Assembly: GCA_043817645.1 (NCBI GenBank)
Contig: JBDRGP010000024.1
Coordinates: forward strand, 412 to 64,411
Direction of reading: 5' to 3'
Length of the DNA stretch: 64,000 bases
Source: Candidatus Woesearchaeota archaeon
GTDB lineage: Archaea; Nanobdellota; Nanobdellia; SCGC-AAA011-G17; JACPIM01
Positions 1 to 64,000 of the stretch are shown piece by piece. Every line of letters starts with the position of its first letter. Positions within the stretch are counted from its first letter, which is position 1. The notes beneath the pieces were generated by a model that worked only from the letters and a program-made list of their open reading frames with translations, did not search any database and was not told the origin of the DNA. A program made the translations under genes and the position numbers.

Positions 1-1
1 C

Positions 2-175
2 TTACACTATGATGATTTTGAAAATTTAAGAAGTACGAACGAATATTTTGTTTATAGTGATGGAGAGAGATACAAAGTTTATTTTGAGGAAGAGCCCTTT
101 GGAAACTATTTTGCTGATGATAAGTTGGTTCATAATAAATTGCCGGATCTTGAGCGTGAAGTTGATATTGGTTGA
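2..175 (+). CDS. 3' end of an unidentified protein (partial at window edge)
   Basis: Open frame from window start to TGA at ~173-175 (…YFEEEPFGNYFADDKLVHNKLPDLEREVDIG*). No recognisable motif. Confidence 0.3.
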   Translation, partial: LHYDDFENLRSTNEYFVYSDGERYKVYFEEEPFGNYFADDKLVHNKLPDLEREVDIG

Positions 176-396
176 GATTATTTTTGATTTTGCTCTGGGA
201 CATCTACTATTTTTATAATTTATTAAGGCCAAGAGTCTATCAAGAAAAAAGGATACACTGGAAAGAGGCAATCAGAAAACGTATCTAAAAGGTTCCATAG
301 AACCTTAAATCAATGGTCTGAACATTAGTTAATGTAACGCAGCCTGGCTTTTTAAGGAAAATTTATATACTGAATAATTGACTTTATTTTGAAAAG

Positions 397-1011
397 GTGG
401 GTGTTTTGAGTTTTTTTGGAAAAAAAGGAATTAGTCCTCTAATTGGAGTTGTTTTACTTATTGGATTTACAGTTGCTTTAGCTGCCATGATTATTACTTG
501 GGGTGGAGGATTCTTAAGAGGGACGCAAGAGAATGTTGGAAAGCAGGTTGATGTTGGATTGGAGTGTGCGAGGATTGATTTTAAGGTTCTTGGTGTTGGT
601 TGTGGGGATGATATTTCTGAATATTCCTGTATAGATTCTCAATGTTCTGGCGGTCCGTTTGATGGTACGGGGTGTACTGCTAATGATGAATGTTCTGGTC
701 ATGATTTAACGAGGGTGAGAGTCCTTAGCAATACTGGTGTAGAGATTAAAGGTTTTGTGATCAGGGCCACAGATTATCTTGGTCAAGTGATTGTTAGTGA
801 TGATATTGATGATGTTCTTGTTCCGTTTGGTTCAGTCAATGCTGTTTTTGATGAAGTTGATGGTCTATTAAGGGCTGAGAACCCTACAAAAGTTGAAATG
901 TTTGCTAAGGTTCAAGTTGGAAACCATCCAATAGAGGTATGCGAAGTGGGAAGTGAGAAATTTAATGTGCCAAGTAGCCATGATTGTAGAACCCAAACCC
1001 CGCCACCTTAA
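397..1011 (+). CDS. secreted pilin-like protein with class III signal peptide and Cys-rich C-terminal module
   Basis: GTG start. N-terminus FFGKKG|ISPLIGVVLLIGFTVALAAMI has a short basic stretch followed by a hydrophobic helix typical of archaeal prepilin/archaellin-like signals. Middle part is Cys-rich (CGDDISEYSCIDSQCSGG..GTGCTANDECSG). Confidence 0.5.
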   Translation: MGVLSFFGKKGISPLIGVVLLIGFTVALAAMIITWGGGFLRGTQENVGKQVDVGLECARIDFKVLGVGCGDDISEYSCIDSQCSGGPFDGTGCTANDECSGHDLTRVRVLSNTGVEIKGFVIRATDYLGQVIVSDDIDDVLVPFGSVNAVFDEVDGLLRAENPTKVEMFAKVQVGNHPIEVCEVGSEKFNVPSSHDCRTQTPPP

Positions 1012-1035
1012 TAGTTTATCAAAGGATTTGATAAA

Positions 1036-1092
1036 ATGACACTAATAATAGCTCTTGGTGGAAATGCGGGTTTAAGAGATCATTCTGAATAG
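1036..1092 (+). pseudogene. duplicated 5' fragment of the carbamate kinase gene (encodes MTLIIALGGNAGLRDHSE*)
   Basis: atgacactaataatagctcttggtggaaatgc matches arcC start at 2222 (atgacaataataatagctttgggtggcaacg) at about 27/31 nt. Confidence 0.6.
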
Positions 1093-1105
1093 CAAGGTTT
1101 ATATA
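1093..1105 (+). promoter_or_regulatory. archaeal BRE/TATA promoter (caaggTTTATATA) for the MNT-HEPN operon
   Basis: aaggtttatatact matches the consensus that recurs upstream of many genes in this window. It lies ~37 nt upstream of the ATG at 1142. Confidence 0.5.
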
Positions 1106-1114
1106 CTAAAAAAG

Positions 1115-1144
1115 GGATAATATTATCCTGAAAAAAGGATAATG
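1115..1144 (+). promoter_or_regulatory. putative operator: perfect 14-bp palindrome GGATAATATTATCC plus an extra half-site GGATAAT overlapping the start codon
   Basis: Seen directly between the TATA box and the ATG of the nucleotidyltransferase gene. A position like this is typical of TA autoregulation sites. Confidence 0.4.
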
Positions 1145-1756
1145 TTAACTGCTAAAGAATTAAGAATTGTGGATTTATTTCGAAAGGATCCTTTTGTGAA
1201 TTTTACTATTAGGAAATTGATGAGCCATATTGATACTAGGTCGTATAGTTGGACTTATCAGGCTATAAAAAAGCTACAAAAAGAAAAAATTGTGTTGCTT
1301 ACAAAAAAAGGGCAAGGTCAGTTGTGTAGCATTAATTTAGATGAGCCGAGAAGTATTGTCTATCTTTCATTATTAGAAGAACTTAATGCCTTAGGCAAGA
1401 AAATACCGAACTTGGGTAAATTGATTGGAATAATGCCTGCGGATTTCCATATCTTGATTATAGGAGGGAGTTATGCTGATAACACTTTTACTAAAAAATC
1501 GGATATGGATGTAGTTGTTATAATTGATAAAAAAGAAGAAAAAAAGTGGTTATTGAATAAATTATCGAGTGAGGGGGATTTGATGATACCTCATTTGCAT
1601 GCTTATGTTTTTACTAAGGATGAATTTTTAGAAATGTTGATAAATAAAGAGGCTAATTATGGCAAGGAAATAGAAAGAAAACATTTAATAATTTCAGGAG
1701 CTGAGCTTTATTTTAAGATTTTAAAAGAGGCAATGGAAAGTGGATATAAGCGTTAA
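1142..1756 (+). CDS. minimal nucleotidyltransferase (MNT-type; candidate antitoxin or AMPylating partner of HEPN)
   Basis: Pol-beta-like NTase motif IIGGSYADNTF..KSDMDVVVI (GS..x..D.D). Overlaps the downstream HEPN gene by 17 nt. Confidence 0.7.
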   Translation: MLTAKELRIVDLFRKDPFVNFTIRKLMSHIDTRSYSWTYQAIKKLQKEKIVLLTKKGQGQLCSINLDEPRSIVYLSLLEELNALGKKIPNLGKLIGIMPADFHILIIGGSYADNTFTKKSDMDVVVIIDKKEEKKWLLNKLSSEGDLMIPHLHAYVFTKDEFLEMLINKEANYGKEIERKHLIISGAELYFKILKEAMESGYKR

Positions 1757-2225
1757 GCAATATTTAGAAAGAGCTGAAAATGAGTTAAGAGTTTCAACTA
1801 TCCTTAAAAACCTGTCTGAGTCTAATTCGGAGGAAAAAGCAAATCTGGGCGGGAGAAAGGAAGATACTTTTTACAGCTCGGTTATCTCTCATGCTTATTA
1901 TGCTATATTTTATTCTGCTAAGGCGATACTTTTGAGTAAGAATATTGAAACGGATGCTCCAGAAGTGCACAAAAAGACTTTGGAGGAGTTTAAGAAACAT
2001 TTTGTGGATTCTGGCATTTTGGATTTGGAATTATTAAAGATATATAATGAGATGATTGTGAGAGCAGATGAGCTTCTTGGACTTTATCAGATTGAGAAAA
2101 GTAAAAGAGGGCGATTTGTCTATAAGACTATTCCTCAGGCAAATGTTGAGCCGGCTGAGGAGTCTATTGCTCATGCTAAAAAGTTTGTTAGCCATATTAA
2201 ACAGATTATCGAGGGAGAGGTATGA
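1740..2225 (+). CDS. HEPN domain protein (candidate toxin of the MNT-HEPN pair)
   Basis: HEPN-like helical protein with HAYYAIFYSAKAILL and a conserved R/H region. Its stop overlaps the arcC start (ATGA). Confidence 0.65.
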   Translation: MDISVKQYLERAENELRVSTILKNLSESNSEEKANLGGRKEDTFYSSVISHAYYAIFYSAKAILLSKNIETDAPEVHKKTLEEFKKHFVDSGILDLELLKIYNEMIVRADELLGLYQIEKSKRGRFVYKTIPQANVEPAEESIAHAKKFVSHIKQIIEGEV

Positions 2226-3145
2226 CAATAATAATAGCTTTGGGTGGCAACGTTTTAACTCCAAATGGAAAAAATACCTATAAGGAGTTGCTTTGGAATA
2301 TTAAAAAAGTATCCAAGGTATTGGCGAAATTAGTTAAGAATAACAAATTAGTTATTGTTACTGGTTCTGGACCACAAATAGGCGCATTAATACTACAAAA
2401 TGAGCTGGCAAAAAATAGGGTGCCTCCTATGCCTTTAGATGTTCTTGATGCTGAATTGGAAGGGGAGCTAGGCTATTTATTAGAAGAGCAGTTGAGTAAT
2501 CAATTGAGAGAGAATAAAATTAAGAGACCTATTGCGACTTTAGTTACACAAGTTTTAGTGAATAAAAAAGATAAGGCTTTTAGAAATCCTACAAAACCTA
2601 TAGGTCCTTTTTATACAAAAAAAGAGGCTGAGAAATTAAGAAAAAAAGGATATAAAATCATTAATGATGCTGGAAGAGGTTTTAGAAGAGTAGTTGCATC
2701 ACCTAAACCTGTTAAAGTTATTGAAGCTGAGACTGTTAAGAAATTAGTTAGTATTGGGACTGTTGTTATTACTTGCGGTGGTGGCGGGATTCCTGTTGTT
2801 ACTTCCAGAGGTAAATTGAAAGGTGTTGAGGGTGTTATTGATAAGGATAGAGCTTCTGCTTGTTTAGGTAAGAGTGTTAAGGCATCTACTTTGCTTGTTT
2901 TGACTGGTGTTGATTTTGTTTATTTGAATTATGGCAAGAAGAATCAGAAAAAAATCAAAAAGATGAGTGTGAAAGAGGCTAAGGGATATTTAGAAGAAGG
3001 GCAGTTTGGTGTTGGGAGTATGAAGCCTAAGATTGAGGCTGCGGTTGATTTTTTATTGAGTGGGGGTAAGAGAGTGGTTATTACTAGACCTAGATATGCT
3101 GTGAAGGCTTTGGACGGAAAGTATGGGACTTTGATTGTTAAGTAA
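2222..3145 (+). CDS. arcC: carbamate kinase
   Basis: IIALGGN, TGSGPQIG, PLDVLDAE, NPTKPIGPFY, GRGFRRVVASPKP and ITCGGGGIPVV are all hallmark carbamate kinase (amino-acid kinase family) motifs. Confidence 0.8.
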   Translation: MTIIIALGGNVLTPNGKNTYKELLWNIKKVSKVLAKLVKNNKLVIVTGSGPQIGALILQNELAKNRVPPMPLDVLDAELEGELGYLLEEQLSNQLRENKIKRPIATLVTQVLVNKKDKAFRNPTKPIGPFYTKKEAEKLRKKGYKIINDAGRGFRRVVASPKPVKVIEAETVKKLVSIGTVVITCGGGGIPVVTSRGKLKGVEGVIDKDRASACLGKSVKASTLLVLTGVDFVYLNYGKKNQKKIKKMSVKEAKGYLEEGQFGVGSMKPKIEAAVDFLLSGGKRVVITRPRYAVKALDGKYGTLIVK

Positions 3146-3487
3146 TCAGGGTTTGGATTCTATGATTAATTTATGGTCTTCTGGGTGGATATGCGCTTCC
3201 TCTCCGTCTTTTAGGTTTAGATAATCTGCTATTTTTTTGGGTATTCTTACTGCTAGCGAATTCCCTGTTTTTGTGATTTTAGTTGTTGCGCTCAGTCCCC
3301 ATAACCCTTTTTTTTTGGCTATTTCTTCTATTTTTTTGGTGGTATCGGAGTCAGTAAAGGTCTCCTTACATTTAGTACAGATTTCTGCTGGAAATTCACC
3401 TAGGTATACCCCAAACATATACTCTTTTACTTTCCCCTTTTTTAGGGTACCATTTTCACATATTGGACATCTTGTCATTTTTACCAC
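3146..3487 (-). CDS. Zn-ribbon (CPxC…CxxC) + SpoVT/AbrB-like DNA-binding protein, candidate antitoxin
   Basis: N-terminal CPICENG…CTKC zinc ribbon (YgiT/MqsA-like). C-terminal GNSLAVRIPKKIADYLNLK swapped-hairpin AbrB/MazE-like motif. Paralogs lie at 25518 and 34013. Its start overlaps the stop of an upstream DUF4258-like frame. Confidence 0.6.
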   Translation of the reverse strand: MVKMTRCPICENGTLKKGKVKEYMFGVYLGEFPAEICTKCKETFTDSDTTKKIEEIAKKKGLWGLSATTKITKTGNSLAVRIPKKIADYLNLKDGEEAHIHPEDHKLIIESKP

Positions 3488-3681
3488 TTTGGTTTTACAG
3501 TGATTATAAAATATTCATTATTTATCTTTTTGGTTACTACAGTGAAATAACTATAATGATGTAGTATTTTATTAGGTTTCTGTAATTCCTTTGCTCCTTT
3601 CTTGATTGCTTCCTCAACTTCGTTTACTGATATTCCTCTTTCGATCATTTGCGCTCTAGCCTGTTTGCTGTATTTTGGCAG
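3481..3681 (-). pseudogene. DUF4258-family toxin-like gene lacking a canonical start codon (CTG where the paralog has GTG)
   Basis: Frame encodes LPKYSKQARAQMIERGISVNEVEEAIKKGAKELQKPNKILHHYSYFTVVTKKINNEYFIITVKPKW*, homologous to the 34338..34541 product. The upstream TATA and AGGTGA-6nt spacing are conserved, but the aligned initiator is CTG. An in-frame ATG is only present at 3648. Confidence 0.45.
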
Positions 3682-3710
3682 ATGTAATCACCTGTAATTA
3701 CAGTACTTAC

Positions 3711-3725
3711 TTTAGTATATAAATG
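3711..3725 (-). promoter_or_regulatory. BRE/TATA promoter (minus strand) of the DUF4258/ZnR-AbrB module, followed by an AGGTGA ribosome-binding site at ~3691-3696
   Basis: catttatatactaaa on the minus strand. The architecture is homologous to 34573..34592. Confidence 0.4.
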
Positions 3726-3750
3726 TTTTGTTTTGAGTTACAGTAAGTTT

Positions 3751-3795
3751 ATGTAGGCTTTGGATGGGAAGTATGGAAGTTTGATTGTTAGGTAG
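3751..3795 (+). pseudogene. duplicated 3' fragment of the carbamate kinase gene
   Basis: atgtaggctttggatgggaagtatggaagtttgattgttaggtag matches arcC 3' end 3101..3145 (gtgaaggctttggacggaaagtatgggactttgattgttaagtaa) at about 37/45 nt. Confidence 0.6.
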
Positions 3796-3855
3796 TTTTT
3801 ACTCTTTTGAACGACAAACGAAAGATTTATATGTATGTATATGTATACGTAAATA

Positions 3856-4083
3856 ATGGTAAAATTAGTTTCTTTGTCAAATGATGTGTATGACCTATTG
3901 AAAAGTATGAAAAAAGAAAATGAATCTTTTTCACAGTTACTTAGGAGAAGAATTACTCTGAGAAAGAAAGTGAGCTTACTGGATTTGGCAGGTTCTATTA
4001 AGGATGGTAGTTTTGATAAGGCGATGGTGGCGGTTCTCTCTAAAAGAAATGTGAGATCAAAAGAGATATTGAGGTTTGATTAA
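3856..4083 (+). CDS. vapB: VapB-like antitoxin (small DNA-binding protein upstream of PIN gene)
   Basis: 75-aa basic protein. Overlaps the PIN-domain gene by 8 nt in typical TA arrangement. Confidence 0.5.
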   Translation: MVKLVSLSNDVYDLLKSMKKENESFSQLLRRRITLRKKVSLLDLAGSIKDGSFDKAMVAVLSKRNVRSKEILRFD

Positions 4084-4480
4084 ATTGTATCTATTAGATT
4101 CTGATGTTATTGTTGGTTTCTTGAGGGGTAATACTGGAGCGGTAGAAAAAATAAAGAATTTAGAGGAAAAAAATGCTTCTTTGTGTATCTCTTCAATATC
4201 GATTCATGAATTATTAGAAGGGGCTTATTTATCTTTAAAACCTAAAGAGAATTTGGAAGCGATTAGGGATTTTGTTAATAGGGTGGTTGTTTTGGATTTT
4301 ACTTTTGACTGTGCTAAGATCTCTGGTAAGATATCAGCAGATTTAACTAGGAAGGGTGAAAAGATTGGAGATATTGATGTCTTGTTGTCTTCTATTGCTA
4401 TATGTAATGGTCTTATTTTAGTTACTAGGAATACGAGGCATTTTAGTAAGATTAATATATTAAAATTGCTAGCTTGGTAA
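4076..4480 (+). CDS. vapC: PIN-domain ribonuclease toxin VapC
   Basis: N-terminal LYLLDSDVIVGFL (first PIN Asp) with conserved acidic residues further on (…ILVTRNTRHF). 134 aa. Confidence 0.7.
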   Translation: MIKLYLLDSDVIVGFLRGNTGAVEKIKNLEEKNASLCISSISIHELLEGAYLSLKPKENLEAIRDFVNRVVVLDFTFDCAKISGKISADLTRKGEKIGDIDVLLSSIAICNGLILVTRNTRHFSKINILKLLAW

Positions 4481-4483
4481 TAG

Positions 4484-5870
4484 GTACGTGTTTTGCTAAC
4501 CGAAAATAGAATATACTAGTTATAATTATTAATTTCATGGGGGGAGGAGGAAAGAGGTGCAGATACCCCAAGAATTAAAGGAACTCAGTAAAAGAGACTT
4601 GATAAGGATAATTCTTGATTTGCAGAAGAGGCTTGCAATATATGAGAATGCACATATTCCTTCTTCCAAGAAGAGATTTCCTGAGAGAAAGAAACCATCC
4701 AACAGCAAGATAGGTGCTCCAAAAGGACATCCGGGTACGACAAGAGAAAGGAAAGAGCCAACGGAGAGGATAGATGTAGAAGCAGTTCAGTGTAAGCATT
4801 GCCGTGATTTGCTGGATAAGCCATTTAAGCAAGAGAAGAAGGTAATAGAAGAGATACCAGACCCCCAACCAGTGAGAGTTATTGAATTTCTAATCGATCA
4901 CTATAAATGTCCTTCATGTAATGAAATAACAGTAGCTTCTCACCCAAGCTTACCTAAGGAAGGCACTTTAGGTAATAACTTACAGGCACAAATAGCTTTG
5001 ATGAAATACGAAGATAGACTGCCTCACAGAAAGATAGTACAAACACTAAACAGACAACATGATTTGGATTTAGCACCCAGTACAATACTAGAGGTGACAA
5101 ATAGGGTTGCCAAAAGAGTTGAACCTGAATACAATAAGATAAAACAAACAATAAGAAAGTCTCCTAATGTTTACTCAGATGAAACAGGACACAAAGTACA
5201 AGGGAAGAACTTTTGGTTATGGGGGATTGCAATTAAGATAGCAGTATTATTTGCTATAAGGAAGAAAAGAAGCAAAGAGGTTTTAGAGGAATTGCTTGGA
5301 GATAATTATAAGGGAATAATCTCATGTGATGGTTGGACTACATATTCCAAGTATTCGGATAACATTCAGAGATGTTGGGCGCATATACTGAGAGAAGCAG
5401 AATATTTAGCAGAACAACATGAATCTGCCAAGTTATTTTATCAGGAACTTAGAGAATTATATAACCTGGTAGACAGGGTTACAGAGCAAGATTCTCTAGA
5501 AGCAAGAAAGAGATTATACTTAAAGTGCATTGCTCAAATGGATAGATTAGTTGGAAGGATGGAAGCATATAAGGAATTACGTAAATTTGCAGTGAAGCTG
5601 GAGAATGGCAAGGTACATTTCTTTACTAGGGTTTTGTATCCTTTTGTAGAGGCTACTAATAACATTGCTGAGAGATCATTGAGGGAACCAATTGTACAGA
5701 GAAAGATTATCGGAACCCTAAGGAACGAGAAAGGTATCAGAATAACAGAAGTATTGCTTAGTGTGCTAATGACGTGGAGGATGCGAGGATTAAATACTTA
5801 TGGAGGATGCGAGGATTAAATACTTATGATGAGCTTAGAAGAGCCTTAAGCTCCTAAGCAAAACACGTAC
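4484..5870. mobile_element. IS66-family (ISBst12-like, single-ORF) insertion sequence with 14-bp perfect terminal inverted repeats and 8-bp target-site duplication GGTAATAG
   Basis: Left IR GTACGTGTTTTGCT (4484-4497). Right IR AGCAAAACACGTAC (5857-5870). Flanking direct repeats ggtaatag at 4476-4483 and 5871-5878. An 8-bp TSD is characteristic of IS66. Confidence 0.75.
4557..5819 (+). CDS. IS66-family transposase (TnpC-like)
   Basis: N-terminal leucine zipper. CxxC…CxxC zinc finger (CKHCRD…CPSCN). DDE region SDETGHKV, CDGWTTY, CWAHILRE and TNNIAERSLRE are IS66 signature motifs. Confidence 0.8.
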   Translation: MQIPQELKELSKRDLIRIILDLQKRLAIYENAHIPSSKKRFPERKKPSNSKIGAPKGHPGTTRERKEPTERIDVEAVQCKHCRDLLDKPFKQEKKVIEEIPDPQPVRVIEFLIDHYKCPSCNEITVASHPSLPKEGTLGNNLQAQIALMKYEDRLPHRKIVQTLNRQHDLDLAPSTILEVTNRVAKRVEPEYNKIKQTIRKSPNVYSDETGHKVQGKNFWLWGIAIKIAVLFAIRKKRSKEVLEELLGDNYKGIISCDGWTTYSKYSDNIQRCWAHILREAEYLAEQHESAKLFYQELRELYNLVDRVTEQDSLEARKRLYLKCIAQMDRLVGRMEAYKELRKFAVKLENGKVHFFTRVLYPFVEATNNIAERSLREPIVQRKIIGTLRNEKGIRITEVLLSVLMTWRMRGLNTYGGCED

Positions 5871-5919
5871 GGTAATAGTAAATATTTTTAAAGGTAGAAT
5901 TAACTAATTCTGTATATAC

Positions 5920-6036
5920 GGGAACGTAGTTTAACCCGGCTAGAATGAGTGGCTCCAGATATAAGGGTAAACCCTTATCAACCCAAGATAATCCAGGAGA
6001 GACCACTAGATCCAGGTTCAAATCCTGGCGTTCCCA
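5920..6036 (+). tRNA. tRNA-Trp (anticodon CCA) with a ~43-nt intron at the canonical 37/38 position
   Basis: 7-bp acceptor stem GGGAACG/CGTTCCC. T-arm CCAGG-TTCAAAT-CCTGG. Discriminator A followed by TTTT. Anticodon stem AGTGG/CCACT with loop CTCCAG[intron]A. Hand-folded. Confidence 0.6.
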
Positions 6037-6178
6037 TTTTTTATTCTTGTAGTCACTTGAAGTTGTGATAAGAATTCTTTATTTACTGTTTGGAAAAAAA
6101 AGAAGATACTATTGATATGAAAAGAAAGTGTTTTTATTACTGTTAGTAGTACTCTAACCTCTATTTACTACCACAAGG

Positions 6179-6186
6179 TTTATATA
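6179..6186 (+). promoter_or_regulatory. TATA box (aaggTTTATATAtc) of the surface-protein gene
   Basis: Matches the window consensus. ~55 nt upstream of ATG 6241, which is preceded by a GGGGGT ribosome-binding site. Confidence 0.4.
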
Positions 6187-6240
6187 TCTAATGGTTACTC
6201 CAAAATGATTATTATAATGATTATATCGGGGGTATACCAA

Positions 6241-7875
6241 ATGAAGAATATTGTGTTTGCAATTTTGGCTGTACTTTTGTTAGGATTGTCCTTGGTAACT
6301 GCTACTGGGTTGACTGCAACTAGTGTTGTTATTGAAGGTGTTCCTGGTGGAAGTGCTTACAGTACAACTTTGATTAGAAATGAAGGTACTGTAGATTTGA
6401 CAGATATAGAAATTGTCAAATCAAGAGTTGTTGGTGAGGAAGACTCTTCACAAAAAATAACAAAGGAAGCCTTTACAGTTTCACCAGCAGAGTTTGAACT
6501 TGATGCTGATGAAGAAAGAAGGGTTACAATAAGTGTTGACATTCCTGAGGGACTTACACCGCAGATTTATACTGGGGAATTTATTGTGAGATCCATGGGT
6601 GTTGATGTGCCTTTTGATGTAAGGGTTGTTGTAACTGAGAGTGTAGACATCCCTGAGATGCCATTTGTTTTTCAAGAAATTGAAGTTGATGGTGTTGATG
6701 CTTTGGGATCTGATTCTGTAGTTCATGTTGAGAGATCAAGCACTGTAGATATTAGAGCAGAATTTATGTCTAATGTTAATAGTGATAAAGTTAGAGTGAA
6801 GGCTTGGATAGGCGGATTTGAGTTTGGAGATGTTTCAGACCGAACTGGAATTTTCACTGTTGAGCCTGGTCTTATATACTCTAAGACTCTGCATTTAGAA
6901 ATACCAGAAGATATTGACTTGGATGATGATGAGTTCAGATTGCATGTTGAAATCTTTGATAATGATGGTGTTTCAAGAGAAGAGACTTTCAGGCTTGGGG
7001 TTAGAAAGGAGAGACATAGTTTGAATATTATAGATACTATCTTCTTTCCGAGTAATACTGTTGAAGCTGGAAGATCTTTGAGAACTGAAGTTAGAGTTGA
7101 GAACCTGGGAGAAATGAAGGAGGAAGATGTGCTTGTTAAAGTAAGCATTCCTGAGCTCGGTATAAGTGCTAAGGAATTTATTGACGAGCTAGTTCCTGAG
7201 GAAAATACCTGGGATGATGAGGAAGAGACTTCAGATTCTGTAGACCTTATCTTATTTATTCCAAGCGATGCAGAAACTGGTGAGTATTTGGTAGAGATTG
7301 AAGTTGAGTATAATAGAGGCCATGACACTATTACAGGAACAAGAAGAGTTTTTGTTGAAGGTGTTAGTGGGGTTGGTGTTATAAGCCCTGCTGAGGCTAT
7401 TGTTAGTGTTGATTTGTCCTCTCAGAATATTGCTCAAGGTTCAGAAATACCATATAAGCTAATGTTAGCTAATCTTGGAGATGCTAGAATTGTTTACTCT
7501 ATAGATGTTGCTGGAACAGAAGGATGGGCAACAACTAGAACTAGTGCAGCATTTGTAAGTGTTGATAGCAACCAAGCTGGAGAGATCACTTTGTTCTTAA
7601 TAGCTAATGACGATGCTTCTGTTGGAGCTAAGGCATTTACAGTTAGTATATTGGCTAATGGTGGAGAGGTTAAGCAACTTAATTTGAATGCTAATATCGG
7701 AGAGAAAGGAGTAACAGGAACTGGATTCCAAGAAATACAGAGAGGATTGCTAGTTGGATTTGTTATCTTAGTAGTAGTCTTGATAATCTTGGGATTAGTG
7801 ATAGCTTTCAAGAGAGTTGGAGAAAAACCAAGTTCTGAAGAGCCAGAATCAGTAGAAAGTCAAACTTACTACTAA
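6241..7875 (+). CDS. cell-surface protein with signal peptide, CARDB/DUF11-like beta domains and C-terminal TM anchor
   Basis: MKNIVFAILAVLLLGLSLVTA signal peptide. Repeated VTISVD / VEIEVEY beta-rich segments. C-terminal LVGFVILVVVLIILGLVIAF TM followed by an acidic tail. The ORF track extends the start to 6205. Confidence 0.55.
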   Translation: MKNIVFAILAVLLLGLSLVTATGLTATSVVIEGVPGGSAYSTTLIRNEGTVDLTDIEIVKSRVVGEEDSSQKITKEAFTVSPAEFELDADEERRVTISVDIPEGLTPQIYTGEFIVRSMGVDVPFDVRVVVTESVDIPEMPFVFQEIEVDGVDALGSDSVVHVERSSTVDIRAEFMSNVNSDKVRVKAWIGGFEFGDVSDRTGIFTVEPGLIYSKTLHLEIPEDIDLDDDEFRLHVEIFDNDGVSREETFRLGVRKERHSLNIIDTIFFPSNTVEAGRSLRTEVRVENLGEMKEEDVLVKVSIPELGISAKEFIDELVPEENTWDDEEETSDSVDLILFIPSDAETGEYLVEIEVEYNRGHDTITGTRRVFVEGVSGVGVISPAEAIVSVDLSSQNIAQGSEIPYKLMLANLGDARIVYSIDVAGTEGWATTRTSAAFVSVDSNQAGEITLFLIANDDASVGAKAFTVSILANGGEVKQLNLNANIGEKGVTGTGFQEIQRGLLVGFVILVVVLIILGLVIAFKRVGEKPSSEEPESVESQTYY

Positions 7876-7958
7876 TTCTTTTTTTCTTTTTTTATACAAC
7901 AATCTTTTTATTCTAAGAAAATTGTTTTTATCCTGAATAAGATGGTATCCTGAATAAG

Positions 7959-8459
7959 ATGGTTAATCTATATATGAAATTTCGTGATTGGAATGAATTT
8001 CAGGATAGTAGACCTGGGGTTCCCGGAGGATTACTTCAACTTGGTTTGGAGTTAGAAGTTTGTCAGAGTGATCCTGCTTTGGGTCTTGCGCTACTTCGTT
8101 TTGAAAGAGATTCTCTTAATGCTATGCGTGTTCTTTCGATGTTGGGAAATAGGTTTATTTTTGGTGGATATGTTCATAGAAATGATATTCCTTATTTTGA
8201 CTTTTATGGTCTTAAAAGATTTCCGAAAGGCGCGCTCTTGATTGATGGGGATGTTGGTGACTTTAATGTTCCTATAGGTAAGGAGGATTATGATCTTTTT
8301 TCTATTTGTGAATCTCCTGGCCATTGTTTAATAAGAAGATTGGTAAATACGCTTGATGAGTCATTAGGTAGTGACTCTGGAAACTGGTTAGTGAGGGATA
8401 ATAAGAAAGGTCATTTATTTAGGCGTGAATGTTTAAAATGTTCAGGAAGAGTTAAATAG
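7959..8459 (+). CDS. hypothetical protein (GC-richer than surroundings)
   Basis: 166-aa ORF. No recognised motif. Local GC is elevated. Preceded by a 17-bp tandem duplication. Confidence 0.35.
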   Translation: MVNLYMKFRDWNEFQDSRPGVPGGLLQLGLELEVCQSDPALGLALLRFERDSLNAMRVLSMLGNRFIFGGYVHRNDIPYFDFYGLKRFPKGALLIDGDVGDFNVPIGKEDYDLFSICESPGHCLIRRLVNTLDESLGSDSGNWLVRDNKKGHLFRRECLKCSGRVK

Positions 8460-8479
8460 TAGTTTGGTCTTTTATTAAA

Positions 8480-8716
8480 ATGGGGCGAGGTATGCTACAT
8501 AAGTTATTATTGGTTTTGATTGTAATTATTACGTTGCTTTCATTAGTCACTGTAGTAACTTTATTTGGGCTTTCTGTTACTGGAAGTACTGTTAAGAGCT
8601 TAGATAGTTCTGTGATTACCTTGTCTTTTGTTATTGGAGAGCTGATTATAATTGCTTTGATTGCTTTGATTGTTGGTTTAATTAGGTTTAGAAGGAGGGA
8701 TAGGGGGCTGGTTTAG
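8480..8716 (+). CDS. small membrane protein
   Basis: Two hydrophobic helices with a basic RFRRRDR tail. Confidence 0.3.
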   Translation: MGRGMLHKLLLVLIVIITLLSLVTVVTLFGLSVTGSTVKSLDSSVITLSFVIGELIIIALIALIVGLIRFRRRDRGLV

Positions 8717-8955
8717 TTCCCCTTTATTCCTAGAATTTCTTTTATTTTTTCTCTGTCAAAACCTGTGTATACTTTATCATCTACTTTTAGTACAGGGGTG
8801 TTGGTCTGACCTGATATTTCAAAAAGCTCTTTTTGTCTTTCTAGGTTTCTTGATACTTCTACGAATTCGCATTCTACTCTGTGGTACATTAGTAGGTTTT
8901 TAACCATATCAGAATAAGGATCCCCTGTTTTTGTGTATAATTTTATTTTTGGCAT
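8713..8955 (-). CDS. glutaredoxin/thioredoxin-fold protein with active-site Cys pair replaced (GDPYSD instead of CPYC)
   Basis: KIKLYTKTGDPYSDMVKNLL…TPVLKVDDKVYTGFD matches the glutaredoxin layout but lacks both redox cysteines. Confidence 0.45.
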   Translation of the reverse strand: MPKIKLYTKTGDPYSDMVKNLLMYHRVECEFVEVSRNLERQKELFEISGQTNTPVLKVDDKVYTGFDREKIKEILGIKGN

Positions 8956-8956
8956 T

Positions 8957-9685
8957 TTATTCTGTGTGTTGTTTCCACATCTCGACTGCTTGTCTTCTTG
9001 TTTCTGGTATTGAGACTCCTACATCTAGGTATTTTACTTCTGAGCCTTTTGAGGTCAATAGGTTTTTAAGCCATTCGGATTCATATAACGGTTTTATTTT
9101 TTTTTGGAATTCCAGATTTTCAAATTCACATTTATCTTTTTTGAATCTGCCTGATAATCTTTTGATGACTTCTTCTACGTTATGGATTGTTGGGATGATT
9201 AATAAAGAAGGCGGGTTATCTAATTGAAATCTATTTCCTTCTATTTGCATTATCTCTTCTGGTGTTAGTGAGATATTCTGTTCTTTGGCTTGGACCTGTT
9301 GGTAAACTAATGATGAGACTACAGATCTGCTTTGCAGGATTTTTATTCCTTTTTCTAGTGCTGGTAAAATAACTCTTTTCATTAGTATTAGTCTATCTAG
9401 TGCAAATGAATGTGCTGTGGATAGTGCTGAGTATATCCTTTTGTTGTCTGCTGTTATTTCTCCTCTAATTGATGCACCAATCCAAGCTCTTGTTGGTTCT
9501 GCTGAAATAAGCATATTGTAATCTTCTAATTCGTGAATCTCGGGATGTCTATGGTGTTCTTTCCAGAAGTCTTTTAGGTCTAGAATCTTTGTCCCTTTCT
9601 GTTCTTCATATTCTTTGATAGCTAACTCTATTTCTCCCTTTCCAATTCCGTCTAGACCGTCTATTACGACGAATGTTCCTCTCAT
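8957..9685 (-). CDS. tmk: thymidylate kinase-like P-loop nucleotide kinase
   Basis: FVVIDGLDGIGKGE P-loop in the Tmk position with a DRLILMK region. The lysine/threonine of the canonical GKS/T is altered (GKGE), so the assignment is tentative. Confidence 0.45.
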   Translation of the reverse strand: MRGTFVVIDGLDGIGKGEIELAIKEYEEQKGTKILDLKDFWKEHHRHPEIHELEDYNMLISAEPTRAWIGASIRGEITADNKRIYSALSTAHSFALDRLILMKRVILPALEKGIKILQSRSVVSSLVYQQVQAKEQNISLTPEEIMQIEGNRFQLDNPPSLLIIPTIHNVEEVIKRLSGRFKKDKCEFENLEFQKKIKPLYESEWLKNLLTSKGSEVKYLDVGVSIPETRRQAVEMWKQHTE

Positions 9686-11121
9686 TTTAGTTCTAATGAT
9701 ATATCTTGGGTGTATTTTAACCCGTTTTTTAATGCAATTTCTGCTTTTTGTAGTTCTGCTCCTATGTCCAAAGCGTGACCTATTTCTGAAATTACCTGAG
9801 CGTGAGCTAATTTGGCTATAATTTTCATTGTTGCGTCATCTTCATAAACCTTGATCGGGTTACCTGATAGGTCTTTATGGGTGACTCTTATTTTGCTATC
9901 TATTATTTCTATTCTAAAGTTTCCTTTTGGATCGAATCTCAGAGTGTAAGATTGTCTATATCTTTCTGTTATTTCTTTAGCGTCTGGCCAATTTTTTTCA
10001 TATAAGTGTGCTGAGCCTGAGATTATGGTTAGTGTGCCTAGTTTTAAGGGTGTTTCTTTTGAGATTTCTTTTACTATTATTCCCTGCAATTTTCTTAATG
10101 CTAGTGCATTTCTTGGCCAGGCTTCATACATGTCATTGCTTCTGATGTATGTAGTTAAATGTAGGATATCATCTTGCACTAATGGATGCACAAAATTTAT
10201 GCAGGGTGGTTCGTCTCCTCCAGAATCTTTATCATAATCCCATGTAAAGGCGATTGCTCTTCTTTGGTAAGGTTTTTTTCTTAACGTATCAATGATTTTT
10301 TGAATTTGATCTACTTTGCTTCCATCTTTTAGCTCTGCTTCTCTTAATCTTTGACCGTATGTGTAAGTTACGTCTGGAATTTTTTTACTGGTTGTTACTT
10401 GAGGAATATAGTCTTCTAGTTCTTCTTTTGTGAACTGAAAGTATTCTTCCCATTTTGGGTTGTTAGGATCTTCTTCTTCGATAACAACACTGAGGTTGAT
10501 TAATTCTTTTTGATCCCCGCCATAAGAAGCTTTTTTTACTGTACCGAACCTCATAATATTGTGCAGGAGTTCCAACCAGGCTTTTCCAACTGTTTTTTCT
10601 CTTATTTTGTGAATGCTGGGATCTGTTGGATATTTCTCTGGAGCTTCTATTTTGTTTTCTGGAAAAATTTCTGGAGAGCCATAACTCTCTTTTTTTTCTA
10701 AAGATTTTATTTTTTCAATTACTTCTTCTGATTGTTTTTCTCTCATGTCAATTATCTCAATGTTCTTTCTGAAATTTTCAATTGCTTCTTTTGGAATTTC
10801 TTTATGAATCCTTGCGATTTTTATTCCTTTGATATTATGGTTTTCGTCAATGCCCTTCTCTTTTAGTGTTAGGAGAGATCCTGCTGATTTTGAAAGGTCT
10901 TGACCTATGAGAATTAAATACCTAATGTTTTTATTTGATAAACAATTTCTGATTAAGAAACTTATGCCTCCGTTGAAATAAAGTTGGCCTGCTGCAGCGT
11001 ATAATGAAGGGTCTATTTTTGAAGTAATTACGTTTCTTGGACTCCAGAGTGTTACTATGCCAATATTAGACTCTAAGTTTCCTACAAGAATATTTTCTTT
11101 TTCATAAATAGGCCAATCCAA
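9682..11121 (-). CDS. thyA: thymidylate synthase (ThyA-family) core fused to an N-terminal MtrA-like domain and a C-terminal DUF4346-like domain
   Basis: ThyA motifs RRAIAFTWD, PPCINFVH (catalytic Cys), YIRSNDMYEAWPRNALAL and SGSAHLYEKN. N-terminus DWPIYEKENILVGNLESNIGIVTLWS…NKNIRYLILIGQD resembles the MtrA WP…G.Y / NPNIRFLILCG fold. Confidence 0.6.
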   Translation of the reverse strand: MDWPIYEKENILVGNLESNIGIVTLWSPRNVITSKIDPSLYAAAGQLYFNGGISFLIRNCLSNKNIRYLILIGQDLSKSAGSLLTLKEKGIDENHNIKGIKIARIHKEIPKEAIENFRKNIEIIDMREKQSEEVIEKIKSLEKKESYGSPEIFPENKIEAPEKYPTDPSIHKIREKTVGKAWLELLHNIMRFGTVKKASYGGDQKELINLSVVIEEEDPNNPKWEEYFQFTKEELEDYIPQVTTSKKIPDVTYTYGQRLREAELKDGSKVDQIQKIIDTLRKKPYQRRAIAFTWDYDKDSGGDEPPCINFVHPLVQDDILHLTTYIRSNDMYEAWPRNALALRKLQGIIVKEISKETPLKLGTLTIISGSAHLYEKNWPDAKEITERYRQSYTLRFDPKGNFRIEIIDSKIRVTHKDLSGNPIKVYEDDATMKIIAKLAHAQVISEIGHALDIGAELQKAEIALKNGLKYTQDISLELK

Positions 11122-11197
11122 AAAACCGCCCCCTTTTAATTAGTGAGATTTAAGATTTGTTTATATAAATATCTGTGGGGAAAAATGAATTTTAGGA

Positions 11198-11623
11198 CTA
11201 TTTGATGCCTGTATGTCCCAGGCCGCCTTTCCTATCGGTCTCTTCTAGTTTTTTTGTTTCTTCTATTTCTGCTTTTAAATAGGGTTGAATGATCATTTGG
11301 GCTATCCTGTCATTTTTGTTTATTTTGAAGGGTTCTTCTCCTAAGTTTTTTAGGATGATTTTGACTTCTTCTCTGTATCCTGCGTCTAAAACTCCTCCTA
11401 AGACTGTTATATCTTTTTTTGCTGCCAGACCGGATCTGTCCCATATTAAGCCTACATGATTTTTTGGGATTGCTACCTTTATCCCGGTTTTTATGACTTC
11501 TTTTTTTCCCGCTTCTATTGTTTTTTCTTCTGCGGATCTTAGATCGAATGCTGCATCGTCCTCATGAATGTAACCTGGTAGAGAGATTTCGGGATCTAAT
11601 CTTTGAATTCTGACTTTATTCAT
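11198..11623 (-). CDS. dut: dUTP diphosphatase
   Basis: 141 aa with the dUTPase motifs PGYIHEDDAAFDLRS, GLIWDRSGLA, GVLDAGYRGE and RIAQMII. Confidence 0.7.
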   Translation of the reverse strand: MNKVRIQRLDPEISLPGYIHEDDAAFDLRSAEEKTIEAGKKEVIKTGIKVAIPKNHVGLIWDRSGLAAKKDITVLGGVLDAGYREEVKIILKNLGEEPFKINKNDRIAQMIIQPYLKAEIEETKKLEETDRKGGLGHTGIK

Positions 11624-11638
11624 TTTTTATTTGGTTAC

Positions 11639-12049
11639 TTAAGGTTGGTCTTTTATGATTTTTAAAATAATTCTTCTTTGTTTTGGTCCATCTAACTCTA
11701 CCAGCATTGGAGATTGCCAGGTTCCTAGTTGTAATTGATTGTTTTTAATTGGAATTGTTTCTGAAGGACCTAAAATAGCTGCTTTTATGTGTGCTGCTCC
11801 GTTATTATCTATTCTGTCATGTTTCCAGACTCCTTGTGGAATCAATTTGTCTAGAGCTTTTAGAAAATCGTCTGGAATGTTTGGGTCTGCGTTTTCATTT
11901 ATTATTATTGTTGCTGTGGCGTGCGGTACGAAAATATGGAGAATTCCTTCTACTACATTGGAGTTTTTTATTATTTCTTCTAGTTCATGTGAGATGTCTA
12001 CGCACTCTTCTTTTTTAGAGGTTTTTATTGTGAACTCCATTAAGTTCAA
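11639..12049 (-). CDS. YjbQ/UPF0047 family protein (secondary thiamine-phosphate synthase-like)
   Basis: ILHIFVPHATATIIINENADP and RIDNNGAAHIKAAILGPSETIP are typical YjbQ motifs. Confidence 0.55.
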   Translation of the reverse strand: MNLMEFTIKTSKKEECVDISHELEEIIKNSNVVEGILHIFVPHATATIIINENADPNIPDDFLKALDKLIPQGVWKHDRIDNNGAAHIKAAILGPSETIPIKNNQLQLGTWQSPMLVELDGPKQRRIILKIIKDQP

Positions 12050-12059
12050 ATAGGTCCTA

Positions 12060-12071
12060 GAGGCTTATAAA
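12060..12071 (+). promoter_or_regulatory. putative TATA element (ggCTTATAAAcc) for the 12116 gene
   Basis: ~45 nt upstream of the ATG. Confidence 0.3.
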
Positions 12072-12115
12072 CCTATTCCAAAAGCCTTTTAAATTAGAAA
12101 ACTTAGTAAATTGTT

Positions 12116-12403
12116 ATGGATAAAGTGAGTAAAGAAAAATTAGATAAATACTTCTCGGTTACTCGTAATGCTTTGGATGAGGCTAGGGAATCTCCTGAAA
12201 ATGTTGAGATTAATGATTCTACAAGGAAGCATTTTATAGATACGGTTGAGAGATATCTGAAGGATGCTAAGCATTTTGAAGAAAAAGGTGATTTGGTTAA
12301 TGCTTTTGCTGCTTTGAACTATGCTCATGGATGGTTGGATGCTGGGGCTAAATTGGGTGTTTTTGATGTGAATAACCCTAAGTTGTTTGCTGGTGTTGAT
12401 TAA
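12116..12403 (+). CDS. small conserved archaeal protein (DUF357-like), function unknown
   Basis: 95-aa helical protein with an NAFAALNYAHGWLDAG motif. Confidence 0.4.
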   Translation: MDKVSKEKLDKYFSVTRNALDEARESPENVEINDSTRKHFIDTVERYLKDAKHFEEKGDLVNAFAALNYAHGWLDAGAKLGVFDVNNPKLFAGVD

Positions 12404-12515
12404 GGGTTTGAAATTATTAAACAAAGAAAAAAATTTGTTTATAGTAATATTTCTTAAGGAGTAGTTTGATCGGATAGGTCTATTGTTAAAAATCCTCTTT
12501 TTTGTAAGACATGTT

Positions 12516-12722
12516 TTAAAGCGTCCTTACCTTCCTCTGAAGTGTTCCTTCTTCTTTGTGGAATGGGTATTTCTTGCGCGAATGAGCGCCGCTGCTCCCG
12601 CAGGACAATACTATTGTTTTATCGCTTATCTCTGCTCCAAGACCCATCCGTGCACCAAATCCACTAACTCTCGTTTTGTACTGTTGGGCTACTCTATCAA
12701 CTTTTTCTAAATATCCTGTCAT
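12516..12722 (-). CDS. small hypothetical protein in a locally GC-rich segment
   Basis: MTGYLEKVDRVAQQYKTRVSGFGARMGLGAEISDKTIVLSCGSSG. The GC-rich island could alternatively be a structured RNA. Confidence 0.3.
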   Translation of the reverse strand: MTGYLEKVDRVAQQYKTRVSGFGARMGLGAEISDKTIVLSCGSSGAHSRKKYPFHKEEGTLQRKVRTL

Positions 12723-12815
12723 TTTTTGCCCCCGTATATATCCCATATATAATATATTGTTAGATTGATTTTTTGAAGGATTGGTTTATAAAGTTTTTGT
12801 TCTTATTTTTAATTT

Positions 12816-13280
12816 ATGATTTTGGTAGTTACAGGCAGTGCTGGAGTGGGAAAGACTAGGGTAGCTAGGGCTCTGGCTAAGAAATATGAGTTGAAGTATA
12901 TTGATGTGAATGCTCTTATTAAGAAGAACAAATTATATGATTCTTATGATAGGAAATTTAAGAGTTATGTGGTTGATGTTGGGAAATTAAAAAAGTTTTT
13001 AGTTGATTTAGTAAAGAAAAATAAAAATCTTGTTTTGGATTCTCATTTAAGCCAGTATTTAGATAAAAAGTATGTTGATTTGTGCGTTATTGTGAAATGC
13101 GATATCAAGGTTTTGAAAAAAAGGTTGGAGAAAAGGAGGTATAGCGAGAATAAGATTAGAGAGAATTTAGATGCAGAGATATTTGATACTTGTTTGGTTG
13201 AAGCTACTGAGTTAGGTCATAAGGTTAAGGTAATTAATACTAGTAAAGGATTTAAGTTAGAAAAATTAGGCAGGAATTAA
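12816..13280 (+). CDS. Fap7/adenylate kinase 6-like NTPase
   Basis: MILVVTGSAGVGKTRVA P-loop at the N-terminus. Size and layout match archaeal Fap7 (AK6). Confidence 0.6.
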   Translation: MILVVTGSAGVGKTRVARALAKKYELKYIDVNALIKKNKLYDSYDRKFKSYVVDVGKLKKFLVDLVKKNKNLVLDSHLSQYLDKKYVDLCVIVKCDIKVLKKRLEKRRYSENKIRENLDAEIFDTCLVEATELGHKVKVINTSKGFKLEKLGRN

Positions 13281-13589
13281 AATCTCTTCCTCTTTGGTTA
13301 ATTTATTAACTTCAGAATCAACAACAGACCAATAATAATTAATGAATTTCTCTACTTGTGGGTTTTCTCTATTTAGTTTATACATTTTGGCTTTTCCTAC
13401 ATCTCTTGTATGTACTACTATCTGCCTTACAACGAATTCTTTCCAGATTTCTTTTAGGGCAGTGTAACTAACTTCTGAAAATTTGGCAATATCTTTCATT
13501 GAATAGTCAAATTCAGAATGAAGTATTAAAAAAGTCCATATTCTGTTTTTTACGGTATTTCCTTCTAATTTTAAAAAAGTTGATGCCAT
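13266..13589 (-). CDS. winged-helix transcriptional regulator (paralog of 57747..58073)
   Basis: FLILHSEFDYSMKDIAKFSEVSYTAL…HTRDVGKAKMYKLN aligns with LIEGRDFDYTLTDIAENAGVSWGTL…KTRDIGRAKLYKIN. A TATA box lies at ~13611-13619 on the minus strand (leaderless). Confidence 0.5.
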   Translation of the reverse strand: MASTFLKLEGNTVKNRIWTFLILHSEFDYSMKDIAKFSEVSYTALKEIWKEFVVRQIVVHTRDVGKAKMYKLNRENPQVEKFINYYWSVVDSEVNKLTKEEEILIPA

Positions 13590-13674
13590 ATGTTTTATAA
13601 GAAAATGTTAGTATATAAAGGTTTCTTTTTTGTCCTTTAAGGGTCAGAATAATGGCTCAATATTTATATAGTTA

Positions 13675-14019
13675 ATGGGACTTTTGTTGTTTATGGCGCA
13701 GGTAAAAAGGAGTGAATATATCAAATTAAGCAGAACTTTAATTAGGAAGCTCTATGATGAAACTTGTTTTGGTAAAGGTTCTTTGTACTTTGATAATCTA
13801 AAAAAAGGAATTCCTCCTGAATACGTGGGAAAAGTAGAAAGTGTGCTTAATGCTTTAGTTAAACAGGGGATTTGTGGGAGAAAAAGGAAAGAGCACGGTT
13901 GGAAATATTTTTTAAATATTAAGAGACTTGATAAAATAAAAGAAATAATTAAAGAAAAAGGAGATAAATCAGTAATTCCTATTTTGTCGATATTATTAGA
14001 GGTTGGTGAAAATGATTGA
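13675..14019 (+). CDS. hypothetical protein
   Basis: ORF only. Start may be at the internal MAQVKR. Confidence 0.3.
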   Translation: MGLLLFMAQVKRSEYIKLSRTLIRKLYDETCFGKGSLYFDNLKKGIPPEYVGKVESVLNALVKQGICGRKRKEHGWKYFLNIKRLDKIKEIIKEKGDKSVIPILSILLEVGEND

Positions 14020-14494
14020 CCTAATTGGTTTTGAGTATACTGAAAAAGATAAGTGGGGTTTTTCTAATTTTTTTAGTTTTAAGGACTTTAAGATTGTTAT
14101 TGGCGGTGATGATGGTAAAAATAGAAAGGCTGTTGAGAACAAGAATGTTGATATTCTGATGGGTCTTGAGAATAAATCTGAAAGAGATTTTATGCACTCT
14201 AGAAATTCTGGTTTGAATCAAGTGCTTTGTAACTTAGCTAAGAAAAATGGTGTTGGTATTGGCTTTTGTTTTAGGGATGTTTTGAAAAGTAAGAATAGAG
14301 GTTTGATTTTGGGTAGGATGATGCAGAATGTTAAATTGTGTAGGAAATATAAGGTTAAAATGATGGTTTTTTCTGGTGCCAAGGATGAAAATGAGCTAAA
14401 ATCTGCTAGAGATATTATGAGTTTTGGTATTGTTTTGGGAATGACTGCTGGAGAAGCTAAAAAGGCACTTAGTTTAGAGAAAAGAAAAGGTTAA
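14003..14494 (+). CDS. possible RNase P protein subunit Rpp30-like (Rnp3)
   Basis: Weak similarity pattern (VDIL…GL…LAKKNGVGIGFCF…KVKMMVFSGAKDENEL). Positioned in the Pop5/PsmA/exosome superoperon context. Confidence 0.35.
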   Translation: MVKMIDLIGFEYTEKDKWGFSNFFSFKDFKIVIGGDDGKNRKAVENKNVDILMGLENKSERDFMHSRNSGLNQVLCNLAKKNGVGIGFCFRDVLKSKNRGLILGRMMQNVKLCRKYKVKMMVFSGAKDENELKSARDIMSFGIVLGMTAGEAKKALSLEKRKG

Positions 14495-14533
14495 ATAGTA
14501 AATTGTTTGTATTATCATAGAAAAGTGGTGATT

Positions 14534-17071
14534 ATGAATAAACATAATAGATTGGCTGTAGCTATTGTTTTTGTTTTGATTGTAGTATCTTTTTTTGTTG
14601 ATTTTGATAGTTCTATTACTGGGTTTACTGTTAGTGAAGTTAGTGCTGCTAATGTTGAGCGAGGGGTTGAGGAAATAATAAAAGAAGAAGGAGAAGTTGC
14701 AGTAATTGTTGTTTTGAAGGATGATGAGGGTAATTTTTTTATGAAGGGCAAGGAAGCTGATATTGAAGATGTTAAAGAAGGTTTGAGTGAATATGAATTT
14801 GATGAAGGTCGTGATTTTGAAGACATGGATGCTTTTTCTGGGGAGGTTACTAAAGCTGGATTAAATAAACTAAGAAATAATCCTAATGTTGAGAGAGTTC
14901 AGTTGGATCATGTTTTTGGTGTTACTTTAAGTGATTCTGTTCCTTTGATTAAGGCTGATTCGATACACCAGATAGTTGTTGTGAATAATCTGACGGGAAA
15001 AAATGTTGGTGTTTGTGTCTTAGATACTGGTCTTGATTATGCTCATGCAGATTTAGCTGATAAATATGTTGATGGATATGATTATGTAAACGAAGATAGC
15101 GATCCTATGGATGATCATGGACATGGGACACATGTTTCTGGAATAGTTGCTGGTGTTGCTCCCGAAATCAAGATTTTTGCTATAAAGGTTTTGAATAGTG
15201 GTGGTTCTGGAGTTGAGAGTGATATTGTTGCTGGGATTAATTGGTGTAGGACAAACAAGGCAGTTTACAACATTACTGTTATAACAATGAGTTTGGGTGG
15301 AGGATTGTTTAGCGATTATTGTGATTCAAGTTTTACTGCTTTAGCTAATGCTGTTGATAGTGCGGTTAGCGAAGGTATAACTGTGGTTGCAAGTAGCGGA
15401 AACGATGGGAGTACTACGCAAATAAGCAGTCCTGCCTGTATTCAAAATGTAATTGGAGTTGGGGCAACAGATGATGGAGATGGTATGTGGGGTTCAACTA
15501 ATAGGAATGGTATATTAGATTTATTAGCTCCTGGTGTTGGAATTGTTTCTACTGCTCTTGGTGGAGGAACTATTTCTATGATAGGGACTAGTATGGCTGC
15601 TCCGCACGTTGCTAGTGCAGTTGCTTTAATGCAACAGTTTGAGTTAGAAGATAAAGGTGCTGAGACTACACCTGTCAATATTGAGAGTACCCTTAAAGAT
15701 AATGGTGTTTTGGTTGGTAGCTGGAAAAGAATTGATGTTTTCAGGTCTATTGCAAGTTTGGATGATACTGATACTGTGTTGGTTGTTGAGTCTCCACAAA
15801 ATACGACTTATTCTATTACAAATATTGATTTGAATTATAGTGCGAGTGATGTTTTTTTGGATAAAGTTGTTTATACTTTGGATGGTGGTGTTGAAACTGT
15901 TTTGAGTGGGAATACTACTCTGAGTTTAGATGGTGGCAGTCATTTATTGAATGTTGTTGCTAATGATAGTGGTGGGAATTTTAATTCTGTTTTTATTAAC
16001 TTTTCAATAGATCTACCAGATGTAACTTTAAACTCTCCTGCGGATGATGAGAATGATTTGGATGGGGAAGTTGAGTTTAATTGCAGTGCCAGTTCTGTTA
16101 GTGAGTTAAGTAATGTAAGTTTATATAACAATGCTAGTGGTGTGTGGGCTCTTGAAGAAATTGAAATTGTTAGTGGTACTGAAGCAAATGTTGTGTTTGA
16201 TGTTAATTTTAGTTCTGATTTAGTATTTACTTGGAGTTGTCTGGCTTATAACGTAGATGGTAATTTTGGTTGGGGCGAAAATAGAACTTTAAGAATTGAT
16301 TATAATACTGTTTCGGTTATTGACGGTTATTTTCCAAATAGTACAAATGTGACTATTGATGAGCCTTTGAATCAGACTTTTAATGTTAATTATAGTGATT
16401 CTGATGGTGATAGTTTAAGTGTTAGTTGGTACAAGGATGGTAGTTTAGTTGATAGTGATGATGTTTATGATTTTGTTGGGAGTTATTCAAGTAGTGGTGA
16501 GTTTAATATTACTGTAGATGTTGCTGATGCTGGTTCTGTTGTTAGTAATTATTGGTATTTTGTTGTGAATGGTGTTGAATATTGTGGTGATGGTGTGAAA
16601 AACAGTACTGAGGAATGTGATGGAAGTGATTTTGGTGGTTTGACCTGTGAAGATTATGGTTATACTTCTGGTAGTTTAAGTTGTGATGATTGTGAGATAG
16701 GCACGGGTGGTTGTACAAATTCTACTGATGGTGGTTCTGATGGTGGTTCTGGCGGAGGAGGAAGTCCGACTTCTGAAGAGAGTTCATTGCTTCAAGAGGC
16801 TATTGCCGCCAGGGATTCTGGTGATTCTAGTGGGGATATTGATGATGAATTTGCTGTATTTAGTGAGGAGCAGGAGATAGAGACTGCTGCTTCTGGTGAT
16901 ACTGAAGAAGAGATTGTTGAGGAGGCTGTTGCTACTGAAGAAAAATCTAGGTTTAAGATTGGTGGGATTATTGGGGCTGTGGTTGGCGGTTTGGTTGTTC
17001 TAGTGCTACTTTTCTTCTTTGTTAGGAAGGAATGGCGGGTTATTAAGAGAAATGCTGGAAAAAAACCGTAA
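14534..17071 (+). CDS. secreted subtilisin-like serine protease (S8) with propeptide, Cys-rich module, acidic linker and C-terminal TM anchor
   Basis: Signal peptide RLAVAIVFVLIVVSFF. Catalytic D (VLDTGLDYAHADL), H (HGHGTHVSGIVAG) and S (GTSMAAPHVASAVAL). CGDGVKNSTEECDGSDFGGLTCEDYGY Cys-rich module. C-terminal IGGIIGAVVGGLVVLVLLFFF-RKEWR. Confidence 0.85.
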   Translation: MNKHNRLAVAIVFVLIVVSFFVDFDSSITGFTVSEVSAANVERGVEEIIKEEGEVAVIVVLKDDEGNFFMKGKEADIEDVKEGLSEYEFDEGRDFEDMDAFSGEVTKAGLNKLRNNPNVERVQLDHVFGVTLSDSVPLIKADSIHQIVVVNNLTGKNVGVCVLDTGLDYAHADLADKYVDGYDYVNEDSDPMDDHGHGTHVSGIVAGVAPEIKIFAIKVLNSGGSGVESDIVAGINWCRTNKAVYNITVITMSLGGGLFSDYCDSSFTALANAVDSAVSEGITVVASSGNDGSTTQISSPACIQNVIGVGATDDGDGMWGSTNRNGILDLLAPGVGIVSTALGGGTISMIGTSMAAPHVASAVALMQQFELEDKGAETTPVNIESTLKDNGVLVGSWKRIDVFRSIASLDDTDTVLVVESPQNTTYSITNIDLNYSASDVFLDKVVYTLDGGVETVLSGNTTLSLDGGSHLLNVVANDSGGNFNSVFINFSIDLPDVTLNSPADDENDLDGEVEFNCSASSVSELSNVSLYNNASGVWALEEIEIVSGTEANVVFDVNFSSDLVFTWSCLAYNVDGNFGWGENRTLRIDYNTVSVIDGYFPNSTNVTIDEPLNQTFNVNYSDSDGDSLSVSWYKDGSLVDSDDVYDFVGSYSSSGEFNITVDVADAGSVVSNYWYFVVNGVEYCGDGVKNSTEECDGSDFGGLTCEDYGYTSGSLSCDDCEIGTGGCTNSTDGGSDGGSGGGGSPTSEESSLLQEAIAARDSGDSSGDIDDEFAVFSEEQEIETAASGDTEEEIVEEAVATEEKSRFKIGGIIGAVVGGLVVLVLLFFFVRKEWRVIKRNAGKKP

Positions 17072-17147
17072 ACTTTATAAACTAATATTTTAATAATTAA
17101 GAATTGAGAGAGATAAGAAAATTGGACTTTGGAGAGTCTTATTTCTC

Positions 17148-17468
17148 ATGAGGGTGACTAAGATTAAGTCTTTATTACCAAGTTTAAAGGAAAATAAAAG
17201 ATATGTTTTGTATGAGATTATGTCTAAGAATAAAATAATGGGTAATCATCAAAAAATACTAGAAGAAGAAATAAGAGGGTTTATTGGCGATTTAGGTATT
17301 GCTAGGGCAGGGCTTAAATTTATAAAAAGTAAAGAAAATAAGGGCATTTTGCAGGTTAATCATAAATCCGTGCATGAAGTAAAAACTGCATTGGCTTTGA
17401 TAGATAGGTTTAATGTAAGAACCGTGAAGGTTTCTGGGATGATAAATAAGCTGTTAGGTGCTATGTAA
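17148..17468 (+). CDS. RNase P protein subunit Pop5 (Rnp2)
   Basis: LPSLKENKRYVLYEI…GIARAGLKFI…GILQVNHKSVHEVKTALALI…VRTVKVSGMINKL follows the Pop5 family pattern. It sits immediately upstream of psmA as in the archaeal exosome superoperon. Confidence 0.6.
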   Translation: MRVTKIKSLLPSLKENKRYVLYEIMSKNKIMGNHQKILEEEIRGFIGDLGIARAGLKFIKSKENKGILQVNHKSVHEVKTALALIDRFNVRTVKVSGMINKLLGAM

Positions 17469-17476
17469 AGGAGGTT

Positions 17477-18211
17477 ATGAATATGCAACCACAAATTTCA
17501 CATCAGGCAATGGGTTATGATAGGACTAGTACTATGTTTAGCCCTGATGGAAGATTATTGCAAGTTGAATATGCAAAAAAGACTGTAAAACAAGGAACAA
17601 GTGCTGTTGGTATTGTTTGTAAGGATGGAGTTATTTTAGTTGCTGATAAAAGAGTAGTTGAGAAATTAATTGTTCCCGAGAGTGTTGAGAAAATATTTCA
17701 AGTGGATTCACATATTGCTGCTGCAGCATCTGGAATCGTTAGCGATGGAAGAATTTTAGTTGAAAGAGCGCAGTTAGTTGCACAACAACATAGAGTGACA
17801 TTTGATTCTTCAATAGATGTTCAGAGTATTGTTAAAGATATTTGTAATCTGAAACAGCAGTTTACTCAATTTGGCGGGGCAAGACCATTTGGTGTAAGTA
17901 TACTTTTTGGCGGTATTGATGAGAATGGTAATGGTGGAACTCCCAGGTTATTTTTAACTGATCCTACTGGAATATATTTTGAGTATAAGGCTACAGCTAT
18001 TGGAGAGAATGAAAGTGAGATTAAGGAAACATTAGAGAGGGAGTATAAGGAAGGCATGAGCGTTCAAGATGGCATTAAACTAGCTGTAAAATCTTTAAAG
18101 AAGGCGTTGGATAAGGATTTTGATATTGATAGACTGGATGGCGCTTATGTTATGTCTAAGGATGGTAAATTTACAGTAATCAGTAAAGAAATGTTTTCTA
18201 AAGCTAGGTAA
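17477..18211 (+). CDS. psmA: proteasome alpha subunit
   Basis: GYDRTSTMFSPDGRLLQVEYAKKTVKQGTSAVGI is the canonical alpha-subunit N-terminus. Confidence 0.85.
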   Translation: MNMQPQISHQAMGYDRTSTMFSPDGRLLQVEYAKKTVKQGTSAVGIVCKDGVILVADKRVVEKLIVPESVEKIFQVDSHIAAAASGIVSDGRILVERAQLVAQQHRVTFDSSIDVQSIVKDICNLKQQFTQFGGARPFGVSILFGGIDENGNGGTPRLFLTDPTGIYFEYKATAIGENESEIKETLEREYKEGMSVQDGIKLAVKSLKKALDKDFDIDRLDGAYVMSKDGKFTVISKEMFSKAR

Positions 18212-18213
18212 AA

Positions 18214-18903
18214 ATGGTAGATGTGGATAAGGCAGTTATTGCTAAACTGAAGAAAGAAGGAAAGAACTTTGAGATCTTGGTTGATTGCGATAAAGCTCTA
18301 GAGTTGAGAAAAGGAAAGAGTGTTGGCATGGATGATGTTTTGGCTACTGATGATGTTTTTAAAGATGTGAAGAAAGGTGAAAAAGCTAGTGAGCATGATT
18401 TACAGAGTCTTTTTGGTACGACTGATGTTAGAGAAGTTTCTAAGAAAATAATTCTTGATGGTGTTGTTCAACTTACTAGAGAACATTTAGCTAGAGAAAG
18501 AGAAGAGAAAAGAAAACAGATAGTTAATATTATACACAGGAATGCTATTGATCCTAAGACAGGATTGCCGCATCCGCCACAGAGAATTGAAAATGCTATG
18601 GAAGAAGCTAAAGTACACATTGATGAAAACAAAAGAGCTGAGGATCAGGTTGAAGATATATTAAATAAGATAAAACCGATAATACCTATTAAATTTGAGA
18701 AGAAAAAGCTGCAGGTAATTATTCCTCCTAAGTATGCTGGCCAAACTTTTCATGTTTTTAAGAGTTATGGGGAACATAAAGAAGAATGGTTAGGTGATGG
18801 TAGTTTAAGAGTTAAGATTGAATTGCCTGCTGGTATTGTTGATGAATTCTTTGGAAAATTAAATTCCATATGTCGTGGAGAAGTAGAAAGTAAGGAGTTG
18901 TGA
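18214..18903 (+). CDS. ribosome maturation protein SBDS/Sdo1
   Basis: N-terminal FYSH-like domain (KNFEILVDCDKALELRKG). Size and position downstream of psmA. Confidence 0.7.
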   Translation: MVDVDKAVIAKLKKEGKNFEILVDCDKALELRKGKSVGMDDVLATDDVFKDVKKGEKASEHDLQSLFGTTDVREVSKKIILDGVVQLTREHLAREREEKRKQIVNIIHRNAIDPKTGLPHPPQRIENAMEEAKVHIDENKRAEDQVEDILNKIKPIIPIKFEKKKLQVIIPPKYAGQTFHVFKSYGEHKEEWLGDGSLRVKIELPAGIVDEFFGKLNSICRGEVESKEL

Positions 18904-19625
18904 ACGAAATGGGAAAAATTAATGTACAAGACAAAGATATTGTTGTGCCTGGAGAAGCATTGGCGGAAGGTATGGATTATCTGCCTTCTGGTGGCGCATT
19001 TAGAGATAAGGAAAATATCTATGCTTCACGTGTGGGTATTGTGAGTATTAATGGACGGGTTATTAAGTTAGTTCCATTAAATTTAAGATACATGCCAAGA
19101 AGGGGAGATAGAGTGATTGGCCAAGTTTCTGATGTTGGTCCGAATGCCTGGTATGTGGAGATTGGATTTTATAAAGAAGCTGCTATTACATTAGCTGAGG
19201 GTAGTTCTGAATATATACCAAAGGGCGCTGATTTAACTCAGTATTATGCTCCAGGAGATTATATTATTGCCAGTGTTTCTTCTGTTTCAAAGAATAATAG
19301 TATTAATCTTTCTTTGAAAGGACCTGGCTTGAGAAAGCTTAGTGAAGGTAGGATCTTAACTGTTAATCCTGCAAAAGTTCCTAGGATTATAGGAAAGGAA
19401 GCTAGTATGATATCTTTGATTAAGAACATGACTGATTGCAGAGTTATGGTTGGTCAAAATGGCCTTATTTGGGTTTCTGGTATGGATCCTGAAAAGGAGA
19501 GGATTGCTGTAGAAGCTATTGAGATAATTGATAAGAGGGCACATATCTCAGGATTGACTGATGAAATAAAGAATTTTTTAGAGAAGGGATTAGGAGGTAA
19601 AAGTGGCGTACTCAAAAAGGATTAG
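18900..19625 (+). CDS. rrp4: exosome complex RNA-binding subunit Rrp4 (S1 + KH)
   Basis: DIVVPGEALAEG, RGDRVIGQVSDVGPNAWYVEIG (S1 domain) and VNPAKVPRIIGKEASMISLIKNMTDCRVMVGQNGLIWVSG (KH domain). Confidence 0.7.
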   Translation: MNEMGKINVQDKDIVVPGEALAEGMDYLPSGGAFRDKENIYASRVGIVSINGRVIKLVPLNLRYMPRRGDRVIGQVSDVGPNAWYVEIGFYKEAAITLAEGSSEYIPKGADLTQYYAPGDYIIASVSSVSKNNSINLSLKGPGLRKLSEGRILTVNPAKVPRIIGKEASMISLIKNMTDCRVMVGQNGLIWVSGMDPEKERIAVEAIEIIDKRAHISGLTDEIKNFLEKGLGGKSGVLKKD

Positions 19626-20301
19626 TGGGAGAAAATTTGATGAGCTTAGAGAGATAAAAGCAGAGGTGGGAGTTATACCTCGGGCTGATGGGAGTGCAAG
19701 ATTTCAGATAGGTAAAACTATTGCGCTTGCTGCTGTTTATGGTCCTAAAGCACTATTTCCAAAATTTTTGCAGAAATCTGATACAGGGACTTTGAGATGT
19801 TATTATAATATGATGAGCTTTTCTGGATCTGGTGAAAGAGTAAGACCAGGTCCTAGCAGGAGAAGTAAAGAAATTAGTTATATTACACAGAATGCATTGC
19901 TTCCAGTTTTGGATTTGAAGGAATATCCTAGTGCTGTTGTAGAGATCTATGTCGAATTATTGCAGACAGATGCTGGGACAAGATGTGCTGGAATTACTGC
20001 TGCTGCAATGGCTTTAGCTGATGCTGGTTTTCCTATGAGGGATTTGGTGTCTGCTATTTCTGTGGGATTTGTTGAAGGTAAACTGCTGGTGGATATTGAT
20101 AATGAGGAAGAGCATTATGAAAAAGGGAATACAGATATTCCTATTGCTATGATGCCAAGAACTGGTGAAATTACTTTATTGCAAATGGATGGTTTTGCTA
20201 GTAAGGAAGAGTTGAAAGAAGCTTTGAAAGCTGCGAAAGCTGCATGTATGCAGATTAATAAGGCTCAAATAGAAGCGTTGAAAGCGAGGTACAAAAAATG
20301 A
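19603..20301 (+). CDS. rrp41: exosome complex exonuclease Rrp41 (RNase PH-like)
   Basis: ISGRKFDELREIKAEVGVIPRADGSARFQIGKT…GTRCAGITAAAMALADAG is the RNase PH fold. Confidence 0.8.
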   Translation: MAYSKRISGRKFDELREIKAEVGVIPRADGSARFQIGKTIALAAVYGPKALFPKFLQKSDTGTLRCYYNMMSFSGSGERVRPGPSRRSKEISYITQNALLPVLDLKEYPSAVVEIYVELLQTDAGTRCAGITAAAMALADAGFPMRDLVSAISVGFVEGKLLVDIDNEEEHYEKGNTDIPIAMMPRTGEITLLQMDGFASKEELKEALKAAKAACMQINKAQIEALKARYKK

Positions 20302-21083
20302 AAGATATAGTAGGAACTCATGTTGTGTCTTTATTGGATAAGGATATTCGTTTGGATGGGAGAAAATTAGATGAATTTAGAAAGATTACAGTAGAATATG
20401 GTGTTAGTAGTAAAAGTGCTGAAGGAAGTGCCAGAGTTAAAATCGGGGATACTGAGGTTGTGGCAGGTATTAAGTTTTCTCTTGGTACACCTTATCCAGA
20501 TGAACCTGCTAAAGGAACTATAGTGGTAAATGTTGAGTTATTGCCTTTGAGTTCTCCTGATTTTGAAACTGGACCACCAAATATACAGAGTATTGAATAT
20601 GCTAGAGCTATTGTTGACAGAGGATTAAGGGAAAGTGATGCTCTCGATATGAAGAAACTTTGTATTAAGAAAGGAGAGAAGATGTGGATGATTATGATTG
20701 ATGTTTATAGTGTTAATGATGCTGGTAATTTGGCTGATGCTATTGGTTTGGCTGCTTTAGCAGCTCTTAAGGATGCTAAGTATCCAAAATATGATGAGAA
20801 GAAGGGACTTGTTCTTTATGATGAGAGAACTAAGAAGGGATTGGAATTAAAACAAATACCTATACCTATAACAATAGTTAAAATTAAGGATAAGTTTCTA
20901 GTTGATCCTGCTTCTGATGAAGAAAAAGCAATGGAAGCTAGACTTACAGTTACTACTGTTGAGGATGGGAGAATTTGTGCTATTCAAAAAGGCGGAGAAT
21001 TACCTTTGAGTACTGAGGATGTTGAGAAAATGGTTCAACTAAGTATTGAGAAGGGTAAGGAACTGAGGAAGTTGTTGAAGTAA
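20298..21083 (+). CDS. rrp42: exosome complex subunit Rrp42 (inactive RNase PH-like)
   Basis: [42 protein letters not shown]. Located downstream of rrp41. Confidence 0.8.
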
Positions 21084-21084
21084 A

Positions 21085-21315
21085 ATGGAAAAGAAAATCA
21101 AATTTATTTATACCAAGTACGAGAAAGCTCGTATTGTTGGGGCTAGGGCTTTGCAGTTATCTATGGGTGCTCCGATGCTGATAAAATTTGATAAAAAAGC
21201 TTTGGAGAAGATTAAATACAGTCCTGTAGAGATTGCAAAGAAAGAGTTTGACTCTGGAATTTTACCGATAACTATAAAGAGACCTCTGCCGCCTAAGATG
21301 GTGGAGAATAAGTAA
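21085..21315 (+). CDS. rpoK: DNA-directed RNA polymerase subunit Rpo6 (RpoK/omega)
   Basis: [24 protein letters not shown] and [24 protein letters not shown] are highly conserved Rpo6 motifs. Confidence 0.8.
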
Positions 21316-21361
21316 TACTAGACTAATAAATCTTATATACTCTTTCTTCTTTTTTTCTTTT

Positions 21362-22504
21362 ATGAAGATTGGAAAAATAAAGGCTAAGAAGATTTTGAGT
21401 TCTTTTGGAGATGAAACTATTGAGATTGAGGTGAATAGGAGATTTGTTGGTAGTGCTCCTTTAGGTTTGTCTTATGGGTCTAGAGAAGTGATGCCTTTTC
21501 CTTCTAATGGAATTCCTTTGGGTATTGTGAATAATACTTTGAATAAGGCATTAAGAGGGATTAAGATTGGTGACTTTGGTGATTTGAAACTTGTTGAGGA
21601 TGTTTTATTTGATTTTGATACTAGCGATAGGTTGCATAAATTGGGTGGTAATGTTGTGATTGCTTTGGAGAATGCTTTGTTGAAGGCTAGTGCTGGGAAT
21701 CAAAGTGTTTGGAAGTTTTTAAATTCTCATGCTGATGAAATGCCTATGCCAATTGCTGAATGTATTGGCGGAGGAAAACATATGGGAGATAGTACTGACT
21801 TTCAGGAATTTTTGATTATTCCGCATGCTGAAACATTTTTAGATGCGGCCTATGCGAATCATTATGTCTATAGCAGAATTGCTAAGGATTTGAAACCTAT
21901 TGGGAGAACCTGTACTGGATCATGGGTTACTTCTTTAGATAATTTGAGTATTCTGGATCTTTTGAAAAGAGTTGGTGCGGATGTTTTTGATAAATTTGAT
22001 ATTCAAATGGGTTTGGGCGTGGATGTTGCTGGAAGTCATATTTACTCAGGAGGTTATTATTTTTATAAAAAAGGCAAGTTAGACAGGGAGAAACAAATAA
22101 GATATGTTAATAGTTTGATAACCAAATATGAGTTGGAATATGTCGAGGATCCTTTAGAAGAAAATGATGTTGAGGGATTTGGAAGTATTAAAGGAGATTT
22201 GATTTGTGGTGATGATCTGGTTTCAGGAAGATTGGAAAGACTGCATGAAGTTGCTGGTAAAGTTAATAGTGTGGTCATAATGCCTACCCAGATTGGTTCT
22301 TTATTGAAAGTTAAAGAGATGGTTGATTATTGTAGGGAAAATAATATTGTTCCTATTTTTTCGCATAGGGCTGGGGAAACAATGGATGATACTCTTTGTG
22401 ATTTAGCTGTAGCTTTTAATGTTCCTTATATTAAGTGCGGTATCTTTGGTAAAGAAAGATTAAGAAAAATAAATAGATTAAAGGAAATTGAAAAAGAAAT
22501 TTAA
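21362..22504 (+). CDS. eno: enolase (divergent, short N-terminus)
   Basis: IKAKKILSSFGDETIEIEV (N-terminal strand) and C-terminal FSHRAGETMDDTLCDLAVAFN…IKCG (SHRSGETED-like). Sits in the conserved RpoK-Eno-S2 neighbourhood. Confidence 0.7.
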   Translation: MKIGKIKAKKILSSFGDETIEIEVNRRFVGSAPLGLSYGSREVMPFPSNGIPLGIVNNTLNKALRGIKIGDFGDLKLVEDVLFDFDTSDRLHKLGGNVVIALENALLKASAGNQSVWKFLNSHADEMPMPIAECIGGGKHMGDSTDFQEFLIIPHAETFLDAAYANHYVYSRIAKDLKPIGRTCTGSWVTSLDNLSILDLLKRVGADVFDKFDIQMGLGVDVAGSHIYSGGYYFYKKGKLDREKQIRYVNSLITKYELEYVEDPLEENDVEGFGSIKGDLICGDDLVSGRLERLHEVAGKVNSVVIMPTQIGSLLKVKEMVDYCRENNIVPIFSHRAGETMDDTLCDLAVAFNVPYIKCGIFGKERLRKINRLKEIEKEI

Positions 22505-22770
22505 AATATATCTTCTGATATTTTTCTTAAGGTTCTATCGAATTTTTTATTGTCGTCGTATATCCATCTGGTTCCTTTTTTAGTTGAGATTGTTTTTCCG
22601 CTTGCTTCTAGGTATTCTAGGATTATATTTAAGGTTGGCCGCATAATTTTCTTTGGTATCCTCTCCAAAATTTCATTTTTGCTTAATGGCTTCTTTCTTT
22701 TTTGTAAAAAAACTTCTATCATTAAGATAGTTTTTAGATTTGGATAATGAATTGCTTTTTGTTTGAACAT
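22501..22770 (-). CDS. small winged-helix DNA-binding protein (paralog of 30201..30473)
   Basis: Shared LNIILEYLE.SGK…G.RWIYD motif with the 30201 protein. Confidence 0.4.
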   Translation of the reverse strand: MFKQKAIHYPNLKTILMIEVFLQKRKKPLSKNEILERIPKKIMRPTLNIILEYLEASGKTISTKKGTRWIYDDNKKFDRTLRKISEDIF

Positions 22771-22840
22771 GGTATAAGTTTATATACTCCCTATTTTTCT
22801 TATTTTTTATTAATTTTTGCCGGTATATAAGTTTATATAC
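22771..22840 (+). promoter_or_regulatory. tandemly duplicated BRE/TATA promoter (ggtataAGTTTATATActc ×2, ~52 bp apart) upstream of the GGAGGTGA-GTG start at 22948
   Basis: Two copies of aagtttatatactc at ~22779 and ~22832. A strong ribosome-binding site GGAGGTGA lies at ~22932. Confidence 0.4.
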
Positions 22841-22947
22841 TCTATGATAGTAATGTTACAATTATAAAGTAATTATGAAACTATTTAAAGGACAATTTGC
22901 GTTTTTAGGTTAGGTTTATAACAATAAAATTTGGAGGTGACTTAATA

Positions 22948-23622
22948 GTGCCGGCAATTGGAGCGCAGGACATATACGGTGGTTTATTTACTCCTTTAGG
23001 ATTGACTGTACAGAGAATCATTGAAGCACTACCGTGGATTATCTTTGCGATTGTTGTTCTAATTATTGGTATATTTGTTGCAGTGATTCTTGGACATGCA
23101 TTGAGAATAATCTTGGATAAGTTTAAGATTGATGCGTGGATTAGAAAAGCGCACCTTACTAAAGCAGTAGGGCATACTGATGTACCAGCGTTGTTTGGTG
23201 AGTTATTGAAGTGGTGGATTATAATAATCTTTTTGGAACAAGCAGTTGCATTGTTGAATTTGGGTGCTTTGAGTGAGACTCTTTCTAGGTTTGTTGGGTG
23301 GTTGCCTAACTTGTTAGTTGCTGTTGTTATCTTTTTGGTAGGATTAGCTGCGGCGCACTATGTAGAGATTAGAATCAATGAACATACAAGACTTAAGGGC
23401 ATGAGAATGGCAGCGAAGATATTGAAGTGGATCGTTGTTGTCTTAGTGGCAATACAAGCATTGGACATTATTAGAGTTGATGTTGGCTTGTTTAAGACAG
23501 TCTTTATAGTGTTGATTGGCGCATTAGCAGCTGGAATAGCATTAGCATTAGGTATCGGACTCGGACTTGGACTTAGAAAGCAATCAGAAGGATTAATTAA
23601 AGACCTAAAAAAGAACCTCTAA
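22948..23622 (+). CDS. polytopic membrane protein with repeated TM-helix units (MscS N-terminal-like)
   Basis: GTG start after a ribosome-binding site. Repeated hydrophobic helices with W..II.F / LL.AVVIFLVG patterns. Confidence 0.45.
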   Translation: MPAIGAQDIYGGLFTPLGLTVQRIIEALPWIIFAIVVLIIGIFVAVILGHALRIILDKFKIDAWIRKAHLTKAVGHTDVPALFGELLKWWIIIIFLEQAVALLNLGALSETLSRFVGWLPNLLVAVVIFLVGLAAAHYVEIRINEHTRLKGMRMAAKILKWIVVVLVAIQALDIIRVDVGLFKTVFIVLIGALAAGIALALGIGLGLGLRKQSEGLIKDLKKNL

Positions 23623-23665
23623 ATTAATTTGGGGGGTTTTTATTTTTTTTATTTTATTTATGATT

Positions 23666-24625
23666 TCATTCTGTATCTGGTAGGGTATATTGTAAATGTC
23701 TTACTAGATTTTTATCGAAGAAACCTCCATGTTGTGAAAGCCACTCTGCGTGCTTTATTGCAAGCGGTGTATCTCTAGTTCGAAATGAGTCTGCGTCCAT
23801 TGAATGGATTTCGTCTAGACTTAACCAACTGAATTGTTTTACTTCTCCTTCGAATTCTTGTGAGGGTTGAGCTTGTTCTCGAAATTGATAACCGATGGAT
23901 GCGATATTTGTTATGTGGCCGACGCCTTGCACGTGATTTACATAGATGCCGACTAGGCCGACTCCTATAGGTACGATTCCTCCTTCCTCTTGAACTTCCC
24001 TAGTGACAGTTGTTACTCTGCCTTCGCCGAAATTTACAGTTCCTCCAAGAAGGCTCCATTTCTTGTAATCACTTCTTTCTTCTTTCCCACATTGCATTAA
24101 TAGGAATTTCTCAGTATACGGGTTTATAATTACCATTCCTGTTACCGGCATGCCGACTGACTTTACTTCACTTATTTGATAAGCTTTATCTGTAACAGTT
24201 ACGAAGTCAAATCCTGCACCTTGAGTGTTTTGGAATGAAATGCAAACTGCTTCGTGAAGGTCCGGGGATCTTGTTCCATAGTCTGCTCCTTCTAATATTG
24301 TGTGTTTATTTACCCAAAAGCAATCTTTTTTATTCCTATGAGAATCACAGGACGCGGTTACACTAATATTGGTTATCCATGATCCCTTTCTCGTTTGATT
24401 TTGAAAAACTCCTTGGATTCTTCGGGGTTTAATCCTTACGTTATGCTCTTCTTCGACCATTGATTCAAGACATTCTGGAAACCTTCGTGACCATTTGGCA
24501 GATCCACCTAGCAAAGAAATCCCTTCTGATGTTTCTTTTACTAAGACTTCTCCTCTTTGATTCTCGATGAGGGCACTGCAGACAGTACCTATAACTGGCC
24601 TTTCAGGTTTAGTGGCTGTTTCCAT
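23666..24625 (-). CDS. tandem-NUDIX hydrolase (elevated GC, probable acquired gene)
   Basis: Nudix box GGTVNFGEGRVTTVTREVQEEGGI in the C-terminal half, with a degenerate first Nudix-like half. GC is about 40% versus about 31% nearby. Confidence 0.55.
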   Translation of the reverse strand: METATKPERPVIGTVCSALIENQRGEVLVKETSEGISLLGGSAKWSRRFPECLESMVEEEHNVRIKPRRIQGVFQNQTRKGSWITNISVTASCDSHRNKKDCFWVNKHTILEGADYGTRSPDLHEAVCISFQNTQGAGFDFVTVTDKAYQISEVKSVGMPVTGMVIINPYTEKFLLMQCGKEERSDYKKWSLLGGTVNFGEGRVTTVTREVQEEGGIVPIGVGLVGIYVNHVQGVGHITNIASIGYQFREQAQPSQEFEGEVKQFSWLSLDEIHSMDADSFRTRDTPLAIKHAEWLSQHGGFFDKNLVRHLQYTLPDTE

Positions 24626-24697
24626 ATGATGCTATTTCTTTTAAATGATATAAAAGAATTTCCAAAAAAGAATCTGCATATCCTAATCCTAGTAAGC

Positions 24698-24705
24698 TTT
24701 ATAAA
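24698..24705 (+). promoter_or_regulatory. TATA box (gtaagcTTTATAAAgc) giving a leaderless rps2 transcript
   Basis: Centre lies ~27 nt upstream of ATG 24728. Confidence 0.45.
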
Positions 24706-24727
24706 GCGATTTTGATAAGAGATTTTT

Positions 24728-25330
24728 ATGGCTGAAGAGCAGAATTTATTAGTTGAGTTGGAAAAGTATCTAAAGGCAGGAGTCCATATTGGGACAAAAT
24801 TTAGAACTAAGTATATGGGTAAATTTATCTATAAAATACGGCCTGATGGTTTGTCTGTTTTAAATCTGCAGAGGATTGATGAAAGAATAAGAATAGCTAT
24901 TAATTTTTTGTCTAATTATAAGCCCGAGGATATTTTAGTTGTTGGAAGAAGAGAAAATAGTTGGAAGGCTCTTAAGGCTTTTTCAAAATCTACTGGAATA
25001 AGGGCTGTTACTGGGAGATATCCTCCTGGAATCTTAACAAATCCTGATTTAGAAAATTTTACTGAAGCTAAAGTTTTACTTGTTACTGATCCTTGGCCTG
25101 ATAAAAATGCTGTTAAGGATGCTGTTAAGGTTGGAATACCTGTAGTTGCTTTATGTGATACTAATAATGAGAGTAATTATATTGATTTAGTTATTCCTTG
25201 TAATAATAAAGGAAAAAAGAGTTTAGGATTGTTTTTTTATATTTCAGCTAAAGAGTATCTTTTGAAGAGCAAGATAATTAAAAAGGATTCTGAGTTTAAA
25301 TTTAAATTGGAAGATTTCGTTGAGGAATAA
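24728..25330 (+). CDS. rps2: 30S ribosomal protein S2
   Basis: LKAGVHIGTKFRTKYMGKFIYKIRPDGLSVLNLQ is the canonical archaeal S2 start. Confidence 0.85.
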   Translation: MAEEQNLLVELEKYLKAGVHIGTKFRTKYMGKFIYKIRPDGLSVLNLQRIDERIRIAINFLSNYKPEDILVVGRRENSWKALKAFSKSTGIRAVTGRYPPGILTNPDLENFTEAKVLLVTDPWPDKNAVKDAVKVGIPVVALCDTNNESNYIDLVIPCNNKGKKSLGLFFYISAKEYLLKSKIIKKDSEFKFKLEDFVEE

Positions 25331-25517
25331 TTTAAAACAAGGTATTTAGGGTTTAAAAAACAAAAAGTTTATATAGTCTAATTTACTACATTATTGTAGT
25401 CTTGGTGATAGTATGGTTTATTACACCCAAATAGAACCGACAGATCATTATCTCGAAGATCATTCAAGGAATGTTCCATGTTATTAATGCCAAAAAACTA
25501 TAAGGAGTGAAATAAAA

Positions 25518-25832
25518 ATGAGATGTCCAGAATGTGATTCAAATTTGAGGAAGGTGAAAGTCAAAGTACATGGAGCTGAGAGCAGAGTGATTAGTTATCA
25601 GTGTCCAAAATGCGATTATTTTGAATTCGAACCAATCTCTTCTGGAAAGGTGATTAAAGAGCTAAGAGAAACACCGTTGAAAATAAGGCAGAAAATAATA
25701 AAACTTTCTCAGGACAGGTTAGGTATGTATATTAATAAAGATGTGGCTAGAAGTCTAAACCTTAAGGGTGGAGAAGAGGTTTATGTATCTGTCCCTGATA
25801 AAAAACATCTTGTAGTTGATATCGCTAATTAA
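25518..25832 (+). CDS. Zn-ribbon + SpoVT/AbrB-like protein (orphan paralog of the DUF4258-associated antitoxins)
   Basis: CPECDS…CPKCD zinc ribbon and a C-terminal GMYINKDVARSLNLKGGEEV AbrB-like motif. Confidence 0.5.
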   Translation: MRCPECDSNLRKVKVKVHGAESRVISYQCPKCDYFEFEPISSGKVIKELRETPLKIRQKIIKLSQDRLGMYINKDVARSLNLKGGEEVYVSVPDKKHLVVDIAN

Positions 25833-25873
25833 ATTTGTAGAATTTTGAGTTCAGCAATTGAAACTGATGTTTG

Positions 25874-26137
25874 TTATTCCATATTCTCAAATAGTTTTTT
25901 AGTGTCGTGGATTGAGTCTCCTATGATCTCTGAGGCCTTTCCTAAAGGGATTTTCTTTTGTTTATGGAGGTGATGGGCTATTGATATTCTTAGGTGTTTA
26001 TTGTTGTTTAAAAGGCTTCTAATAGCGTCTCTTAGGAATTCTGATAGGGAATCATAGTGTCCTATATGTGTGACCGCGTCTAATTTTAGCTTTAGATCAT
26101 TTGGAACTGTGAAACTTAGGGTGTTTGATTTTGCCAT
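25874..26137 (-). CDS. ribbon-helix-helix (CopG-like) DNA-binding protein
   Basis: N-terminal LSFTVPNDLKLKLDAVTHIGHYDSLSEFLRDAIRSLL RHH pattern. Confidence 0.4.
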   Translation of the reverse strand: MAKSNTLSFTVPNDLKLKLDAVTHIGHYDSLSEFLRDAIRSLLNNNKHLRISIAHHLHKQKKIPLGKASEIIGDSIHDTKKLFENME

Positions 26138-26285
26138 TGTTGTGATAATGTTGGGGTAATACTATATAAGGTTTATTGTGTTTTAATTGTGTTTAAGATT
26201 AGTATTGTTTGATATTGTTATGGTAATACTGTGGTAATAGTGCTATTTTTGTGTGGAAGTTTGATTAAATTAGTTTATGGTAAGC

Positions 26286-26294
26286 TTTATATAG
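26286..26294 (+). promoter_or_regulatory. TATA box (taagCTTTATATAgt) for the 26333 gene
   Basis: ~40-70 nt upstream of the candidate starts. Confidence 0.35.
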
Positions 26295-26332
26295 TTTAAA
26301 GGAGTGAAAAAAAGAAAAAATACTATTGGCGA

Positions 26333-27466
26333 GTGATAATATTGACAGAATTAAATTTGGTTATAATGGCTCAGAGGTATATTGCGGCTATACTCTTCTT
26401 AGTTGTAGCTATCTTCTGGAGTAAGTTAAAGAGAGCTGGTGTTGGAAGCTTATTTAAGAATGTACTTGTGGTTAATTTGATCTTGTTTTTGGGTTTTCCG
26501 TTTATTATTTCCGTGTTTCCTGGAATTCCAGAGAAGATTAGTTTGTTAATAGAAGTAATGGGAGTATTTATTTTTTCATTATTGCTTTTTTTAGTAGCTT
26601 TTAGGGATTTTAGATTTGAAGACACAACGAGGAAAAAACAACTATCTGAATTAATGGAGAAACCAAAACATCCAATTGTACTTGAATTTGCAAGGAAAAT
26701 TGTGGAGCCAGAGATAAATCTTGTGAAGATGGAGCGGAGAAAACTAAGCAGATTTGAGAAGGGTGTTCATGAAACTGTAAGAAAAAAAGAAGATGAGATT
26801 GAGAAAAAGATAAGGGAGCATAATAAGAGAGAAGATGAGGTAAGAAAAAAAGAAGAGGAGATTAGTAAAGAGATTAGGGAATTGAAAGAGCAGAAGAGAC
26901 TTCTTGCAAAGGAAAAGAAACAACTTCATAAATTAAAGGATGATTTAGAAGATAAGGAAGAGGAGATTTCTGTTGAAAAAGCTAGGATCAAGAAATACAA
27001 AGATAAAGATAAAAAGAAAATGAAGGAATTGAGAGAAGAGAAATTACGACTTCAGAAAGAATTGGAAAAAATAGAAAATGAGAGATTTAGTATAGCTAAG
27101 AAGAAAAAGAAGTTAGAAAAAATTGAAAACAAAGAGCAAGAGATTGAGGAGAAGATGAGCGGATTAAAAGGTAAGGAGAAGGAGTATAAGGATAGATTAA
27201 ATGTGCTAGTGGATAGAGAGGAAAGTTTGCATGATGAGAAAGATGAGTTTGCTATTCGGAGAAGAAAGTTTGAGATAGAAAAAGAAAAATTAGAGAATAA
27301 TCTTGAGAAGTATAAAAGAAAAAGAGAAGATTTACTGATGCAAGAGGAAGCTCAACAAGAAGAAAAAGAAAGATTAGAGAAATGGGCAAAGACTTTAGCT
27401 AAGAAAGAAAATGAATTAGAAAAGGAAACTGGTGAGTTATTAAAGAAGAAGAGGGAGGATATGTAA
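26333..27466 (+). CDS. membrane-anchored long coiled-coil protein (K/E-rich)
   Basis: Three N-terminal TM helices followed by ~250 aa of heptad-like KEEL/EKK repeats. True start may be MAQRY at ~26366. Confidence 0.45.
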   Translation: MIILTELNLVIMAQRYIAAILFLVVAIFWSKLKRAGVGSLFKNVLVVNLILFLGFPFIISVFPGIPEKISLLIEVMGVFIFSLLLFLVAFRDFRFEDTTRKKQLSELMEKPKHPIVLEFARKIVEPEINLVKMERRKLSRFEKGVHETVRKKEDEIEKKIREHNKREDEVRKKEEEISKEIRELKEQKRLLAKEKKQLHKLKDDLEDKEEEISVEKARIKKYKDKDKKKMKELREEKLRLQKELEKIENERFSIAKKKKKLEKIENKEQEIEEKMSGLKGKEKEYKDRLNVLVDREESLHDEKDEFAIRRRKFEIEKEKLENNLEKYKRKREDLLMQEEAQQEEKERLEKWAKTLAKKENELEKETGELLKKKREDM

Positions 27467-27467
27467 G

Positions 27468-27770
27468 ATGGTTCTTGATGTTATGATTGCGATTTTTGCT
27501 TTTTTGAGCTTTGTATTGTTGATTTATTCCGTTATAATCTTGATTAGAAGAAGAGAGTATGAGTCTAATCGAGTTTTAAAGGGATATAATGTTCTTATTT
27601 TTGGATTGTTTTTGCTTTCACTTGTAGTTTTGGTTAAGGGAGTGGGTTATGTTTATTTGATTTTTGTGGAAGAGGGATTAATCTATTTTGATGTTATATC
27701 GACGTTGATACTATTGCCTCTTGTTGCTGCTTCTTTTTTAGTAGGTATGTCTATTTTTAGATCTCTTTGA
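27468..27770 (+). CDS. small membrane protein
   Basis: Three hydrophobic helices. Start overlaps the upstream stop (ATGTAAGATGG). Confidence 0.35.
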   Translation: MVLDVMIAIFAFLSFVLLIYSVIILIRRREYESNRVLKGYNVLIFGLFLLSLVVLVKGVGYVYLIFVEEGLIYFDVISTLILLPLVAASFLVGMSIFRSL

Positions 27771-27964
27771 TTTCTTTTTTTTACCAGCTCTATTGTAGCC
27801 TTTCATAAATCCTTCTTCTTGTGGTGAGATTTCGTCGTCATGCTCTAGTTCTTCTACTGCTTCATCGTCATATATATCATTGGTTTCATTATACACTTCT
27901 TCATAAGGATCTGACATAGTTTTTTTGGGCTATTTTTTTGTTTAAAAATATTTCCTTTAGCAAA

Positions 27965-27973
27965 GTATATAAA
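27965..27973 (+). promoter_or_regulatory. TATA box (aaaGTATATAAAtg) giving a leaderless corA transcript
   Basis: Centre lies ~27 nt upstream of ATG 27997. Confidence 0.4.
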
Positions 27974-27996
27974 TGAAATCTAGCCTTTTTTAGGTT

Positions 27997-28938
27997 ATGA
28001 TTAGGGTAATGAGCTACTCTAATGGGAAATCAAAAGAGGTTGATATTTCCAGTTTTAAGCTGACTAAGGATTTACATTGGATACACGGTTATAATGCTAC
28101 TTTGAAGGATTTGCATACATTGCAGGATAAAACAAAGATTCCTCTTTATGACTTAAAACATGTATTGGATATGCATGAGAGGTCTAGAATTGAGAATAAA
28201 AGCAAGTATTCTCTTTTAATTTTCAGAGGGCTTGTAACAGATGCTGGAAATAAGAGAGTTACTTCTCCTATTGAATTTATTTTTAGCAAGAATTTTGTGA
28301 TTACGTTAACTTTAGAGGATAATAAAAATATCTCCAAGGTTTTTGAAGAGGCTGATTTAAATTACTGGAAGGCGGTTTCTAAAGCTGATTTTGGTCCTTT
28401 GGTGTATAATATCTTTAAAGCTTTATTGAGGGATTATAGTGATTATTTGGAAGAGGTTGATGAGGATGTAAATACTTTGGAAGATGTTGCTTATCGTGCT
28501 AGAGATAAAGATATGCAGGAATTGCACATATTAAAAAGAGAGATTATGTTCCTTAGAAAATCATTAAGTAATAATAAGGATGTGTTTCTTTCTTTAAATG
28601 AAGGAAAAGTTTCTTTTTTGAAGCAGAATGATATGTTTCATGAATTGATTGTGGAGATGGATCAATTAGTTGGCACTGGGGAAATGATAAGAGATAGAAT
28701 TACAGGTGTGACTGATATTTATTTTACTGCTGTTTCTAATAAATTAAATGAGGTTATGAAGAGTTTTGCTGTTATAGCTAGTTTGTTGTTAATACCTATG
28801 CTGGTTAGTGGTATTTACGGGATGAATATTGTATTGCCTTTCCAACAGCATCCCCGTGCTTTTGTTATTGTGATTGGTATTATGGTGGCTTCTGTAGCAG
28901 CTATGATTGCTTTTTTTAAGAATAAGGGCTGGGTATAG
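27997..28938 (+). CDS. corA: CorA-family Mg2+/Co2+ transporter
   Basis: C-terminal two TM helices with the GIYGMN signature (SGIYGMNIVLPF). Confidence 0.8.
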   Translation: MIRVMSYSNGKSKEVDISSFKLTKDLHWIHGYNATLKDLHTLQDKTKIPLYDLKHVLDMHERSRIENKSKYSLLIFRGLVTDAGNKRVTSPIEFIFSKNFVITLTLEDNKNISKVFEEADLNYWKAVSKADFGPLVYNIFKALLRDYSDYLEEVDEDVNTLEDVAYRARDKDMQELHILKREIMFLRKSLSNNKDVFLSLNEGKVSFLKQNDMFHELIVEMDQLVGTGEMIRDRITGVTDIYFTAVSNKLNEVMKSFAVIASLLLIPMLVSGIYGMNIVLPFQQHPRAFVIVIGIMVASVAAMIAFFKNKGWV

Positions 28939-28987
28939 ATTTTTTTGTTGGGATAATCTTTTAAATAATAGCTGATTTATTTAAGGT

Positions 28988-29833
28988 ATGAATAGAAAAA
29001 CAGGAGATTTTGAAGAGGGTTTTGACAAGGCAAATAAGCTTATTGATATTGGGTTTGATTCTGAGTTTGGTCCTGGTGATCTGCCTATTGAGACTAGAGG
29101 AAGAAAATTAAATGGGGTGATTGCTCCTAGCTGTTTGGATGAGTTTTCTAGTGCTGCTTTGGCTTGGGCTTATAAAGAGGTTGCTGAGTCTGTCATAGCT
29201 GATGTTTATATTGTTCTTGGTAGGGATGATAATAAAAGAAATAAATTTAGTACTTTTCTTTTTTCTGATTGGGACACTTCTTTTGGGACTGTTAAAGTGG
29301 ATGTTGAGTTCGGTAGGAAATTAATTAAGGGTTTTCCTAAATTGAGAAATTCTTTTGAGGCCTTTCAAGGAAATAACTTTGTAGATATACAGCTGCCTTT
29401 TTTACAATATGCTAATAAAACGGTTTTAGGGAAAATAAAGTTTGTTCCTATTTTAGTTGGAGATGTCTCTTATGAGGAGATTTGCGGGTTTGCAGATGCT
29501 GTGAGTGATACCGGTAAGAATGTTTGTGTTATAGCAAGTTCTAATTTAACTTATTATGGAAAAGAATATGAAAATGTTCCTTTTTTGCACGGAATAAAGG
29601 AAAATATTTATGCGAGAGATAAAGGCCTTTTGGGTTTTGTTAATAATCTTGATGTTAAGGGGTTTTTAGAAAGTTCTAAAAAAGGTGGAGTATTTGATAG
29701 AAATGTTATTGGGGTTTTTATGGAGATTATGAGAGGATTGGGTTGTAAGAAAGGCAGAGTATTAAATTATTATACTTCTGGAGATCTTGAAGGATATGGG
29801 AAAGCTATTGGTTTTGGGGTCGTTGCGTTTTAA
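28988..29833 (+). CDS. Memo-like (AmmeMemoRadiSam system protein B family) protein with degenerate metal-binding residues
   Basis: Matches the Memo layout (…VYIVLGRDD…DWDTSFGTVKVDVEFG…VDIQLPFLQ…KFVPILVGD…VCVIASSNLTYYG). The HAGY, SHH and EHS ligands are replaced by PSCL, RDD and NNF. Confidence 0.45.
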   Translation: MNRKTGDFEEGFDKANKLIDIGFDSEFGPGDLPIETRGRKLNGVIAPSCLDEFSSAALAWAYKEVAESVIADVYIVLGRDDNKRNKFSTFLFSDWDTSFGTVKVDVEFGRKLIKGFPKLRNSFEAFQGNNFVDIQLPFLQYANKTVLGKIKFVPILVGDVSYEEICGFADAVSDTGKNVCVIASSNLTYYGKEYENVPFLHGIKENIYARDKGLLGFVNNLDVKGFLESSKKGGVFDRNVIGVFMEIMRGLGCKKGRVLNYYTSGDLEGYGKAIGFGVVAF

Positions 29834-29834
29834 A

Positions 29835-30134
29835 ATGGTGAATATTAAAGAAAAAATTATTAAAAAATTTAAAATTAAAGATATTGAGGTATGTGATACG
29901 TTTTGGAAAAGACTTAGAGGTATGATGTTTTCCAGGGCTAGAAATCTGGTTATTGTTTTGGATGGAGAAAGTAGACTAAATTCTATGATACACATGTTTT
30001 TTGTTTTTTATCCTATTGATGTTTACTGGTTGGATAAGGATTTCAATGTTGTGGATAAAAGAATTAACTTAAAACCTTTTAGAATGGCTATTCCAAAAGA
30101 GAAAGCCAAGTATGTTGTTGAATTAAAGAGATAG
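29835..30134 (+). CDS. DUF192 family protein
   Basis: CDTFWKRLRGMMF…YPIDVYWLDKDFNVVD…MAIPKEKAKYVVE is typical DUF192 (COG1430). Confidence 0.55.
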   Translation: MVNIKEKIIKKFKIKDIEVCDTFWKRLRGMMFSRARNLVIVLDGESRLNSMIHMFFVFYPIDVYWLDKDFNVVDKRINLKPFRMAIPKEKAKYVVELKR

Positions 30135-30157
30135 TTTTTATTAATGAAACCGTAAAG

Positions 30158-30165
30158 TTTATATA
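30158..30165 (+). promoter_or_regulatory. BRE/TATA promoter (cgtAAAGTTTATATActa) of the wHTH/RelE-like operon
   Basis: Consensus match ~36 nt upstream of the 30201 start. Confidence 0.45.
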
Positions 30166-30200
30166 CTAATCAATATTCAATAAGTATAAGTTAATAACTA

Positions 30201-30473
30201 ATGGTGATGAAAATGCAAGAATTGGAACACTCTCCAACACTCAACACAGTAATCATGGTAGAAGAAACTCTAAAATGTATGGATGAAAGTGTTATTAGTG
30301 TTGCTGAACTCAAACGGAGGCTTCCAAGACAGGTTAATCATAACACTCTTAAAATTATTCTCGAATACCTTGAACTCAGTAATAAGATTGTTGTTACAAT
30401 AAGGGGTATTACATGGATACACAACCCTAATCCCAATCTACAAAAAGCACTTGCAAGAGGACTTGAATTATGA
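30201..30473 (+). CDS. small winged-helix protein, candidate antitoxin partner of the downstream RelE-like gene
   Basis: Paralog of 22501..22770 (LKIILEYLELSNKI…GITWIHN). Overlaps the downstream gene by 4 nt. Confidence 0.45.
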   Translation: MVMKMQELEHSPTLNTVIMVEETLKCMDESVISVAELKRRLPRQVNHNTLKIILEYLELSNKIVVTIRGITWIHNPNPNLQKALARGLEL

Positions 30474-30823
30474 AAATAATACGGATAAAGTTGTCTCCAG
30501 AGGCAGAAGAAGTGTATGAGTATCTTAACAAAGAAGCTCCGAATTCAAAAACTGAGCGCATGATTCTCAAGGCAATAAACCAGAAAGTTGAGTTGATTAA
30601 ATTAAATCCTCATTATGGCGACTCTGTTGGCAAAAAATTATTTCCAGAAGAATACAAAAAGAAATATGGAATTACAAATCTTTTTCGTGTTGAGCTTCCT
30701 GCGTTCTGGAGAATGTTATATACATTAACAGGTGAAGAGAGTGAGGTAGAAATAATTGCGTTCGTTCTTGACGTCATCGATCACAAAGAGTATGACAAAA
30801 AATTTAGGTATAAAGAAAAATAA
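30470..30823 (+). CDS. RelE/ParE-superfamily toxin-like protein
   Basis: 117 aa with NLFRVELPAFWRMLYTL…EVEIIAFVLDVIDHKEYDKKF (RelE-like beta-sheet core + C-terminal basic/aromatic region). Confidence 0.45.
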   Translation: MKIIRIKLSPEAEEVYEYLNKEAPNSKTERMILKAINQKVELIKLNPHYGDSVGKKLFPEEYKKKYGITNLFRVELPAFWRMLYTLTGEESEVEIIAFVLDVIDHKEYDKKFRYKEK

Positions 30824-30894
30824 TGGATACCAAGCGTATTGCCCGCCTTGCAGAATAGTGTTGATAAGTTCGAATTTGAACAAATATGGCAGGG

Positions 30895-31239
30895 TTAATG
30901 TTTAAGATTCTTAATGGCAACTACTGCAATAAGAACTAGAAGTATCCATTGTAAATAAACAAATAGTTCTTTTAGCACTTCAAAAGCTGGTTGTAGGACA
31001 GAAATGTAATTTAGTATTGCGTTGTTTGCTTCTAAGAGGAATGTGACTATTGATGAGCCTACAAGCACTAGGATAAATATGTCAATAAGAGATGTGAATG
31101 AATTAACCGAGCTTTTGTTTTTTATGAAGCTTAAAAGAAAGTCATTTAGTAAAGGCACTATCTTTGTTATGGCGATATGGGCTGCTACTAATAGAAAAAT
31201 TATCTTTAATATGATTGAAATCCAGATTTCTGCACCCAT
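30895..31239 (-). CDS. small membrane protein
   Basis: Three hydrophobic helices. Confidence 0.3.
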   Translation of the reverse strand: MGAEIWISIILKIIFLLVAAHIAITKIVPLLNDFLLSFIKNKSSVNSFTSLIDIFILVLVGSSIVTFLLEANNAILNYISVLQPAFEVLKELFVYLQWILLVLIAVVAIKNLKH

Positions 31240-31334
31240 TTTTTACCTCTTTTTTATTATAATAGAGCTAATGCCCCTATTTAAATCTTTTTGGGTCAGG
31301 AAAGTTTTAAAAATACGTAAACATATACTTTTTT

Positions 31335-32450
31335 ATGCTTAAATTGCTTGGAAGAGGAAAAAAGAGTGTGAGATCCGCGAGTTTATTTTCTCCGTATAGG
31401 AATATCTTTGGGAATATTAAGAGTGAGAGAGAGGTTAGAAGAGAAATTAAGAAGCAAGTATCTCCTTCTGTTTTTAGTTTTGGAAATAAGGTGGAGGGAT
31501 CAATAAAATTGGAAGGTGTGGAAAAAAGGTTTGGAAAGAAGGTTGTTTTGAAGAATCTTAGTTTTGAGATTCCCAAAGGCAAGATTTTTGGGATTATTGG
31601 TGTTAGTGGAAGTGGTAAGACTACTTTATTGAGACTCGTTGTTGGATATTATAAACCTACAAAAGGGCTGGTTACTTTTAATCAAAAAGATCTGCAGAAA
31701 CAAATTCTTCAGGCAGCTAGGCATTTTGGATTTGCGTCACAAGAAAATTCTTTTTATGAGGATCTTACTACTGAAGAAAATGTAAGATTTTTTGGGAAGC
31801 TTTATGGTTTGAAGAAAGAGATTCTTAATTCAAGAGTGGAAGAGGTTCTTAAGGTTGTGGGACTTTATGAGGATGGAAGAGTTTTGGCAAAGAATTTGTC
31901 TGGTGGGATGAAAAGGAGATTGGATCTTGCGTGTGCTCTTGTTAATGATCCAAGCGTATTGATCTTGGATGAGCCTACTGAAGATCTAGATCCTATTTTG
32001 AGAAGAGACTTGCTTGAGCTTATAAAAAGAATAAATGGGATGGGAACTACAGTAATATTTACTACACACTTACTGAACGAAGCAGAGTATCTATGTCATG
32101 AGGTCGCTATTTTATCTAAGCAGGGTATTTTGACTATTGGGACTCCTGATGATCTGCGGAGGATGTATAAAAAAGGTGAGGAAATTCATCTTGTTTTAGA
32201 AGATACTAGTAACTACAAGAGGTATTTGAGAAAGTTAGAGGGATTTAAGACTGTTGTTGTTAATGGGAAATTGGTTGTTTATGTTCCTGTTAGAGAGCAG
32301 GCTCCTAAGTTACTGAGAAGGATTTTGTCTATGGCTGAAAAAAATAGAGATAAGATTGTATATACTGACATAAGAAAGCCATCTTTAGGAGAGATTTTTA
32401 CACAGATGATCCAGGATGTTAAAGAAAAAAATGGTAAAAAAAGAGGGTAA
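31335..32450 (+). CDS. ABC transporter ATP-binding protein
   Basis: Walker A GVSGSGKTTLL, Q-loop, signature LSGGMKRRLDLA, Walker B LILDEPTEDLD and H-loop TTHLL. Has a ~60-aa N-terminal extension. Confidence 0.8.
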   Translation: MLKLLGRGKKSVRSASLFSPYRNIFGNIKSEREVRREIKKQVSPSVFSFGNKVEGSIKLEGVEKRFGKKVVLKNLSFEIPKGKIFGIIGVSGSGKTTLLRLVVGYYKPTKGLVTFNQKDLQKQILQAARHFGFASQENSFYEDLTTEENVRFFGKLYGLKKEILNSRVEEVLKVVGLYEDGRVLAKNLSGGMKRRLDLACALVNDPSVLILDEPTEDLDPILRRDLLELIKRINGMGTTVIFTTHLLNEAEYLCHEVAILSKQGILTIGTPDDLRRMYKKGEEIHLVLEDTSNYKRYLRKLEGFKTVVVNGKLVVYVPVREQAPKLLRRILSMAEKNRDKIVYTDIRKPSLGEIFTQMIQDVKEKNGKKRG

Positions 32451-34011
32451 AAAAGTTCATAGGCCTTTGAGATTAGGGTTTTTTGAGCTATTGGTAACTA
32501 TTATTAGGAAGAATATTAAACTGATTATTCGGAGCAGGAGTTCTTCTTTGATAGTTTTACTCGGGCCTTTGTTGATCATTGCTCTTGTTGGTACAGCCTA
32601 TAATACTTCAAATATTTATGATATTAGGGTTGGTGCTTATTCAGAATCTTATAGTGAGTTAGCAGAATCTATTTTGGATGAGCTGGGAAGTAAACAATTC
32701 ACTGTGGTTAGGCTTGAAAGTGTGGAAGAATGTACTTCTAGTTTGAAATCTGCTGAGATCCATGTTTGCGCCATTATCCCTCCGAATTTAGAGACTGGTT
32801 CTAGCGAGTCTATGGAATTTTTGGTTGATCAGTCCAGGGTAAATTTAGTGTGGATTATTATTGATGCGGTTTCATCAAAGGTAAGCTCTAAGACAACTGA
32901 ATTAAGTTTACAGATGACTAATTCAATTTTGAATGCTTTGACTAATAGTCTGGAAAAAATAAAATTAAATGAAGAGAAAATTGGTGAGGCTGAAAGTGCT
33001 AATACTGATGTTGAGGGGAGTGTTCAAGAGGCTACTTCTGCGTTGTCTGAGATTAATTTTGATTTGGTTGGAGAGGTGGATTTAGGTAAAATAAGTCAAA
33101 AACTTGATGATATTATAGAGGCAAATAATTTGAGTTCTAGCACTTTTGATCCTGTAAAAACTGTTATATCTAAGATAAAAAATAATACTGAGAGTGTCGG
33201 GGAGAGTTTAGAAGAGTCTGTTATGGGTTCACTTGAGAAACTTGGTGAAGCTAGCTCTAATTTGGAGACAAGTTCTGCGTCTATTTCAGATGTTGCGTCT
33301 ACTATAGAAGACATTAAGGGAGAGATTGAATTGGCTACTGGTAGAAGTGCTGAGTCTATTGTTACACCTATAAAGACTAAAATAACTCCTGTTGTGGCTG
33401 AGAAAACTCATTTGAGCTTTTTGTTTCCTACTTTAATTGTTTTAGTTGTGATGCTAATGGCTTTGATTCTGAGTAGTAGTCTTGTTGTGAAGGAAAAAAG
33501 GAGTCCTGCCTTATTTAGGAATTATATATCTCCTGTTAGGGATACCATCTTCCTTTTAGGTCACTTTTTGACTAGTTTTATTATTTTGATTTTGCAGCTG
33601 GTTGTTGTGTTTGGGGTTGCTGTGATATTCTTTAAAGGGGCCTTGATTAGTGTTTTATGGAAAGTTGTTATTGTTTTATTGCCTATTGTGGCTGTGTTTA
33701 TTTTGATTGGTATGTTCTTAGGTTATGTATTTAGGACTCCGGAGACTTCTATGTTGGCAACGATAAGTGTTGCTAGTCTGTTTTTGTTTTTTTCTAGTAC
33801 AATATTGCCTTTGGAGACTTTACCTCAAAGTTTGAAAAAAATAGCAGATTTTAATCCTTTTGTTTTAAGTGAGAGCATGTTGAAGAAGATTATGTTGTTT
33901 AAAGTTGAGCTCGGAAGTGTTTCTGAGCCGATACTTGCGCTTTTGACGTATTGTTTATTGTTCGCTGTTCTTGTTTATTTTGTTCAGAAGTATAGTAAAT
34001 TGCGGGCTTAG
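32416..34011 (+). CDS. ABC-2 type permease with large extracytoplasmic loop (YhgE/Pip-like)
   Basis: N-terminal TM, ~300-aa Ser/Glu-rich loop, and C-terminal 5-TM ABC-2 domain. Overlaps the ATPase gene. Confidence 0.6.
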   Translation: MLKKKMVKKEGKKVHRPLRLGFFELLVTIIRKNIKLIIRSRSSSLIVLLGPLLIIALVGTAYNTSNIYDIRVGAYSESYSELAESILDELGSKQFTVVRLESVEECTSSLKSAEIHVCAIIPPNLETGSSESMEFLVDQSRVNLVWIIIDAVSSKVSSKTTELSLQMTNSILNALTNSLEKIKLNEEKIGEAESANTDVEGSVQEATSALSEINFDLVGEVDLGKISQKLDDIIEANNLSSSTFDPVKTVISKIKNNTESVGESLEESVMGSLEKLGEASSNLETSSASISDVASTIEDIKGEIELATGRSAESIVTPIKTKITPVVAEKTHLSFLFPTLIVLVVMLMALILSSSLVVKEKRSPALFRNYISPVRDTIFLLGHFLTSFIILILQLVVVFGVAVIFFKGALISVLWKVVIVLLPIVAVFILIGMFLGYVFRTPETSMLATISVASLFLFFSSTILPLETLPQSLKKIADFNPFVLSESMLKKIMLFKVELGSVSEPILALLTYCLLFAVLVYFVQKYSKLRA

Positions 34012-34012
34012 T

Positions 34013-34336
34013 TTAAACTTCAATTAGGATTTCTTTGTTGCTTTTTGGGATTAATTTAACTATCTCTTCTTTTTTTAAATCTACGAACTTTGCTATCTCT
34101 TTTGGTATTCTAATTGCCAAGCTATTTCCAACCATTGCTACTTTTGTTTTTTTAGCCATCCCAAATAAACCTAACTCTTTAGATTTTTTTTGAATTCTTT
34201 CTGCAGAAATTTCGTCATAAAAAACTTCATTACATTTGGTACACACTAAAGCAGGAAATTTGCCTAAAGAGACCCCTAATTCTTTATGTTCAACTTCCTT
34301 TTTTTTCAATTCTCCATTACATGTGATACATTTCAT
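34013..34336 (-). CDS. Zn-ribbon + SpoVT/AbrB-like antitoxin-like protein
   Basis: CITCNG…CTKCNE zinc ribbon with a C-terminal GNSLAIRIPKEIAKFVDLK AbrB motif. ATG at 34336 lies 1 nt after the toxin stop (TAAAATG). The ORF track extends it to 34372. Confidence 0.6.
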   Translation of the reverse strand: MKCITCNGELKKKEVEHKELGVSLGKFPALVCTKCNEVFYDEISAERIQKKSKELGLFGMAKKTKVAMVGNSLAIRIPKEIAKFVDLKKEEIVKLIPKSNKEILIEV

Positions 34337-34337
34337 T

Positions 34338-34541
34338 TTAATCCTCCAGATAAACTGTGATGATAAATACACTTGAATCTTTTTTCGAAAATACTACTTC
34401 TATGCCAAAAGCTCTTGCGTGCCATTTTTCTGTATTTTTTTCTTTCCATTTCATACCCTTTGTGATAACGGATTTTACTTCGTCTTTTTCTATCCCTAGT
34501 CCATCCATCTTTTCCAGGGCATGTTTTTTAAATATAAACAC
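34338..34541 (-). CDS. DUF4258-family toxin-like protein
   Basis: GTG start 6 nt after AGGTGA. FKKHALEKMDGLGIEKDEVKSVITKG…VFIITVYLED matches DUF4258 (…KHA.ERM.ERGIS..EV…vITVY). Confidence 0.55.
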   Translation of the reverse strand: MFIFKKHALEKMDGLGIEKDEVKSVITKGMKWKEKNTEKWHARAFGIEVVFSKKDSSVFIITVYLED

Positions 34542-34572
34542 TAGTATTCACCTGTAATTATTGGTATATCTA

Positions 34573-34592
34573 ATGATATATAAAGTTTTCGG
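34573..34592 (-). promoter_or_regulatory. BRE/TATA promoter (minus strand ccgaAAACTTTATATAtcat) of the DUF4258/ZnR-AbrB operon
   Basis: Homologous to the 3711..3725 element. Followed by an AGGTGA ribosome-binding site. Confidence 0.45.
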
Positions 34593-34809
34593 AAATCTGG
34601 ATAAGGGTTATTTGACGAACCTAAGCTCGGGCTTTGATTAGTTGGATAGTATTTTGGATTTGGAAGTTCAAAAGTCTGCCGAAAAATTTTTATAGAATGT
34701 GTTGTCCAATATAACTAGGATATCTAAAAGAGGACAATTAAAATATCTTTTGTGGATAATTCTTGTGGTTATAATAGTGCTCATAATCTGGTTGTTAGTA
34801 AAATAAACA

Positions 34810-35097
34810 ATGAAGGAAGATATTGAGAAAATAATAGAAAGGATAGTTATAATAGTTTTAGTAGTATTTGGTTTGTATATATCCTACCAAATAATAAAAA
34901 GAATTCTTGGGGGATCTTTAACTGCGGAAGATATTATTATCTCACTTTTGATATTCAACTTAGGTTGTGTTTTTACTATTGGATTTGCTTTAGCTAAGCT
35001 AAACTCGGGTTTAGCCAAATTAAAATCTGATCATAATCATCTAAGGAATCAATTTAGAAGTTTAGCTGATGATTTTAAGAGGTATGTTAAAAAATAA
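34810..35097 (+). CDS. small membrane protein
   Basis: Two TM helices with a basic amphipathic tail. Confidence 0.3.
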   Translation: MKEDIEKIIERIVIIVLVVFGLYISYQIIKRILGGSLTAEDIIISLLIFNLGCVFTIGFALAKLNSGLAKLKSDHNHLRNQFRSLADDFKRYVKK

Positions 35098-35171
35098 TCT
35101 GTTTTTTTAGTGGTTGAAACTATTTGAGATTAGCAATACTTTTTTAAATATAATTATTTCATTCTAAATAT

Positions 35172-36419
35172 ATGAAAAATAAAGTTGAAATCATGGCTCC
35201 AGCTGGCTCTTTTGAGTGTTTATCAGCTGCGATTAAGGCAGGAGCAGGCTCTGTGTACTTTGGAGTAGGACAATTGAATATGAGGGCTAGAGCGGCGAAT
35301 AATTTTACTTTGAAAGATTTAAAGAAGGTTTCTAAGATATGTAAGGAAAAAGGGGTTAAGACTTATCTGACGTTAAATATTGTGATGTATGATGAAGATC
35401 TTGGTGCTGGTAAAGATGTGTGTGATGCTGTTAAAAAAGCTGGAATAGATGCTATTATTGCTAGTGATATTTCTGTAATTGAATATGCTAATTCTATTGG
35501 AATGGAAGTACATCTTTCTACACAAGTAAATGTTTCTAATACTGAGGCTGTTAGATTTTATGCTAAGTATGCAGATGTTATTGTTTTAGCTAGAGAATTA
35601 ACTTTAAAACAAATTAAGGATATTTGTAATAAAATTAAAAAAGAAAAGATTAAAGGTCCTAGTGGTGGGCTAGTTAAGATAGAAATATTTGTGCACGGAG
35701 CTCTTTGTGTTTCTATTGCAGGAAAATGTTATATGAGTTTGGCCAATTATAACGAATCTGCTAACAGGGGGTTGTGTTTACAAACTTGTAGAAGAAAATA
35801 TAGGGTTTTTGATGATGAAACTGGAGATGAATTGGTTATTGATAATAATCATGTTATGTCTCCCAAGGATTTGTGTACTATAGGTTTTATTGATAGGTTA
35901 ATTGATTCCGGTGTTAGTATTTTTAAGATAGAGGGCAGAGGAAGAGCTGCCGATTATGTTTATACTGTTACAAAAGTTTATTCTGAAGCTGTTGAAAGTT
36001 TTTATAAAAAAAGTTATAGTAAAGATAAAATTAAGAGGTGGATTAAGGAATTAGAAACTGTTTATAATCGGGGATTTTGGCATGGTGGTTATTATTTAGG
36101 GAAAAAATTAGGTGAGTGGAGTGGGGTTTATGGTTCTAGAGCGACAAAAGAAAAGGTTTTTGTTGGTGTTGTGGATAATTATTTTTCTAAAAATAAAGTT
36201 TGTGAGTTTAAGATTCAGACTGGGGAAGTAAAAGTTGGTGATGAGATTATTATTACTGGTGCTACTACTGGTGTTGTTAAGGATAAGGTAGGAAGTATGC
36301 GTGTTGATGATAAAGATGTAGGGATTGCTAAAAAAGGGGATTTTGTAACGATTCCTATAAAAGAGAGGCTTAGAGAAAAGGATAAGCTTTTTATACTGGT
36401 GGATAGGGTTGAAAAATAA
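35172..36419 (+). CDS. peptidase U32 family protein (RlhA/TrhP-like RNA hydroxylation enzyme family)
   Basis: N-terminal VEIMAPAGSFECLSAAIKAGAGSVYFG and a conserved Cys cluster CVSIAGKCYMS…CLQTCRRKY. Confidence 0.8.
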   Translation: MKNKVEIMAPAGSFECLSAAIKAGAGSVYFGVGQLNMRARAANNFTLKDLKKVSKICKEKGVKTYLTLNIVMYDEDLGAGKDVCDAVKKAGIDAIIASDISVIEYANSIGMEVHLSTQVNVSNTEAVRFYAKYADVIVLARELTLKQIKDICNKIKKEKIKGPSGGLVKIEIFVHGALCVSIAGKCYMSLANYNESANRGLCLQTCRRKYRVFDDETGDELVIDNNHVMSPKDLCTIGFIDRLIDSGVSIFKIEGRGRAADYVYTVTKVYSEAVESFYKKSYSKDKIKRWIKELETVYNRGFWHGGYYLGKKLGEWSGVYGSRATKEKVFVGVVDNYFSKNKVCEFKIQTGEVKVGDEIIITGATTGVVKDKVGSMRVDDKDVGIAKKGDFVTIPIKERLREKDKLFILVDRVEK

Positions 36420-36643
36420 TGCCTAAAATAGTTATTAATAGGGAAGAATGTATTGGTTGTGCTCTTTGTGAGAGTTATGATTCTAAGCACTTTAAGAGAA
36501 ACGATGATGATGGCAAGATGGACTTGGTTGGAGGGACTAAAGAAGGGGAAACTACTGTTTTAGAGGTTTCTAAAGAAGATTTGGAGAAGATTAAGGAGGC
36601 TATGGAGGACTGTCCTATTAAGGCTATAAGAATTGAGGAATAA
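36419..36643 (+). CDS. 4Fe-4S single-cluster ferredoxin
   Basis: CIGCALCE…CP motif. 74 aa. Overlaps the U32 gene stop (TAATG). Confidence 0.6.
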   Translation: MPKIVINREECIGCALCESYDSKHFKRNDDDGKMDLVGGTKEGETTVLEVSKEDLEKIKEAMEDCPIKAIRIEE

Positions 36644-36705
36644 CTTTTTCTAGGAAAATATTATAAACGGATAAATTGTTTTTAAATGTAGGAAGTTGGT
36701 GATAA

Positions 36706-38031
36706 GTGGGAATTAAATTAATGGCTTTAGGTGGATATAATGAAGTAGGTAGGAATATGACTGCTATTGATGTTGATGGCGAGATTGTTATTTTTGATAT
36801 AGGGTTGTACATTCCAGCTGTTATTGAATATGAAGAAGTGCAAGAAACTTTAACTAATGACCAGATGAGAAGAATAAAAGCTATACCTGATGATAGGGTG
36901 TTGCGTAAAAGAAGAGATGATGTTAAGGCTATTTTGATTGGACACGCGCATTTAGATCATTTGGGAGGAATTCCTTACGTTGCTAATACTTATAGTGGGG
37001 CCCCTATCATTGGAACTCCTTTTACAATTAAAGTTTTAGAGAAAATACTCAAGGATAAAAATAGAAAGGTTCGGAATGAAAGAATTGTTTTAGATGCTGG
37101 CGAGAAGATTAAGGTTTCTGAGAATCTTGAAGTGGAATTTATTAATGCTACACATTCAACTGTTAATTGTGTGTTTATGGTTGTGCATACTAAACACGGG
37201 CAAGTTGTTTATTCTTTAGATTTTAAGTTGGATAATAATCCTGTTATTGGAAGAAAACCTAATTATGAAAAATTAAAATCTTTAGGGAATGTACGGGCCC
37301 TTATTCTGGATAGTTTGTATGCTAGAGAAGATGTTAAGACGCCAAGTGAGAAGGTTGCTAGAGAGATGCTTAAAGATGTTTTATTAGGAACTGATAATCA
37401 TGGAAGGGCTATTGTTGTGACTACGTTTTCTTCACATATTGCTAGATTAAAAACTATAATTGAGATGGGCCAGAAATTAGGGAGGAAGATTGTTTTTTTA
37501 GGTAGGAGCTTAAATAGGTATGTAGGAGCTGCTGAAGAAGCGGGCATAGTTAAGTTCTCAGATAAAGTTGAGATTGTAGGTTATGCAAATAAAATAAGAA
37601 AAAAGTTAACTCAGATAAATAAACAAGGGACGCATAAATACCTTATTGTTTGTACTGGAAATCAAGCTGAACCTGGAAGTGTTTTGACTAAAATGGCTAA
37701 TGGAAAGTTTCATTTTGATTTTAATTATGAGGATCACATTATTTTTTCTTGCAGGGTTATACCTGTTGAAGACAATATCAACCAAAGGGAGAAATTAGAG
37801 AATAAATTGAAGAGTTTAGGTTGTAGGATTTTTACTGATATCCATGTTAGTGGTCATAGTGGTAGAGAGGATGATAGAGATTTGATTAATTTGTTAAATC
37901 CCAAAAAGATTATTCCTGCTCATGGTGGAAGAAGTATTACTAAACCTGGAGAAGAATTGGCCGAGGCTATGGGTTATAAACTTGGAAAGGATGTTTTTAT
38001 ATTAAAGGATGGAGATGTTATTGATTTATAG
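36706..38031 (+). CDS. rnj: RNase J-like beta-CASP metallo-beta-lactamase ribonuclease
   Basis: MBL motif ILIGHAHLDHLGGIPY, followed by beta-CASP motifs (DFKLDNNP…, HVSGHSGRED). Confidence 0.8.
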   Translation: MGIKLMALGGYNEVGRNMTAIDVDGEIVIFDIGLYIPAVIEYEEVQETLTNDQMRRIKAIPDDRVLRKRRDDVKAILIGHAHLDHLGGIPYVANTYSGAPIIGTPFTIKVLEKILKDKNRKVRNERIVLDAGEKIKVSENLEVEFINATHSTVNCVFMVVHTKHGQVVYSLDFKLDNNPVIGRKPNYEKLKSLGNVRALILDSLYAREDVKTPSEKVAREMLKDVLLGTDNHGRAIVVTTFSSHIARLKTIIEMGQKLGRKIVFLGRSLNRYVGAAEEAGIVKFSDKVEIVGYANKIRKKLTQINKQGTHKYLIVCTGNQAEPGSVLTKMANGKFHFDFNYEDHIIFSCRVIPVEDNINQREKLENKLKSLGCRIFTDIHVSGHSGREDDRDLINLLNPKKIIPAHGGRSITKPGEELAEAMGYKLGKDVFILKDGDVIDL

Positions 38032-38034
38032 TTT

Positions 38035-38493
38035 TTATTTTCTTTTGCGTTTTTTTGATATTTTCTTGATTTTAAGCCTTCTTTCAATTTTTTTTCCTTC
38101 AGATTGGAAACCAAATTCTCTTCCTATGCTGTAAATGTAGTATGATGCTAGTAGGAAAAAGAAGAATGTTGCAAAGATAAAAAAGAATTCTATTACGATT
38201 AACCATGGAAGATCAATGAGTTTTCCTACTATTCTTATAGATGCAAAGGCTATAACAGCAATTGAGCATGCTAAGAAGTTATTGGTAAATACTCTTAAGT
38301 TTGATCTTGGGGATAAGCTATACTTTGCTAATAAGGTCCATATGATTGATAATATTCCTACGCTCACTGCAATGAAACCCAATATAAGTTCGACTGCATC
38401 TATTACATTTGTTATTATATAGAAAGCTGAAATGACTACGAGAATTCCAAAAAGATATTTTATTAGGTTGATGATTTTGTTTTCTTCTGGCAT
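38035..38493 (-). CDS. membrane protein
   Basis: Four hydrophobic helices with a basic C-terminal tail. Confidence 0.35.
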   Translation of the reverse strand: MPEENKIINLIKYLFGILVVISAFYIITNVIDAVELILGFIAVSVGILSIIWTLLAKYSLSPRSNLRVFTNNFLACSIAVIAFASIRIVGKLIDLPWLIVIEFFFIFATFFFFLLASYYIYSIGREFGFQSEGKKIERRLKIKKISKKRKRK

Positions 38494-39044
38494 TATAGAT
38501 CAAGCCTCATATCACAAAATTGACTTAATTCGTTTATTAAATCCTCGTTACCCTTTTTCTGTAGCGAAACGATTATACCGCGAACCTTCCAAGCTCTCAT
38601 CTTTCCTGAAAGGAAATGGATAAATCTTGCTACTGTTCTTGTGTCATTATACATTAAGAGCGTGGTTAAGCTATCAAAGAAGAGAAATTTTTCTTTTCCT
38701 GGTAAGGCTGTGACTGCTTGATCCATTGCTAAGGAGATATCGCTTAGATTTTCAGGGGTTCCTATAAAGAGGCAGTCTTTTGTTTTCTTAGTTTTTCCTC
38801 CTGATGTTTCTGTTATTGCGTCTATAAAGATAATCAGCTTAACATCAATTTTTGCTTTTTTGAAAGAATCTTTTATTTGAATAAATGGTTTATTTAAGGT
38901 AACATAGGCTCCGGGAATTTTTATTTCCTGGGTTAAATACTTTATAAGTTTTAGGTTGATTTCTTCATATTTTTTAGCTGGAACCACTGCGATAACTACG
39001 GACTCTTTCATATCCTTTAATTGGTTGATACCCTCTTTTCCCAT
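38493..39044 (-). CDS. RecA/KaiC-superfamily-like protein lacking a P-loop (degenerate)
   Basis: Alternating beta/alpha pattern (VVIAVVP…LIIFID…FIGTPEN) resembles the two adjacent KaiC-like genes but has no Walker A. Confidence 0.35.
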   Translation of the reverse strand: MGKEGINQLKDMKESVVIAVVPAKKYEEINLKLIKYLTQEIKIPGAYVTLNKPFIQIKDSFKKAKIDVKLIIFIDAITETSGGKTKKTKDCLFIGTPENLSDISLAMDQAVTALPGKEKFLFFDSLTTLLMYNDTRTVARFIHFLSGKMRAWKVRGIIVSLQKKGNEDLINELSQFCDMRLDL

Positions 39045-39145
39045 GCTTTTTTAGGGGGTTATGTGATATTTAAAGGTTTCTTAGCTAAATTTGGCTGTTT
39101 TAGACTTTAGTAAGCTTTTTATATTAAAACTAAAATCTAAATATT

Positions 39146-39853
39146 ATGGACTTGGATAAAACAGGGATACCTGGTTTGGATGAAATTTTAAAAGGAGGTT
39201 TGCGGAGGAATTCTTCCATTCTTGTTAAGGGATCTCCTGGTTCTGGAAAAACTATTCTGGCTTTACAATTTATTTATGCAGGTGCGAAAAAAGGCGAGCC
39301 TGGTGTTTTTATAACTGCTGAAGAGGATTTGGATGATCTTAGAGCTCATGCAAAAACTTTAGGAATGGGCTTGGAGGACTATGAAAAGAAAAAGTTGATA
39401 TTTTTAGTGAAGCAACCGGTTACATTAAAAAAATTAATTTCAATTGCTACGCCTTTGGATTTAATTTTAAAAGGAAAAGTGAAAAGGGTGGTTATGGATT
39501 CTTTGACCATTTTTAGATACAGTACTGATGATGAGATGTCTTATAGGAAAGAGATATTAAATTTAATTGAGAATATGAAAAAAGTTTTGTTCATGGCAAC
39601 TGCAGAAGAGAAAAAAACCGGATTGAATAATCTTGGCGCAACAGCAGAGGATTATCTTTTTGATGGGGTAATCAGATTGATAAAAATAAGGAGGGAGAAT
39701 AATTTTGAAAGATGCATCTTTGTTGAGAAAGCAAGAGGGCAGGATCATATGATAGACATTTATCCTTTTACGATTACAAATAAGGGTTTAGTGGTACACC
39801 CTAAAGAAATTCCTTTTTCTTTGATGGAGTCAGAATATAAGGGGAGAAAATGA
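39146..39853 (+). CDS. KaiC-like (RecA superfamily) ATPase
   Basis: GIPGLDEIL…SILVKGSPGSGKT Walker A. Walker B VVMDSL. Confidence 0.7.
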   Translation: MDLDKTGIPGLDEILKGGLRRNSSILVKGSPGSGKTILALQFIYAGAKKGEPGVFITAEEDLDDLRAHAKTLGMGLEDYEKKKLIFLVKQPVTLKKLISIATPLDLILKGKVKRVVMDSLTIFRYSTDDEMSYRKEILNLIENMKKVLFMATAEEKKTGLNNLGATAEDYLFDGVIRLIKIRRENNFERCIFVEKARGQDHMIDIYPFTITNKGLVVHPKEIPFSLMESEYKGRK

Positions 39854-40545
39854 AGATAGTTAGGGTTTCTTCTGGAATTCCTGGGTTAGACAAGCTAGTA
39901 CAGTCTGGGTTCAAGAAGAACTCTATGAATTTGATTGCTGGAGAGCCTGGGGCTGGGAAAACCATTTTTGGTATTCAATTTTTAGTGGAGGGCTGTAGAA
40001 AGGGTGAGGCTGGTGTGTATATTACTTTTGAAGAGAAAAAACAGAAATTATATGAGAATATGGCTACTTTTGGATGGGATCTTGAGAAATATGAAAAACA
40101 GGGATTGTTTAGATTTTTGGAGTATACTCCTGAGCAGGTTAAAAAACTTTTAGTTGAGGGTGGTGGCGTGGTAGATGCTTTAGTTGAAAAAATTAAGGCT
40201 AAAAGGATTGTTATTGACTCTATAAGCTCTTTTTCCTTGTTGTATGAGGACGAGTTAACAAAAAAAGAAGCTGCCTTGTCTTTGTTTGATTTAATTGAGA
40301 AGTGGAATTGTACTGCGGTTTTGACTTCTCAATCGTTAAGTGCTGATCATGAGAGCATTATAGATGCTGCTTTGGAATTTGAGGTAGATAGCATCATAAT
40401 ATTGTATCATTCAAAAAAACAAGGCGAGAGAGTAAGAGCTATGGAAATTTTAAAAATGCGTGGGACTAAGATTCCCTCTAAGACATTTGGACTTAAATTT
40501 AGTGATGAAGGTATTTCTATTACTAGTGATACTGTGAAATTGTAA
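39850..40545 (+). CDS. KaiC-like (RecA superfamily) ATPase
   Basis: GIPGLDKLV…NLIAGEPGAGKT Walker A. Walker B IVIDSI. Confidence 0.7.
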   Translation: MKIVRVSSGIPGLDKLVQSGFKKNSMNLIAGEPGAGKTIFGIQFLVEGCRKGEAGVYITFEEKKQKLYENMATFGWDLEKYEKQGLFRFLEYTPEQVKKLLVEGGGVVDALVEKIKAKRIVIDSISSFSLLYEDELTKKEAALSLFDLIEKWNCTAVLTSQSLSADHESIIDAALEFEVDSIIILYHSKKQGERVRAMEILKMRGTKIPSKTFGLKFSDEGISITSDTVKL

Positions 40546-40592
40546 GAACTAGTTAATTCTTAAAAAAATATAAAAAAAGAAAAATAAAAAAT

Positions 40593-41075
40593 TTATTCTA
40601 TTCTTGCTGTTAGGTCACCAGTTACTGTATGACTTAGAGTTTGTCCTGTTAGAGTGTATGTCAAACTTGAGATACCTTTAAATCTAGTACCTTGTGCAGT
40701 AGTATCGTCTACACTTGGGCAGTTCCATGTGAATGTCGCTGCATTGCCTTCAGCAATGCTTGTGGGGTTACCTGCAGCAGCAATGCATAACGGTCCAGTA
40801 GCTGTATTTTCATTTACTGTGAATATAACAGAGTTTGCAGTCGCACCAACGCCGTTTCTTACGATAATTGTAAGATCATCACTGGTAGAGACTACGTTAT
40901 CAATTTTAAAGTCATCACATGCAAATCCTGGAGCTAATGTACAACTTTGTGGTAAAAATTTACCTGGACTCAATACACCAAAGTAAGCTAATGCTCCGAT
41001 AGCGATCAATACTACCAAGATAGCCCAGCCATAGGTCATCAAGAACTCCATAGCGGCTTGTCCTTTTTCTTTCAT
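40593..41075 (-). CDS. type IV pilin (archaeal class III signal peptide, Q+1/E+5)
   Basis: MKEKG|QAAMEFLMTYGWAILVVLIAIGALAYFGV, then CTLAPGFACDDFKID. Paralog of 50960 and 41646. Confidence 0.75.
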   Translation of the reverse strand: MKEKGQAAMEFLMTYGWAILVVLIAIGALAYFGVLSPGKFLPQSCTLAPGFACDDFKIDNVVSTSDDLTIIVRNGVGATANSVIFTVNENTATGPLCIAAAGNPTSIAEGNAATFTWNCPSVDDTTAQGTRFKGISSLTYTLTGQTLSHTVTGDLTARIE

Positions 41076-41325
41076 TTAATCACCTCTCCTTTAGTTATTA
41101 TGAATATATCTTGTTTTTAATGGGCGATTAGTAGTATTTAAAGATTGCTAATTTGAAGTGGTTATGTAAGGTATGAGGAATATGCTTATTTGGGCTAATG
41201 GAGGATAATCACGTATTGGAATAGTGAAAAGCAGTATATTTAGAGTGTTGGAGGGATTTATTAGGTAGGTTTTTGAATTTTTGTTTTGGTAATCTTTTTA
41301 AACAAGGAGGTATTAGATAATTTGA

Positions 41326-41642
41326 TGAAAAAGTTTAGAAATAAAAAGTCTAAAGTTAGTTTTATTAAGTTTAGGATAATATTTATTGTAGTCTTATTGG
41401 TGTGGATAGTTGGTTTGGATGCTTTGATTTTGGATACTCTTAGTGAAAGGGAAGAGATGATAAATTATAACCCAAAGTTTCAAAATTCTATTACTGGAAG
41501 TTTTGGAATGAATGTTGCTTCACCGACACGTGAACAAGCCCTTCCTCATTTAATTATATTTGATTTGATTATAGCGGTGTCTTTTCTTATGAGTTATATC
41601 TCATGGGAGTATAGAAAAAAGAAGGTAATAAAAAAGAGGTAA
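41326..41642 (+). CDS. small pilin-associated membrane protein (paralog of 51682..52005)
   Basis: Shared motifs NYNPKFQNSITGSFG / HLIIFDLIIAVSFLMSYISWE versus NNNPAFYNIITGHVTGY / PLFILDTIIILLFSMSYYNWE. Immediately upstream of a pilin gene. Confidence 0.4.
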
Positions 41643-41645
41643 TAT

Positions 41646-42320
41646 ATGAAAAAGGGCCAGGCGGCAACGGAATTTTTAATGGTTTATGGTTGGGCACTTT
41701 TAGGTATTTTGGTTTCTGTTGGTGCCTTGATTTATTTTGGGGTTTCTCCTCAAAAATATTTGCCAAATACCTGCTATATGTCAAATAATCTTGAGTGTGT
41801 TGAGTATGGGGTTTATACACCTTCAGATGTGGAACTTACGGAGAGAGAAATCCTCATTATTGTTAAAAATGTTCTTGAAAGAGGGAATATGCAAAACGTA
41901 GTTATGCAACTTTATGGAACGGATGGCAGTGTGTGTAATATGGGTCCTGTTTCTGGGGATATAGCTAGTGGTGAATCAGTGCTTTTTTATTCGAGTATAG
42001 TTGATACTGATTGTAATTTTGATGTGGGTGAAAAAGTTGATTTAGGGATTGGTGTTAGTTTTGATTTAGAAGGAGGCACAAGGGAACATTCTGTAACTGG
42101 TAGACTAAGAGGGAAAGCAGTAGCTATGCCTGAAGGATCTGGAGGAATGGGTGGTGATGGTGGTGATGGTGATGATGGCGGTCCTGGAGATATTGTGATA
42201 ACAGAAGATATTTGTGATGATGGGATAGATAATGATGTTGATGGTGATACTGATTGTGCTGATAGTGATTGTGTTGAGGTTCCATCCTGTGTAGTGCCTC
42301 TGCCACCACCAAAGCTTTGA
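41646..42320 (+). CDS. type IV pilin with C-terminal Gly/Asp- and Cys-rich extension
   Basis: MKKG|QAATEFLMVYGWALLGILVSVGALIYFGV. C-terminus GGMGGDGGDGDDGGPGDIVITEDICDDGIDNDVDGDTDCADSDC is an Asp-rich Ca-binding-like Cys motif. Confidence 0.7.
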   Translation: MKKGQAATEFLMVYGWALLGILVSVGALIYFGVSPQKYLPNTCYMSNNLECVEYGVYTPSDVELTEREILIIVKNVLERGNMQNVVMQLYGTDGSVCNMGPVSGDIASGESVLFYSSIVDTDCNFDVGEKVDLGIGVSFDLEGGTREHSVTGRLRGKAVAMPEGSGGMGGDGGDGDDGGPGDIVITEDICDDGIDNDVDGDTDCADSDCVEVPSCVVPLPPPKL

Positions 42321-42400
42321 GGGTTTGGTTAAGTGAACTATATTTTTTTTAAATTTTATAAAACGTAAACTATATATAATCTCTTGAATTGTAAAAAGTT

Positions 42401-43483
42401 ATGAGGGGTGGTCAAATTAGTTTTGAGTATATTGCGATATTTGGTTTAGTTCTCCTTCTTACTGTTCCACTTTTTTATATTGGTCTTTCAAGGTCTAAAG
42501 AGAATATAAGACATGAGCAAGTGACTGATACTGTGGATTCGATTGTTAAAAATGCGGACGAGGTTTATTCTCTTGGGTTAGGGAGCAAGGATTTTGTTTG
42601 GGTAAACACTCCTACAGGAATTACTTCTGCTTATGTTGATGGGAAAACTTTTGTGATAACCCTGTCTATTTTTGGTGCTAATAGCGAGTATATTGCTATT
42701 TCTAAAGCAAACTTAACAGTGACACAGGATTTTTTAGACAAAATCATTCTAGCTGGAAGATATAAGGTTAAGGTAGAGACTTATTTAAATTCTAGTAGTG
42801 GCAATGCGATGGTTTTGCTTGGCGGATATTGTGGTGATGGTATTTGTAGTAGTTCTGAGAACTCTGATACTTGTTTAAGTGATTGTGAGGATTATTGTGG
42901 TGATGGTATTTGTAATTATCCTGGTACTCCCCCTAATGAAGAGGGATGTTTAGCTGATTATTGTTCTGATTGTATTGGAAGTCAAGCGGATTGTGATGAT
43001 GGTGATGTTTGTGAAGAAACTCCTGGGACAGGTCTTGGAACATGTGTTGCTGGAGCTCCTGTGTGTGGCGATGGTGAATGTCAAGGTGAACCGTATATAG
43101 AAAATTGCCAGAATTGTAAACTGGATTGCCAAGAGCCCCTTGGATGGTATTGTTGTTATGATGCTGGGATAGATAGTTGGTATAGTGCATCCCAATGTGG
43201 TATACCTCCTACAGTAACTAGTTGTCCTGATTGGTGCGTTTATATTGGAAACAGAGACGGTTCTGGTTATAACACCGGGGTTTGCGCTCTGAACATAAAC
43301 AAATGCGGCGGTTGGACCGGGGGGGCCCATGTGGAAATAGATGAAATGGATGTCGATGAAACTGGTGGTGGTGATGGTTGTGGAGACGAGCCTTTCCCTC
43401 CGGGTGATGGAGAGTGCGATGGAGATGAATATTGTTGGGCTGGAGAACCAGCTAATACCTGTTGCTGTATTATTCTTGGTTAA
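42401..43483 (+). CDS. prepilin-like protein with large Cys-rich C-terminal domain
   Basis: MRGG|QISFEYIAIFGLVLLLTVPLFYIG class III signal. Repeated YCGDGIC…C..DCEDYCGDGICN modules and many more Cys. Confidence 0.6.
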   Translation: MRGGQISFEYIAIFGLVLLLTVPLFYIGLSRSKENIRHEQVTDTVDSIVKNADEVYSLGLGSKDFVWVNTPTGITSAYVDGKTFVITLSIFGANSEYIAISKANLTVTQDFLDKIILAGRYKVKVETYLNSSSGNAMVLLGGYCGDGICSSSENSDTCLSDCEDYCGDGICNYPGTPPNEEGCLADYCSDCIGSQADCDDGDVCEETPGTGLGTCVAGAPVCGDGECQGEPYIENCQNCKLDCQEPLGWYCCYDAGIDSWYSASQCGIPPTVTSCPDWCVYIGNRDGSGYNTGVCALNINKCGGWTGGAHVEIDEMDVDETGGGDGCGDEPFPPGDGECDGDEYCWAGEPANTCCCIILG

Positions 43484-43485
43484 AA

Positions 43486-43863
43486 ATGAAAAAAGCTCAG
43501 ATAAGTATAGAGTGGTTATTCGCGATTGGTACACTTTTTTTGGTTTTTTTATTAGTCCTTGGCTTTTCATTTGATAAAAAAATTGAGGTCATGAAAACAG
43601 AAAAATATATTGGGCTAAGAGGGGAGTGTTTAAAATTATCAGAGATAATTGTGTCAACTTTCTTGAGTGGGAATGGAACTGAAATTCAAACCCAGATATC
43701 CTACAATGCTTCTATTGATCCTAACAATCAGCTAATTACAATTGAAGACGTAGACTTGGTAACGTGTACAATTCCGATTAATAGGACTTCAAATGTGGAT
43801 TTGGAAGAAGGTTTGGTAATCTTGAGTAATGTTGGAGACTATGTTGATTTAGAAAATGGGTAA
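43486..43863 (+). CDS. minor prepilin-like protein
   Basis: MKKA|QISIEWLFAIGTLFLVFLLVLGF. Confidence 0.5.
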   Translation: MKKAQISIEWLFAIGTLFLVFLLVLGFSFDKKIEVMKTEKYIGLRGECLKLSEIIVSTFLSGNGTEIQTQISYNASIDPNNQLITIEDVDLVTCTIPINRTSNVDLEEGLVILSNVGDYVDLENG

Positions 43864-44347
43864 GGGGCAAATAGTATCCTTGGATTTAATTCTGTCTATT
43901 GTGGTTTTCATTCTTTTAATCGGAGGGATAATTGCTTTTTGGAATATTTATATTTTGAGATTTAATGCCAATATTAAGCAAGAAGAACTTGCTTTGAAGG
44001 CCACTAAAATAACTGATTTATTTGTGGAGAGTCAGGGTGTTCCTACTGGGTGGAATGAAACAAATGTTCAGGTAATTGGGTTAGTTGATAGGGACAGGAG
44101 GTTAAGTTCAAATAAACTGGCTTCGTTGTTGAATGTAACTTATGCTCAAATTAAAACTTCTTTGAATATTGATGCGAATGAGTTTTATTTTAGGGTGGTT
44201 GACTTGAATGGTGCCTTGGTTAAGGCTAAAGGAAACTTTGTTGAGGTAGGTAATTCCTCTTTAGATGTTGAACAGGTCATTGAGATGAGGAGGTTTGCTC
44301 TTTATGGTAACCAAAAGGTTGTCCTTGAGTTTTCGATTTGGGAATAA
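43856..44347 (+). CDS. minor prepilin-like protein
   Basis: MGKG|QIVSLDLILSIVVFILLIGGIIAFW. Confidence 0.5.
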   Translation: MGKGQIVSLDLILSIVVFILLIGGIIAFWNIYILRFNANIKQEELALKATKITDLFVESQGVPTGWNETNVQVIGLVDRDRRLSSNKLASLLNVTYAQIKTSLNIDANEFYFRVVDLNGALVKAKGNFVEVGNSSLDVEQVIEMRRFALYGNQKVVLEFSIWE

Positions 44348-44351
44348 AGGC

Positions 44352-44729
44352 ATGATTTTCTTATTGGATAGCGTTATTGCACTTTTTATAGTTTTTATAA
44401 TTCTTGCTATATCGATATTCTTTTTAAGCAGGTCGGAACAATCTCCTGTAAGTGAATTGCAAGCAAGCAGAATTGCTAATGATGTCTTTGCCATTTTGGA
44501 TTATAGGGGCCTTTTAGGAAATTTTGATGCGAATGAAATAACTTCTGAACTAAATGCTATACTGCCTGTAGGTTATGTAGTTGAGTATAAGATCGAATGT
44601 CCTAATAGAGTTTATGACTCGAGGGGAAGTTCGACTTTTTCTGAAGAGTCTGCGTTTTCGGGTGAGAGAGTTTTTGTCGATACTAAATTTAATAAGTGTA
44701 TTGCGAGGTATTGGGTATGGCTAAGTTAG
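44352..44729 (+). CDS. pilin-like / pilus-associated membrane protein
   Basis: MIFLLDSVIALFIVFIILAISIFFL N-terminal helix. Sits within the minor-pilin gene run. Confidence 0.35.
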   Translation: MIFLLDSVIALFIVFIILAISIFFLSRSEQSPVSELQASRIANDVFAILDYRGLLGNFDANEITSELNAILPVGYVVEYKIECPNRVYDSRGSSTFSEESAFSGERVFVDTKFNKCIARYWVWLS

Positions 44730-45532
44730 GGGTTTTCTACACAATAGGATTTTTTATTGTGATACTAGTTTTCTTTAGCTTCGTGGTTATAATAAATAGA
44801 AATTTTATTTCGACAAGTGAAAGACTGGAAGAGGATTTGGGATATGAGCAAATAAGAAATCTTGATTTGTCTATTCAAAAGGGTTTTAAAGATATTTTTA
44901 CAATGCTTTCAGGAATTTCTGTGAGTAAGGGAACTAATTCAGTTACTTTTACTGAAATTTTGCCTAACCCTTCTGATTCAAATTTTAAAAGTAATATCTC
45001 GCAGTATAAAACTTTTCTTGAGAGTAATTATCCTGTAATTTTTGAGGTTGAAGAAATAAATGGTAATTTGCCTTTGATTATTCAGCCATATGGCATTGAA
45101 TTAGGTCATCTGAGTTATGGGGGTGCGGAAATGAACTTAACTTGGAAACAAGTAAATTTTGATGGGTTTGTTGTTACAATACAGGCTGATGTGGTATTGA
45201 ATTCTGGTTCTTGTGATACTAGTGGTAGTTCTAGTAGTCCTTATTTGAATTTAAATGCTTATGGCTCTTCTGGAAGTTGTACAGTTACGGATAATTCGCA
45301 TGTTGAGATCTTTGATACGCAATTACCTCCGAATCTTCAAGTTACTTTGGATTTGGATGAGGCTTCGCAGGTGTTGACTGTAGTTGCTAGTGAGACAGTA
45401 ACAGCGGCAGTAAGCGTAGAAGGCTTAACTGATATGGCTGATGACACTATAGTTACTTTGCCTGAGGAGGTTTTGAGTTATAACTTTGGTGATCTTAATT
45501 TTATTAAAAACGGGACTATACGGCTTTTGTAG
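44717..45532 (+). CDS. pilus-associated membrane-anchored protein
   Basis: MAKLGVFYTIGFFIVILVFFSFVVII N-terminal anchor with a Ser/Thr-rich beta-rich ectodomain. Confidence 0.35.
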   Translation: MAKLGVFYTIGFFIVILVFFSFVVIINRNFISTSERLEEDLGYEQIRNLDLSIQKGFKDIFTMLSGISVSKGTNSVTFTEILPNPSDSNFKSNISQYKTFLESNYPVIFEVEEINGNLPLIIQPYGIELGHLSYGGAEMNLTWKQVNFDGFVVTIQADVVLNSGSCDTSGSSSSPYLNLNAYGSSGSCTVTDNSHVEIFDTQLPPNLQVTLDLDEASQVLTVVASETVTAAVSVEGLTDMADDTIVTLPEEVLSYNFGDLNFIKNGTIRLL

Positions 45533-45767
45533 TTATTCTTTAGTTAAAGAAGGATTTATATATCACTATAACTCATAAATGTGTAGATGATAAAGGTATT
45601 GAGATGCTTACATTGTAATCATGAGTGGGCTAGGAGACTAAATAAAAATCCTGTTCTGTGTCCTAGATGTAAATCACGAAATTGGAGTAAAAAACCACAG
45701 ATAAAATATAGACCAAAAAATTATACGGGAGGGTATAGAAGAAGTTAACAGAAAAGAGAGGTTTGAC

Positions 45768-47603
45768 TTGGGCGATATGGCTAAAATAAAAAAGGGGGTG
45801 GAAAAAGGCACTCCTATGGATACTGAATTAGCAGAGATTGATAAGAGATTAGCTAGGCTTAGTGGAAAAGAGGAACCCGAAGTTTCGAGTTTTGAGGAAA
45901 AGAAGAAAACTAAGACCTTTAAGAAAAAAATAGAAGATAAAAAAAACAAGGTAGTTGGAACAAGGACGAAGTTAAAGCCTAAAAAGGTTTTAAAGAAAGT
46001 TCGGTCTTTAGACTTTGAATTAGCTGATATTGATAGGAGATTAGCTGTGCTTGATGGAAGAGAGGAACCTGAAGTTTCGAGTTTTGAGGAAAAGAAGAAA
46101 ACTAAGACTTTTAAGAAAAAAATAGAAGATAAAAAAAGTAAGGTGATTGGGACGAAAGTGAAGTTAAAGCCTGAGCTATTGAAAGTTAAAGCCGGGCAAA
46201 AAGATTTGTTGAAAGAGCCTAAAAAGGTTTTAAAGAAAGTTAGGTCTTTACCTAAAGAAAAATTTACTTCTTTGGATAGGGAAAAGAAAGAGGATATTTC
46301 CTTTAAGGATGAGATTAGGACTAAAAAGGAAGTTTTAAAGAAAGATGTGGCTACTAGTCTAAAAAAGAAAAGGGAAGTTTCTATTCCAAAAAAGAAAAAA
46401 ATATCTAAGAAGAGTTTTTTAGGGTTTAAGAAAAAAAGTGATAAAGCTTCTACTCTTAAGTCTCTTTCTTTAAGTGAAAAAAAGAAAGATTTGTTGAAAA
46501 AGAAGATTCCAAAGAAAAAAACTTCTGTTGTGAGTTCTGGAATGCTCAAAAAGAAAATGGAATCTAAGTTGGGCAGAGATATTTCTAAACCTGTTGAGAT
46601 AGGAGAAGAAAAAGCTGAAGAGGAAAGTGGTAAATCAAAAACACTTCTAAAAAAAGTTAAGGATAAAAAATCAAAATTACGTTTTCCTTTGGAGAAGAAA
46701 AAAGAAGAGGGTCCTACAGAGAAAGTTTCTAAAAAAGAAGAACCTAAGGGAGTAGAGGGGAAGGAAGAAAAACTAGTAAAAAAAACTGAAGAAAACACCC
46801 AAGAGGAAAAAGATGAAAAGAAGATTGGTAAAAAACCTTTAAAAAAATCTTCTGATTTAAAGATTACTACCTTTTTTGATAAATTAGTTGATGATGTTGA
46901 AAAGAGAGGCGCTGTGGGACTATCAGAGATAGCTGAGACTTATAAAATAGATAAAAAAACAGCGCAAGAATGGGCTGAGATATTGAAGGATAATGATCTT
47001 GTTGATTTTAATATTCCTCCTTTTGGTGAGCCAGAACTTAGGAAGAAGCGTTTAAAGTTAGAAAAGGGTGAGAAGGGAGAAAAGGTAGAAGATAAAGAGA
47101 AGACAAAAAAGGAAAAACCTAAGAAGAAATTAATTAAAAAATTTCTTTTAGGAGGTAGCAAAAAATATGTTGTAATGGGGATATTGGGTTTAGTTGTGAT
47201 TATCTCCATTGCTAGTTTTTTTATATTTTCGGGGCGAAGTGGAGAAAGGACTTTTGCGGTTCCTTTTATTGAAGGAACTCAAGAAGAAGAACAAGTGAGA
47301 GAGATAATAGATAAAGAGGATGTTTTATTGGCATTTTCTGGAAATGGATCGTATGATTGTAGAAGCGAAGATGGAAGTACTCGATATCTTATTAAGAACG
47401 TGTTTATAAAAATAGAAGAGTTGGATGGTTCATCAAAGGTAGTGATAAAAAATGATAAGATATATACTTTTAATGTTAATACTGGGTTATGGGTTGAGTC
47501 TGAATTAAGAGAGGGAATTGCTGTTCCTGGGTCCGGAGTTTATCCTAAAACTGTATTAGAATGTCAAGGAGAGGAGATAGATGAGAGCGAATTTGATACC
47601 TAA
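45768..47603 (+). CDS. Lys-rich repeat protein with HTH-like segment, single TM and C-terminal extracytoplasmic domain (pilus-locus specific, function unknown)
   Basis: ~470 aa K/E-rich low-complexity region containing a ~190-200-bp internal tandem duplication (45820-46010 vs 46020-46205). Then AVGLSEIAETYKIDKKTAQEWAEIL, the TM segment YVVMGILGLVVIISIASFFIF, and a ~115-aa C-terminal domain. Confidence 0.5.
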   Translation: MGDMAKIKKGVEKGTPMDTELAEIDKRLARLSGKEEPEVSSFEEKKKTKTFKKKIEDKKNKVVGTRTKLKPKKVLKKVRSLDFELADIDRRLAVLDGREEPEVSSFEEKKKTKTFKKKIEDKKSKVIGTKVKLKPELLKVKAGQKDLLKEPKKVLKKVRSLPKEKFTSLDREKKEDISFKDEIRTKKEVLKKDVATSLKKKREVSIPKKKKISKKSFLGFKKKSDKASTLKSLSLSEKKKDLLKKKIPKKKTSVVSSGMLKKKMESKLGRDISKPVEIGEEKAEEESGKSKTLLKKVKDKKSKLRFPLEKKKEEGPTEKVSKKEEPKGVEGKEEKLVKKTEENTQEEKDEKKIGKKPLKKSSDLKITTFFDKLVDDVEKRGAVGLSEIAETYKIDKKTAQEWAEILKDNDLVDFNIPPFGEPELRKKRLKLEKGEKGEKVEDKEKTKKEKPKKKLIKKFLLGGSKKYVVMGILGLVVIISIASFFIFSGRSGERTFAVPFIEGTQEEEQVREIIDKEDVLLAFSGNGSYDCRSEDGSTRYLIKNVFIKIEELDGSSKVVIKNDKIYTFNVNTGLWVESELREGIAVPGSGVYPKTVLECQGEEIDESEFDT

Positions 47604-47609
47604 TTCAAA

Positions 47610-49067
47610 ATGGCAATAATAGATACTTATACTGTTACATCTGAAGGAGTGAACGTTGTAGTAAACATTGGAAAGAGTGAATCTGGATTGAATTATTCTA
47701 TTAAGATACCTGAGGTTGGTAAGCCTACATCTGTTCTTTTGTTGGAATTAAAGAAAAGGCTTATTACAGAGGTGACTATTGGCACTTCAGAGATTCTTGA
47801 TCCGAAAGTAATGATACAGATTAAGGAGAGGTTTACTGGCAGCTGTCATAAAATATTAGACAAGCTTATGCCGGGATTACTAACTGAAACTAAGGATTTT
47901 TTGACTGGAACATTAATGCATGATATGTTGGGTTTGGGTCAAATTGAATTTTTATTGGAGGATGTTTCTTTAGAGGAGATTGTAATTAATTCTTCAACTG
48001 AGCCTGTGAGAGTTTATCATAAGAAATATGGTTGGTTGGAAACGAATATAACGGTCGTTAGTGAAGCTCAGATATTAAACTATGCTAATATTATTGCTAG
48101 AAGGGTTGGTAGACAGATTACAACTCTAAGTCCTTTATTGGATGCACATCTTGTTACAGGAGATAGAAGTAATGCTGTTTTGTATCCTATTTCTCATAAG
48201 GGAAATACTATAACAATAAGAAAATTTGCACGTGATCCTTGGACTGTTACAGATCTTATTAAAAATAATACTTGTACAGCTAAAATATTTGCATTATTAT
48301 GGCTTGCGATACAGTATGAGCTGAATATCTTAATCAGTGGAGGTACTGGGAGCGGTAAAACTAGCTTTTTGAATGTAATTATGCCTTTTATACCTTCAAA
48401 CCATAGAATACTTTCTATAGAGGATACTAGGGAATTGCAGTTGCCTAAGTTTCTTTATTGGGCGCCATTGACTGTGAGGCCACCGAATCCTGAAGGAAAA
48501 GGAGAGGTGACTATGTTGGATCTTCTTATTAATTCCTTAAGGATGAGACCAGATAGGATTATCTTAGGAGAGATAAGAAAGCAGGAACAGGCGCAAGTGT
48601 TGTTTGAAGCAATGCATACAGGGCATAGTGTATATGCTACTGTGCATGCTGATTCAATAAGTGAAACGATTAGAAGGCTGGTTAATCCACCTATAAGTGT
48701 GCCTCAAAATCTTCTTACAGCGGTTAATCTAAATGTTGTGATGTTTAGGGATAGAAGAAAAGGAATAAGAAGGGTTTATCAAATTGGAGAATATGTTGAG
48801 AGTGAGGAAGGGAAGACTATAAGACCTAATATACTCTATAGATGGAGGCCTACGGATGATACGATTGTTCCACATGTTGCGAGTCTAAGGCTGTATGATG
48901 ATCTGAGTATGCATACTGGATTAAGCCAACAGGAGCTTCTTGATGATCTTGCTAAAAGAGAAAAGATTTTGAACTGGATGGTTAGAAAAAATATACGAAA
49001 AGTGGATGATGTTGGAGAGGTGATACATAGATATTATATTGATCCAGATAGTATTTTTAAAAAATGA
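47610..49067 (+). CDS. FlaI/ArlI–TadA-family type IV pilus assembly ATPase
   Basis: Walker A ILISGGTGSGKTSFLN, Asp box, Walker B DRIILGEIRKQE and His box HTGHSVYATVHA. Confidence 0.85.
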   Translation: MAIIDTYTVTSEGVNVVVNIGKSESGLNYSIKIPEVGKPTSVLLLELKKRLITEVTIGTSEILDPKVMIQIKERFTGSCHKILDKLMPGLLTETKDFLTGTLMHDMLGLGQIEFLLEDVSLEEIVINSSTEPVRVYHKKYGWLETNITVVSEAQILNYANIIARRVGRQITTLSPLLDAHLVTGDRSNAVLYPISHKGNTITIRKFARDPWTVTDLIKNNTCTAKIFALLWLAIQYELNILISGGTGSGKTSFLNVIMPFIPSNHRILSIEDTRELQLPKFLYWAPLTVRPPNPEGKGEVTMLDLLINSLRMRPDRIILGEIRKQEQAQVLFEAMHTGHSVYATVHADSISETIRRLVNPPISVPQNLLTAVNLNVVMFRDRRKGIRRVYQIGEYVESEEGKTIRPNILYRWRPTDDTIVPHVASLRLYDDLSMHTGLSQQELLDDLAKREKILNWMVRKNIRKVDDVGEVIHRYYIDPDSIFKK

Positions 49068-49957
49068 AAAATAAAGTTCCTTTATCTATAGTTCCGGTTA
49101 AATTATTAAGAAAAATTTCACAGATTTTTTCAGGTCTTGGGGGTAAACTGGAAAGAAGTTTTCCTTCTTTAAAATTAAATTTAGAGCAGGCTGGAATGGA
49201 TTTTACTCCTCAAGAATATATAGCGATGTGTATGACTTCTTCGCTTATCTCTTTTGTTTTTCTTAATATAATATTCAATATTAATTTATTTGTTTTAAAA
49301 ATCGAAAATCCTCCCTTGTTGTCTTTGCTTATTTCTGTTCCGTTAGTTCTTTTTATTCTTATTCAACAATTATTATATCCCAAACTAAGGGCTGGAAGAA
49401 AAATAAAGGATATTGAGAAGAATTTATTACCGGCGTTGCAGGATATGCTGGTTCAATTAACTTCTGGTGTACCTTTGTTTATGATTCTAGTTAATCTTTC
49501 GGAGCAAAGTTATGGTGAAGTTTCTAAAGAATTTGCTGGAACTGTTAAGAAGATAAGCGCCGGTATCGCTCAGGTTAGTGTTTTGGATGAATTGGCAAGT
49601 AAAAATCCTTCTCTTTATTTTAGAAGAGCTATTTGGCAGCTGGTTAACGGTATGAAAACGGGTTCTGATACTGCTATGGTTGTGAAAGAAATTATTTCTG
49701 CTTTATCTGAAGAGCAATTAATCCAAATACAGCGTTATGGTGGGCAGTTAAATCCTTTAGCTATGTTTTATATGTTGGTTACAGTAATTATGCCTTCTTT
49801 GGGGATGACTTTTTTGATTATTATTTCATCATTTATTTCGACATCAGAGTTTATTACTAAGCTTATTTTTTGGGGGTTGTACGGATTTGTTTTCTTTTTC
49901 CAGATTATGTTTTTAGGTATTATTAAAACAAAGAGGCCGACATTATTGGAGAGGTAA
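49064..49957 (+). CDS. TadC/FlaJ-like polytopic membrane platform protein (first of two)
   Basis: T2SSF-like domain layout (cytoplasmic domain flanked by TM helices). Start overlaps the ATPase gene stop. Confidence 0.6.
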   Translation: MKNKVPLSIVPVKLLRKISQIFSGLGGKLERSFPSLKLNLEQAGMDFTPQEYIAMCMTSSLISFVFLNIIFNINLFVLKIENPPLLSLLISVPLVLFILIQQLLYPKLRAGRKIKDIEKNLLPALQDMLVQLTSGVPLFMILVNLSEQSYGEVSKEFAGTVKKISAGIAQVSVLDELASKNPSLYFRRAIWQLVNGMKTGSDTAMVVKEIISALSEEQLIQIQRYGGQLNPLAMFYMLVTVIMPSLGMTFLIIISSFISTSEFITKLIFWGLYGFVFFFQIMFLGIIKTKRPTLLER

Positions 49958-50926
49958 ATGTATAGACTCATTACACGTTTAATTCCGGGCAGGATTCGAG
50001 AACATTTGTATAGTACTCTCGCTTATTCAAGAGTAAAGGTAAATAAGCAAAAGTTTTTGGGGTTTGTTTTAATTTCTAGTTTGGGATTGGCTTTAGGGCT
50101 CTCTTTGCTTATATCGAGATTATTTCATATAAGTTTTTTTGTTACTTTAGGTTTATCGATAATTGTTTTGGAGCTTGGTATTTATTTTTCTTTTTCTTTG
50201 AAGGCTGATGCTACTGCTAAATTTGTCGAGAGTATTTTGCCGGATGCTCTGCAATTAATGTCTTCTAATTTGAGGGCTGGTTTGACGACTGATAAGGCTT
50301 TATTGCTGTCGGCAAGACCGGAATTTGGGGTTTTAAGCGAGGAAATAAATGAAATTGGAAAAAAAATTGCTTTGGGCGAGGATATTGGGAAATCTATGAC
50401 TGAGATGACTGGAAAATTTAAGTCTGAGAGATTGAAAAAGACCTTTTTGTTGATTGTTTCTGGTTTAAGATCTGGTGGGCAGCTTACTGACCTTTTGGAT
50501 CAAACTGCTGACAATTTGCGTCAGGAAAGATTTTTGGATGAAAAAATAAGAACAAATGTGTTAATGTATGTTATTTTTATCTTTGCAGCGATTGGATTTG
50601 GAGCGCCAATACTCTTTGGGCTATCTTCTTTTTTAATAAGTGTTTTAGAAACGAATCTATCTATGGTTGAAATACCCCAAACAAGTGCTATTCCTATAAC
50701 TTTTTCACAGATTAATGTATCTTCCTCATTTATAATAACTTTTGCTATTATTAGTCTGTTAACAAGTTCTGTATTGGGTTCTTTGGTACTTGGTTTAATA
50801 AGTAGGGGTAAAGAAAAATTCGGGCTTAAATTTATACCTCTCTTGGTAGTTTTTACGTTGGGTATGTTTTTCTTATCTAGGTTTTTAATTGGTTCTTTAT
50901 TAGGAGGGTTATTTGGTTTGGAGTGA
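49958..50926 (+). CDS. TadC/FlaJ-like polytopic membrane platform protein (second of two)
   Basis: Second T2SSF-like unit (LQLMSSNLRAGLTTDKALL…). Split arrangement resembles EpdJ/EpdK and TadB/TadC. Confidence 0.6.
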   Translation: MYRLITRLIPGRIREHLYSTLAYSRVKVNKQKFLGFVLISSLGLALGLSLLISRLFHISFFVTLGLSIIVLELGIYFSFSLKADATAKFVESILPDALQLMSSNLRAGLTTDKALLLSARPEFGVLSEEINEIGKKIALGEDIGKSMTEMTGKFKSERLKKTFLLIVSGLRSGGQLTDLLDQTADNLRQERFLDEKIRTNVLMYVIFIFAAIGFGAPILFGLSSFLISVLETNLSMVEIPQTSAIPITFSQINVSSSFIITFAIISLLTSSVLGSLVLGLISRGKEKFGLKFIPLLVVFTLGMFFLSRFLIGSLLGGLFGLE

Positions 50927-50959
50927 TATTATTAACTTTTATAATGTTTTAGTTTAGTC

Positions 50960-51706
50960 TTATGGTTGAGATGGTGCTGGTGCTACTCCACAGCAACCTG
51001 GTGGGCCTCCACATTCTTCACATGATTTCATTATGCAGCCCTCTAATAATGAGAAGTCATTTTCGTCTATACAACCGTCAGGACTACAGTCAAAATTGGT
51101 AGCATAGCAAGAATCTCCTGGAGAGTAACATTTTCCAGAGCAACTACCAAATATCCCAAATTCTAATATATCAATCCATCCGTCACCATTCAAATCAAAA
51201 CAAGGGTTGCACTCTTCTCCTCCACTACCAGCAGTAGCACCCCCTGCTGAGGCTTCTACTTTTGCTGTTATTTTACCGCTTACTGAATGTGAGATTCCTC
51301 CTCCTTCTTCAACATACGTTATGGTGATATCTCCACTAAACTTACTGCTTGAAGTTGCTTCTGAGCAGCTCGTTAGAATTATGCCATCGCTTCCTCCTAA
51401 GATGCTTCCAGCGCTCCATTCGTCGTTACTGTCTGCTTCTGTACTGGATGTACAAGATGTTACTTGTACGTTTACGTTATTTAGAGTTTTTCCTAGACCA
51501 TTTCTTAAAACTAAATATAAACCCCCAGTATCTTCTATTTTGAAATCTTCGCAGCTAAAACCTGGAGCTAGGATGCAACTAGAGGATAAAAAAACTACTG
51601 AATTTAAAACTCCAAAGTATGCTAAAGAGCCAATAGTAACAAGAACAGCTAAAATCGCCCAGCCATAAGTCATTACGAATTCTAATGCTGCTTGGCCCTT
51701 TGCCAT
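50960..51706 (-). CDS. type IV pilin with C-terminal dockerin-like and Cys-rich extension
   Basis: MAKG|QAALEFVMTYGWAILAVLVTIGSLAYFGV…CILAPGFSCEDFKIED, paralogous to 40593. C-terminus has DLNGDGWIDILEFGIF and SPDGCIDENDFSLLEG (two dockerin-type Ca-binding repeats) plus CEECGGPPGCCG. Confidence 0.7.
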   Translation of the reverse strand: MAKGQAALEFVMTYGWAILAVLVTIGSLAYFGVLNSVVFLSSSCILAPGFSCEDFKIEDTGGLYLVLRNGLGKTLNNVNVQVTSCTSSTEADSNDEWSAGSILGGSDGIILTSCSEATSSSKFSGDITITYVEEGGGISHSVSGKITAKVEASAGGATAGSGGEECNPCFDLNGDGWIDILEFGIFGSCSGKCYSPGDSCYATNFDCSPDGCIDENDFSLLEGCIMKSCEECGGPPGCCGVAPAPSQP

Positions 51707-52005
51707 GATTTCGTCTCCCAATTATAATAACTCATACTAAATAGTAATATAATTATGGTATCAAGAATGAAGAGTGGTAAGTAGGCGTCGTTATAGGAAT
51801 TTGCAGCGATGACATATCCTGTTACATGTCCGGTTATGATGTTGTAAAATGCTGGGTTATTATTAAATGTGCTCAAAACAAGAAAATTTAAGGTTGATAT
51901 CCATACAAAAAGGAATAGAATAAAAGCTATTCTTGAGGTTTTCATGTGCATATAACTCTTTTTTTTGTATATAACTATTATTGTCCCTTGCAAGGTTTTA
52001 GACAA
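51682..52005 (-). CDS. small pilin-associated membrane protein (paralog of 41326..41642)
   Basis: Two TM helices and motifs shared with the 41326 product. Immediately upstream of the dockerin pilin. Confidence 0.4.
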   Translation of the reverse strand: MSKTLQGTIIVIYKKKSYMHMKTSRIAFILFLFVWISTLNFLVLSTFNNNPAFYNIITGHVTGYVIAANSYNDAYLPLFILDTIIILLFSMSYYNWETKSWQRAKQH

Positions 52006-52008
52006 CTA

Positions 52009-54351
52009 TCAAAACTCTAGTAAATCTGTACAGCAACAATATGCTCCGGTTTCATCAAAACTTTCAAGATTTTTTACATTTAGTCCTGCGAGGAATTTGG
52101 TTTGTCCATCTTTTAAGATTTCGGTAGTATCATTTACAATTCCGCTTGTGCTATTTAAAAGGATTTTTATTGAACCAGCTCCGTCTATGTCTATTAGTCT
52201 AATGTCAATATTGTCTACTGTAATTTCATCACTAGTGTCCATGAAAAATTTATTTGCAGACTGACTTTTAAATTCTGTTGCTGTTTCTGCGCTGGTTAGG
52301 GATAGTTCGTTGTCTAGTATGTTAATTGTTAAAGGAGAATTAACACTTGTTGTGTCTATATTTATTATACTGTCAAATGCATAATAATACCTTAAGCTGC
52401 CTGAAGTGGCTTCCATATATACGTTAGAGTTGTAAGTATCGTCAGAGGAACTTAAGCTGGTTTCTATGCTTGGACCTGTAGCATATAGCATTAGTCCTTC
52501 GTGGTAATTATAAGTTTCTCCTCCAAAGGACACTTTATGGTCTATTAGGGTAGGGATGCTAGAGTGGGATAATTCTGCACTAAAGAAGTCTGTGTCTGCC
52601 AGGTTGCTACCTAAGGGTATTTCATCTGTTGTAGTAGTATCAAGTTCTGTGATTTCTTCAGTTACATTGCTTTGTTCTATTGAAGTTCTTGTTATTTGTA
52701 GTAAACTGCTTGCAATATCTGTTGCACCAATAGTGTCTTTTACTTTTGCTTCATCACCTACAATTAAAAGCATATTTTGGAATTTTCCTTCTTTTATGAA
52801 CGGGGAGGGGTAATCTGAGAAATCTACACCTCCTGATGAGGAGTTTAGTACTTCTGGTTCATTATTTACTATTTTAATATAGGTGCCTTCTAGACTATGC
52901 TGATCGAAATTCTTTAGAAAATCTGTTGCCATTTTTGTGTCTTCTGCTGTTGTACCTGCTACTAAGAGGGCGGTGTTTCTGCCATTTTTGGCGTATTTTA
53001 TCATTGCTTCTCCTGGTTTTAGTGGCCAGTTACTGCATGTAGGAAATCCGTTGAATTCTTCTACTAAGGGATCAGCACATGGACCTCCTACAAAGATGAG
53101 ACTGTTATCTTCTTTAAATTTTACTTCGTTCGATAGTATCGGAGAGGGCATTTGTTCTCCAAGGACTGTTGTTCCTGCTTCTTGTACTTTTGTTACTTCT
53201 GAGGCTGTTTTTGTTATGTCTACTTTTGCTTTTACTTGATCAGCAGGAATTTCCAATTCAACTTTGTCTACTGCATTATTTGTTTTTGGGTCTTTGATTA
53301 CTATGCCATACAAAGAACGGTGATCTTCGTCTTTTGTTCCGATGTTAGTTGAAACCCAAACTAAATCTGCGTCTTCTGCTGTTCCTGATGAAGCGCCGAA
53401 ACCTGTGATATCTGCATCTGCTGTATGTTTTAGGTTTATAGTGATATCATCAGCACCTTCTGTTGCAGCAGCTCCTTCAAAAGCTAATATGTCCAAAACA
53501 AGGTTTAGGTTATTTGCTGTGCCAAAATCTCCTCTTAGATCTATTTGAATGTCTGTACCTTGGGTGTTTTCGTAGTCAATATCTGCTATGTTGATATCAT
53601 CATTTGCCGTATCCATTGCTAAATAGCCTGCTAAAGTTTTTACGTTACTTACACCCTCATAGTAAATTGCCGCATCGGAGTTAGTGTTGTTGTAGATTAT
53701 CCAAATATTATCTGTTTCTGCACCATCTGCACTGCCTGCTGCTACGTCGTAGTCTGCTGTATCTAATTTTAAGCCGGTTGTGTCGTCAACAGAATGTATT
53801 AAAATAGCGTCTTTGTTGCTCCAAGAAGAGTTAAAAGAAGATAGGTCTACTGTTGTTTTTTGTATATTGTATGTTCCATAATCTGATACAGTTAGCTCTA
53901 TGAATTTTATACAAATAATATTATCTGGAAAACAAAATGATCCTCCTGTGCCTTTAGCTTTAACACCGATGGCGTCTATATCTGTAGCAATGAATCTATT
54001 TTTAATTCCTAATAGTGGGCCTGTGTGGGAGGTTTCGTCATTGGTGTCCAGTAGATTTGTAGCTGCTTCTGTTTTAATATTTTTTATTATCCATTCCCAT
54101 TCAACGTCTTCTTCATCTTCTCCTATGAATGGGTCTGTGTCTTTGTAAGTTGTTACTGCTTCTGAGCCTATGATTAAGACTGCCTGTCCTGCAAGCGTAC
54201 AATCGTTTCCTCCTTCGATTAGAGAGTCTGAACAAGTATCTGTGCATATCCCTGAAGTGTAACCTGAATCAAGGCAGACTGTGTTGCAATCCTGAGAAAG
54301 TACTAATGGGATTATAAGGATTATTGCTAAAATAAAAAGTACATGCTTCAT
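52009..54351 (-). CDS. large secreted protein with Cys-rich N-terminal module and Ser/Thr/Asp-rich beta domains (candidate adhesin or pilus-associated surface protein)
   Basis: Signal peptide MKHVLFILAIILIIPLVLS followed by QDCNTVCLDSGYTSGICTDTCSDS. 780 aa. Co-directional with and immediately upstream of the small membrane protein and dockerin pilin. Confidence 0.55.
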   Translation of the reverse strand: MKHVLFILAIILIIPLVLSQDCNTVCLDSGYTSGICTDTCSDSLIEGGNDCTLAGQAVLIIGSEAVTTYKDTDPFIGEDEEDVEWEWIIKNIKTEAATNLLDTNDETSHTGPLLGIKNRFIATDIDAIGVKAKGTGGSFCFPDNIICIKFIELTVSDYGTYNIQKTTVDLSSFNSSWSNKDAILIHSVDDTTGLKLDTADYDVAAGSADGAETDNIWIIYNNTNSDAAIYYEGVSNVKTLAGYLAMDTANDDINIADIDYENTQGTDIQIDLRGDFGTANNLNLVLDILAFEGAAATEGADDITINLKHTADADITGFGASSGTAEDADLVWVSTNIGTKDEDHRSLYGIVIKDPKTNNAVDKVELEIPADQVKAKVDITKTASEVTKVQEAGTTVLGEQMPSPILSNEVKFKEDNSLIFVGGPCADPLVEEFNGFPTCSNWPLKPGEAMIKYAKNGRNTALLVAGTTAEDTKMATDFLKNFDQHSLEGTYIKIVNNEPEVLNSSSGGVDFSDYPSPFIKEGKFQNMLLIVGDEAKVKDTIGATDIASSLLQITRTSIEQSNVTEEITELDTTTTDEIPLGSNLADTDFFSAELSHSSIPTLIDHKVSFGGETYNYHEGLMLYATGPSIETSLSSSDDTYNSNVYMEATSGSLRYYYAFDSIINIDTTSVNSPLTINILDNELSLTSAETATEFKSQSANKFFMDTSDEITVDNIDIRLIDIDGAGSIKILLNSTSGIVNDTTEILKDGQTKFLAGLNVKNLESFDETGAYCCCTDLLEF

Positions 54352-54487
54352 TTTTACCTCTTTTCTTACATAAACTCGGGATATCTAATCTTATTAATTT
54401 TTCTATGTGGTTTTTATGGATTTTGTTGGAAAGATTAACCCCTTTTACAGCATAATCAGTCTATTTCTTGTAATTGGAGTATTTCAC

Positions 54488-54495
54488 TATATAAA
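54488..54495 (+). promoter_or_regulatory. TATA box (cacTATATAAAtag) upstream of mre11
   Basis: ~36 nt upstream of ATG 54531. Confidence 0.4.
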
Positions 54496-54530
54496 TAGTT
54501 ATAATTTCTTTATGAGTGGGAATAAGAGCT

Positions 54531-55715
54531 ATGAAATTCGCTCATTTAGCAGACTGTCATATTGGTGGCTGGAGGGAGGAAGAGTTGAAAAAGCTTAGTA
54601 TAAAGAGCTTTAGAAAGGCTGTAGAGGTTGCTATTGATGAAAATGTTGGATTTGTGCTTATCTCTGGGGATTTGTTTAATACAAGCTTGCCTGGAATTGA
54701 GCTTATTAAGGAGACTGCTAGTATATTGAATAAGTTGAAGGAGAGGGATATTAGTGCTTATATTATTCCTGGAAGTCATGATTATTCTCCTAGCGGAAAA
54801 ACCATGTTGGATGTTCTTGAGAAAGCTGGTTTGGTTCATAATGTTATGAGATTTAAAGAGGGCAAGTTGGTTTTTACTGAGGATAAAACCGGTGTTAAGA
54901 TAACTGGGTTGTATGGTAGGAGAAGTGGTTTGGAAAAATTGGATTATGAGTCTTTGGATAAGAAAGATTTGGAAAAAGAGAAGGGATTTAAGATTTTTAT
55001 GTTTCATACTACTTTAGAAGAATTTAAACCAAAAGATCTTGAGAAAGTTGAAGGCGAGAGTTATACAAGTATGCCTAAAGGATTTAATTATTACGCTGGT
55101 GGGCATGTCCACTATTTATTCGATGTTAAAAAAGATGATTTTGGGTTGATTGTTTTTCCTGGACCTACGTTTCCGAATAATTTCAAGGAATTGGAAGAAT
55201 TGAAACAAGGACAGGTTTGTATTGTTGATGATAAGTTAGATTTACGAAGAATCAGTATTAAGTTTAAGGATGTTGAGAGTTTTTCTATTGATGTTACTGA
55301 TAAACATGCTGATGAAGTTCAAAAGTATATTGAAGAAGAAATAAGTAAAAGAAAAATTAAAGATAAGATTGTTACTTTAAGAGTTTTTGGTCAGTTAAAA
55401 AGTGGGAAGGTTTCTGATATAAACTTTAGAGATATAATTGATGGGTTGGATTGTTATGTGTGTATTAGGAATATAAACAAATTAACTACTAAAGAGTTTG
55501 AAGAGATTTCTGTTTCTGGTGGGAGTGCGGATGAAATTGAAGAAGCTGTTATTAAAGAGCATTTAGGACAATTTGAAATTAAAAATGAGGAGGAATTAAC
55601 TAAGAGGTTAATGGAAGTTTTTTCTGAAGAGAAACATGAAGGTGAAAGAAATATTGATTTTGAGAAAAGGGTAATTGAGAATGTTATGAAGGTTTTGAAA
55701 GATGAAAATAAATAA
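54531..55715 (+). CDS. mre11: DNA double-strand break repair nuclease Mre11
   Basis: MKFAHLADCHIGGW (motif I), VLISGDLFN (motif II), GSHD and GGHVH phosphoesterase motifs. The ORF track offers an upstream GTG at 54516. Confidence 0.85.
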   Translation: MKFAHLADCHIGGWREEELKKLSIKSFRKAVEVAIDENVGFVLISGDLFNTSLPGIELIKETASILNKLKERDISAYIIPGSHDYSPSGKTMLDVLEKAGLVHNVMRFKEGKLVFTEDKTGVKITGLYGRRSGLEKLDYESLDKKDLEKEKGFKIFMFHTTLEEFKPKDLEKVEGESYTSMPKGFNYYAGGHVHYLFDVKKDDFGLIVFPGPTFPNNFKELEELKQGQVCIVDDKLDLRRISIKFKDVESFSIDVTDKHADEVQKYIEEEISKRKIKDKIVTLRVFGQLKSGKVSDINFRDIIDGLDCYVCIRNINKLTTKEFEEISVSGGSADEIEEAVIKEHLGQFEIKNEEELTKRLMEVFSEEKHEGERNIDFEKRVIENVMKVLKDENK

Positions 55716-57750
55716 AATAACTTTGAGCAACATTAGGAGCTATAAGAGTCAGGAAATTGAGTTTCCTCTGGGAACTGTTTTGTTAAGTGGTGAGGTTGGT
55801 AGTGGGAAGAGTAGTGTTTTGTTGGCTTTGGATTTTGCTTTATTTGGTTTGAGGACTGGAAGTTTGCCTGGTGGTAGTTTGTTGAGAAAAGGGGAGAATA
55901 AAGGTTTTGTTGAGTTGTTATTTGAATTGGGTGGTAGGAATGTAAGGATTAGAAGGAATTTAAAGAAACAAGGAGATTCTATTGTTCAGGAACCTGGTTT
56001 TATTGAAATAGATTCTGAAAGAGAGGATTTGAGCCCTATTGAGTTGAAAGAGAGGGTTTTGAGTTTATTGAAATATCCTAAAGATTTGTTGATGAAGAGC
56101 AAGAGTTTGATTTATAGATACACAGTTTATACTCCGCAGGAAGAAATGAAGAGCATTCTTTTAGGAAATAAAGATTATAGACTTGAAACTTTGAGAAAGG
56201 TTTTTGGGGTTGATAAATACAAGAGGATGAAGGATAATACTATAATTTATGTTAATCATCTTAAGGGGATTAGAAAAGAATTGGCTGGAAGAATTGCTGA
56301 TCTTGATGAAAAAATTTTAATGAAGAAGGAAGTTGATGGTTCTATTTCAGAAGTTAAAAATAAAATTTTGGAAGTTGATGAAAAGATTAAGGATTTTAAA
56401 AATTTGCTTGAGACCAGGGATAAGGAGATTTCTTTGGTTGAAGAAAATATCAATCTGTTTAAGGAATTACAAAAACAAGTTGAAGTTAGTTTATTTGAAT
56501 TAAAAAGCAAGAGTTCGCTTAAGGAAAGAAATGTAAAAGAGATAAAAGAGTCTTTGGAGAAAATTTCTGAGTTAATTATTAAGGAAGAAGTTTTTGTGGA
56601 TGAAAAAATAATAATTGCTAAGGAGAAAGATTTGAGGCTAGTTGAAGAGAAATTAAGTGATTGGAATGCGAAAATTGGAGGGCTTAAGAATAAAATTGGA
56701 AACTCTGAGGAAATTAAAAGTAAAATAAAGACTATGGATTTTTGTCCCTTATGTAAGCAAAAGGTCACAAAAGAGCATATTAGGGATGTGGTTGCTGGGG
56801 AGGATGAGAAGATAAAAAAAGCTCAGGAATCTTTGGATTTAACTGAGAAAGAAATTGAAAAATATAATTCTGATGTTAAATTCTTGAAAGAAGAGATTGA
56901 AAATTGGAAAAAACAGATTTCTTTAGCTGAAACTTATAAACTGAAGAAAAAAATTTTGAGGGAGAAGGAAGACTCTGTGGAGAGATTACAAAAAGAAAAC
57001 TTGCTTTTGGATAAGGAGGTAGTTGAGTTAAAGGAGAATCAGAGAAAATTAAGTGAGAAGATAAAAGGTCTCGGAGATGTAAAAGAGAAGTATGATGTCT
57101 TGATTAAAGAAAAAAATAAATTGAATGAAGAATATATGAGACTTGAGGTTGAGAAAGGCGGTTTTGTTGCTGAGTTGAATTCTTTTTCTAAAAGATTGGA
57201 GGAGTTGAAGAAAGAAATTTTGGATAAGAGTGAGAATAAGAAAGATTTGTTGTATTGGACTAGGATTCAGGATTGGTTAATTGACTATTTTGTTAATTTG
57301 ATGGATGTTATTGAGAAAAAAGTTCTTTTGAAGGTGCATACTGATTTTGATAGTTTGTTTCAGGATTGGTTTAATATGCTGATTGATAATGAGATGATTA
57401 AGGTTGATTTGGATGAAGAATTTACTCCTGTTGTAGAGCAGAATGGGCATGTTATTGATTATAGTTATTTGAGTGGTGGAGAGAAAACAGCTGCTGCTCT
57501 TGCTTATAGACTGGCTTTAAATCAGGTAATTAATGATTTGGTAGGTGTGATTGAGACTAAGGATTTGATTATATTGGATGAGCCTACAGATGGGTTTTCA
57601 GATGAGCAGTTAGATAGGCTTAGAGATGTTATAAAGGAGTTAAATGTTAATCAGACTATTTTAGTTAGTCATGAGAGCAAGATTGAGAGCTTTGTGGATA
57701 GTGTTATTAGGATTGCTAAAAAAGAGCATGTTAGCGAGGTTATGGTTTAG
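55702..57750 (+). CDS. rad50: DNA double-strand break repair ATPase Rad50 (compact, 682 aa)
   Basis: N-terminal Walker A LLSGEVGSGKSSVL. Central coiled coil with zinc hook FCPLCKQ. Signature LSGGEK and Walker B LIILDEPTDG. Start overlaps the mre11 stop. Confidence 0.85.
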   Translation: MKINKITLSNIRSYKSQEIEFPLGTVLLSGEVGSGKSSVLLALDFALFGLRTGSLPGGSLLRKGENKGFVELLFELGGRNVRIRRNLKKQGDSIVQEPGFIEIDSEREDLSPIELKERVLSLLKYPKDLLMKSKSLIYRYTVYTPQEEMKSILLGNKDYRLETLRKVFGVDKYKRMKDNTIIYVNHLKGIRKELAGRIADLDEKILMKKEVDGSISEVKNKILEVDEKIKDFKNLLETRDKEISLVEENINLFKELQKQVEVSLFELKSKSSLKERNVKEIKESLEKISELIIKEEVFVDEKIIIAKEKDLRLVEEKLSDWNAKIGGLKNKIGNSEEIKSKIKTMDFCPLCKQKVTKEHIRDVVAGEDEKIKKAQESLDLTEKEIEKYNSDVKFLKEEIENWKKQISLAETYKLKKKILREKEDSVERLQKENLLLDKEVVELKENQRKLSEKIKGLGDVKEKYDVLIKEKNKLNEEYMRLEVEKGGFVAELNSFSKRLEELKKEILDKSENKKDLLYWTRIQDWLIDYFVNLMDVIEKKVLLKVHTDFDSLFQDWFNMLIDNEMIKVDLDEEFTPVVEQNGHVIDYSYLSGGEKTAAALAYRLALNQVINDLVGVIETKDLIILDEPTDGFSDEQLDRLRDVIKELNVNQTILVSHESKIESFVDSVIRIAKKEHVSEVMV

Positions 57751-58073
57751 GCTACAGCTGTAATAACTTTCTTTTCCTGATGCTTTTTTAATGCGTTTAG
57801 GATTATGTAGTCATAAAGGTCTATTAGTTTTTTAGCTATTTGATTTTCTATGTTTATTTTGTATAATTTTGCTCTGCCTATGTCCCTTGTTTTAATTACT
57901 ATGTTTCGCTTTATTAGTCTAGGGAAGATTGTGTGTAAAGTGCCCCAACTTACTCCTGCGTTTTCTGCTATGTCCGTTAAAGTGTAATCGAAGTCTCTTC
58001 CTTCAATTAGGTATTGTAAGACTTTCATAGTTGAGGAGTCTCCTACTACTTCTAAAAAAATTGATTTTTCCAT
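57747..58073 (-). CDS. winged-helix transcriptional regulator (paralog of 13266..13589)
   Basis: See 13266. A TATA box at ~58093-58102 gives a leaderless transcript. Stop overlaps the rad50 stop region. Confidence 0.5.
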   Translation of the reverse strand: MEKSIFLEVVGDSSTMKVLQYLIEGRDFDYTLTDIAENAGVSWGTLHTIFPRLIKRNIVIKTRDIGRAKLYKINIENQIAKKLIDLYDYIILNALKKHQEKKVITAVA

Positions 58074-58177
58074 GTGTTTTTAGAAGATTATAGTATATAT
58101 AAATCTTTTCTTTTTGTACATTGATATACAGTGAGGTTAGGTTAGTTTTATATACCTTGGTGTTTTTAGGGCCTTTT

Positions 58178-58456
58178 ATGGAAAAAGAGGTAATTCAAGT
58201 GATGGTGCATATTCTTGCTAAGCTAACCAGAATGGAAAAAATTGGAAGTGCACATACAGAAATAACTAATTTGTCTAAAGGGTTACCGATACACTTTAGA
58301 TCTAATAAAAAGGGCAAGAAGATAATACAAAGAGCAATTAAGGAGCTGTTTGATAGAGATTATTTATTACAAAAACCCTCTACAGGAGAAATTCATGTTT
58401 CTTTGAATCCTAAAAAGTTTAGTGAAATAGGAGAGTTTATTTTTAGATTTAGATGA
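58178..58456 (+). CDS. hypothetical small protein
   Basis: ORF only (MEKEVIQVMVHILAKLTRMEKIG…). The ORF track extends it to 58121. Confidence 0.25.
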   Translation: MEKEVIQVMVHILAKLTRMEKIGSAHTEITNLSKGLPIHFRSNKKGKKIIQRAIKELFDRDYLLQKPSTGEIHVSLNPKKFSEIGEFIFRFR

Positions 58457-58538
58457 GAGCATGTTAGTGAGGTTATAGGTTAGTATTTGCTATATCTCAC
58501 AGAAATCTTTAAATATTCTCTGCTTGTAGTTGTAGAGC

Positions 58539-59945
58539 ATGAAATATGGGATTTTAGTGTTATTCTTGGTATTATTGCTTCCTATACAGGTCTATGCTGC
58601 TGGAATTAAGGTTACAGTTACAAAGGAGCAGGATGTTGTTGAGCCGGGAGGGGCTGCTTTTTTTAGTATAAAGATAACAAATAAGCAGATTAGAGAAGAT
58701 ACTTTTCAGTTAAAAGCGAATACCTTTTTGATAGCTCCATTTTCTGATGATGTTGAAAGTGTGTTTTTTTTACCTAAAAGTACTGTTACTATCCCCACAA
58801 ACCAAGAAGAAATAGTCACTGCTAAGGTTGTTTTTGCAGATACTGTCAGGACTGATAGAACTTATGTTATTCCTATTGAAGTTATTTCTTTAACAAATTC
58901 TAAAGTTAGAGAAACTTTGGAGCCTACGATATATGTTATAAGTCCTAAAGAGGTTGTGAATATAGGTATTGAGGATATTGGCACTGTTATTCCTGGTAGA
59001 GAAAACTTAATTAAGATAGTTCTGAGAAATAATGCTAATGTTGATCTTACGAATATTGATATTTTTTACACTAGTTCTGTGTTTAGTCTTGAGGAAAAAG
59101 TAAGTTTAAATGCTTTTGAGGAAAAAGAAGTTGAATTGAATTTGCAATTAGATCCCTTGATTGAGGAGGGAGAATATTCTTTAGCTGTGAGATTGTATGA
59201 GGGTGATAAGATGAGAGGAAGTGATAGTTTTGATTTCTTTGTTGGTGAAAATCCTGATATAACTGAAAGAGAGAAAGTTGATCGTGGATTTTTGAGTTAT
59301 AGAGTTGAGGTTGTTCGGGAAAATGAAGGTAATACTGAGATTGAAAGGACTGTTAAGTATCCGATAGGTTCTTTTCAAAAATTATTCACAAAAACAAATC
59401 CTGAAGGGGCCCTTGTTGAAGATGGAAAGTTTTATGAATGGACTTTTAAAATTCCTCCCGGAGATATAGTTCGTATTGAGATAGAGACGGATTATAAGTT
59501 GCCTTTTTTTATTGTTTTAGCTATTCTGATTTTAATTGGAATAATTTTGTATGTGAGGAAGAAGGATCTTAAGCTGGTTAAAGAAGTGTTTAAGATAAAA
59601 GCTGATGAAAGTGGTGTTGGTGAAGTTAAGGTTTTACTGCACTTGAAAAATAAAAGCTCTAGGGAAATTTATAATATTAAAATTTTAGATTTTCTTCCTA
59701 AGTATATGCATGCTGATGTTGATTATGGGACTTTAAAACCTTCTAAGATTCAGGAAGGAACTACTGGTAGAAGGATTGTGTGGGAGGTTTCTAAATTAGA
59801 TCCTGGTGAAGAGAGAATAATTTCTTATAAAGTTAAATCTAGATTAAAATTGGTTGGTGCTCATGATCTTCCTTCTGGAACTGTTCAATATTTTGGAAAG
59901 AAAAAAAGAGTGGTTAATGTTGAGTCTAATAAGGTTAAGTTTTGA
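58539..59945 (+). CDS. surface protein with signal peptide, CARDB-like beta domains, a TM segment and C-terminal domain
   Basis: MKYGILVLFLVLLLPIQVYA signal peptide. ENLIKIVLRNNANVDLTNIDIFYTS CARDB-like segment. TM FFIVLAILILIGIILYV at ~aa 320. Confidence 0.5.
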   Translation: MKYGILVLFLVLLLPIQVYAAGIKVTVTKEQDVVEPGGAAFFSIKITNKQIREDTFQLKANTFLIAPFSDDVESVFFLPKSTVTIPTNQEEIVTAKVVFADTVRTDRTYVIPIEVISLTNSKVRETLEPTIYVISPKEVVNIGIEDIGTVIPGRENLIKIVLRNNANVDLTNIDIFYTSSVFSLEEKVSLNAFEEKEVELNLQLDPLIEEGEYSLAVRLYEGDKMRGSDSFDFFVGENPDITEREKVDRGFLSYRVEVVRENEGNTEIERTVKYPIGSFQKLFTKTNPEGALVEDGKFYEWTFKIPPGDIVRIEIETDYKLPFFIVLAILILIGIILYVRKKDLKLVKEVFKIKADESGVGEVKVLLHLKNKSSREIYNIKILDFLPKYMHADVDYGTLKPSKIQEGTTGRRIVWEVSKLDPGEERIISYKVKSRLKLVGAHDLPSGTVQYFGKKKRVVNVESNKVKF

Positions 59946-60011
59946 TTGAATTTTTATCTTTGGGAAATTTGTTACTCGTAGTAGTGAGTTAGATTTTTAA
60001 ATGAGATATTC

Positions 60012-60440
60012 TTGTCTAAGAACAAAGTGGTTAGTCATAAATTAATGCCTTTTGAGAAACAGGATAAACTAGAGGAAGGTTTAGTTAGAATAGATGATGG
60101 AAGCTATGTAGGTATGTCTAATTACTATGATAAAATTGGAAGACATTTGAAAACAGATACTGAATGTGTTTTTAGAGATTTAGATGAAACCGAAGCTGAA
60201 AGAGCGACAAGCGATTGTTTTATTGCTACTGCAGTTTATGGGGATGTTAATGCTCCCGAGGTTCAGGCTTTGAGGCAGTTTAGAAACAATGTCTTAAGTG
60301 AAAGTAGACTTGGAAGAATGGTAATAAATTTGTATTATGGTGGTCTTGGCAGAAGAATTGCAGATACTGTAAAACAAAGAATGCCTTCCGCAATTCCAGT
60401 TATTAAGAGAGGGCTGGATTATTTGATTAGGGAAGATTAA
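60012..60440 (+). CDS. hypothetical protein carrying a CFIATAVYG…EVQALRQFRNNVL motif
   Basis: The motif resembles a widespread CFIATAAYG-type conserved segment (recalled from memory, not verified). Confidence 0.35.
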   Translation: MSKNKVVSHKLMPFEKQDKLEEGLVRIDDGSYVGMSNYYDKIGRHLKTDTECVFRDLDETEAERATSDCFIATAVYGDVNAPEVQALRQFRNNVLSESRLGRMVINLYYGGLGRRIADTVKQRMPSAIPVIKRGLDYLIRED

Positions 60441-60582
60441 AAAACCTCTTTTCATTCACCTTCAAATTCTAATAAACAAAAAACATTATAGTCTTTTAAT
60501 TTTTCTTTGCCTTTCAAGTCTGGTAGATTGATATCTATTCTCTAAAATACACATTCCAGACGACGCATACGTGACAAACGCG

Positions 60583-60592
60583 CGCAGCCTAT
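60583..60592 (+). promoter_or_regulatory. TATA box (cagCCTATATAAAgtg) for the 60620 gene
   Basis: ~30 nt upstream of ATG 60620. Preceded by an unusually GC-rich stretch (cgcatacgtgacaaacgcgcgcag). Confidence 0.35.
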
Positions 60593-60619
60593 ATAAAGTG
60601 ATAAGAATTGGTATTAAGG

Positions 60620-61531
60620 ATGAGAAGAAATGACGAAAATTATGTGTTGAGGAAAAAGGAGCCAAACCATATCGAAATGAGAAATAAAGTAGAAAGCTTT
60701 CTTAAAAAAGGGTTTTCTATGGAAAGGATAGCAGAAAGGCTTTCTGTTCCGATTGGTACGAAATGGATTAAAGGAAGTGTAAGATGGTATAGATCTTGTC
60801 TTGTGGCTAAAGAGAATCAAAAGAAAGCAATAGAGAAACATCCCGACCTTTATAGCCGGGCTGGAAAAATTGCGCAGAAAAAGCATCCTTGGCTGGGTAA
60901 AGAATTGGGGAAAAAATATGGGCCTATACAGGGAAAAATAAATGCGAGAAGACTGAGGGGAAACTCAAAATATTTTTCAAAGATGGCTAGAAGGTTGCAG
61001 GAAATAAGCCCCGAACATTCAAGAATTAATATGAAGAAAGCACATAAAACCATGGAGAAAAATGGGACGTTCTATAAGCATCAAAGAGAGGCCGCATTAA
61101 AATGTATAGAGAAAAATCCTAATCATCTAGATGAGATGACTAAGAAGGCATTAGAAAGTAGAAGAAAGAATTATCCTTATGAATTTATGGGTTGTCTGTT
61201 TGATTCAAATGAGGAGAGAGAAACGTGTAAACTTTTTGTTAAAAATAAATTAATTACTAAACCTGTAGAGGGGAAAAATATACATACTAAGGTGAGTACA
61301 TGTTATGTTGATTTTTTTATAAAAAGAAAACTTTTTGTTGAGTTTCATCCTATTTGGAGCATTAAAGGTCATAAAGAAGAAACAGCTGAAGATTATTATA
61401 AAGCGAGAAGGAAACTTTTAGATGAAAATGGTTATAGGGATCATCCATTGGTTGTAATAAATAATTTTAAGGATGTTGATAGTAAAATAAATGAGATCAG
61501 AGCGTTACTCTCCTTCAAATTGGAGAAGTGA
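60620..61531 (+). CDS. basic protein with C-terminal DUF559/Vsr-like (PD-(D/E)xK) endonuclease-type domain
   Basis: C-terminal CYVDFFIKRKLFVEFHPIW…H…EDYYKARRKLLDENGYRDHPLVVINNF matches the DUF559 pattern (VDF…KL.VE.DG…H…D..R…L…GY.V.RF.N). N-terminus is a Lys/Arg-rich helical region. Confidence 0.4.
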   Translation: MRRNDENYVLRKKEPNHIEMRNKVESFLKKGFSMERIAERLSVPIGTKWIKGSVRWYRSCLVAKENQKKAIEKHPDLYSRAGKIAQKKHPWLGKELGKKYGPIQGKINARRLRGNSKYFSKMARRLQEISPEHSRINMKKAHKTMEKNGTFYKHQREAALKCIEKNPNHLDEMTKKALESRRKNYPYEFMGCLFDSNEERETCKLFVKNKLITKPVEGKNIHTKVSTCYVDFFIKRKLFVEFHPIWSIKGHKEETAEDYYKARRKLLDENGYRDHPLVVINNFKDVDSKINEIRALLSFKLEK

Positions 61532-62035
61532 AAAAACTTTATAACCTTTGTTTTCTAGCCTTTCTCTTCCTTTTAGATCAGTTAATTCTACTAAAAATGC
61601 ACATTCGGCTAATTTTCCTTGGAGACTCTTTATTAATTCACATGCGGCTAAGCAACTCCCCGCAGTAGCAATCAGATCGTCTATAAGTAAAACAATTTGT
61701 CCTGGAATTATTGAGTCATTATGTATTTCTAAAGCGTCTTTACCGTATTCTAATTCGTATTCTTGTTTTGTTGTAGCTGCTGGTAATTTTCCTGGTTTTC
61801 TTAATAATACGAGACCAGTGTTTAGTTTATGTGCTAGTATTGATCCAAAAATAAAACCTCTGCTTTCGATTCCTGCGACTATGTCAATATTTTTGTCTTT
61901 GTATCTTTCATAGAAAATATTTATTACTTTGTTGAAAGTTTCAGGATGTTTTATTAAGGTTGTTATGTCTCTGAACATTACTCCTTTTTTTGGCCAATCT
62001 GGAATTGTTCTAATTTTTGCTTTTAGTTCTTCCAT
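61505..62035 (-). CDS. apt: adenine phosphoribosyltransferase
   Basis: IRTIPDWPKKGVMFRDITTL, GIESRGFIFG and VLLIDDLIATAGS (PRPP-binding motif). Confidence 0.8.
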   Translation of the reverse strand: MEELKAKIRTIPDWPKKGVMFRDITTLIKHPETFNKVINIFYERYKDKNIDIVAGIESRGFIFGSILAHKLNTGLVLLRKPGKLPAATTKQEYELEYGKDALEIHNDSIIPGQIVLLIDDLIATAGSCLAACELIKSLQGKLAECAFLVELTDLKGRERLENKGYKVFSLLQFEGE

Positions 62036-62399
62036 GTCTAATTCTCTTTAGGGATATCTGTGTAGCAAGACCTGCTGTGCCATACATAAGAAAATATGTG
62101 GGGATGCCTAGTTCATCTTCAAGCCGGTCTGGTAAGACTGTTACTGTGGCTGTTGCTACTGCTTCTGAAGGCATTTTGAACACGATGCCTACGAGGTTAT
62201 CTTGGAGGCTTCTGTGTGGAAAATACTTGTCATATGTGTTTGCAAATCCGCTAACGTAAAGTGCAACAATTGCGGGCCATACTACACCATAGACTATACT
62301 GATGAGTGCCCCTGCATAATTTTTTGGGGAATACCACGTTCTTCTATTTTGTATGGGTGCATAGTGAAGTCTTGTATGATCTTGTACTGTGGGGGTCAT
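62010..62399 (-). CDS. hypothetical protein between MTAP and APRT genes
   Basis: 129-aa ORF overlapping the apt start by ~26 nt and the upstream MTAP stop by 4 nt. No recognised motif. Confidence 0.3.
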   Translation of the reverse strand: MTPTVQDHTRLHYAPIQNRRTWYSPKNYAGALISIVYGVVWPAIVALYVSGFANTYDKYFPHRSLQDNLVGIVFKMPSEAVATATVTVLPDRLEDELGIPTYFLMYGTAGLATQISLKRIRHGRTKSKN

Positions 62400-63181
62400 A
62401 ATATTTCCTCTTGTATTTTGTTTTTACATTCACAATCTAATTTTTTAATTTTTGGTAGGCTTTCTAAAATAAGAGTTTTTACTTTTTCTACATTATTGTT
62501 CATTACCCTCATTATTTCTTCAAAAGTTACGGGTTTTCGGTCTTCTAAAAAACAATCGAAGTCTGTTGACATTGCAATAGTTGCATAACATATTCTTGCT
62601 TCGTTTGCTAGATTTACTTCTGGTACACTAGACATGTTTATTACATCTGCTCCCCAGGAACGAAACATATGGGATTCTGCTTTTGTTGAAAATCTAGGTC
62701 CTTCTATTGTGATTACTGTTCCTTTTCTGTGATGGGATAGGTTTAATTGAGATGCTGTTGAAAATAATATGTTTCTTAAATCTGGGCAAAAAGGTTCTGC
62801 GCAAGGCAGGTGAATTACTTTATCTCTATCAAAAAAACTTGTTTGTCTTTTTTTGGTATGGTCTATGAACTGGTCTGGGAAAACTAAATCTCCTGGTTTG
62901 ATATTTTCTCTTAGTGAGCCTACTGCAGTTGTGGCTAGGATATGTGTACAGCTTAGTTTTTTTAATGCATAGATATTCGGTTTGTATGGGACATTTGATG
63001 GGATAATATTGTGATTTTTTGAATGTCTGCTGATTATTGCTACAGGAACCTCTTTAATTGTGCCTTGGATTACTGGAGATGAGGTTTGGCCATAAGGGGT
63101 TGCTATATTGAGTTCTTGATAGTTTTGTAGAAGATTTGGGTTATCCATGCCGGAGCCTCCTATTATTCCTATTTTTATCAT
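62396..63181 (-). CDS. mtnP: 5'-methylthioadenosine/purine nucleoside phosphorylase (PNP/MTAP family)
   Basis: MIKIGIIGGSGMD, TPYGQTSSPVIQG, ISRHSKNH and GADVINMSSVPEVNLANEARICYATIAMSTDFD are MTAP-type motifs. Confidence 0.8.
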   Translation of the reverse strand: MIKIGIIGGSGMDNPNLLQNYQELNIATPYGQTSSPVIQGTIKEVPVAIISRHSKNHNIIPSNVPYKPNIYALKKLSCTHILATTAVGSLRENIKPGDLVFPDQFIDHTKKRQTSFFDRDKVIHLPCAEPFCPDLRNILFSTASQLNLSHHRKGTVITIEGPRFSTKAESHMFRSWGADVINMSSVPEVNLANEARICYATIAMSTDFDCFLEDRKPVTFEEIMRVMNNNVEKVKTLILESLPKIKKLDCECKNKIQEEIL

Positions 63182-63223
63182 ACTTGTTGCTTTTTGGGGA
63201 TGTTTATATCTTTTTTTGTGGTT

Positions 63224-63528
63224 TAACCTCAGTATTTGAGAAAGTAAGCTGATTTTTATGGGAGAGAGGGCTTTTTATGAGAATTTGGGGTTTAATGCCC
63301 ACTGATTTTTCAAAAAATTTATCAAAAATCGAGATTTTATGTCACAATTCGATAGAAATAACAAAACATTAGAGAAATCCAACTAGAACCTTTCTATAAT
63401 TTGATAGAAAGAACCATTACGTTGGAGGATCTTCATAATCCACTCTATAGAGGACTACAGCGAATAATTTAGCTGTTATTATTGGCTTTTCAGATAATCT
63501 GCCATAAATAGCTAGAGAAACACAAATA
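63224..63528. repeat. copy 1 of a ~305-bp tandem direct repeat
   Basis: aacctcagtatttgagaaagtaagctgattttta…gctagagaaacacaaata recurs at 63568..63870 with about 95% identity. Confidence 0.8.
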
Positions 63529-63567
63529 CAAAAACTTTTGCCCACTTCGGCACTTTCTCAACTACTG

Positions 63568-63870
63568 AACCTCAGTATTTGAGAAAGTAAGCTGATTTTT
63601 AGGGAAGAGAAGGCTTTTTATGAGAATTTGGGTTTTAATGCCCACTAATTTTTCAAAAAATTTATCAAAAATCGAGATTTTATGTCACAATTCGATAGAA
63701 ATAACAAAACATTAGAGAAATCCAACTAGAACCTTTCTATAACTAATAAAAAGAACCATTACGTTGGAGGATCTTCATAAGCCACCCTATAGAGGACTAC
63801 AGCGAATAATTTAGCTGTTATTATTGGCTTTTCAGATAATCTGCCATAAATAGCTAGAGAAACACAAATA
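63568..63870. repeat. copy 2 of a ~305-bp tandem direct repeat (39-bp spacer between copies)
   Basis: See copy 1. Differences are a few substitutions and small indels. Confidence 0.8.
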
Positions 63871-64000
63871 TTTACTAGAATCCATAAATTATACAAGCAG
63901 ACTGTAAATAAGAAGTAAAATAGTCTTATGAGATAATTCTTAGATGTTGTTTTGGCTTTAAAATCGTGATCCATATTTCTATAAGAAGTTTCAATTCCCC

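Follow-up and report, generated by a model that had tools for sequence, protein, structure and literature searches.

How has the carbamate kinase gene arcC come to lie between displaced copies of its own two ends, with a toxin-antitoxin (TA) cassette on either side? In the window (the whole 64-kb stretch of DNA analysed here, from a tiny DPANN archaeon of the Woesearchaeota) the functional gene occupies 2222-3145 on the plus strand. Its product matched AA_kinase and TIGR00746, scoring 361.2 against the TIGR00746 cutoff of 358.25 with residues 2-307 covered, i.e. full length, and homologues aligned with it from end to end. A relic of the resident arcC 5' end was found at 1036-1067 (plus strand), identical to 2222-2253 at 26 of 32 positions. 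ATG begins both copies, which read MTLIIALGGNA (relic) and MTIIIALGGNV (functional gene); the relic possibly reaches ~1074 with a 3-nt indel, and its reading frame stops at 1090-1092. A relic of the 3' end lies at 3755-3795 (plus strand, start possibly 3751). Its best block matched 3105-3145 at 35 of 41 positions, and 3751-3795 matched 3101-3145 at 37 of 45. Here the stop codon closes both copies, the peptides being ALDGKYGSLIVR and ALDGKYGTLIVK.

The initial annotation had reported both imperfect copies and named chance matching as the alternative. In 300 Markov shuffles of the 64 kb, with both strands searched, the chance maxima were 23/32 for the 5' piece and 28/41 for the 3' piece, and the next-best real matches within the window reached 21/32 and 25/41. 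A direct-repeat search of 900-4600 placed both pairs at the top (D1, 43 nt, 86%; D3, 29 nt, 86%). The longest identical run in the repeats was 11-13 nt, and no similarity continued outward of the start or stop codon in either pair. Chance similarity or an assembly chimera is hardly credible as a source of these pieces: although the short peptides alone gave weak tblastn E-values (0.16 and 1.1), the nucleotide matches beat 300 of 300 shuffles, and position, strand and codon register agree. Two other assemblies (ENA ERZ27247128 and Logan SRR6514274) are 100% identical to the window across the region, so that three assemblies share one sequence and an assembly artefact is excluded. The displaced copies of the arcC start and end are confirmed as an observation.

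As the initial annotation had described, each TA cassette sits between a functional gene end and the displaced copy of that end. Cassette 1 (MNT-HEPN; 1083-2221, plus strand; Pfam and NCBIfam matches) comprises a TATA-like box (1098-1105), a wHTH-MNT antitoxin gene (1142-1756, NTP_transf_2) and a HEPN toxin gene (1740-2225). The HEPN tail is shortened at the junction, where it is joined to GGAGAGGT plus the arcC ATG, and the HEPN stop and arcC start overlap as ATGA. Cassette 2 (DUF4258/ZnR-AbrB; 3146-3735, minus strand; Pfam and NCBIfam matches) carries a ZnR-AbrB antitoxin gene (MazE/AbrB plus YgiT zinc finger; 3146-3487) and a DUF4258 gene (3481-3687), both on the minus strand, with the AbrB stop directly adjoining the arcC stop (3145/3146). 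These two junctions were also correctly given in the initial annotation. Overlapping or abutting genes are common in this compact genome (e.g. 8716/8713 and 13280/13266). The control region of cassette 2 contains a putative operator palindrome, CTGTAATTACAG, at 3692-3703 and a TATA element at 3716-3723; promoter and operator are conserved. The DUF4258 toxin of this copy, placed at 3481-3681, looks degenerate (start TTG to CTG; His to Gln).

Further downstream, the arcC-to-tRNA spacer holds a VapBC cassette (3826-4480, plus strand; VAPB_antitox and PIN matches; vapB 3856-4083, vapC 4076/4085-4480), around which no flanking direct repeat was found. It is followed by an IS66-family element (4484-5870, plus strand; DDE_Tnp_IS66 match; terminal inverted repeats GTACGTGTTTTGCT) with an 8-bp target duplication, GGTAATAG, at 4476-4483 and 5871-5878. 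All three predicted TA pairs (MNT-HEPN, DUF4258/AbrB and VapBC) consist of adjacent small genes with cognate domains and a promoter of their own. The TA cassettes contain only TA or small genes, and transposase, integrase and other mobility genes are absent from them. An IS or transposon origin of the TA cassettes was rejected, as terminal inverted repeats, a short fixed duplication and a transposase occur only in the separate IS66 element. Nor is an integron origin supported, as 900-4600 contains neither attC imperfect palindromes nor such inverted repeats. The initial annotation had raised conserved att-like motifs at the junctions; this idea found no support, given that the cassette ends are not conserved, that no inverted repeats or attC-like sites were seen in the same interval and that no partial copy of the tRNA was found.

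Homologues of the cassettes are widespread. Cassette 1 is 71% identical in nucleotides over 1083-2201 to a cassette in L084, in a different genomic context. Cassette 2 shows 77% identity to its counterparts in L123 and L133 over window positions 3151-3728 and 3158-3735, and in L144 the identity continues to 3144. For the cassette 2 antitoxin there are 587 homologues, the best 120 of which are 73-86% identical (DPANN); the best ArcC match is 67% identical. Homologous cassettes are similar in nucleotides from promoter to stop codon and no further, and related MNT-HEPN and DUF4258-AbrB cassettes occupy unrelated genomic sites with no shared target or motif. These features mark the cassettes as mobile cargo without machinery of their own.

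Cassette-free arcC, which the initial annotation had proposed to look for in related genomes, was found at the syntenic position in L118 and L120. Both have the order pilin, arcC, 66-71 nt, intron-containing tRNA, 550-aa gene, with no cassettes, and both carry a single arcC at this site; ArcC is 60-65% identical in protein. The native neighbours are recognisable in the window as well. Upstream lies an archaeal pilin-like gene (397-1011, plus strand; Pilin_N match), which shares 41% identity with the gene that precedes arcC in L118, and downstream an intron-containing tRNA (5920-6036, plus strand; Rfam RF00005, 51.3 bits), whose orthologue follows arcC after 66-71 nt in both relatives. VapBC is missing from that spacer. 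Since the relatives carry arcC there free of cassettes, the arcC-to-tRNA interval, with three TA cassettes and IS66, is an insertion hotspot, and in this the initial annotation was right. The upstream flank of the 5' relic is similar to the arcC upstream flank of L118, and the TAG stop and downstream flank of the 3' relic are similar to those of arcC in L118 and L120. The relics mark the former position of arcC, because they retain its native flanks: seen against the syntenic relatives, the displaced resident sequence directly borders the incoming block on its outer side.

The scar is not confined to arcC: counting the two there, the window has four, and others lie on four further DPANN contigs (L003, L099, L102 and L086). 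Scanning 508 ORF ends with the stop codon as anchor yielded 4 outliers, and the upstream control yielded 0. Within the window the repeats are 27, 32, 41 and 105 nt long, and at the other loci they measure 21-98 nt; that two of the four window scars fall on one gene is only mildly unusual (~8% by chance). At a rad50-like gene (55702-57750, plus strand; SMC/Rad50-type matches) the functional 3' end (57724-57750) pairs with a stop-aligned relic at 58457-58483 on the plus strand (24/27 identical; scan score 19, background maximum 14). The cassette beside it (57747-58456) has two genes, a wHTH gene (57747-58073, minus strand; HTH_24 match) and a 111-aa ORF (58121-58456, plus strand) for which no family match was found.

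The fourth scar, a relic of ~105 nt of an APRT 3' end (60452-60556, minus strand), was recognised by alignment and translation and shows in-frame indels and one stop; the translated pair reads DLKGKEKLKDYNVFCLLEFEGE and DLKGRERLENKGYKVFSLLQFEGE, a stop closing each. It lies next to a convergent gene pair (60608-62035) formed by a 307-aa DPANN gene (60608-61531, plus strand) and APRT itself (61505-62035, minus strand; Pribosyltran match). Their 3' ends overlap by 27 nt in the window and by 24 nt in L152 and L154, two distant DPANN genomes in which the pair is conserved as a unit. No APRT relic was found in the equivalent gap of L152 and L154; the extra relic is seen only in the window. Because the pair is conserved and the relic is confined to the window, the functional APRT 3' end and its 307-aa neighbour arrived together, and gene part and foreign DNA were already linked in the donor.

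In all six diverged scars the repeat has a start or stop codon as its exact limit, and in none does it run across that codon. The only hint of microhomology at these joints is a TTGAAGA/TTGAAAA overlap at L102, and the L099 relic lies within an array of pilin paralogues. Exact repeats flank some related cassettes, of 21 nt at L086 (21/21), 19 nt at L133 (19/19) and 11 nt at L123, of which the L123 repeat barely exceeds shuffled controls (p 0.04-0.08); they look like target duplications or microhomology joints. At L124, next to an MNT-HEPN cassette, the 3' end of FtsY is duplicated as a 29-nt exact repeat with 32-nt spacing.

We then compared each relic with its functional counterpart. Over seven scars (342 aligned nucleotides) the differences were 33.5 synonymous to 26.5 nonsynonymous. 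Neutral drift is expected to give 24% synonymous changes (P=5e-8 for the excess), and 38% would be expected if an exact duplicate had formed and the relic alone had then decayed (P=0.003; window alone P=0.014). The relics, 70-90% identical to the functional ends, retain their stop codons, their replacements are of the conservative kind, and indels that keep the frame are seen at APRT and possibly at L099 and at the arcC 5' end. In this small sample the pairs appear to differ as two functional alleles do, with dN/dS well below 1. As the databases contain neither a donor-type nor a resident-type arcC allele (the nearest homologue is 67% identical), the case for a displaced allele rests on the substitution patterns in these 342 nt.

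We regard it as somewhat better supported than not that a related allele, together with an adjacent cassette, displaced the resident gene, with one joint inside the resident gene end, as in homology-facilitated illegitimate recombination (HFIR). The synonymous and conservative changes, the in-frame indels and the APRT end that travelled with its neighbour speak for displacement by a related allele. HFIR was reportedly described by de Vries and Wackernagel in 2002 and by Prudhomme et al. in 2002. The arcC-like pieces would be the start and the end that the resident gene had at first, still beside their native flanks. The donor DNA would have come from a related lineage with an arcC roughly 80-90% identical and a TA cassette directly attached, entering through host recombination in one or two events. 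One exchange would have occurred in, or been anchored by, the homologous gene body, and the other joint, illegitimate or based on short homology, would have formed inside resident arcC, 32 nt past its start and 41-45 nt ahead of its stop. The incoming end would now serve arcC, and the resident end, by now a dead relic, would have been shifted outward. Neither a transposase nor an integrase would take part, and the cassettes (promoter plus two genes) would be passive cargo. They would persist because they are addictive and interlocked with arcC through the HEPN stop/arcC start overlap and the AbrB stop adjoining the arcC stop. That there was a donor, how many events took place and in which order, and which recombination pathway they followed are all inferred. 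Had a single event made both arcC joints, neither of them could count as a classical homologous crossover. In the bacteria studied, sequences that diverge by 10-25% recombine inefficiently, and we know of no studies of recombination in DPANN. The recurrence of the scar at other genes and in related archaea suggests that these genomes gain genes via ordinary recombination without an integrase.

The initial annotation had proposed an insertion with long target duplication, which we favour less. A staggered break over the gene terminus would have copied 20-100 nt exactly, and the dead copy would have drifted since. This reading has a real but clearly smaller chance of being correct. It needs no donor that already bears the arrangement, its anatomy is that of restriction-modification units (no mobility genes, variable repeats, often spanning a start or stop; PMC2853133), and the exact repeats at L086, L133 and L124 are what it predicts. 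Against it stand the excess of synonymous and conservative changes over that expected from relic-only decay and the in-frame indels; near-identical repeats only at L086 and L133, with 70-90% identity otherwise; and six start- or stop-aligned scars ending exactly at the codon. Moreover, the APRT junction is an arrangement conserved in DPANN, which random insertion would not recreate. Recombination between arcC paralogs, the other mechanism in the initial annotation, is very unlikely. Tandem duplication and TA insertion, with most of the surplus copies then deleted, would yield same-strand, collinear fragments, and the L099 relic does sit among pilin paralogues; however, the window contains no other arcC-like sequence, its arcC pieces are only terminal, arcC occurs just once at this site in the relatives, the relic flanks are native single-copy flanks, and three copies plus four precise deletions would be required.

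Many archaeal and bacterial integrative elements bear a copy of their target gene end, restoring the gene on integration, and TA modules usually outlast the other genes of such elements. The cassettes could then be what is left between attL and attR after loss of the integrase and most cargo, and the relics are oriented as this would demand. We nevertheless consider it improbable: there is no tyrosine or serine recombinase in the 0.5-1.2 kb units or between the relics, the longest identical run is only 11-13 nt, the targets of related cassettes are unrelated and have no motif in common, cassette homology ends at promoter and stop codon with no space for att arms, no partial tRNA copy exists here, and an integrase would have to be lost at every independent scar. 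Equally improbable is a dedicated mobility mechanism aiming small cassettes at ORF boundaries, e.g. as circles with portable gene-end homology. The codon-exact repeats of all six diverged scars, the very high conservation of cassette 2 across DPANN and the precise excision, gene intact, that the repeats would permit agree with it. Exact boundaries need no special mechanism, though, because genes in this compact genome typically abut or overlap; in addition, the cassette homologues are tied to no single target gene, and neither circular forms nor dedicated genes were observed. It is doubtful, if a little less so, that small DPANN cassettes, TA above all, have a full life cycle of targeting ORF termini, carrying a host gene end along as a portable copy, leaving as a circle via the repeats and re-entering at the homologous gene end in another cell. 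If true, this would be a recombinase-free class of mobile element, with the relics as its 'att' scars and host genes interlocked yet intact.

The tiny genomes of DPANN archaea, for which there is no cultivated genetics, contain few mobile elements that can be recognised, yet TA and defence modules are numerous in them. If allelic displacement is correct, the scars would be a sequence-level record of how such modules enter, linked to a related host-gene allele, via host recombination and free of integrase. The relics are easily searched for and could be used to count and date recombination between lineages of uncultivated archaea. In the scars, selfish cassettes can moreover be seen to have become physically locked to a metabolic gene through overlaps between start and stop codons. 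The 'long target duplication' puzzle, known from restriction-modification systems, now also concerns TA systems and Archaea, and the scars provide a testable alternative explanation for it.

Among known systems, integron gene cassettes, archaeal integrons included (PMC9668308), are likewise small, promoter-poor or self-contained, often TA and arrayed, but they differ from the cassettes here, which have no attC-like palindromes, no IntI/attI and a TATA promoter each. Integrative elements with att in a target gene end also bracket their insert with a direct repeat of that end, and the element-borne copy restores the gene and may differ from the displaced one; the units here, of 0.5-1.2 kb, lack an integrase, a conserved core and target specificity. 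Restriction-modification units without mobility genes are flanked by variable-length direct repeats at the start or stop of host genes (2000, Gene 259:99; Furuta et al. 2010, PMC2853133). These repeats are near-identical (e.g. 44/46, 47/47), match the single copy at the empty site of a conspecific genome and span the start or stop codon (PMC2853133). Shared features are an addiction-type unit without mobility genes, variable repeats of tens of bp and an intact host gene; the scars here differ in 73-90% identity, synonymous bias, exact codon ends, TA or small-gene cargo and DPANN hosts. For T6SS effector-immunity modules and Rhs/CDI toxin tips, displacement by HFIR that leaves orphan 3' ends has been proposed (Kirchberger et al. 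2017, PMC5361080). Those orphans are long, often functional (immunity genes, toxin tips), restricted to 3' ends and found in bacterial polymorphic-toxin loci, whereas the scars here, for which HFIR is our interpretation only, are 27-105 nt long, dead, derived from both 5' and 3' ends and located at archaeal housekeeping or metabolic genes. In both, on this interpretation, an allele with linked foreign genes has a homologous anchor on one side and an illegitimate joint on the other, and the resident 3' end is pushed downstream and persists there as an orphan.

The ends of the carbamate kinase gene arcC (2222-3145; TIGR00746 equivalog, 361.2 bits against a cutoff of 358.25) are each found twice in the window, as the initial annotation had claimed. 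The 5' copy (1036-1067) is identical to arcC 2222-2253 at 26/32 positions and both begin with ATG, the translations being MTLIIALGGNA and MTIIIALGGNV. At the 3' end, the 45-nt span originally described is identical at 37/45 positions, the best block being 3755-3795 against 3105-3145 (35/41); both copies are closed by a stop codon, following ALDGKYGSLIVR and ALDGKYGTLIVK. Both alignments exceeded all 300 Markov shuffles of the window (maxima on either strand 23/32 and 28/41) and the next-best real matches to the arcC ends in the window (21 and 25), and the two pairs ranked first in a repeat search of 900-4600. As the arcC region is also 100% identical in two independent assemblies, chance and assembly artefact were excluded as sources of the copies. 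A 7-mer (GCTTTGG) common to both arcC termini was judged to be a coincidence of Ala-Leu-Gly coding. An ENA contig (L001) matches the window over 9.4 kb, after which GC-rich foreign sequence starts mid-gene; its tail (9841-12630) was rejected as a strain breakpoint and represents a chimeric assembly join.

ArcC was assigned to a Candidatus Woesearchaeota MAG, and there was no close strain to compare because the nearest other ArcC in a homologue search is only 67% identical. Two distant relatives, L118 and L120 (ArcC 65% and 60% identical), are syntenic: pilin-like genes, arcC, 66-71 nt, the same intron-containing tRNA and a surface protein of 550 aa that shares 64% identity with its counterpart in the window, followed in L118 by glutaredoxin, thymidylate kinase and ThyX. 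The introns of the orthologous tRNAs differ in length; the tRNA of the window (5920-6036) was found by Rfam and missed by ARAGORN on account of its intron. Neither relative carries TA cassettes at the syntenic site, so arcC does occur without them in related genomes. In the window, the pilin gene lies 24 nt from the 5' relic (we use relic for a short displaced copy of a gene end), and the upstream flank of this relic (AAAGGATTTGATAAAATG) resembles that of arcC in L118 (AAAGGTAAAGATAATG). TAG is the stop of the 3' relic and also of arcC in L118 and L120, whereas the functional arcC is terminated by TAA; a TTTACT..TTTT stretch follows the relic much as in the relatives, and once VapBC and the IS66 element are removed the spacer to the tRNA measures ~65 nt, matching the relatives. 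The native flanks, the TAG stop and the spacer thus place the relics where the arcC ends originally lay, and the window lineage acquired three TA cassettes and one IS afterwards. Recombination between arcC paralogs, an origin suggested by the initial annotation, was discarded, since the window holds no second arcC and relatives are single-copy.

The gene content described for the region (MNT/HEPN, ZnR-AbrB/DUF4258, VapBC, IS66, tRNA) was reproduced. In the 5' cassette (TA1), wHTH-MNT occupies 1142-1756 and HEPN 1740-2225, its stop overlapping the arcC ATG; in the 3' cassette (TA2, minus strand), the zinc-ribbon-AbrB antitoxin (3146-3487) abuts the arcC stop and DUF4258 extends to about 3681. 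Both junctions are as first reported. TA1 shows 71% nucleotide identity to a cassette in a different genomic context (L084) over 1083-2201; the similar stretch begins shortly ahead of the TATA box and stops inside the HEPN 3' end. The window HEPN is about six codons shorter than that of L084 and is fused to GGAGAGGT and the arcC ATG, a junction with the appearance of a recombination joint. No relatives of the MNT gene were found in viral contigs. Over about 3150-3735, TA2 has 77% nucleotide identity to its counterparts in L123 and L133; a TATA box and a 12-nt palindromic operator fall within this block, and in L144 the identity continues as far as the antitoxin stop (3146). The TA2 antitoxin has 587 homologues in several unrelated genomic contexts, the best 120 of the 587 being 73-86% identical, and is thus far more conserved than ArcC (best homologue 67%); the family appears to spread among DPANN by horizontal transfer. 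Because similarity is high and contexts are unrelated, we regard the cassettes as horizontally mobile cargo.

The att-like junction motifs envisaged earlier were not found: TA1 and TA2 contain no recombinase genes, terminal repeats or attC-like sites, and there were no attC-like sites or terminal inverted repeats at the cassette ends (900-4600). A 25-nt inverted match between the pilin and AbrB 3' ends (987-1011/3138-3162) was at chance level and was dropped. No repeat flanking VapBC and no partial tRNA copy, a sign of a tRNA-targeted element, was found. The TA2 toxin has CTG (3679-3681, minus) where L123 and L133 carry a TTG start, and Gln (3661-3663, minus) for a conserved His (KQAR versus KHAR). 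The antitoxin is intact, and with start and His lost the toxin may be decaying already. An intact IS66-family element (4484-5870; terminal inverted repeats GTACGTGTTTTGCT) straddles the region of the vapC stop codon, with a perfect 8-bp target duplication (GGTAATAG, span 4476-5878), and the insertion is therefore recent.

The arcC observation is real and broader than the initial annotation recognised. When every ORF end in the window was compared with its own flank, four outliers (54, 25, 19 and 17) exceeded the background maximum of 14. The highest was rejected, being a tandem IS-end duplication at 63.2-63.9 kb; the remaining three are scars, that is, a functional end, a cassette or neighbour gene, and a relic. 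A fourth, more diverged scar came from a stop-anchored scan. The last 27 nt of a rad50-like gene (55702-57750) recur stop-aligned (24/27) at 58457-58483, beyond a wHTH and 111-aa gene pair, and an APRT gene (61505-62035, minus) has a relic of ~105 nt at 60452-60556. In other DPANN contigs we found relics of 98 nt behind a 131-aa membrane ORF (L003) and of 33 nt behind a MazEF-like pair (L102), a 5' relic of 42 nt preceding an MNT-HEPN pair in which the HEPN stop and the gene start overlap exactly as at arcC (L099), and exact repeats of 21 nt around an MNT-HEPN pair (L086) and 19 nt around a TA2-type cassette (L133). Among 508 ORF ends in low-GC loci, the stop-anchored scan gave four downstream scores of at least 15 and none in the upstream control (maximum 11), a frequency that is not an unbiased estimate as loci were picked via arcC and cassette genes. 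Of 32 MNT-HEPN loci listed, window included, 22 had both flanks scorable, and only L099, L086 and the window exceeded background (at least 17 versus at most 13). Most such loci lack a relic, so the scar is not obligatory. Two of four scars falling on one gene among ~70 has a chance expectation of ~8%; the double arcC scar may reflect a hotspot before the tRNA or a single event bringing TA1-arcC-TA2 together.

Several other repeats were rejected as scars. Those in bacterial arcC loci and at window positions 19626/20357, 45824-46250 and 39146/39850 were paralogues or internal protein repeats, and a 17-mer in L144 (1108/2698) was not terminal. At 63225-63870 there is a tandem repeat of a 304-nt segment (period 343 nt, 96% identical), made up of the 3' terminus of a transposase-like ORF (63759-63974, minus) and sequence downstream of it; it resembles an IS end that has been duplicated. 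L052, a contig of a Verrucomicrobia MAG, has a 38-nt gene 3' end with its stop (11357-11394) that recurs 1.4 kb downstream (12790-12827, 37/38); this may be the same scar type in a bacterium. An exact 29-nt repeat with 32-nt spacing, effectively tandem, duplicates the 3' end of an FtsY/SRP54-family gene directly beside an MNT-HEPN cassette (L124, 1099-1160); L123 and L125, syntenic in other respects, lack this repeat. In L086, exact short pieces of a second HEPN gene (6316-6735) lie on both sides of the MNT-HEPN cassette (4331-4413 and 5633-5730): an internal match of 51 nt (~55 nt by eye), one piece of 21 nt and one of 60 nt from the 3' end. Such a patchwork suggests a TA island in which the template was switched repeatedly or illegitimate joints became nested. 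A second wHTH (13266-13589, minus) shares 15 nt with the 3' end of a kinase gene (12816-13280) and by eye resembles the wHTH of the rad50 cassette; this junction showed no relic.

The 307-aa ORF beside APRT was initially taken as a new cassette, which its homologue contexts contradicted. The family is DPANN-wide, and the gene is convergent with APRT in the window (60608-62035, 27-nt overlap) and in L152 (4001-5416) and L154 (3161-4573), both with a 24-nt overlap and no APRT relic. Recognising a conserved APRT partner changed our mechanistic reading: as the pair is conserved and L152 and L154 are relic-free, the functional APRT end and its neighbour would have arrived as a pre-existing unit, displacing the resident end, which would now be stranded beside a 142-aa gene. 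The protein (~300 aa in the family) is DPANN-specific and has no family assignment; its C-terminus (VDFF..VEFH..) gives a faint impression of a PD-(D/E)XK/DUF559-type nuclease.

Integrase elements (no integrase, shared core or target specificity), integrons and transposons (defining features absent) were rejected, and two integrase-free models fit the scar anatomy. In one, the target would be duplicated exactly at insertion and the copy would then drift; in the other, a related allele with its attached neighbour would recombine in, one joint falling within the resident gene end. Target duplication would agree with R-M-type insertions, whose repeats are likewise located at gene starts or stops (PMC2853133). 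Exact short AT-rich repeats (11-21 nt) at other loci can be read as target duplications but equally as microhomology joints, and because they can be read both ways we retain the model as the less likely one.

Three results favour displacement over target duplication. Pooled over seven scars, relics and functional ends differ by 33.5 synonymous and 26.5 nonsynonymous changes, while a neutral model expects 24% synonymous (P=5e-8) and decay in the relic only, 38% (P=0.003; window only, P=0.014); relic amino-acid replacements are conservative and indels in frame are present. The repeats never pass the start or stop codon, and the stop is in register in all four 3' relics outside APRT. Most telling is the APRT end and 307-aa gene as a pre-existing DPANN unit. 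We infer displacement from these comparisons of sequence.

arcC now lies behind HEPN with overlapping stop and start codons, and it probably shares a transcript with TA1 or is driven by a TATA-like ATATTAAA located in the 3' end of HEPN; transcription of TA2 would be directed at the 3' end of arcC, and no spacer separates the two. If a relic recombined with its functional end, the cassette would be removed precisely and the gene would remain intact as a hybrid, a loss against which TA addiction would select. In the literature searched, we came across no description of such a scar in archaeal TA cassettes. The scars are best filed under known integrase-free insertion and displacement processes, here involving neighbour genes as well as TA cassettes of DPANN archaea. 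[quoted passage not shown]

Follow-up and report, generated by a model that had tools for sequence, protein, structure and literature searches.

CTG at the start-codon position of a DUF4258 toxin gene with unique substitutions at predicted active-site positions in a Woesearchaeota toxin-antitoxin cassette

Organization of the locus

This study focused on a toxin-antitoxin cassette, module A, carried by a 64,000-nucleotide stretch of DNA (the window) from a Candidatus Woesearchaeota archaeon. Two genes lie 2 nt apart behind a single TATA/Shine-Dalgarno leader, and the second specifies a PF04014 protein, as in a type II toxin-antitoxin operon. The features of the locus, and those of a second module (B) in the same window, are given in Table 1.

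Table 1. Features of modules A and B and of the repeats beside module A, with positions in the window
Feature	Position	Strand	Description
Direct repeat, copy 1	3102-3144	+	true 3' end of gene 2222-3145 (carbamate-kinase-like)
Module A	3146-3723	-	chromosomal type II toxin-antitoxin cassette
Antitoxin A	3146-3478	-	110 aa; N-terminal YgiT-type (MqsA-like) zinc ribbon, C-terminal AbrB/MazE/SpoVT domain
Toxin A	3481-3681	-	DUF4258/BECR-fold protein; 66 codons and stop TAA (3483-3481); LPKYSKQARAQMIERGISVNEVEEAIKKGAKELQKPNKILHHYSYFTVVTKKINNEYFIITVKPKW
Codon 65 of toxin A	3487-3489	-	AAG (Lys), end of strand beta4; Arg in 105/107 unique homologs
Internal ATG (Met12)	3646-3648	-	first canonical start; 55-aa product of gene callers
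Codon 7 of toxin A	3661-3663	-	CAG (Gln); His in 106/107 unique homologs
Start-codon position of toxin A	3679-3681	-	CTG; a single T-to-C transition from TTG
Spacer, module A	3687-3682	-	TTACAT, 6 nt
In-frame TGA	3690-3688	-	inside AGGTGA; closes the toxin A frame upstream
Shine-Dalgarno-like site, module A	3688-3693	-	AGGTGA
Leader octamers, module A	3684-3710	-	three, spaced by 9-10 nt
Octamer 3	3691-3684	-	GTGATTAC; overlaps the ribosome-binding site
Octamer 2	3701-3694	-	GTAATTAC; perfect palindrome
Octamer 1	3710-3703	-	GTAAGTAC
Archaeal TATA box, module A	3716-3723	-	TTTATATA; putative, recognized from its sequence
Direct repeat, copy 2	3752-3794	+	displaced duplicate of the same 3' end; 86% identical to copy 1
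Antitoxin B	34013-34336	-	107 aa; YgiT zinc ribbon and AbrB/MazE domain
Toxin B	34338-34541	-	DUF4258, 67 aa; GTG start (34541-34539); subfamily differs from that of toxin A
Promoter/leader, module B	34548-34584	-	TATA TTTATATA (34584-34577), degenerate octamers, AGGTGA (34553-34548)

The leader of module A is typical of its family. Across aligned orthologous loci either TTTATATA or TTTAAATA is found at an equal distance from the start, and the window's other first-in-operon genes have an identical TATA box 18-22 nt 5' of their ATG. In 106 unique upstream regions, octamers of the form GT[AG][ACT][TG]TAC are concentrated around positions -29/-28, -20/-19 and -10 relative to the start codon, and the three in module A are a candidate operator for the AbrB-type antitoxin. 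The predicted 5' end of the transcript is near A3693. AGGTGA and its spacing are likewise conserved across the toxin family, while the internal operon genes of the window carry GGAGGT or GAGGT at -5 to -10 (GGAGGTGA in gene 22948). When the window was searched for genes of the form GGTGA-N6-CTG, toxin A was the sole fit. A TGA within AGGTGA is in frame with toxin A, which therefore has no possible upstream start, as a previous, sequence-only reading of this DNA had stated.

That reading had also described module A as one of two duplicated modules, with the TATA box, AGGTGA and the 6-nt spacing in common, and with the CTG of A aligned to the GTG of B. The common leader elements and the alignment of the two codons were confirmed, and the exact 13-mer TAATTACAGGTGA occurs at only two sites in the window, the leaders of modules A and B. 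The term duplicated, however, was too strong: pairwise BLASTP of the two toxins was not significant (E=0.65), tblastn with toxin A did not recover toxin B, and what the modules clearly have in common are their antitoxins (44% identity, E=8e-31) and the promoter/leader motif. A recent A/B duplication was rejected, as the toxins have no pairwise similarity and the alignable DNA is largely that of the leader and the antitoxin gene. Toxin B is intact, scores 30.8 bits against PF14076, above the cutoff of 25, and retains all 16 residues that are invariant in its own subfamily; a protein identical to it, from a Woesearchaeota MAG, is annotated by NCBI as a DUF4258 domain-containing protein. The antitoxin B ATG (34336-34334) lies 1 nt past the toxin stop.

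Antitoxin A

The sequence-only reading held that the antitoxin had been retained, and this was borne out by an intact frame, the presence of all four cysteines, and only three mild deviations at 57 conserved columns. PF04014 was matched at 29.7 bits (cutoff 24.7), and the YgiT zinc ribbon model TIGR03831 at 25.9 bits in antitoxin A and 21.4 bits in antitoxin B (cutoff 20.2), while the full-length MqsA model TIGR03830 gave 15.2 and 17.6 bits for A and B, respectively, far from its cutoff of 61.8. The start of the antitoxin, which that reading described as overlapping the toxin stop, does not do so: the family-conserved ATG (3478-3476) is 2 nt downstream of that stop, and the overlapping GTG at 3487 is merely the first start codon in the open frame. 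The ATG has a weak Shine-Dalgarno-like site, and translation of antitoxin A may depend on ribosomes translating the toxin gene. Toxin and antitoxin remain paired in 107 of 126 loci.

With MqsR-MqsA of E. coli the cassette shares the toxin-first order, the RelE-like fold of the toxin, the YgiT-type zinc ribbon at the antitoxin N-terminus, and the expected binding of the antitoxin to palindromes in the promoter of its own operon. The differences are an AbrB/MazE (PF04014) domain at the antitoxin C-terminus in place of the HTH of MqsA, a toxin that is DUF4258 rather than MqsR, and an archaeal TATA promoter.

Family, fold and predicted active site of toxin A

The assignment of the CTG-opened frame to DUF4258 in the sequence-only reading was upheld, with a score of 31.2 bits against Pfam PF14076 (gathering cutoff 25) and 77-83% identity to full-length homologs. 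The AF2 model (pLDDT 83.6) has helices at residues 6-15 and 19-28 and strands at 30-35, 38-43, 46-53, and 56-64, which is the order pre-alpha, alpha, beta1-4. This agrees with the compact BECR fold, in which helices precede an antiparallel sheet of four strands and to which the colicin-like branch adds the pre-alpha helix. Nearly all of the top 30 Foldseek matches in the PDB were to RelE, YoeB, YafQ, ParE, or CdiA-CT (TMq 0.6-0.7 and probability 0.9-1.0, but E-values of only 0.06-0.6). Along with the HMM score and the order of elements, the known DUF4258 toxins and the proteins described here have in common an N-terminal x-H-A-x-x-x-M motif, found in the relatives of toxin A and in module B, and an MqsA-type zinc-ribbon partner, DUF4258-MqsA fusions having been reported. 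They differ in gene order, which is toxin-antitoxin here and A/T in the Gerdes list, and in the absence of the conserved histidine from the window copy. Toxin A has Gln7 in place of the His of the N-terminal K-H-A helix motif, and is a family member by descent that lacks this residue.

Positions 7 and 65 are the two most conserved polar positions of the toxin family, and among 108 unique sequences Gln7 and Lys65 are each found only in the window toxin. A third change is Ser at position 44, which is Arg or Lys in 93% of homologs. No assayed activity is on record for DUF4258 proteins, nor have their catalytic residues been mapped (Gerdes 2025). Colicin-like BECR toxins, including DUF4258, have a conserved catalytic histidine on the pre-alpha helix that faces beta4 (bioRxiv 10.64898/2026.08.28.747851). 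By analogy, His7 is predicted to be this catalytic histidine, and Arg65 and the basic residue at 44 are predicted to have catalytic or RNA-binding roles.

Whether these substitutions matter bears on one reading of the locus, namely that toxin A is fully active, that Gln7 and Lys65 are tolerated, and that CTG simply lowers the dosage in a normal working toxin-antitoxin system. The toxin frame and the antitoxin are intact, pN/pS over the whole gene is low (0.11 against L001, one of its closest relatives), CTG recurs among family members that are otherwise intact, and active sites vary widely between subfamilies of the RelE superfamily. Gln and Lys are also conservative replacements, and some residual activity is possible. 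Against full activity are the uniqueness of both substitutions at the two positions concerned and the invariance of His7 even in the distant subfamily of toxin B. Furthermore, replacement of His by Gln is a classical way of inactivating RNases of the RelE family, and YafQ H87Q, crystallised in this mutant form, appears among the Foldseek matches of toxin A. On balance, full activity seems quite unlikely, and toxin A is, judging from its residues, probably harmless.

The 66 codons of toxin A are collinear with those of orthologs, the frame is not disrupted as in a pseudogene, and codons 13-66 have a pN/pS of 0.09. Relative-rate tests did not agree, p ranging from 0.008 to 1.0 according to the choice of sister and outgroup, and because of this inconsistency no claim is made for a generalised relaxation of selection. 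As there is no robust acceleration of rate, any relaxation would be recent or confined to a few sites.

Start codons across the family

The analysis covered 128 fetched loci, and codons at the toxin start position were tallied in 111 unique orthologous Woesearchaeota cassettes. TTG was found in 77, ATG in 14, GTG in 13, and CTG in 7; no codon other than NTG occurred in any of the 111, nor did any of these genes have a frameshift or premature stop in the toxin frame, and all specify 65-69 aa. An eighth CTG locus (L133) is additional to these seven. The CTG genes are spread over the tree, with TTG loci as their nearest neighbours, and all except the window copy retain His7 and Arg65. The closest relatives of toxin A (L001, L004, and L081) have TTG, and by this comparison the ancestral start codon of toxin A is TTG. 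It follows that GTG was the wrong reference for the CTG of the window: the sequence-only reading took it from module B, a distant paralog, while most orthologs have TTG.

At five of the CTG loci, including the window, an in-frame TGA lies three codons upstream, so that the conserved N-terminus can be translated only from CTG. Two others (L113 and L119) have an in-frame GTG within the Shine-Dalgarno-like site, which is a possible alternative start. The 11 N-terminal codons are under purifying selection, with pN/pS of 0.03-0.09 between TTG genes; for the pair of CTG loci L024 and L043 the value is 0.09. In a general prokaryotic baseline, UUG-to-CUG switches numbered 1 and UUG-to-GUG switches 35 (PMC5622118), and by this standard the frequency of CTG in the toxin family is unusually high.

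The earlier proposal for the locus had two parts, silencing of the toxin by loss of its start codon, or attenuation through weak initiation at CTG, and they fared differently. Under pure silencing, CTG would go unrecognised, no full-length toxin would be made, and the locus would consist of an orphan antitoxin and a toxin gene that has begun to decay, with the active-site changes as the first neutral ones to follow. This agrees with reviews in which the archaeal start codons are only AUG, GUG, and UUG (PMC4705826), with the failure of gene callers to call the extended frame, and with the unique losses of His7 and Arg65, which fit relaxed constraint. In the first 11 codons, toxin A also has four nonsynonymous changes relative to L001, compared with one in TTG-TTG comparisons. 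The family as a whole, however, argues against it. Were CTG a null allele, null lesions of other kinds would be expected at least as often, but there are none among the 111 genes, while CTG is present in seven to eight, and in these the frames are intact and, outside the window, every conserved residue is kept. The low pN/pS of codons 13-66 in toxin A itself is also contrary to silencing, as is, by inference, the position of the antitoxin ATG just past the toxin stop with a weak Shine-Dalgarno-like site, an arrangement that may need translation of the toxin. Pure silencing thus appears unlikely, while attenuation fits the pattern. The scatter of the CTG genes, the restriction to NTG, and the absence of broken alleles suggest a weak but usable start, so that CTG in this family is, on comparative grounds, most likely a working start rather than a null allele, and initiation from it in the window copy is probably weaker than from TTG.

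A different product would result if translation began at the internal ATG, giving a 55-aa, N-truncated and non-catalytic protein that might still bind the antitoxin. Met12 is conserved in 95% of homologs, this ATG is the first canonical start of the window copy, and about 40 database homologs are called at 54-57 aa. However, when four of the short calls were checked, three proved to have a TTG start and the full conserved N-terminus, and these are gene-caller artefacts; for the same reason, the homologs of about 55 aa were ruled out as a sign of widespread start loss. In addition, no Shine-Dalgarno-like sequence precedes this ATG, the 55-aa form scores 23.3 bits, below the PF14076 cutoff, and the N-terminal codons that it would discard are those under purifying selection in the family. 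Such a product is very unlikely to be the real one.

Errors at the start codon or codon 7 deserve consideration because the source genome is a metagenome assembly, but at least four separate codons would need to be wrong, and a second public assembly, with the naming scheme of another assembler, is identical over 6,168 bases that include both CTG and CAG. An error of this kind is extremely improbable. The sole other copy of the module A locus (L129) is 100% identical, and was for this reason uninformative about a strain-level GTG/CTG polymorphism.

A disarmed toxin behind a weak start

We lean, if only slightly, towards an explanation in which the window copy is a disarmed toxin with a working antitoxin/repressor retained, and in which CTG is weak but usable. 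Module A belongs to a cassette family that is widespread in Woesearchaeota, with the order TATA box, three GTAATTAC-like boxes, AGGTGA, spacer, toxin, and antitoxin, and in which toxin output would be held down by a weak start (TTG in about 70% of toxin genes, with ATG on the antitoxin). In the window copy TTG has changed to CTG, from which initiation would persist, probably at a lower level, and His7, Arg65, and the basic residue at 44 have been replaced by Gln, Lys, and Ser, while the antitoxin and the remainder of the fold are conserved. Starting at CTG would give a full-length protein that lacks the predicted catalytic histidine, and starting at ATG 3648 a protein that lacks the entire pre-alpha helix, so that little or no RNase activity would be expected from either.

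Degenerate or orphan toxin-antitoxin loci, with an inactive toxin and a retained antitoxin, are common in bacterial chromosomes. Module A is similar in that the predicted active site of the toxin has been lost while the antitoxin and promoter are intact, but differs in that its toxin gene has no frameshift, stop, or truncation, the toxin keeps its fold, and constraint still seems to act on most of the gene. The window copy is, in itself, an ordinary outcome, although it provides a useful natural active-site mutant.

The wider proposal, to be taken as a serious but tentative possibility drawn from the comparison of sequences, is that Woesearchaeota genuinely use CUG as a start codon, repeatedly and under selection that maintains it. 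A ladder ATG > GTG > TTG > CTG would set the dosage of the toxin relative to an antitoxin that starts with ATG, and the window copy would stand at the extreme end, with a toxin that is also catalytically disarmed. To our knowledge, CUG initiation has been experimentally shown in no archaeon, and the case made here is comparative; if correct, it would be the first such case in Archaea, and the fixed, recurrent CTG anchored by a Shine-Dalgarno-like site would offer a concrete and testable example. That no further codon occupies the start position, and that broken alleles are absent, adds strength to the case. It would also suggest how toxin-first operons stay safe, with a weak toxin start and an antitoxin ATG governing the toxin:antitoxin ratio. 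There is a parallel in haloarchaeal NgVapBC1, where experiments showed that toxicity is limited by a weaker start codon on the toxin gene (PMC13488343). Both systems have a conserved weaker start on the toxin than on the antitoxin, which here is TTG or CTG against ATG, but NgVapBC1 has a PIN toxin rather than a BECR protein, the opposite gene order, and GTG as the weak codon. For annotation, the consequence is that many toxins of this family are cut to 55 aa in public calls, and thereby lose the predicted catalytic helix.

Flanking repeats and genomic context

No relatives of the family were found in IMG/VR, which was searched for viral carriage, and the defence-system models of PADLOC gave no matches. 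Conserved terminal motifs or inverted repeats were not evident at the cassette ends. Module B has no flanking repeat (score 11.5, at the null level), and an apparent decayed duplicate of the arcC end in L103 was dropped because the similarity, noted by eye, was below the chance level. Module A, on the other hand, is bracketed by 43-nt direct repeats that enclose a 606-bp cassette, and flanking repeats recur in the toxin-antitoxin family.

Organization of modules A and B

Modules A and B, toxin-antitoxin pairs with CTG and GTG, respectively, at the toxin start position, had a common layout on the minus strand (table), and the 13-mer TAATTACAGGTGA had exact matches in the window only within these two modules. 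A sequence-only reading had correctly observed the shared TATA box, AGGTGA motif and 6-nt spacing, the CTG of A against the GTG of B, and the lack of an in-frame start upstream of CTG; the toxin A frame is closed by an in-frame TGA within AGGTGA, so that no start further upstream is possible. The antitoxin A start, which had been placed over the toxin stop, instead follows it by 2 nt. The toxin module had also been described as duplicated. Pairwise alignment did not bear this out: BLASTP similarity between the toxins was not significant (E=0.65), the antitoxins were 44% identical, and strong DNA alignment was confined to the leader and to portions of the antitoxin gene. From the toxin and DNA comparisons a recent duplication is ruled out. 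Toxin B retains all residues invariant in its own subfamily, including His7 (numbered from the CTG of toxin A as codon 1), and is thus intact, but it is the wrong reference for the former start codon of toxin A.

Features of modules A and B and their surroundings in the window
Feature	Position	Strand	Remarks
Module A TATA box	3723-3716	minus	TTTATATA; sequence reading
Module A box-to-SD stretch		minus	22 nt, with GTAAGTAC-T-GTAATTAC
Module A octamers	3684-3710	minus	GTAAGTAC, GTAATTAC (perfect palindrome), GTGATTAC; 9-10 nt spacing, between TATA box and start codon
Module A AGGTGA	3693-3688	minus
Module A spacer		minus	TTACAT, 6 nt, between AGGTGA and CTG
Toxin A start-position codon	3681-3679	minus	CTG
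Toxin A frame end	3483-3481	minus	TAA; open frame of 66 codons
Antitoxin A	from 3478	minus	ATG, 2 nt past toxin A stop; 110 aa
Module B TATA box	34584-34577	minus	TTTATATA
Module B octamers	34544-34570	minus	degenerate versions
Module B AGGTGA	34553-34548	minus	followed by 6-nt spacer
Toxin B	34541-34338	minus	GTG start
Antitoxin B	34336-34013	minus
Direct repeats	3102-3144 and 3752-3794		43 nt, 86% identical; exactly bracket 606-bp cassette A
Nucleotidyltransferase/HEPN pairs	1142-2225		precomputed Pfam labels
VapB/VapC	3856-4480		precomputed Pfam labels
IS66-family transposase	4557-5819		precomputed Pfam labels
Intron-containing tRNA gene	5920-6036		found by Rfam, missed by ARAGORN

Identity of the toxins and antitoxins

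Both toxins scored above the Pfam DUF4258 gathering score of 25 (toxin A 31.2 bits, toxin B 30.8 bits), which upholds the homology of the toxin A frame to DUF4258 proteins. Toxin A is a DUF4258 member by descent, and in the frame counted from CTG the profile aligns from residue 4 onward. An NCBI protein from a Candidatus Woesearchaeota MAG has the same sequence as toxin B, and this match, with the intron-containing tRNA gene, identifies the organism as an archaeon. The AlphaFold model of toxin A (44 sequences, pLDDT 83.6) comprised helices at 6-15 and 19-28 and four strands, and Foldseek matched it in the PDB almost only to RelE, YoeB, YafQ and ParE, plus one CdiA-CT, with TM-scores of 0.6-0.7, high probabilities, and E-values that were weak for so small a protein. 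[quoted passage not shown] Both antitoxins carried a YgiT-type zinc ribbon (TIGR03831) and an AbrB/MazE domain (PF04014), each above cutoff, and neither matched the full-length MqsA model. Module A would act in the manner of MqsRA and other type II systems of the RelE type, but antitoxin A lies outside the MqsA family because AbrB takes the place of the HTH of MqsA.

Start codons across the toxin family

A protein search recovered 83 relatives of toxin A (60-84% identity), and scans of metagenome and genome contigs gave 128 loci, those from genome assemblies being labelled mostly Woesearchaeota, Nanoarchaeota or, in automated MAG records, 'uncultured Methanosarcinales'. The codon aligned to the toxin A CTG was located in each by tblastn, independently of gene calls. 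Among 111 unique orthologous genes it was TTG in 77, ATG in 14, GTG in 13 and CTG in 7, with no other codon at this position; all had toxin ORFs of 65-69 aa, and none had a frameshift or premature stop. About 70% of the toxins start with TTG, and their antitoxins with ATG.

Public gene callers often shorten these toxins to 54-57 aa at the internal Met12 (database proteins P0025-P0083), removing the helix that bears the conserved His. The first canonical start of toxin A, ATG 3648, likewise gives the 55-aa product found in ORF finder output and public gene calls. That this is the real product is very improbable: it scored 23.3 bits for DUF4258, under the cutoff, and of four short-called database proteins checked, three were TTG starts clipped by gene callers, the other being an eighth CTG locus (L133).

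The nearest relatives of toxin A (loci L001, L004 and L081) have TTG, so that the CTG of the window is a single T-to-C transition from TTG, and GTG, the comparison codon of the sequence-only reading, is replaced in that role. In a neighbour-joining tree the CTG loci were scattered, each with TTG loci as nearest neighbours, which suggests that CTG arose in roughly five or more independent events, the 66-residue tree being poorly resolved. Five CTG loci, the window among them, carry a TGA in frame three codons before CTG, which leaves CTG as the sole way to translate the conserved N-terminus. Two others, L113 and L119, are weaker evidence, since an in-frame GTG within their AGGTG site is a possible start. 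A more distant subgroup (e.g. L044-L128) has the leader AGGTGTTACAT-TTG, 1 nt shorter, which brings the GTG of AGGTG into the toxin frame, three codons before TTG. Initiation there could instead be near-leaderless, at this GTG, but the restriction to NTG at the TTG position speaks for that codon as the retained start.

Substitution patterns clearly mark the N-terminal 11 codons as coding: pairs of TTG loci gave pN/pS values of 0.03-0.09 and the CTG pair L024/L043 one of 0.09, and L113 and L119, both with CTG, differed at 23% of synonymous and 3% of nonsynonymous sites. If CTG were a null allele, other nulls (a TTA or TCG start, or a nonsense or frameshift mutation within the 198 nt) should be at least as frequent, and none was seen. 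A-T mutation bias would favour TTA as the change from TTG. For five independent hits all to fall at position 1, among the three possible transitions of TTG, our own arithmetic gives p ~0.004 under neutrality. In this family CTG is half as common as GTG, whereas across prokaryotes switches from UUG to CUG occur about 35-fold less often than those to GUG (PMC5622118). Together, the missing nulls, the position bias and the CTG frequency indicate that CTG very probably initiates in this family, and presumably weakly. The closest published archaeal data come from Haloferax ribosome profiling, with initiation peaks at near-cognate codons (PMC7261190); new here are the family-level case for CTG as an archaeal start codon and the strong TTG bias. 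Of the two outcomes first proposed for toxin A, attenuation through weak CTG initiation thus gains from the recurrence of CTG. Outright silencing, in which CTG goes unused and no full-length toxin is made, is rather doubtful given the lack of other null alleles, and would be costly if antitoxin translation is coupled to that of the toxin. Such coupling may exist, as the antitoxin A ATG is preceded by only a weak Shine-Dalgarno-like site. A sequencing or assembly error behind the CTG or the altered codons described below is scarcely credible.

The predicted active site of toxin A

When toxin A was aligned with 107 unique orthologs, it differed at only two columns conserved at 85% or more, those of the two polar residues with the highest conservation: position 7 (His in 106 of 107, Gln in toxin A) and position 65 (Arg in 105 of 107, Lys in toxin A). 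Neither Gln7 nor Lys65 occurred in any other aligned sequence. Toxin A also has Ser at position 44, where 93% of sequences carry Arg or Lys, and Pro at position 2, against Ile, Val or Leu in 96%. The predicted structure places His7 at the beginning of the pre-alpha helix and Arg65 immediately beyond beta4, the elements said to form the active site of colicin-like BECR toxins (bioRxiv 10.64898/2026.08.28.747851), and His7 is also invariant in the distant B subfamily. The product would thus lack the predicted catalytic histidine whichever start is used, and a fully active toxin A is unlikely.

As a whole, toxin A does not appear to be decaying, with a pN/pS against L001 of 0.11 overall and 0.09 for codons 13-66; relative-rate tests were inconsistent. 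The picture is of a folded protein with a dismantled predicted active site, not a rotting pseudogene. The antitoxin had been thought to be kept, and this holds: antitoxin A has three mild deviations at 57 conserved columns, all common to other sequences, and its four cysteines are intact. Disarmed toxins with kept antitoxins are common.

The family would be a toxin-first operon restrained by a weak toxin start against ATG on the antitoxin; in the window copy the start has moved to what would be the weakest codon, and the predicted catalytic residues are lost too. For the combination of a weak but functional CTG and a disarmed toxin, the chances are about even. A haloarchaeal VapBC shows the same imbalance of start codons, with GTG against ATG instead of TTG or CTG against ATG, and changing its start codons released toxicity (PMC13488343). 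Repression of its own promoter could be all that the kept antitoxin does. Defence against related toxins arriving from outside could be a further role, which finds no support here, as no relatives were found on viral contigs.

Leader and expression

Across 106 unique upstream regions the octamer GT[AG][ACT][TG]TAC clustered near positions -29, -20 and -10 relative to the start codon, and the third octamer of module A overlaps AGGTGA. The octamers are the likely operator of the AbrB-type antitoxin, a role that would explain why the leader is conserved between A and B despite their diverged toxins. First-in-operon genes of the window look leaderless: their TATA box precedes ATG by 18-22 nt and they lack a Shine-Dalgarno site (e.g. 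upstream of 6205, 21362, 35172, 39146 and 42401), and internal operon genes have GGAGGT/GAGGT 5-10 nt upstream (e.g. 17477, 49958 and 54351). What sets the toxin-antitoxin modules apart is a TATA box together with a short leader that contains a Shine-Dalgarno site. From the TATA-to-start spacing of the first-in-operon genes, the module A transcript is predicted to start near A3693, with a leader of about 12 nt opening with AGGUGA.

Flanking repeats and genomic neighbourhood

The 43-nt repeats around cassette A represent a duplication of the 3' end, stop codon included, of a convergent carbamate-kinase-like gene. Of the 73 unique cassettes for which both flanks could be compared, 10 had an upstream-versus-downstream flank alignment score of at least 18, against 0.08% (0.0008) of mismatched-locus controls. 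Besides the window, flank repeats occur at L040/L041, L065, L005, L090, L010/L084, L017, L116, L064, L061 and L015/L016; they are locus-specific, 18-74 nt long, and several include the stop codon or 3' end of a convergent host gene, and several abut the antitoxin stop codon. The pattern points to cassette insertion accompanied by a target duplication of long, variable length. The cassettes had no evident conserved termini, and module B had no flanking repeat. L065 carries a third partial copy of its 74-nt repeat, between the antitoxin and the downstream repeat, which hints at more than one insertion or excision at one site.

In a distant Woesearchaeote (L103 and L058, 1452-2994), a family cassette with 70% toxin identity lies convergent to a carbamate-kinase homolog (53% identity), about 60 nt from its 3' end, with no detectable flanking duplication; this placement could reflect an ancient shared insertion or a preferred site. 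Module A itself lies in a cluster of mobile and defence-type genes (397-6036).

What the first reader, a model, noticed from the sequence alone, without database searches (positions are those of the whole stretch)
9682..11121. Thymidylate synthase core sandwiched between an MtrA-like N-terminal domain and a DUF4346-like C-terminal domain, within a dUTPase–ThyA–Tmk cluster
The central ~250 aa carry ThyA catalytic motifs (PPC…, RSNDMYEAW…, SGSAHLY). The first ~120 aa resemble the tetrahydromethanopterin S-methyltransferase subunit A fold (WP…G.Y…NKNIRYLILIGQD). The last ~90 aa resemble the domain that normally follows MtrA-like modules. ThyA inserted within or fused to an MtrA-like protein is an unusual architecture. 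It could indicate coupling of thymidylate synthesis to a different one-carbon carrier, or regulation of it. The neighbouring Tmk-like kinase (GKGE P-loop) and the Cys-less glutaredoxin-like gene are also atypical.
Basis: partly seen in the sequence, partly recalled or inferred. Interest (0 to 1): 0.65.

Follow-up and report, generated by a model that had tools for sequence, protein, structure and literature searches.

The report
Thymidylate synthase with two extra domains
This is a real gene for a thymidylate synthase (the enzyme that makes the DNA base T) whose small catalytic core sits between two extra cofactor-type domains; the same design is conserved in hundreds of ultra-small archaea and bacteria, and I found no study of what the extra domains do.

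Summary
Window 9682-11121 (minus strand) encodes a 479-aa protein with three domains: MtrA-like (aa 1-146), ThyA core (aa 173-392) and PterinBD-DUF4346 (aa 397-479). All three score above Pfam thresholds. It is NCBI MFH1592300.1, from a Woesearchaeota MAG.

It is not a one-off. A scan of species-representative genomes found 573 relatives, and the 80 best all span the three domains. They come from DPANN archaea, CPR/Patescibacteria and Chloroflexia.

The core is the minimal 'methanogen-type' ThyA, and every dUMP-binding and catalytic residue is invariant. Operon partners (Tmk, dCMP deaminase, dUTPase) and fusions to Tmk or dCMP deaminase point to dUMP-to-dTMP synthesis.

MtrA-to-DUF4346 also exists as a two-domain, His84-bearing corrinoid-type module without ThyA, so ThyA sits in that module's linker. 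In the ThyA family the cobalt-ligand His84 is never present (Ser in 69 of 83), and Glu54 and the meander motif are lost.

Most likely the flanks are a repurposed cofactor (pterin)-binding module that completes a minimal core. This is inferred, not shown. I found no literature on the architecture. Verdict: new variant of a known kind, moderately high interest.

The parts
9682..11121 (-). Whole gene: three-domain thymidylate synthase, 479 aa plus stop (stop codon 9682-9684); NCBI MFH1592300.1
10684..11121 (-). N-terminal MtrA-like Rossmann-type domain (aa 1-146). Family-invariant residues are W26, Y48, G52, R58, G73 and D75. S79 (codon 10885-10887) replaces the cobalt ligand His84 of MtrA.
   Evidence: Pfam and NCBIfam; alignment to PDB 5LAA; residue tallies; MtrA ligands from PMC4915002
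10606..10683 (-). Linker (aa 147-172, YGSPEIFPENKIEAPEKYPTDPSIHK). Its first part matches the tail of soluble MtrA homologues (NF002126 aligns to aa 173). Lowest model confidence (pLDDT 53 for aa 161-170).
9946..10605 (-). Minimal 'methanogen-type' ThyA core (aa 173-392). Catalytic Cys307 (codon 10201-10203), with R287/R288, R327, S328, D330, N338, H372, Y374 and Y255.
   Evidence: TIGR03283 153 bits; Foldseek to ThyA structures E about 1e-14; invariance; alignment to E. coli ThyA and the core-only paralogue
9685..9933 (-). C-terminal PterinBD-DUF4346 domain (aa 397-479): three-stranded beta meander plus two helices. Invariant or near-invariant residues are D397, G400, H449 (codon 9775-9777), G454, E456, Q472 and D473.
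   Evidence: Pfam; domain model pLDDT 94.5; no PDB match by sequence or fold; tallies; exhaustive search
11198..11623 (-). dUTPase (Dut), upstream in the same cluster; supplies dUMP
   Evidence: TIGR00576 139 bits, above cutoff; dUTPase neighbours in 16 of 84 loci
8957..9685 (-). dTMP kinase-like gene (Tmk), start overlapping the target's stop by 4 nt; atypical P-loop GLDGIGKGE
   Evidence: Tmk neighbours in 29 of 84 loci; Tmk fused to the three-domain protein in L078
8713..8955 (-). Cys-less glutaredoxin-fold gene (D-P-Y-S in place of C-P-Y-C), last gene of the cluster
   Evidence: conserved in L004 and L006
11639..12049 (-). YjbQ/UPF0047 family gene, first gene of the co-directional cluster (link to the pathway unknown)

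Best explanation
The gene encodes a working thymidylate synthase that methylates dUMP to dTMP by ordinary ThyA chemistry. Cys307 attacks C6 of dUMP, and a reduced pterin one-carbon cofactor bound against Asp330 donates the carbon.

Its catalytic core is the minimal 'methanogen-type' ThyA. This type lacks two elements of canonical ThyA that close over the folate: the helix-B segment and the C-terminal tail.

The core is inserted into the linker of an older two-domain module, corrinoid-type MtrA followed by DUF4346. In this family the MtrA-like half has lost its cobalt ligands. The two flanking domains are most likely retained as a cofactor-handling unit that binds or holds the pterin cofactor (ring or tail) next to the minimal core. 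That would be useful in tiny-genome organisms that cannot make the cofactor.

Shown: the three-domain anatomy, the catalytic residues, the family size and spread, the genomic coupling to dUMP supply and dTMP use, the loss of corrinoid ligands, and the existence of the ThyA-less module. Inferred: the enzymatic activity, the identity of the cofactor, and the role of the flanks.
For: ThyA identity:
- Pfam and TIGR03283 hits.
- Foldseek matches to many ThyA structures at E about 1e-14, TM 0.63-0.68 normalised to the target.
- C307, R327, N338, E206 and Y255 are invariant, and S328, D330, H372, Y374 near-invariant, in 83 family members from DPANN, CPR and Chloroflexi.
- Asn at the dUMP/dCMP-specificity position and Asp at the pterin-contacting position are interpreted from established knowledge of E. 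coli N177 and D169.

Pathway coupling:
- Within 3 kb of the gene in 84 loci: Tmk 29, dCMP deaminase 24, dUTPase 16, dCTP deaminase 7 plus 4.
- Natural fusions of the three-domain protein to Tmk (L078, P0189) and to dCMP deaminase (L070, P0284).
- Similar contexts.

Minimal core:
- Only Pfam profile positions 80-235 of 266 are matched.
- The alignment shows the E. coli 38-79 segment and the C-terminal tail missing, as in the 202-aa core-only paralogue that passes the TIGR03283 cutoff.

Pre-existing module:
- NF002128 has MtrA-like at about 111-277 and DUF4346 at about 288/304-369.
- P0295 is MtrA (132 bits, His84 and Glu54 kept) followed after 17 aa by DUF4346.

Pterin association of DUF4346: it is also the C-terminal domain of the archaeal DHPS-like family TIGR00284, and Pfam names it PterinBD.

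Flanks under selection: their signature residues are near-invariant and lie on the loops after beta1, beta2 and beta3, which form MtrA's ligand face. They stay intact even in two variants whose ThyA residues have decayed.
Against: - No activity or ligand-binding data exist, and 'PterinBD' is a database name whose basis I could not trace.
- Stand-alone minimal ThyA genes in methanogens and Altiarchaeota have no MtrA-like or DUF4346 gene within 5 kb in 4 of 4 loci examined, so the core does not universally need such partners.
- In 5 of 84 loci a canonical thyA lies beside the three-domain gene, with folA or a folA-glyA fusion in four of them. One further locus has a ThyX fusion. That argues the three-domain enzyme is not simply redundant with a folate-dependent ThyA.
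- Dead-core variants that keep their flanks suggest the flanks also have a role independent of catalysis.
- I could not inspect model coordinates, so the packing of the flanks against the active site is unknown. Only pTM 0.80 hints at a defined arrangement.
- DUF4346 has no structural neighbour in the PDB to support any ligand assignment.
Confidence: 0.5

Rival explanations
1. Built-in recycling. The flanking module substitutes for dihydrofolate reductase by re-reducing the dihydropterin made by the ThyA core, analogous to DHFR-TS fusions of protists and plants. The organism could then run ThyA without folA.
For: No DHFR lies within about 6 kb in 79 of 84 loci, or anywhere in the 64-kb window. 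DHFR appears only where a canonical thyA is also present (4 loci). folA is found in only 54.8% of 4,581 CPR genomes, while glyA and folD are found in about 80% (PMC11974145). The MtrA fold is Rossmann-like (PMC4915002).
Against: No DHFR domain is detected. The N domain has no glycine-rich dinucleotide-binding or flavodoxin-type phosphate-binding loop after beta1; the sequence there is IGIVTLWSPRN (direct reading). Absence of folA from a 12-kb neighbourhood says little about the rest of the genome. No redox cofactor site is evident.
Confidence: 0.12
2. Corrinoid relay. The MtrA-like domain still carries a cobamide in a His-off mode, as in corrinoid iron-sulfur proteins. DUF4346 binds a methyl-pterin, and the methyl group is passed through cobalt to the C5 of Cys-activated dUMP. 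That would give a ThyA that needs no hydride from the pterin and makes no dihydrofolate.
For: The ancestral module is a true corrinoid-type MtrA joined to DUF4346 (P0295). A conserved Ser/Thr (76 of 83) caps helix alpha3 exactly where His84 sits. Some tail-pocket positions are kept: Gly57 to G52, Asn64 to N59. The His-off precedent comes from my own knowledge of CFeSP, not from a test here.
Against: His84, Glu54, Asn82, Tyr18 and the GAIPF-x-EN meander, the residues PMC4915002 lists as binding cobalamin, are all lost. Asp330, which contacts the pterin ring in canonical ThyA, is near-invariant (82 of 83), arguing for direct pterin binding in the core. Known pterin-to-cobalt methyl transfer uses a TIM-barrel domain, not an 85-aa domain (general knowledge).
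Confidence: 0.07
3. The flanks do not take part in catalysis or cofactor supply. They act as a regulatory, oligomerisation or partner-binding unit, or as an autonomous small-molecule binding protein that merely travels with ThyA.
For: Two lineages keep the N and C domain signatures intact while all ThyA catalytic residues have decayed, and these genes are not in nucleotide clusters (P0186, P0209). Stand-alone minimal cores manage without such partners. The linker between the N domain and the core has low model confidence.
Against: The three-domain order and near-invariant polar residues in both flanks are maintained across DPANN, CPR and Chloroflexi, next to an active-looking core. DUF4346 recurs on two other pterin-linked protein types, which fits a ligand role better than a purely structural one.
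Confidence: 0.2
4. The protein is not a dTMP synthase but a ThyA-superfamily enzyme with a different outcome, for example a dUMP hydroxymethylase or another C5 modification. That would explain why some genomes keep a canonical ThyA or ThyX beside it.
For: A second TS-type gene is adjacent in 9 of 84 loci: five canonical thyA, one core-only, two divergent TS-like, one ThyX fusion.
Against: In most loci, and in this window, it is the only TS-like gene. It is fused to Tmk, whose substrate is dTMP. Its core is closest to TIGR03283 thymidylate synthases. A modified-base pathway conserved in hundreds of cellular species from three distant lineages would be unexpected.
Confidence: 0.06

Closest known systems
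Methanogen-type thymidylate synthase (NCBIfam TIGR03283; about 200-240 aa proteins of methanogens, Altiarchaeota and Methanobacterium virus PhiF1)
   Same: Same minimal core. The window protein scores 153 bits on TIGR03283 and 61 bits on the general ThyA model TIGR03284. It aligns end to end with the viral 210-aa enzyme and with a 202-aa core-only paralogue that passes the cutoff. The catalytic residues are the same.
   Different: Those enzymes are single-domain and, in four loci checked, have no MtrA-like or DUF4346 neighbour. This one carries 170 extra residues in front and 85 behind. It scores just under the equivalog cutoff of 174.55.
Canonical ThyA (E. coli thyA, PF00303; EC 2.1.1.45)
   Same: Same fold. 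Same nucleophile and dUMP-binding set: Cys146/C307, Arg166/R327, Ser167/S328, Asp169/D330, Asn177/N338, His207/H372, Tyr209/Y374, Tyr94/Y255, Arg126-127/R287-288.
   Different: It lacks the E. coli 38-79 segment (helix B region) and the C-terminal tail that closes on the folate. It is usually not next to folA. It is flanked by two foreign domains.
MtrA and soluble MtrA homologues (PF04208; PDB 5LAA, 5L8X; PMC4915002)
   Same: The N domain aligns over about 145 residues to the crystallised MtrA domain (E 7.6e-15). It shares the Rossmann-like topology and some scaffold and tail-pocket residues: G52, N59, N63, R67.
   Different: There is no His84 in any of 83 members (Ser 69, Thr 7, Cys 3), no Glu54, no GAIPF-x-EN meander, no membrane anchor and no Mtr partner genes nearby. 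It scores far below the MtrA equivalog cutoffs.
Two-domain MtrA-DUF4346 proteins (NCBIfam NF002128; example P0295)
   Same: Same two domains in the same order. The DUF4346 halves are closely similar (P0295 scores 82.7 bits on this family's C-domain profile).
   Different: Those proteins have no ThyA between the domains (17-30 residue linker) and keep the cobalamin-binding signature.
Bifunctional DHFR-TS of protists and plants
   Same: A ThyA fused to a second domain that handles the same pterin cofactor. The analogy motivates the recycling hypothesis.
   Different: There is no DHFR domain here. The structural alignment to DHFR-TS covers only the TS part (TM about 0.35, rmsd above 20 A). Domains sit on both sides of the core rather than one.
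Archaeal dihydropteroate synthase-like protein with C-terminal DUF4346 (TIGR00284)
   Same: It shares the C-terminal DUF4346 domain (profile positions 417-496 of 497). Both host enzymes act on pterins.
   Different: The catalytic domain is different (DHPS TIM barrel rather than ThyA). No MtrA-like domain was detected in that profile by this protein's N domain.

Membership tests
Thymidylate synthase ThyA (PF00303 / EC 2.1.1.45) | Profile HMM match above the curated threshold | tested here: met
   PF00303 75.8 bits against cutoff 24.3
Thymidylate synthase ThyA (PF00303 / EC 2.1.1.45) | Catalytic Cys in the P-C motif, and the Arg/Ser/Asp/Asn/His/Tyr dUMP-binding set | tested here: met
   C307, R327, N338, E206 and Y255 invariant; S328, D330, H372, Y374 in 82 of 83; R287 in 78 of 83
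Thymidylate synthase ThyA (PF00303 / EC 2.1.1.45) | ThyA fold | tested here: met
   Foldseek E about 1e-14 to many ThyA structures, TM 0.63-0.68 normalised to the target, on a model with pLDDT 90.8
Thymidylate synthase ThyA (PF00303 / EC 2.1.1.45) | Canonical folate-closing elements (helix-B segment, free C-terminal tail) | tested here: not met
   Only profile positions 80-235 of 266 matched. The segment is absent in the alignment. The BLASTP alignment to T4-like td ends at aa 387. The same holds for methanogen-type ThyA.
Thymidylate synthase ThyA (PF00303 / EC 2.1.1.45) | dUMP-to-dTMP activity with a methylene-pterin | not testable with these tools
   Indirect support only: operons and fusions with Tmk, dCMP deaminase and dUTPase
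Methanogen-type ThyA (TIGR03283 equivalog) | Score at or above the curated equivalog cutoff (174.55 bits) | tested here: not met
   153.2 bits for the window protein; 169-170 bits for the L066 and L018 members; 200 bits for the core-only L010 paralogue. It is the best-matching family but just under the cutoff.
MtrA (PF04208; tetrahydromethanopterin S-methyltransferase subunit A) | Domain-level HMM match | tested here: met
   PF04208 55.1 bits against cutoff 25; phmmer to PDB 5LAA E 7.6e-15
MtrA (PF04208; tetrahydromethanopterin S-methyltransferase subunit A) | Cobalt-ligating His84 with its Glu54 hydrogen-bond partner | tested here: not met
   His84 position is S79 (S 69, T 7, C 3, A 2, V 1, G 1 of 83). 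Glu54 position is F49 (S 64, Y 6, F 5, D 4 among 83)
MtrA (PF04208; tetrahydromethanopterin S-methyltransferase subunit A) | Meander consensus GAIPF-Y/F-x-EN and the other cobalamin contacts (Asn82, Tyr18, Asn55) | tested here: not met
   The region reads IARIHKEIP (family consensus x-I-D-K-E-I-P). Asn82 to S/T/N variable, Tyr18 to L/I/V. Only G57 to G52 and N64 to N59 are kept
MtrA (PF04208; tetrahydromethanopterin S-methyltransferase subunit A) | Equivalog-level score and membership of an mtrA-H gene set | tested here: not met
   TIGR01111 54.7 bits against cutoff 249. No other Mtr subunit was seen among the annotated neighbours
PterinBD-DUF4346 (PF14251) | Profile HMM match above threshold, including the conserved His-Ala motif | tested here: met
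   55.6 bits against cutoff 29.6. H449 is invariant and A450 is present in 67 of 83
PterinBD-DUF4346 (PF14251) | Pterin binding (implied by the Pfam name) | not testable with these tools
   Association only: it is found on DHPS-like, MtrA-like and ThyA proteins. No solved structure by sequence or fold. No paper found
Bifunctional DHFR-TS | A DHFR (PF00186) domain fused to ThyA | tested here: not met
   No PF00186 hit. DHFR occurs only as separate genes in 4 of 84 loci

The most novel reading that the evidence does not exclude
The flanking MtrA-like/DUF4346 module changes the cofactor economy of ThyA. One version is re-reduction of the dihydropterin in cis. Another is delivery of the one-carbon unit by a route that never produces dihydrofolate, such as a His-off corrinoid or a second pterin site. 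Either way, this widespread family would be a third way of making thymidylate without DHFR, besides ThyA+DHFR and flavin-dependent ThyX. It would explain many 'thyA-positive, folA-negative' genomes among CPR and DPANN organisms.
Probability: 0.18. Interest if true: 0.85.

Novelty: new variant of a known kind. Interest (0 to 1): 0.6.

Why it matters
Thymidylate synthesis is essential and is a classic drug target, and only two enzyme solutions (ThyA with DHFR, and ThyX) are established.

- **An unstudied form.** This is a conserved form of ThyA present in hundreds of CPR, DPANN and Chloroflexia species. Databases label it simply 'thymidylate synthase' or 'DUF4346 protein', and I found no experimental or comparative study of it.
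- **Cofactor economy.** If the flanks handle the cofactor, they bear on how ultra-small symbionts that cannot make folate or methanopterin run one-carbon chemistry. They also bear on the old 'life without DHFR' question, and on the still-uncharacterised archaeal ThyA enzymes (PMC9931769).
- **A function for DUF4346.** The protein gives a testable handle on a domain of unknown function found in about 2,000 representative protein clusters.
- **Annotation caveat.** MtrA-like domains in DPANN and CPR genomes can belong to this enzyme and lack the cobalamin ligands. They should therefore not be read as remnants of methanogenesis. A recent reconstruction places MtrA (arCOG03221) in the archaeal ancestor (PMC13473441). 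I could not test whether that arCOG includes these proteins.

Tried and rejected
1. I asked whether DUF4346 is just the diverged canonical C-terminus of ThyA. tblastn matches of T4-like td reached aa 439, but BLASTP shows the real alignment stops at aa 387. Rejected.
2. Rosetta-stone neighbourhood test: stand-alone minimal ThyA genes do not sit next to MtrA-like or DUF4346 genes (0 of 4 loci). No stand-alone MtrA-like or DUF4346 ORFs occur in the 84 family loci.
3. The search with the N domain alone returned only 4 short MtrA homologues. It gave little on architecture, though P0123 and P0124 later served as His84-positive comparators.
5. Literature: searches for 'DUF4346', 'PterinBD', 'MtrA-like'+pterin, MJ0301 and accession numbers found nothing relevant. 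MtrA with thymidylate synthase gave one irrelevant paper. Papers on methanogenesis remnants, Woesearchaeota genomics, CPR folate metabolism, Patescibacteria gene exchange (one horizontally acquired thyA, no domain detail) and archaeal thymidylate metabolism do not mention the fusion.
6. Phage and plasmid collections contain no three-domain relative.
7. The Chloroflexi neighbourhoods were uninformative.
8. The window contains no DHFR, SHMT, ThyX or canonical ThyA.
9. I considered a coevolution-based contact analysis but judged about 200 sequences too few for a 470-column alignment.
Full report
**Observation**

The ORF at 9682-11121 on the minus strand is real. It is 479 aa with a TTG start, preceded by a G-rich Shine-Dalgarno-like stretch, and its stop overlaps the start of the next gene by 4 nt. 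Pfam finds three domains, each above its curated threshold:
- MtrA, aa 2-146 (55.1 bits).
- Thymidylat_synt, aa 224-397 (75.8 bits).
- PterinBD-DUF4346, aa 397-473 (55.6 bits).

NCBIfam places the core (aa 173-380) on TIGR03283, the 'methanogen-type' thymidylate synthase, at 153 bits, against 61 bits on the general model TIGR03284. The rest of the window carries archaeal housekeeping genes such as proteasome, exosome and SBDS. The exact protein is NCBI MFH1592300.1, 'MAG: thymidylate synthase [Candidatus Woesearchaeota archaeon]'.

**How common it is**

The architecture is not a curiosity of this genome. The homologue search found 372 proteins, and nearly all of the 120 best listed have the same three Pfam domains at 39-73% identity. 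573 of 600 candidate stretches encode a relative, and the 80 best all span residues about 1-478. I did not inspect the other 493.

The 80 best come from three groups:
- DPANN archaea: Woese-, Aenigmat-, Nano-, Micr-, Pace- and Iainarchaeota.
- CPR/Patescibacteria: Kerfeld-, Nealson-, Wolfe-, Parcu-, Buchanan-, Paceibacteria and Saccharibacteria-labelled bins.
- Three Chloroflexi genomes, including Candidatus Chlorohelix and a Chloroflexia MAG.

A rough neighbour-joining tree interleaves bacterial and archaeal clades, yet the nearest neighbour is from the same domain of life in 80 of 83 cases. This suggests a few old inter-domain transfers followed by vertical descent. The tree is only a distance tree. 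No plasmid or phage record has the architecture.

**The core**

The AlphaFold model is confident (pLDDT 90.8, pTM 0.80). It matches dozens of ThyA crystal structures at E about 1e-14.

In 83 family members the following are invariant or nearly so, with E. coli equivalents from the alignment:
- C307 (Cys146, the nucleophile).
- R327/S328 (Arg166/Ser167).
- D330 (Asp169).
- N338 (Asn177).
- H372/Y374 (His207/Tyr209).
- Y255 (Tyr94).
- R287 (Arg126).

From established ThyA enzymology, Asn at position 177 specifies dUMP rather than dCMP, and Asp169 contacts the pterin ring. Their conservation therefore argues for ordinary dUMP methylation with a pterin bound in the core.

The core is 'minimal'. 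Only Pfam profile positions 80-235 of 266 are matched. The alignment lacks the E. coli 38-79 segment and the C-terminal tail that closes over the folate. The same is true of a 202-aa core-only paralogue in locus L010, which passes the TIGR03283 cutoff at 200 bits, and of the 210-aa enzyme of Methanobacterium virus PhiF1.

**Pathway context**

I called and clustered ORFs in 84 loci; one of these is a duplicate contig of another. Genes lying within 3 kb of the three-domain gene were (families read by eye from representatives, several confirmed by Pfam):

| Neighbour | Loci |
|---|---|
| dTMP kinase | 29 |
| dCMP deaminase | 24 |
| dUTPase | 16 |
| small AAA-type kinase | 14 |
| dCTP deaminase | 7 (plus 4 of a larger form) |
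| Ndk | 5 |

Two natural fusions act as Rosetta stones. One joins the three-domain protein to Tmk (L078, 692 aa; also P0189). The other joins it to dCMP deaminase (L070, 648 aa; also P0284). Independent contigs show the same company. This supports dUMP as substrate and dTMP as product.

**The flanks**

The N domain aligns over about 145 residues with the crystallised MtrA domain (PDB 5LAA, E 7.6e-15). Wagner et al. (PMC4915002) define MtrA's cobalamin site as follows:
- His84 ligates cobalt.
- Glu54 and the GAIPF-x-EN meander form the hydrogen-bond linkage.
- Asn82, Asn55, Tyr18, Val61, Lys52/Thr53, Gly57 and Asn64 make further contacts.

Mapped through the alignment, this family has Ser at the His84 position (S 69, T 7, C 3, others 4 of 83; never His). 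It has Ser or Phe at Glu54 and aliphatic residues at Tyr18. It has no meander motif. It keeps only Gly57 (G52) and Asn64 (N59) plus scaffold residues. So it fails the defining features of a cobalamin-binding MtrA.

It nevertheless has its own near-invariant set: W26, Y48, G52, R58, G73, D75 and S79-G80. These lie on the loops after beta1, beta2 and beta3, the face that holds the ligand in MtrA.

The C domain (three-stranded meander plus two helices; model pLDDT 94.5) is even more conserved: D397, G400, H449, G454, E456, Q472, D473. It has no relative among solved structures by sequence or by fold (best Foldseek E 0.16).

**Origin of the architecture**

The NCBIfam profile NF002128 (390 positions) is matched by the N domain at about 111-277 and by the C domain at about 288/304-369. 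An exhaustive profile search with the C domain found 2,023 representative proteins at E 0.001 or better, 747 of them at 1e-10 or better. Among them, P0295 is a strong MtrA domain (132 bits) followed after 17 residues by DUF4346, with no ThyA. Its MtrA half keeps Glu54, His84 and the meander, as do the stand-alone homologues P0123 and P0124.

MtrA followed by DUF4346 is therefore an older, corrinoid-type two-domain module. In the present family a minimal ThyA occupies its linker, and the corrinoid ligands have been lost. DUF4346 is also the C-terminal domain of the archaeal dihydropteroate-synthase-like family TIGR00284. All three host types deal with pterins, which is presumably why Pfam now calls it 'PterinBD'. 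I could not find a publication behind that name.

**Mechanism**

The best-supported reading is a genuine dTMP synthase whose minimal core is completed or served by a repurposed cofactor-binding module. The core lacks the elements that canonical ThyA uses to clamp the cofactor. The flanks are attached at the two ends of the core. They are strongly conserved, and they descend from domains associated with pterin chemistry. Everything about the role of the flanks is inference.

Several observations caution against a simple story:
1. Stand-alone minimal ThyA genes in Methanocorpusculum, Methanoculleus and Altiarchaeota-type genomes have no MtrA-like or DUF4346 neighbour (0 of 4).
2. In five loci a canonical thyA lies beside the three-domain gene, and four of these also carry DHFR, twice as a DHFR-SHMT fusion. 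One further locus has a Tmk-Tmk-ThyX fusion. The enzyme may therefore not be redundant with folate-dependent ThyA.
3. Two variants (P0186, P0209) keep the flank signatures while every ThyA catalytic residue has decayed, and they sit outside nucleotide clusters. The flanks thus have value on their own.

**Rivals**

A DHFR-like recycling role is attractive. No DHFR is seen near the gene in 79 of 84 loci or anywhere in the window, and folA is found in only 55% of CPR genomes (PMC11974145). However, no reductase-type nucleotide-binding motif is visible, and neighbourhoods do not establish genome-wide absence.

A His-off corrinoid methyl relay cannot be excluded, since a conserved Ser/Thr sits at the His84 position and the ancestor was corrinoid-type. 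Most cobalamin contacts are gone, though, and the pterin-contacting Asp of the core is near-invariant.

A purely regulatory or structural role, and a non-dTMP product, are less likely but remain open.

**Novelty**

Databases already display the domain architecture and name the protein thymidylate synthase. Within the searchable literature I found no description or test of it. That includes papers on MtrA structure, methanogenesis remnants, Woesearchaeota genomics, CPR folate metabolism, Patescibacteria gene exchange and archaeal thymidylate metabolism. I therefore rate it a new variant of a known kind. The enzyme class is familiar, but the form is widespread, conserved and uncharacterised, and it makes the questions of cofactor use and DHFR dependence in ultra-small microbes directly testable.

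Noticed in passing
window 8957-9685 (-): The Tmk-like kinase has the P-loop GLDGIGKGE, with Gly where Walker A normally has Ser/Thr. Pfam Thymidylate_kin matches only aa 54-204, and TIGR00041 scores 67.5 bits, below its cutoff of 83.25. One other member of the 29-locus Tmk cluster shares the GKGE ending, while typical members read GKST or GKAT.
   Followed up: partly
window 8713-8955 (-); L004 7484-7723; L006 10504-10740: An 80-aa glutaredoxin-fold protein has D-x-Y-S in place of the C-P-Y-C redox motif. It is conserved next to or near the three-domain gene in the closest relatives. Function unknown.
   Followed up: partly
L090 6001-7203 (P0186); L091 6001-7143 (P0209): These variants of the family keep the MtrA-like and DUF4346 signatures, but every ThyA catalytic residue is lost (no P-C, no R-S-N-D, no Asn338). 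They are located away from nucleotide-metabolism genes.
   Followed up: partly
L027 4182-5999; L053 5290-7011: DHFR-SHMT fusion proteins (605 and 573 aa) sit in Woesearchaeota between a canonical thyA and the three-domain gene, so a complete thymidylate cycle and the three-domain enzyme share one cluster.
   Followed up: partly
L031 5412-8426: A 1004-aa Tmk-Tmk-ThyX fusion lies about 1.9 kb from the three-domain gene in a Woesearchaeota MAG.
   Followed up: no
L010 1377-1985 (-): A 202-aa core-only ThyA ends right after SAHIYL and scores 200 bits on TIGR03283 (above cutoff), in a Woesearchaeota genome that also has the three-domain gene 4 kb away. Together with its relatives named as Altiarchaeota MAGs, it shows the 'methanogen-type' model is not restricted to methanogens.
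   Followed up: partly
L022 486-1694; L046 7817-8770: Two further divergent TS-like genes (402 and 317 aa; TIGR03283 70-78 bits) lie adjacent to the three-domain gene. I did not check their catalytic residues.
   Followed up: no
L092 30-1430 (P0295): An MtrA-DUF4346 protein with an intein-like insertion (Pfam Intein_splicing) at the front of the MtrA domain, on a 1.6-kb contig.
   Followed up: no
P0320 (631 aa): A protein combines a RuvC_III (Cas9-type nuclease subdomain) hit at aa 4-205 with a DUF4346 hit at aa 497-561. It may be a real odd fusion or an assembly or gene-calling artefact.
   Followed up: no
L012, L019, L014, L023, L032, L058, L064, L081 (record titles): MAGs labelled 'uncultured Gammaproteobacteria', 'Methanosarcinales' or 'Bacilli' carry family members that nest inside CPR or DPANN clades in the tree. 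The bin labels are probably wrong.
   Followed up: partly
window 4557-5819 (+): An IS66-family transposase (DDE_Tnp_IS66, E 1.7e-45) lies a few kb from the cluster.
   Followed up: no
window 1-64000: G-over-C skew on the plus strand is strongly positive along almost the whole window (cumulative 9.4). It dips to near zero at 8-12 kb and 50-54 kb, where the long ORFs are on the minus strand. This looks like a coding-strand effect.
   Followed up: no
PMC13473441: A 2026 reconciliation study infers MtrA (arCOG03221) in the last archaeal common ancestor with PP 0.92-0.99. MtrA-like domains embedded in DPANN thymidylate synthases could affect such inferences if they fall in that arCOG. Not checked.
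   Followed up: no
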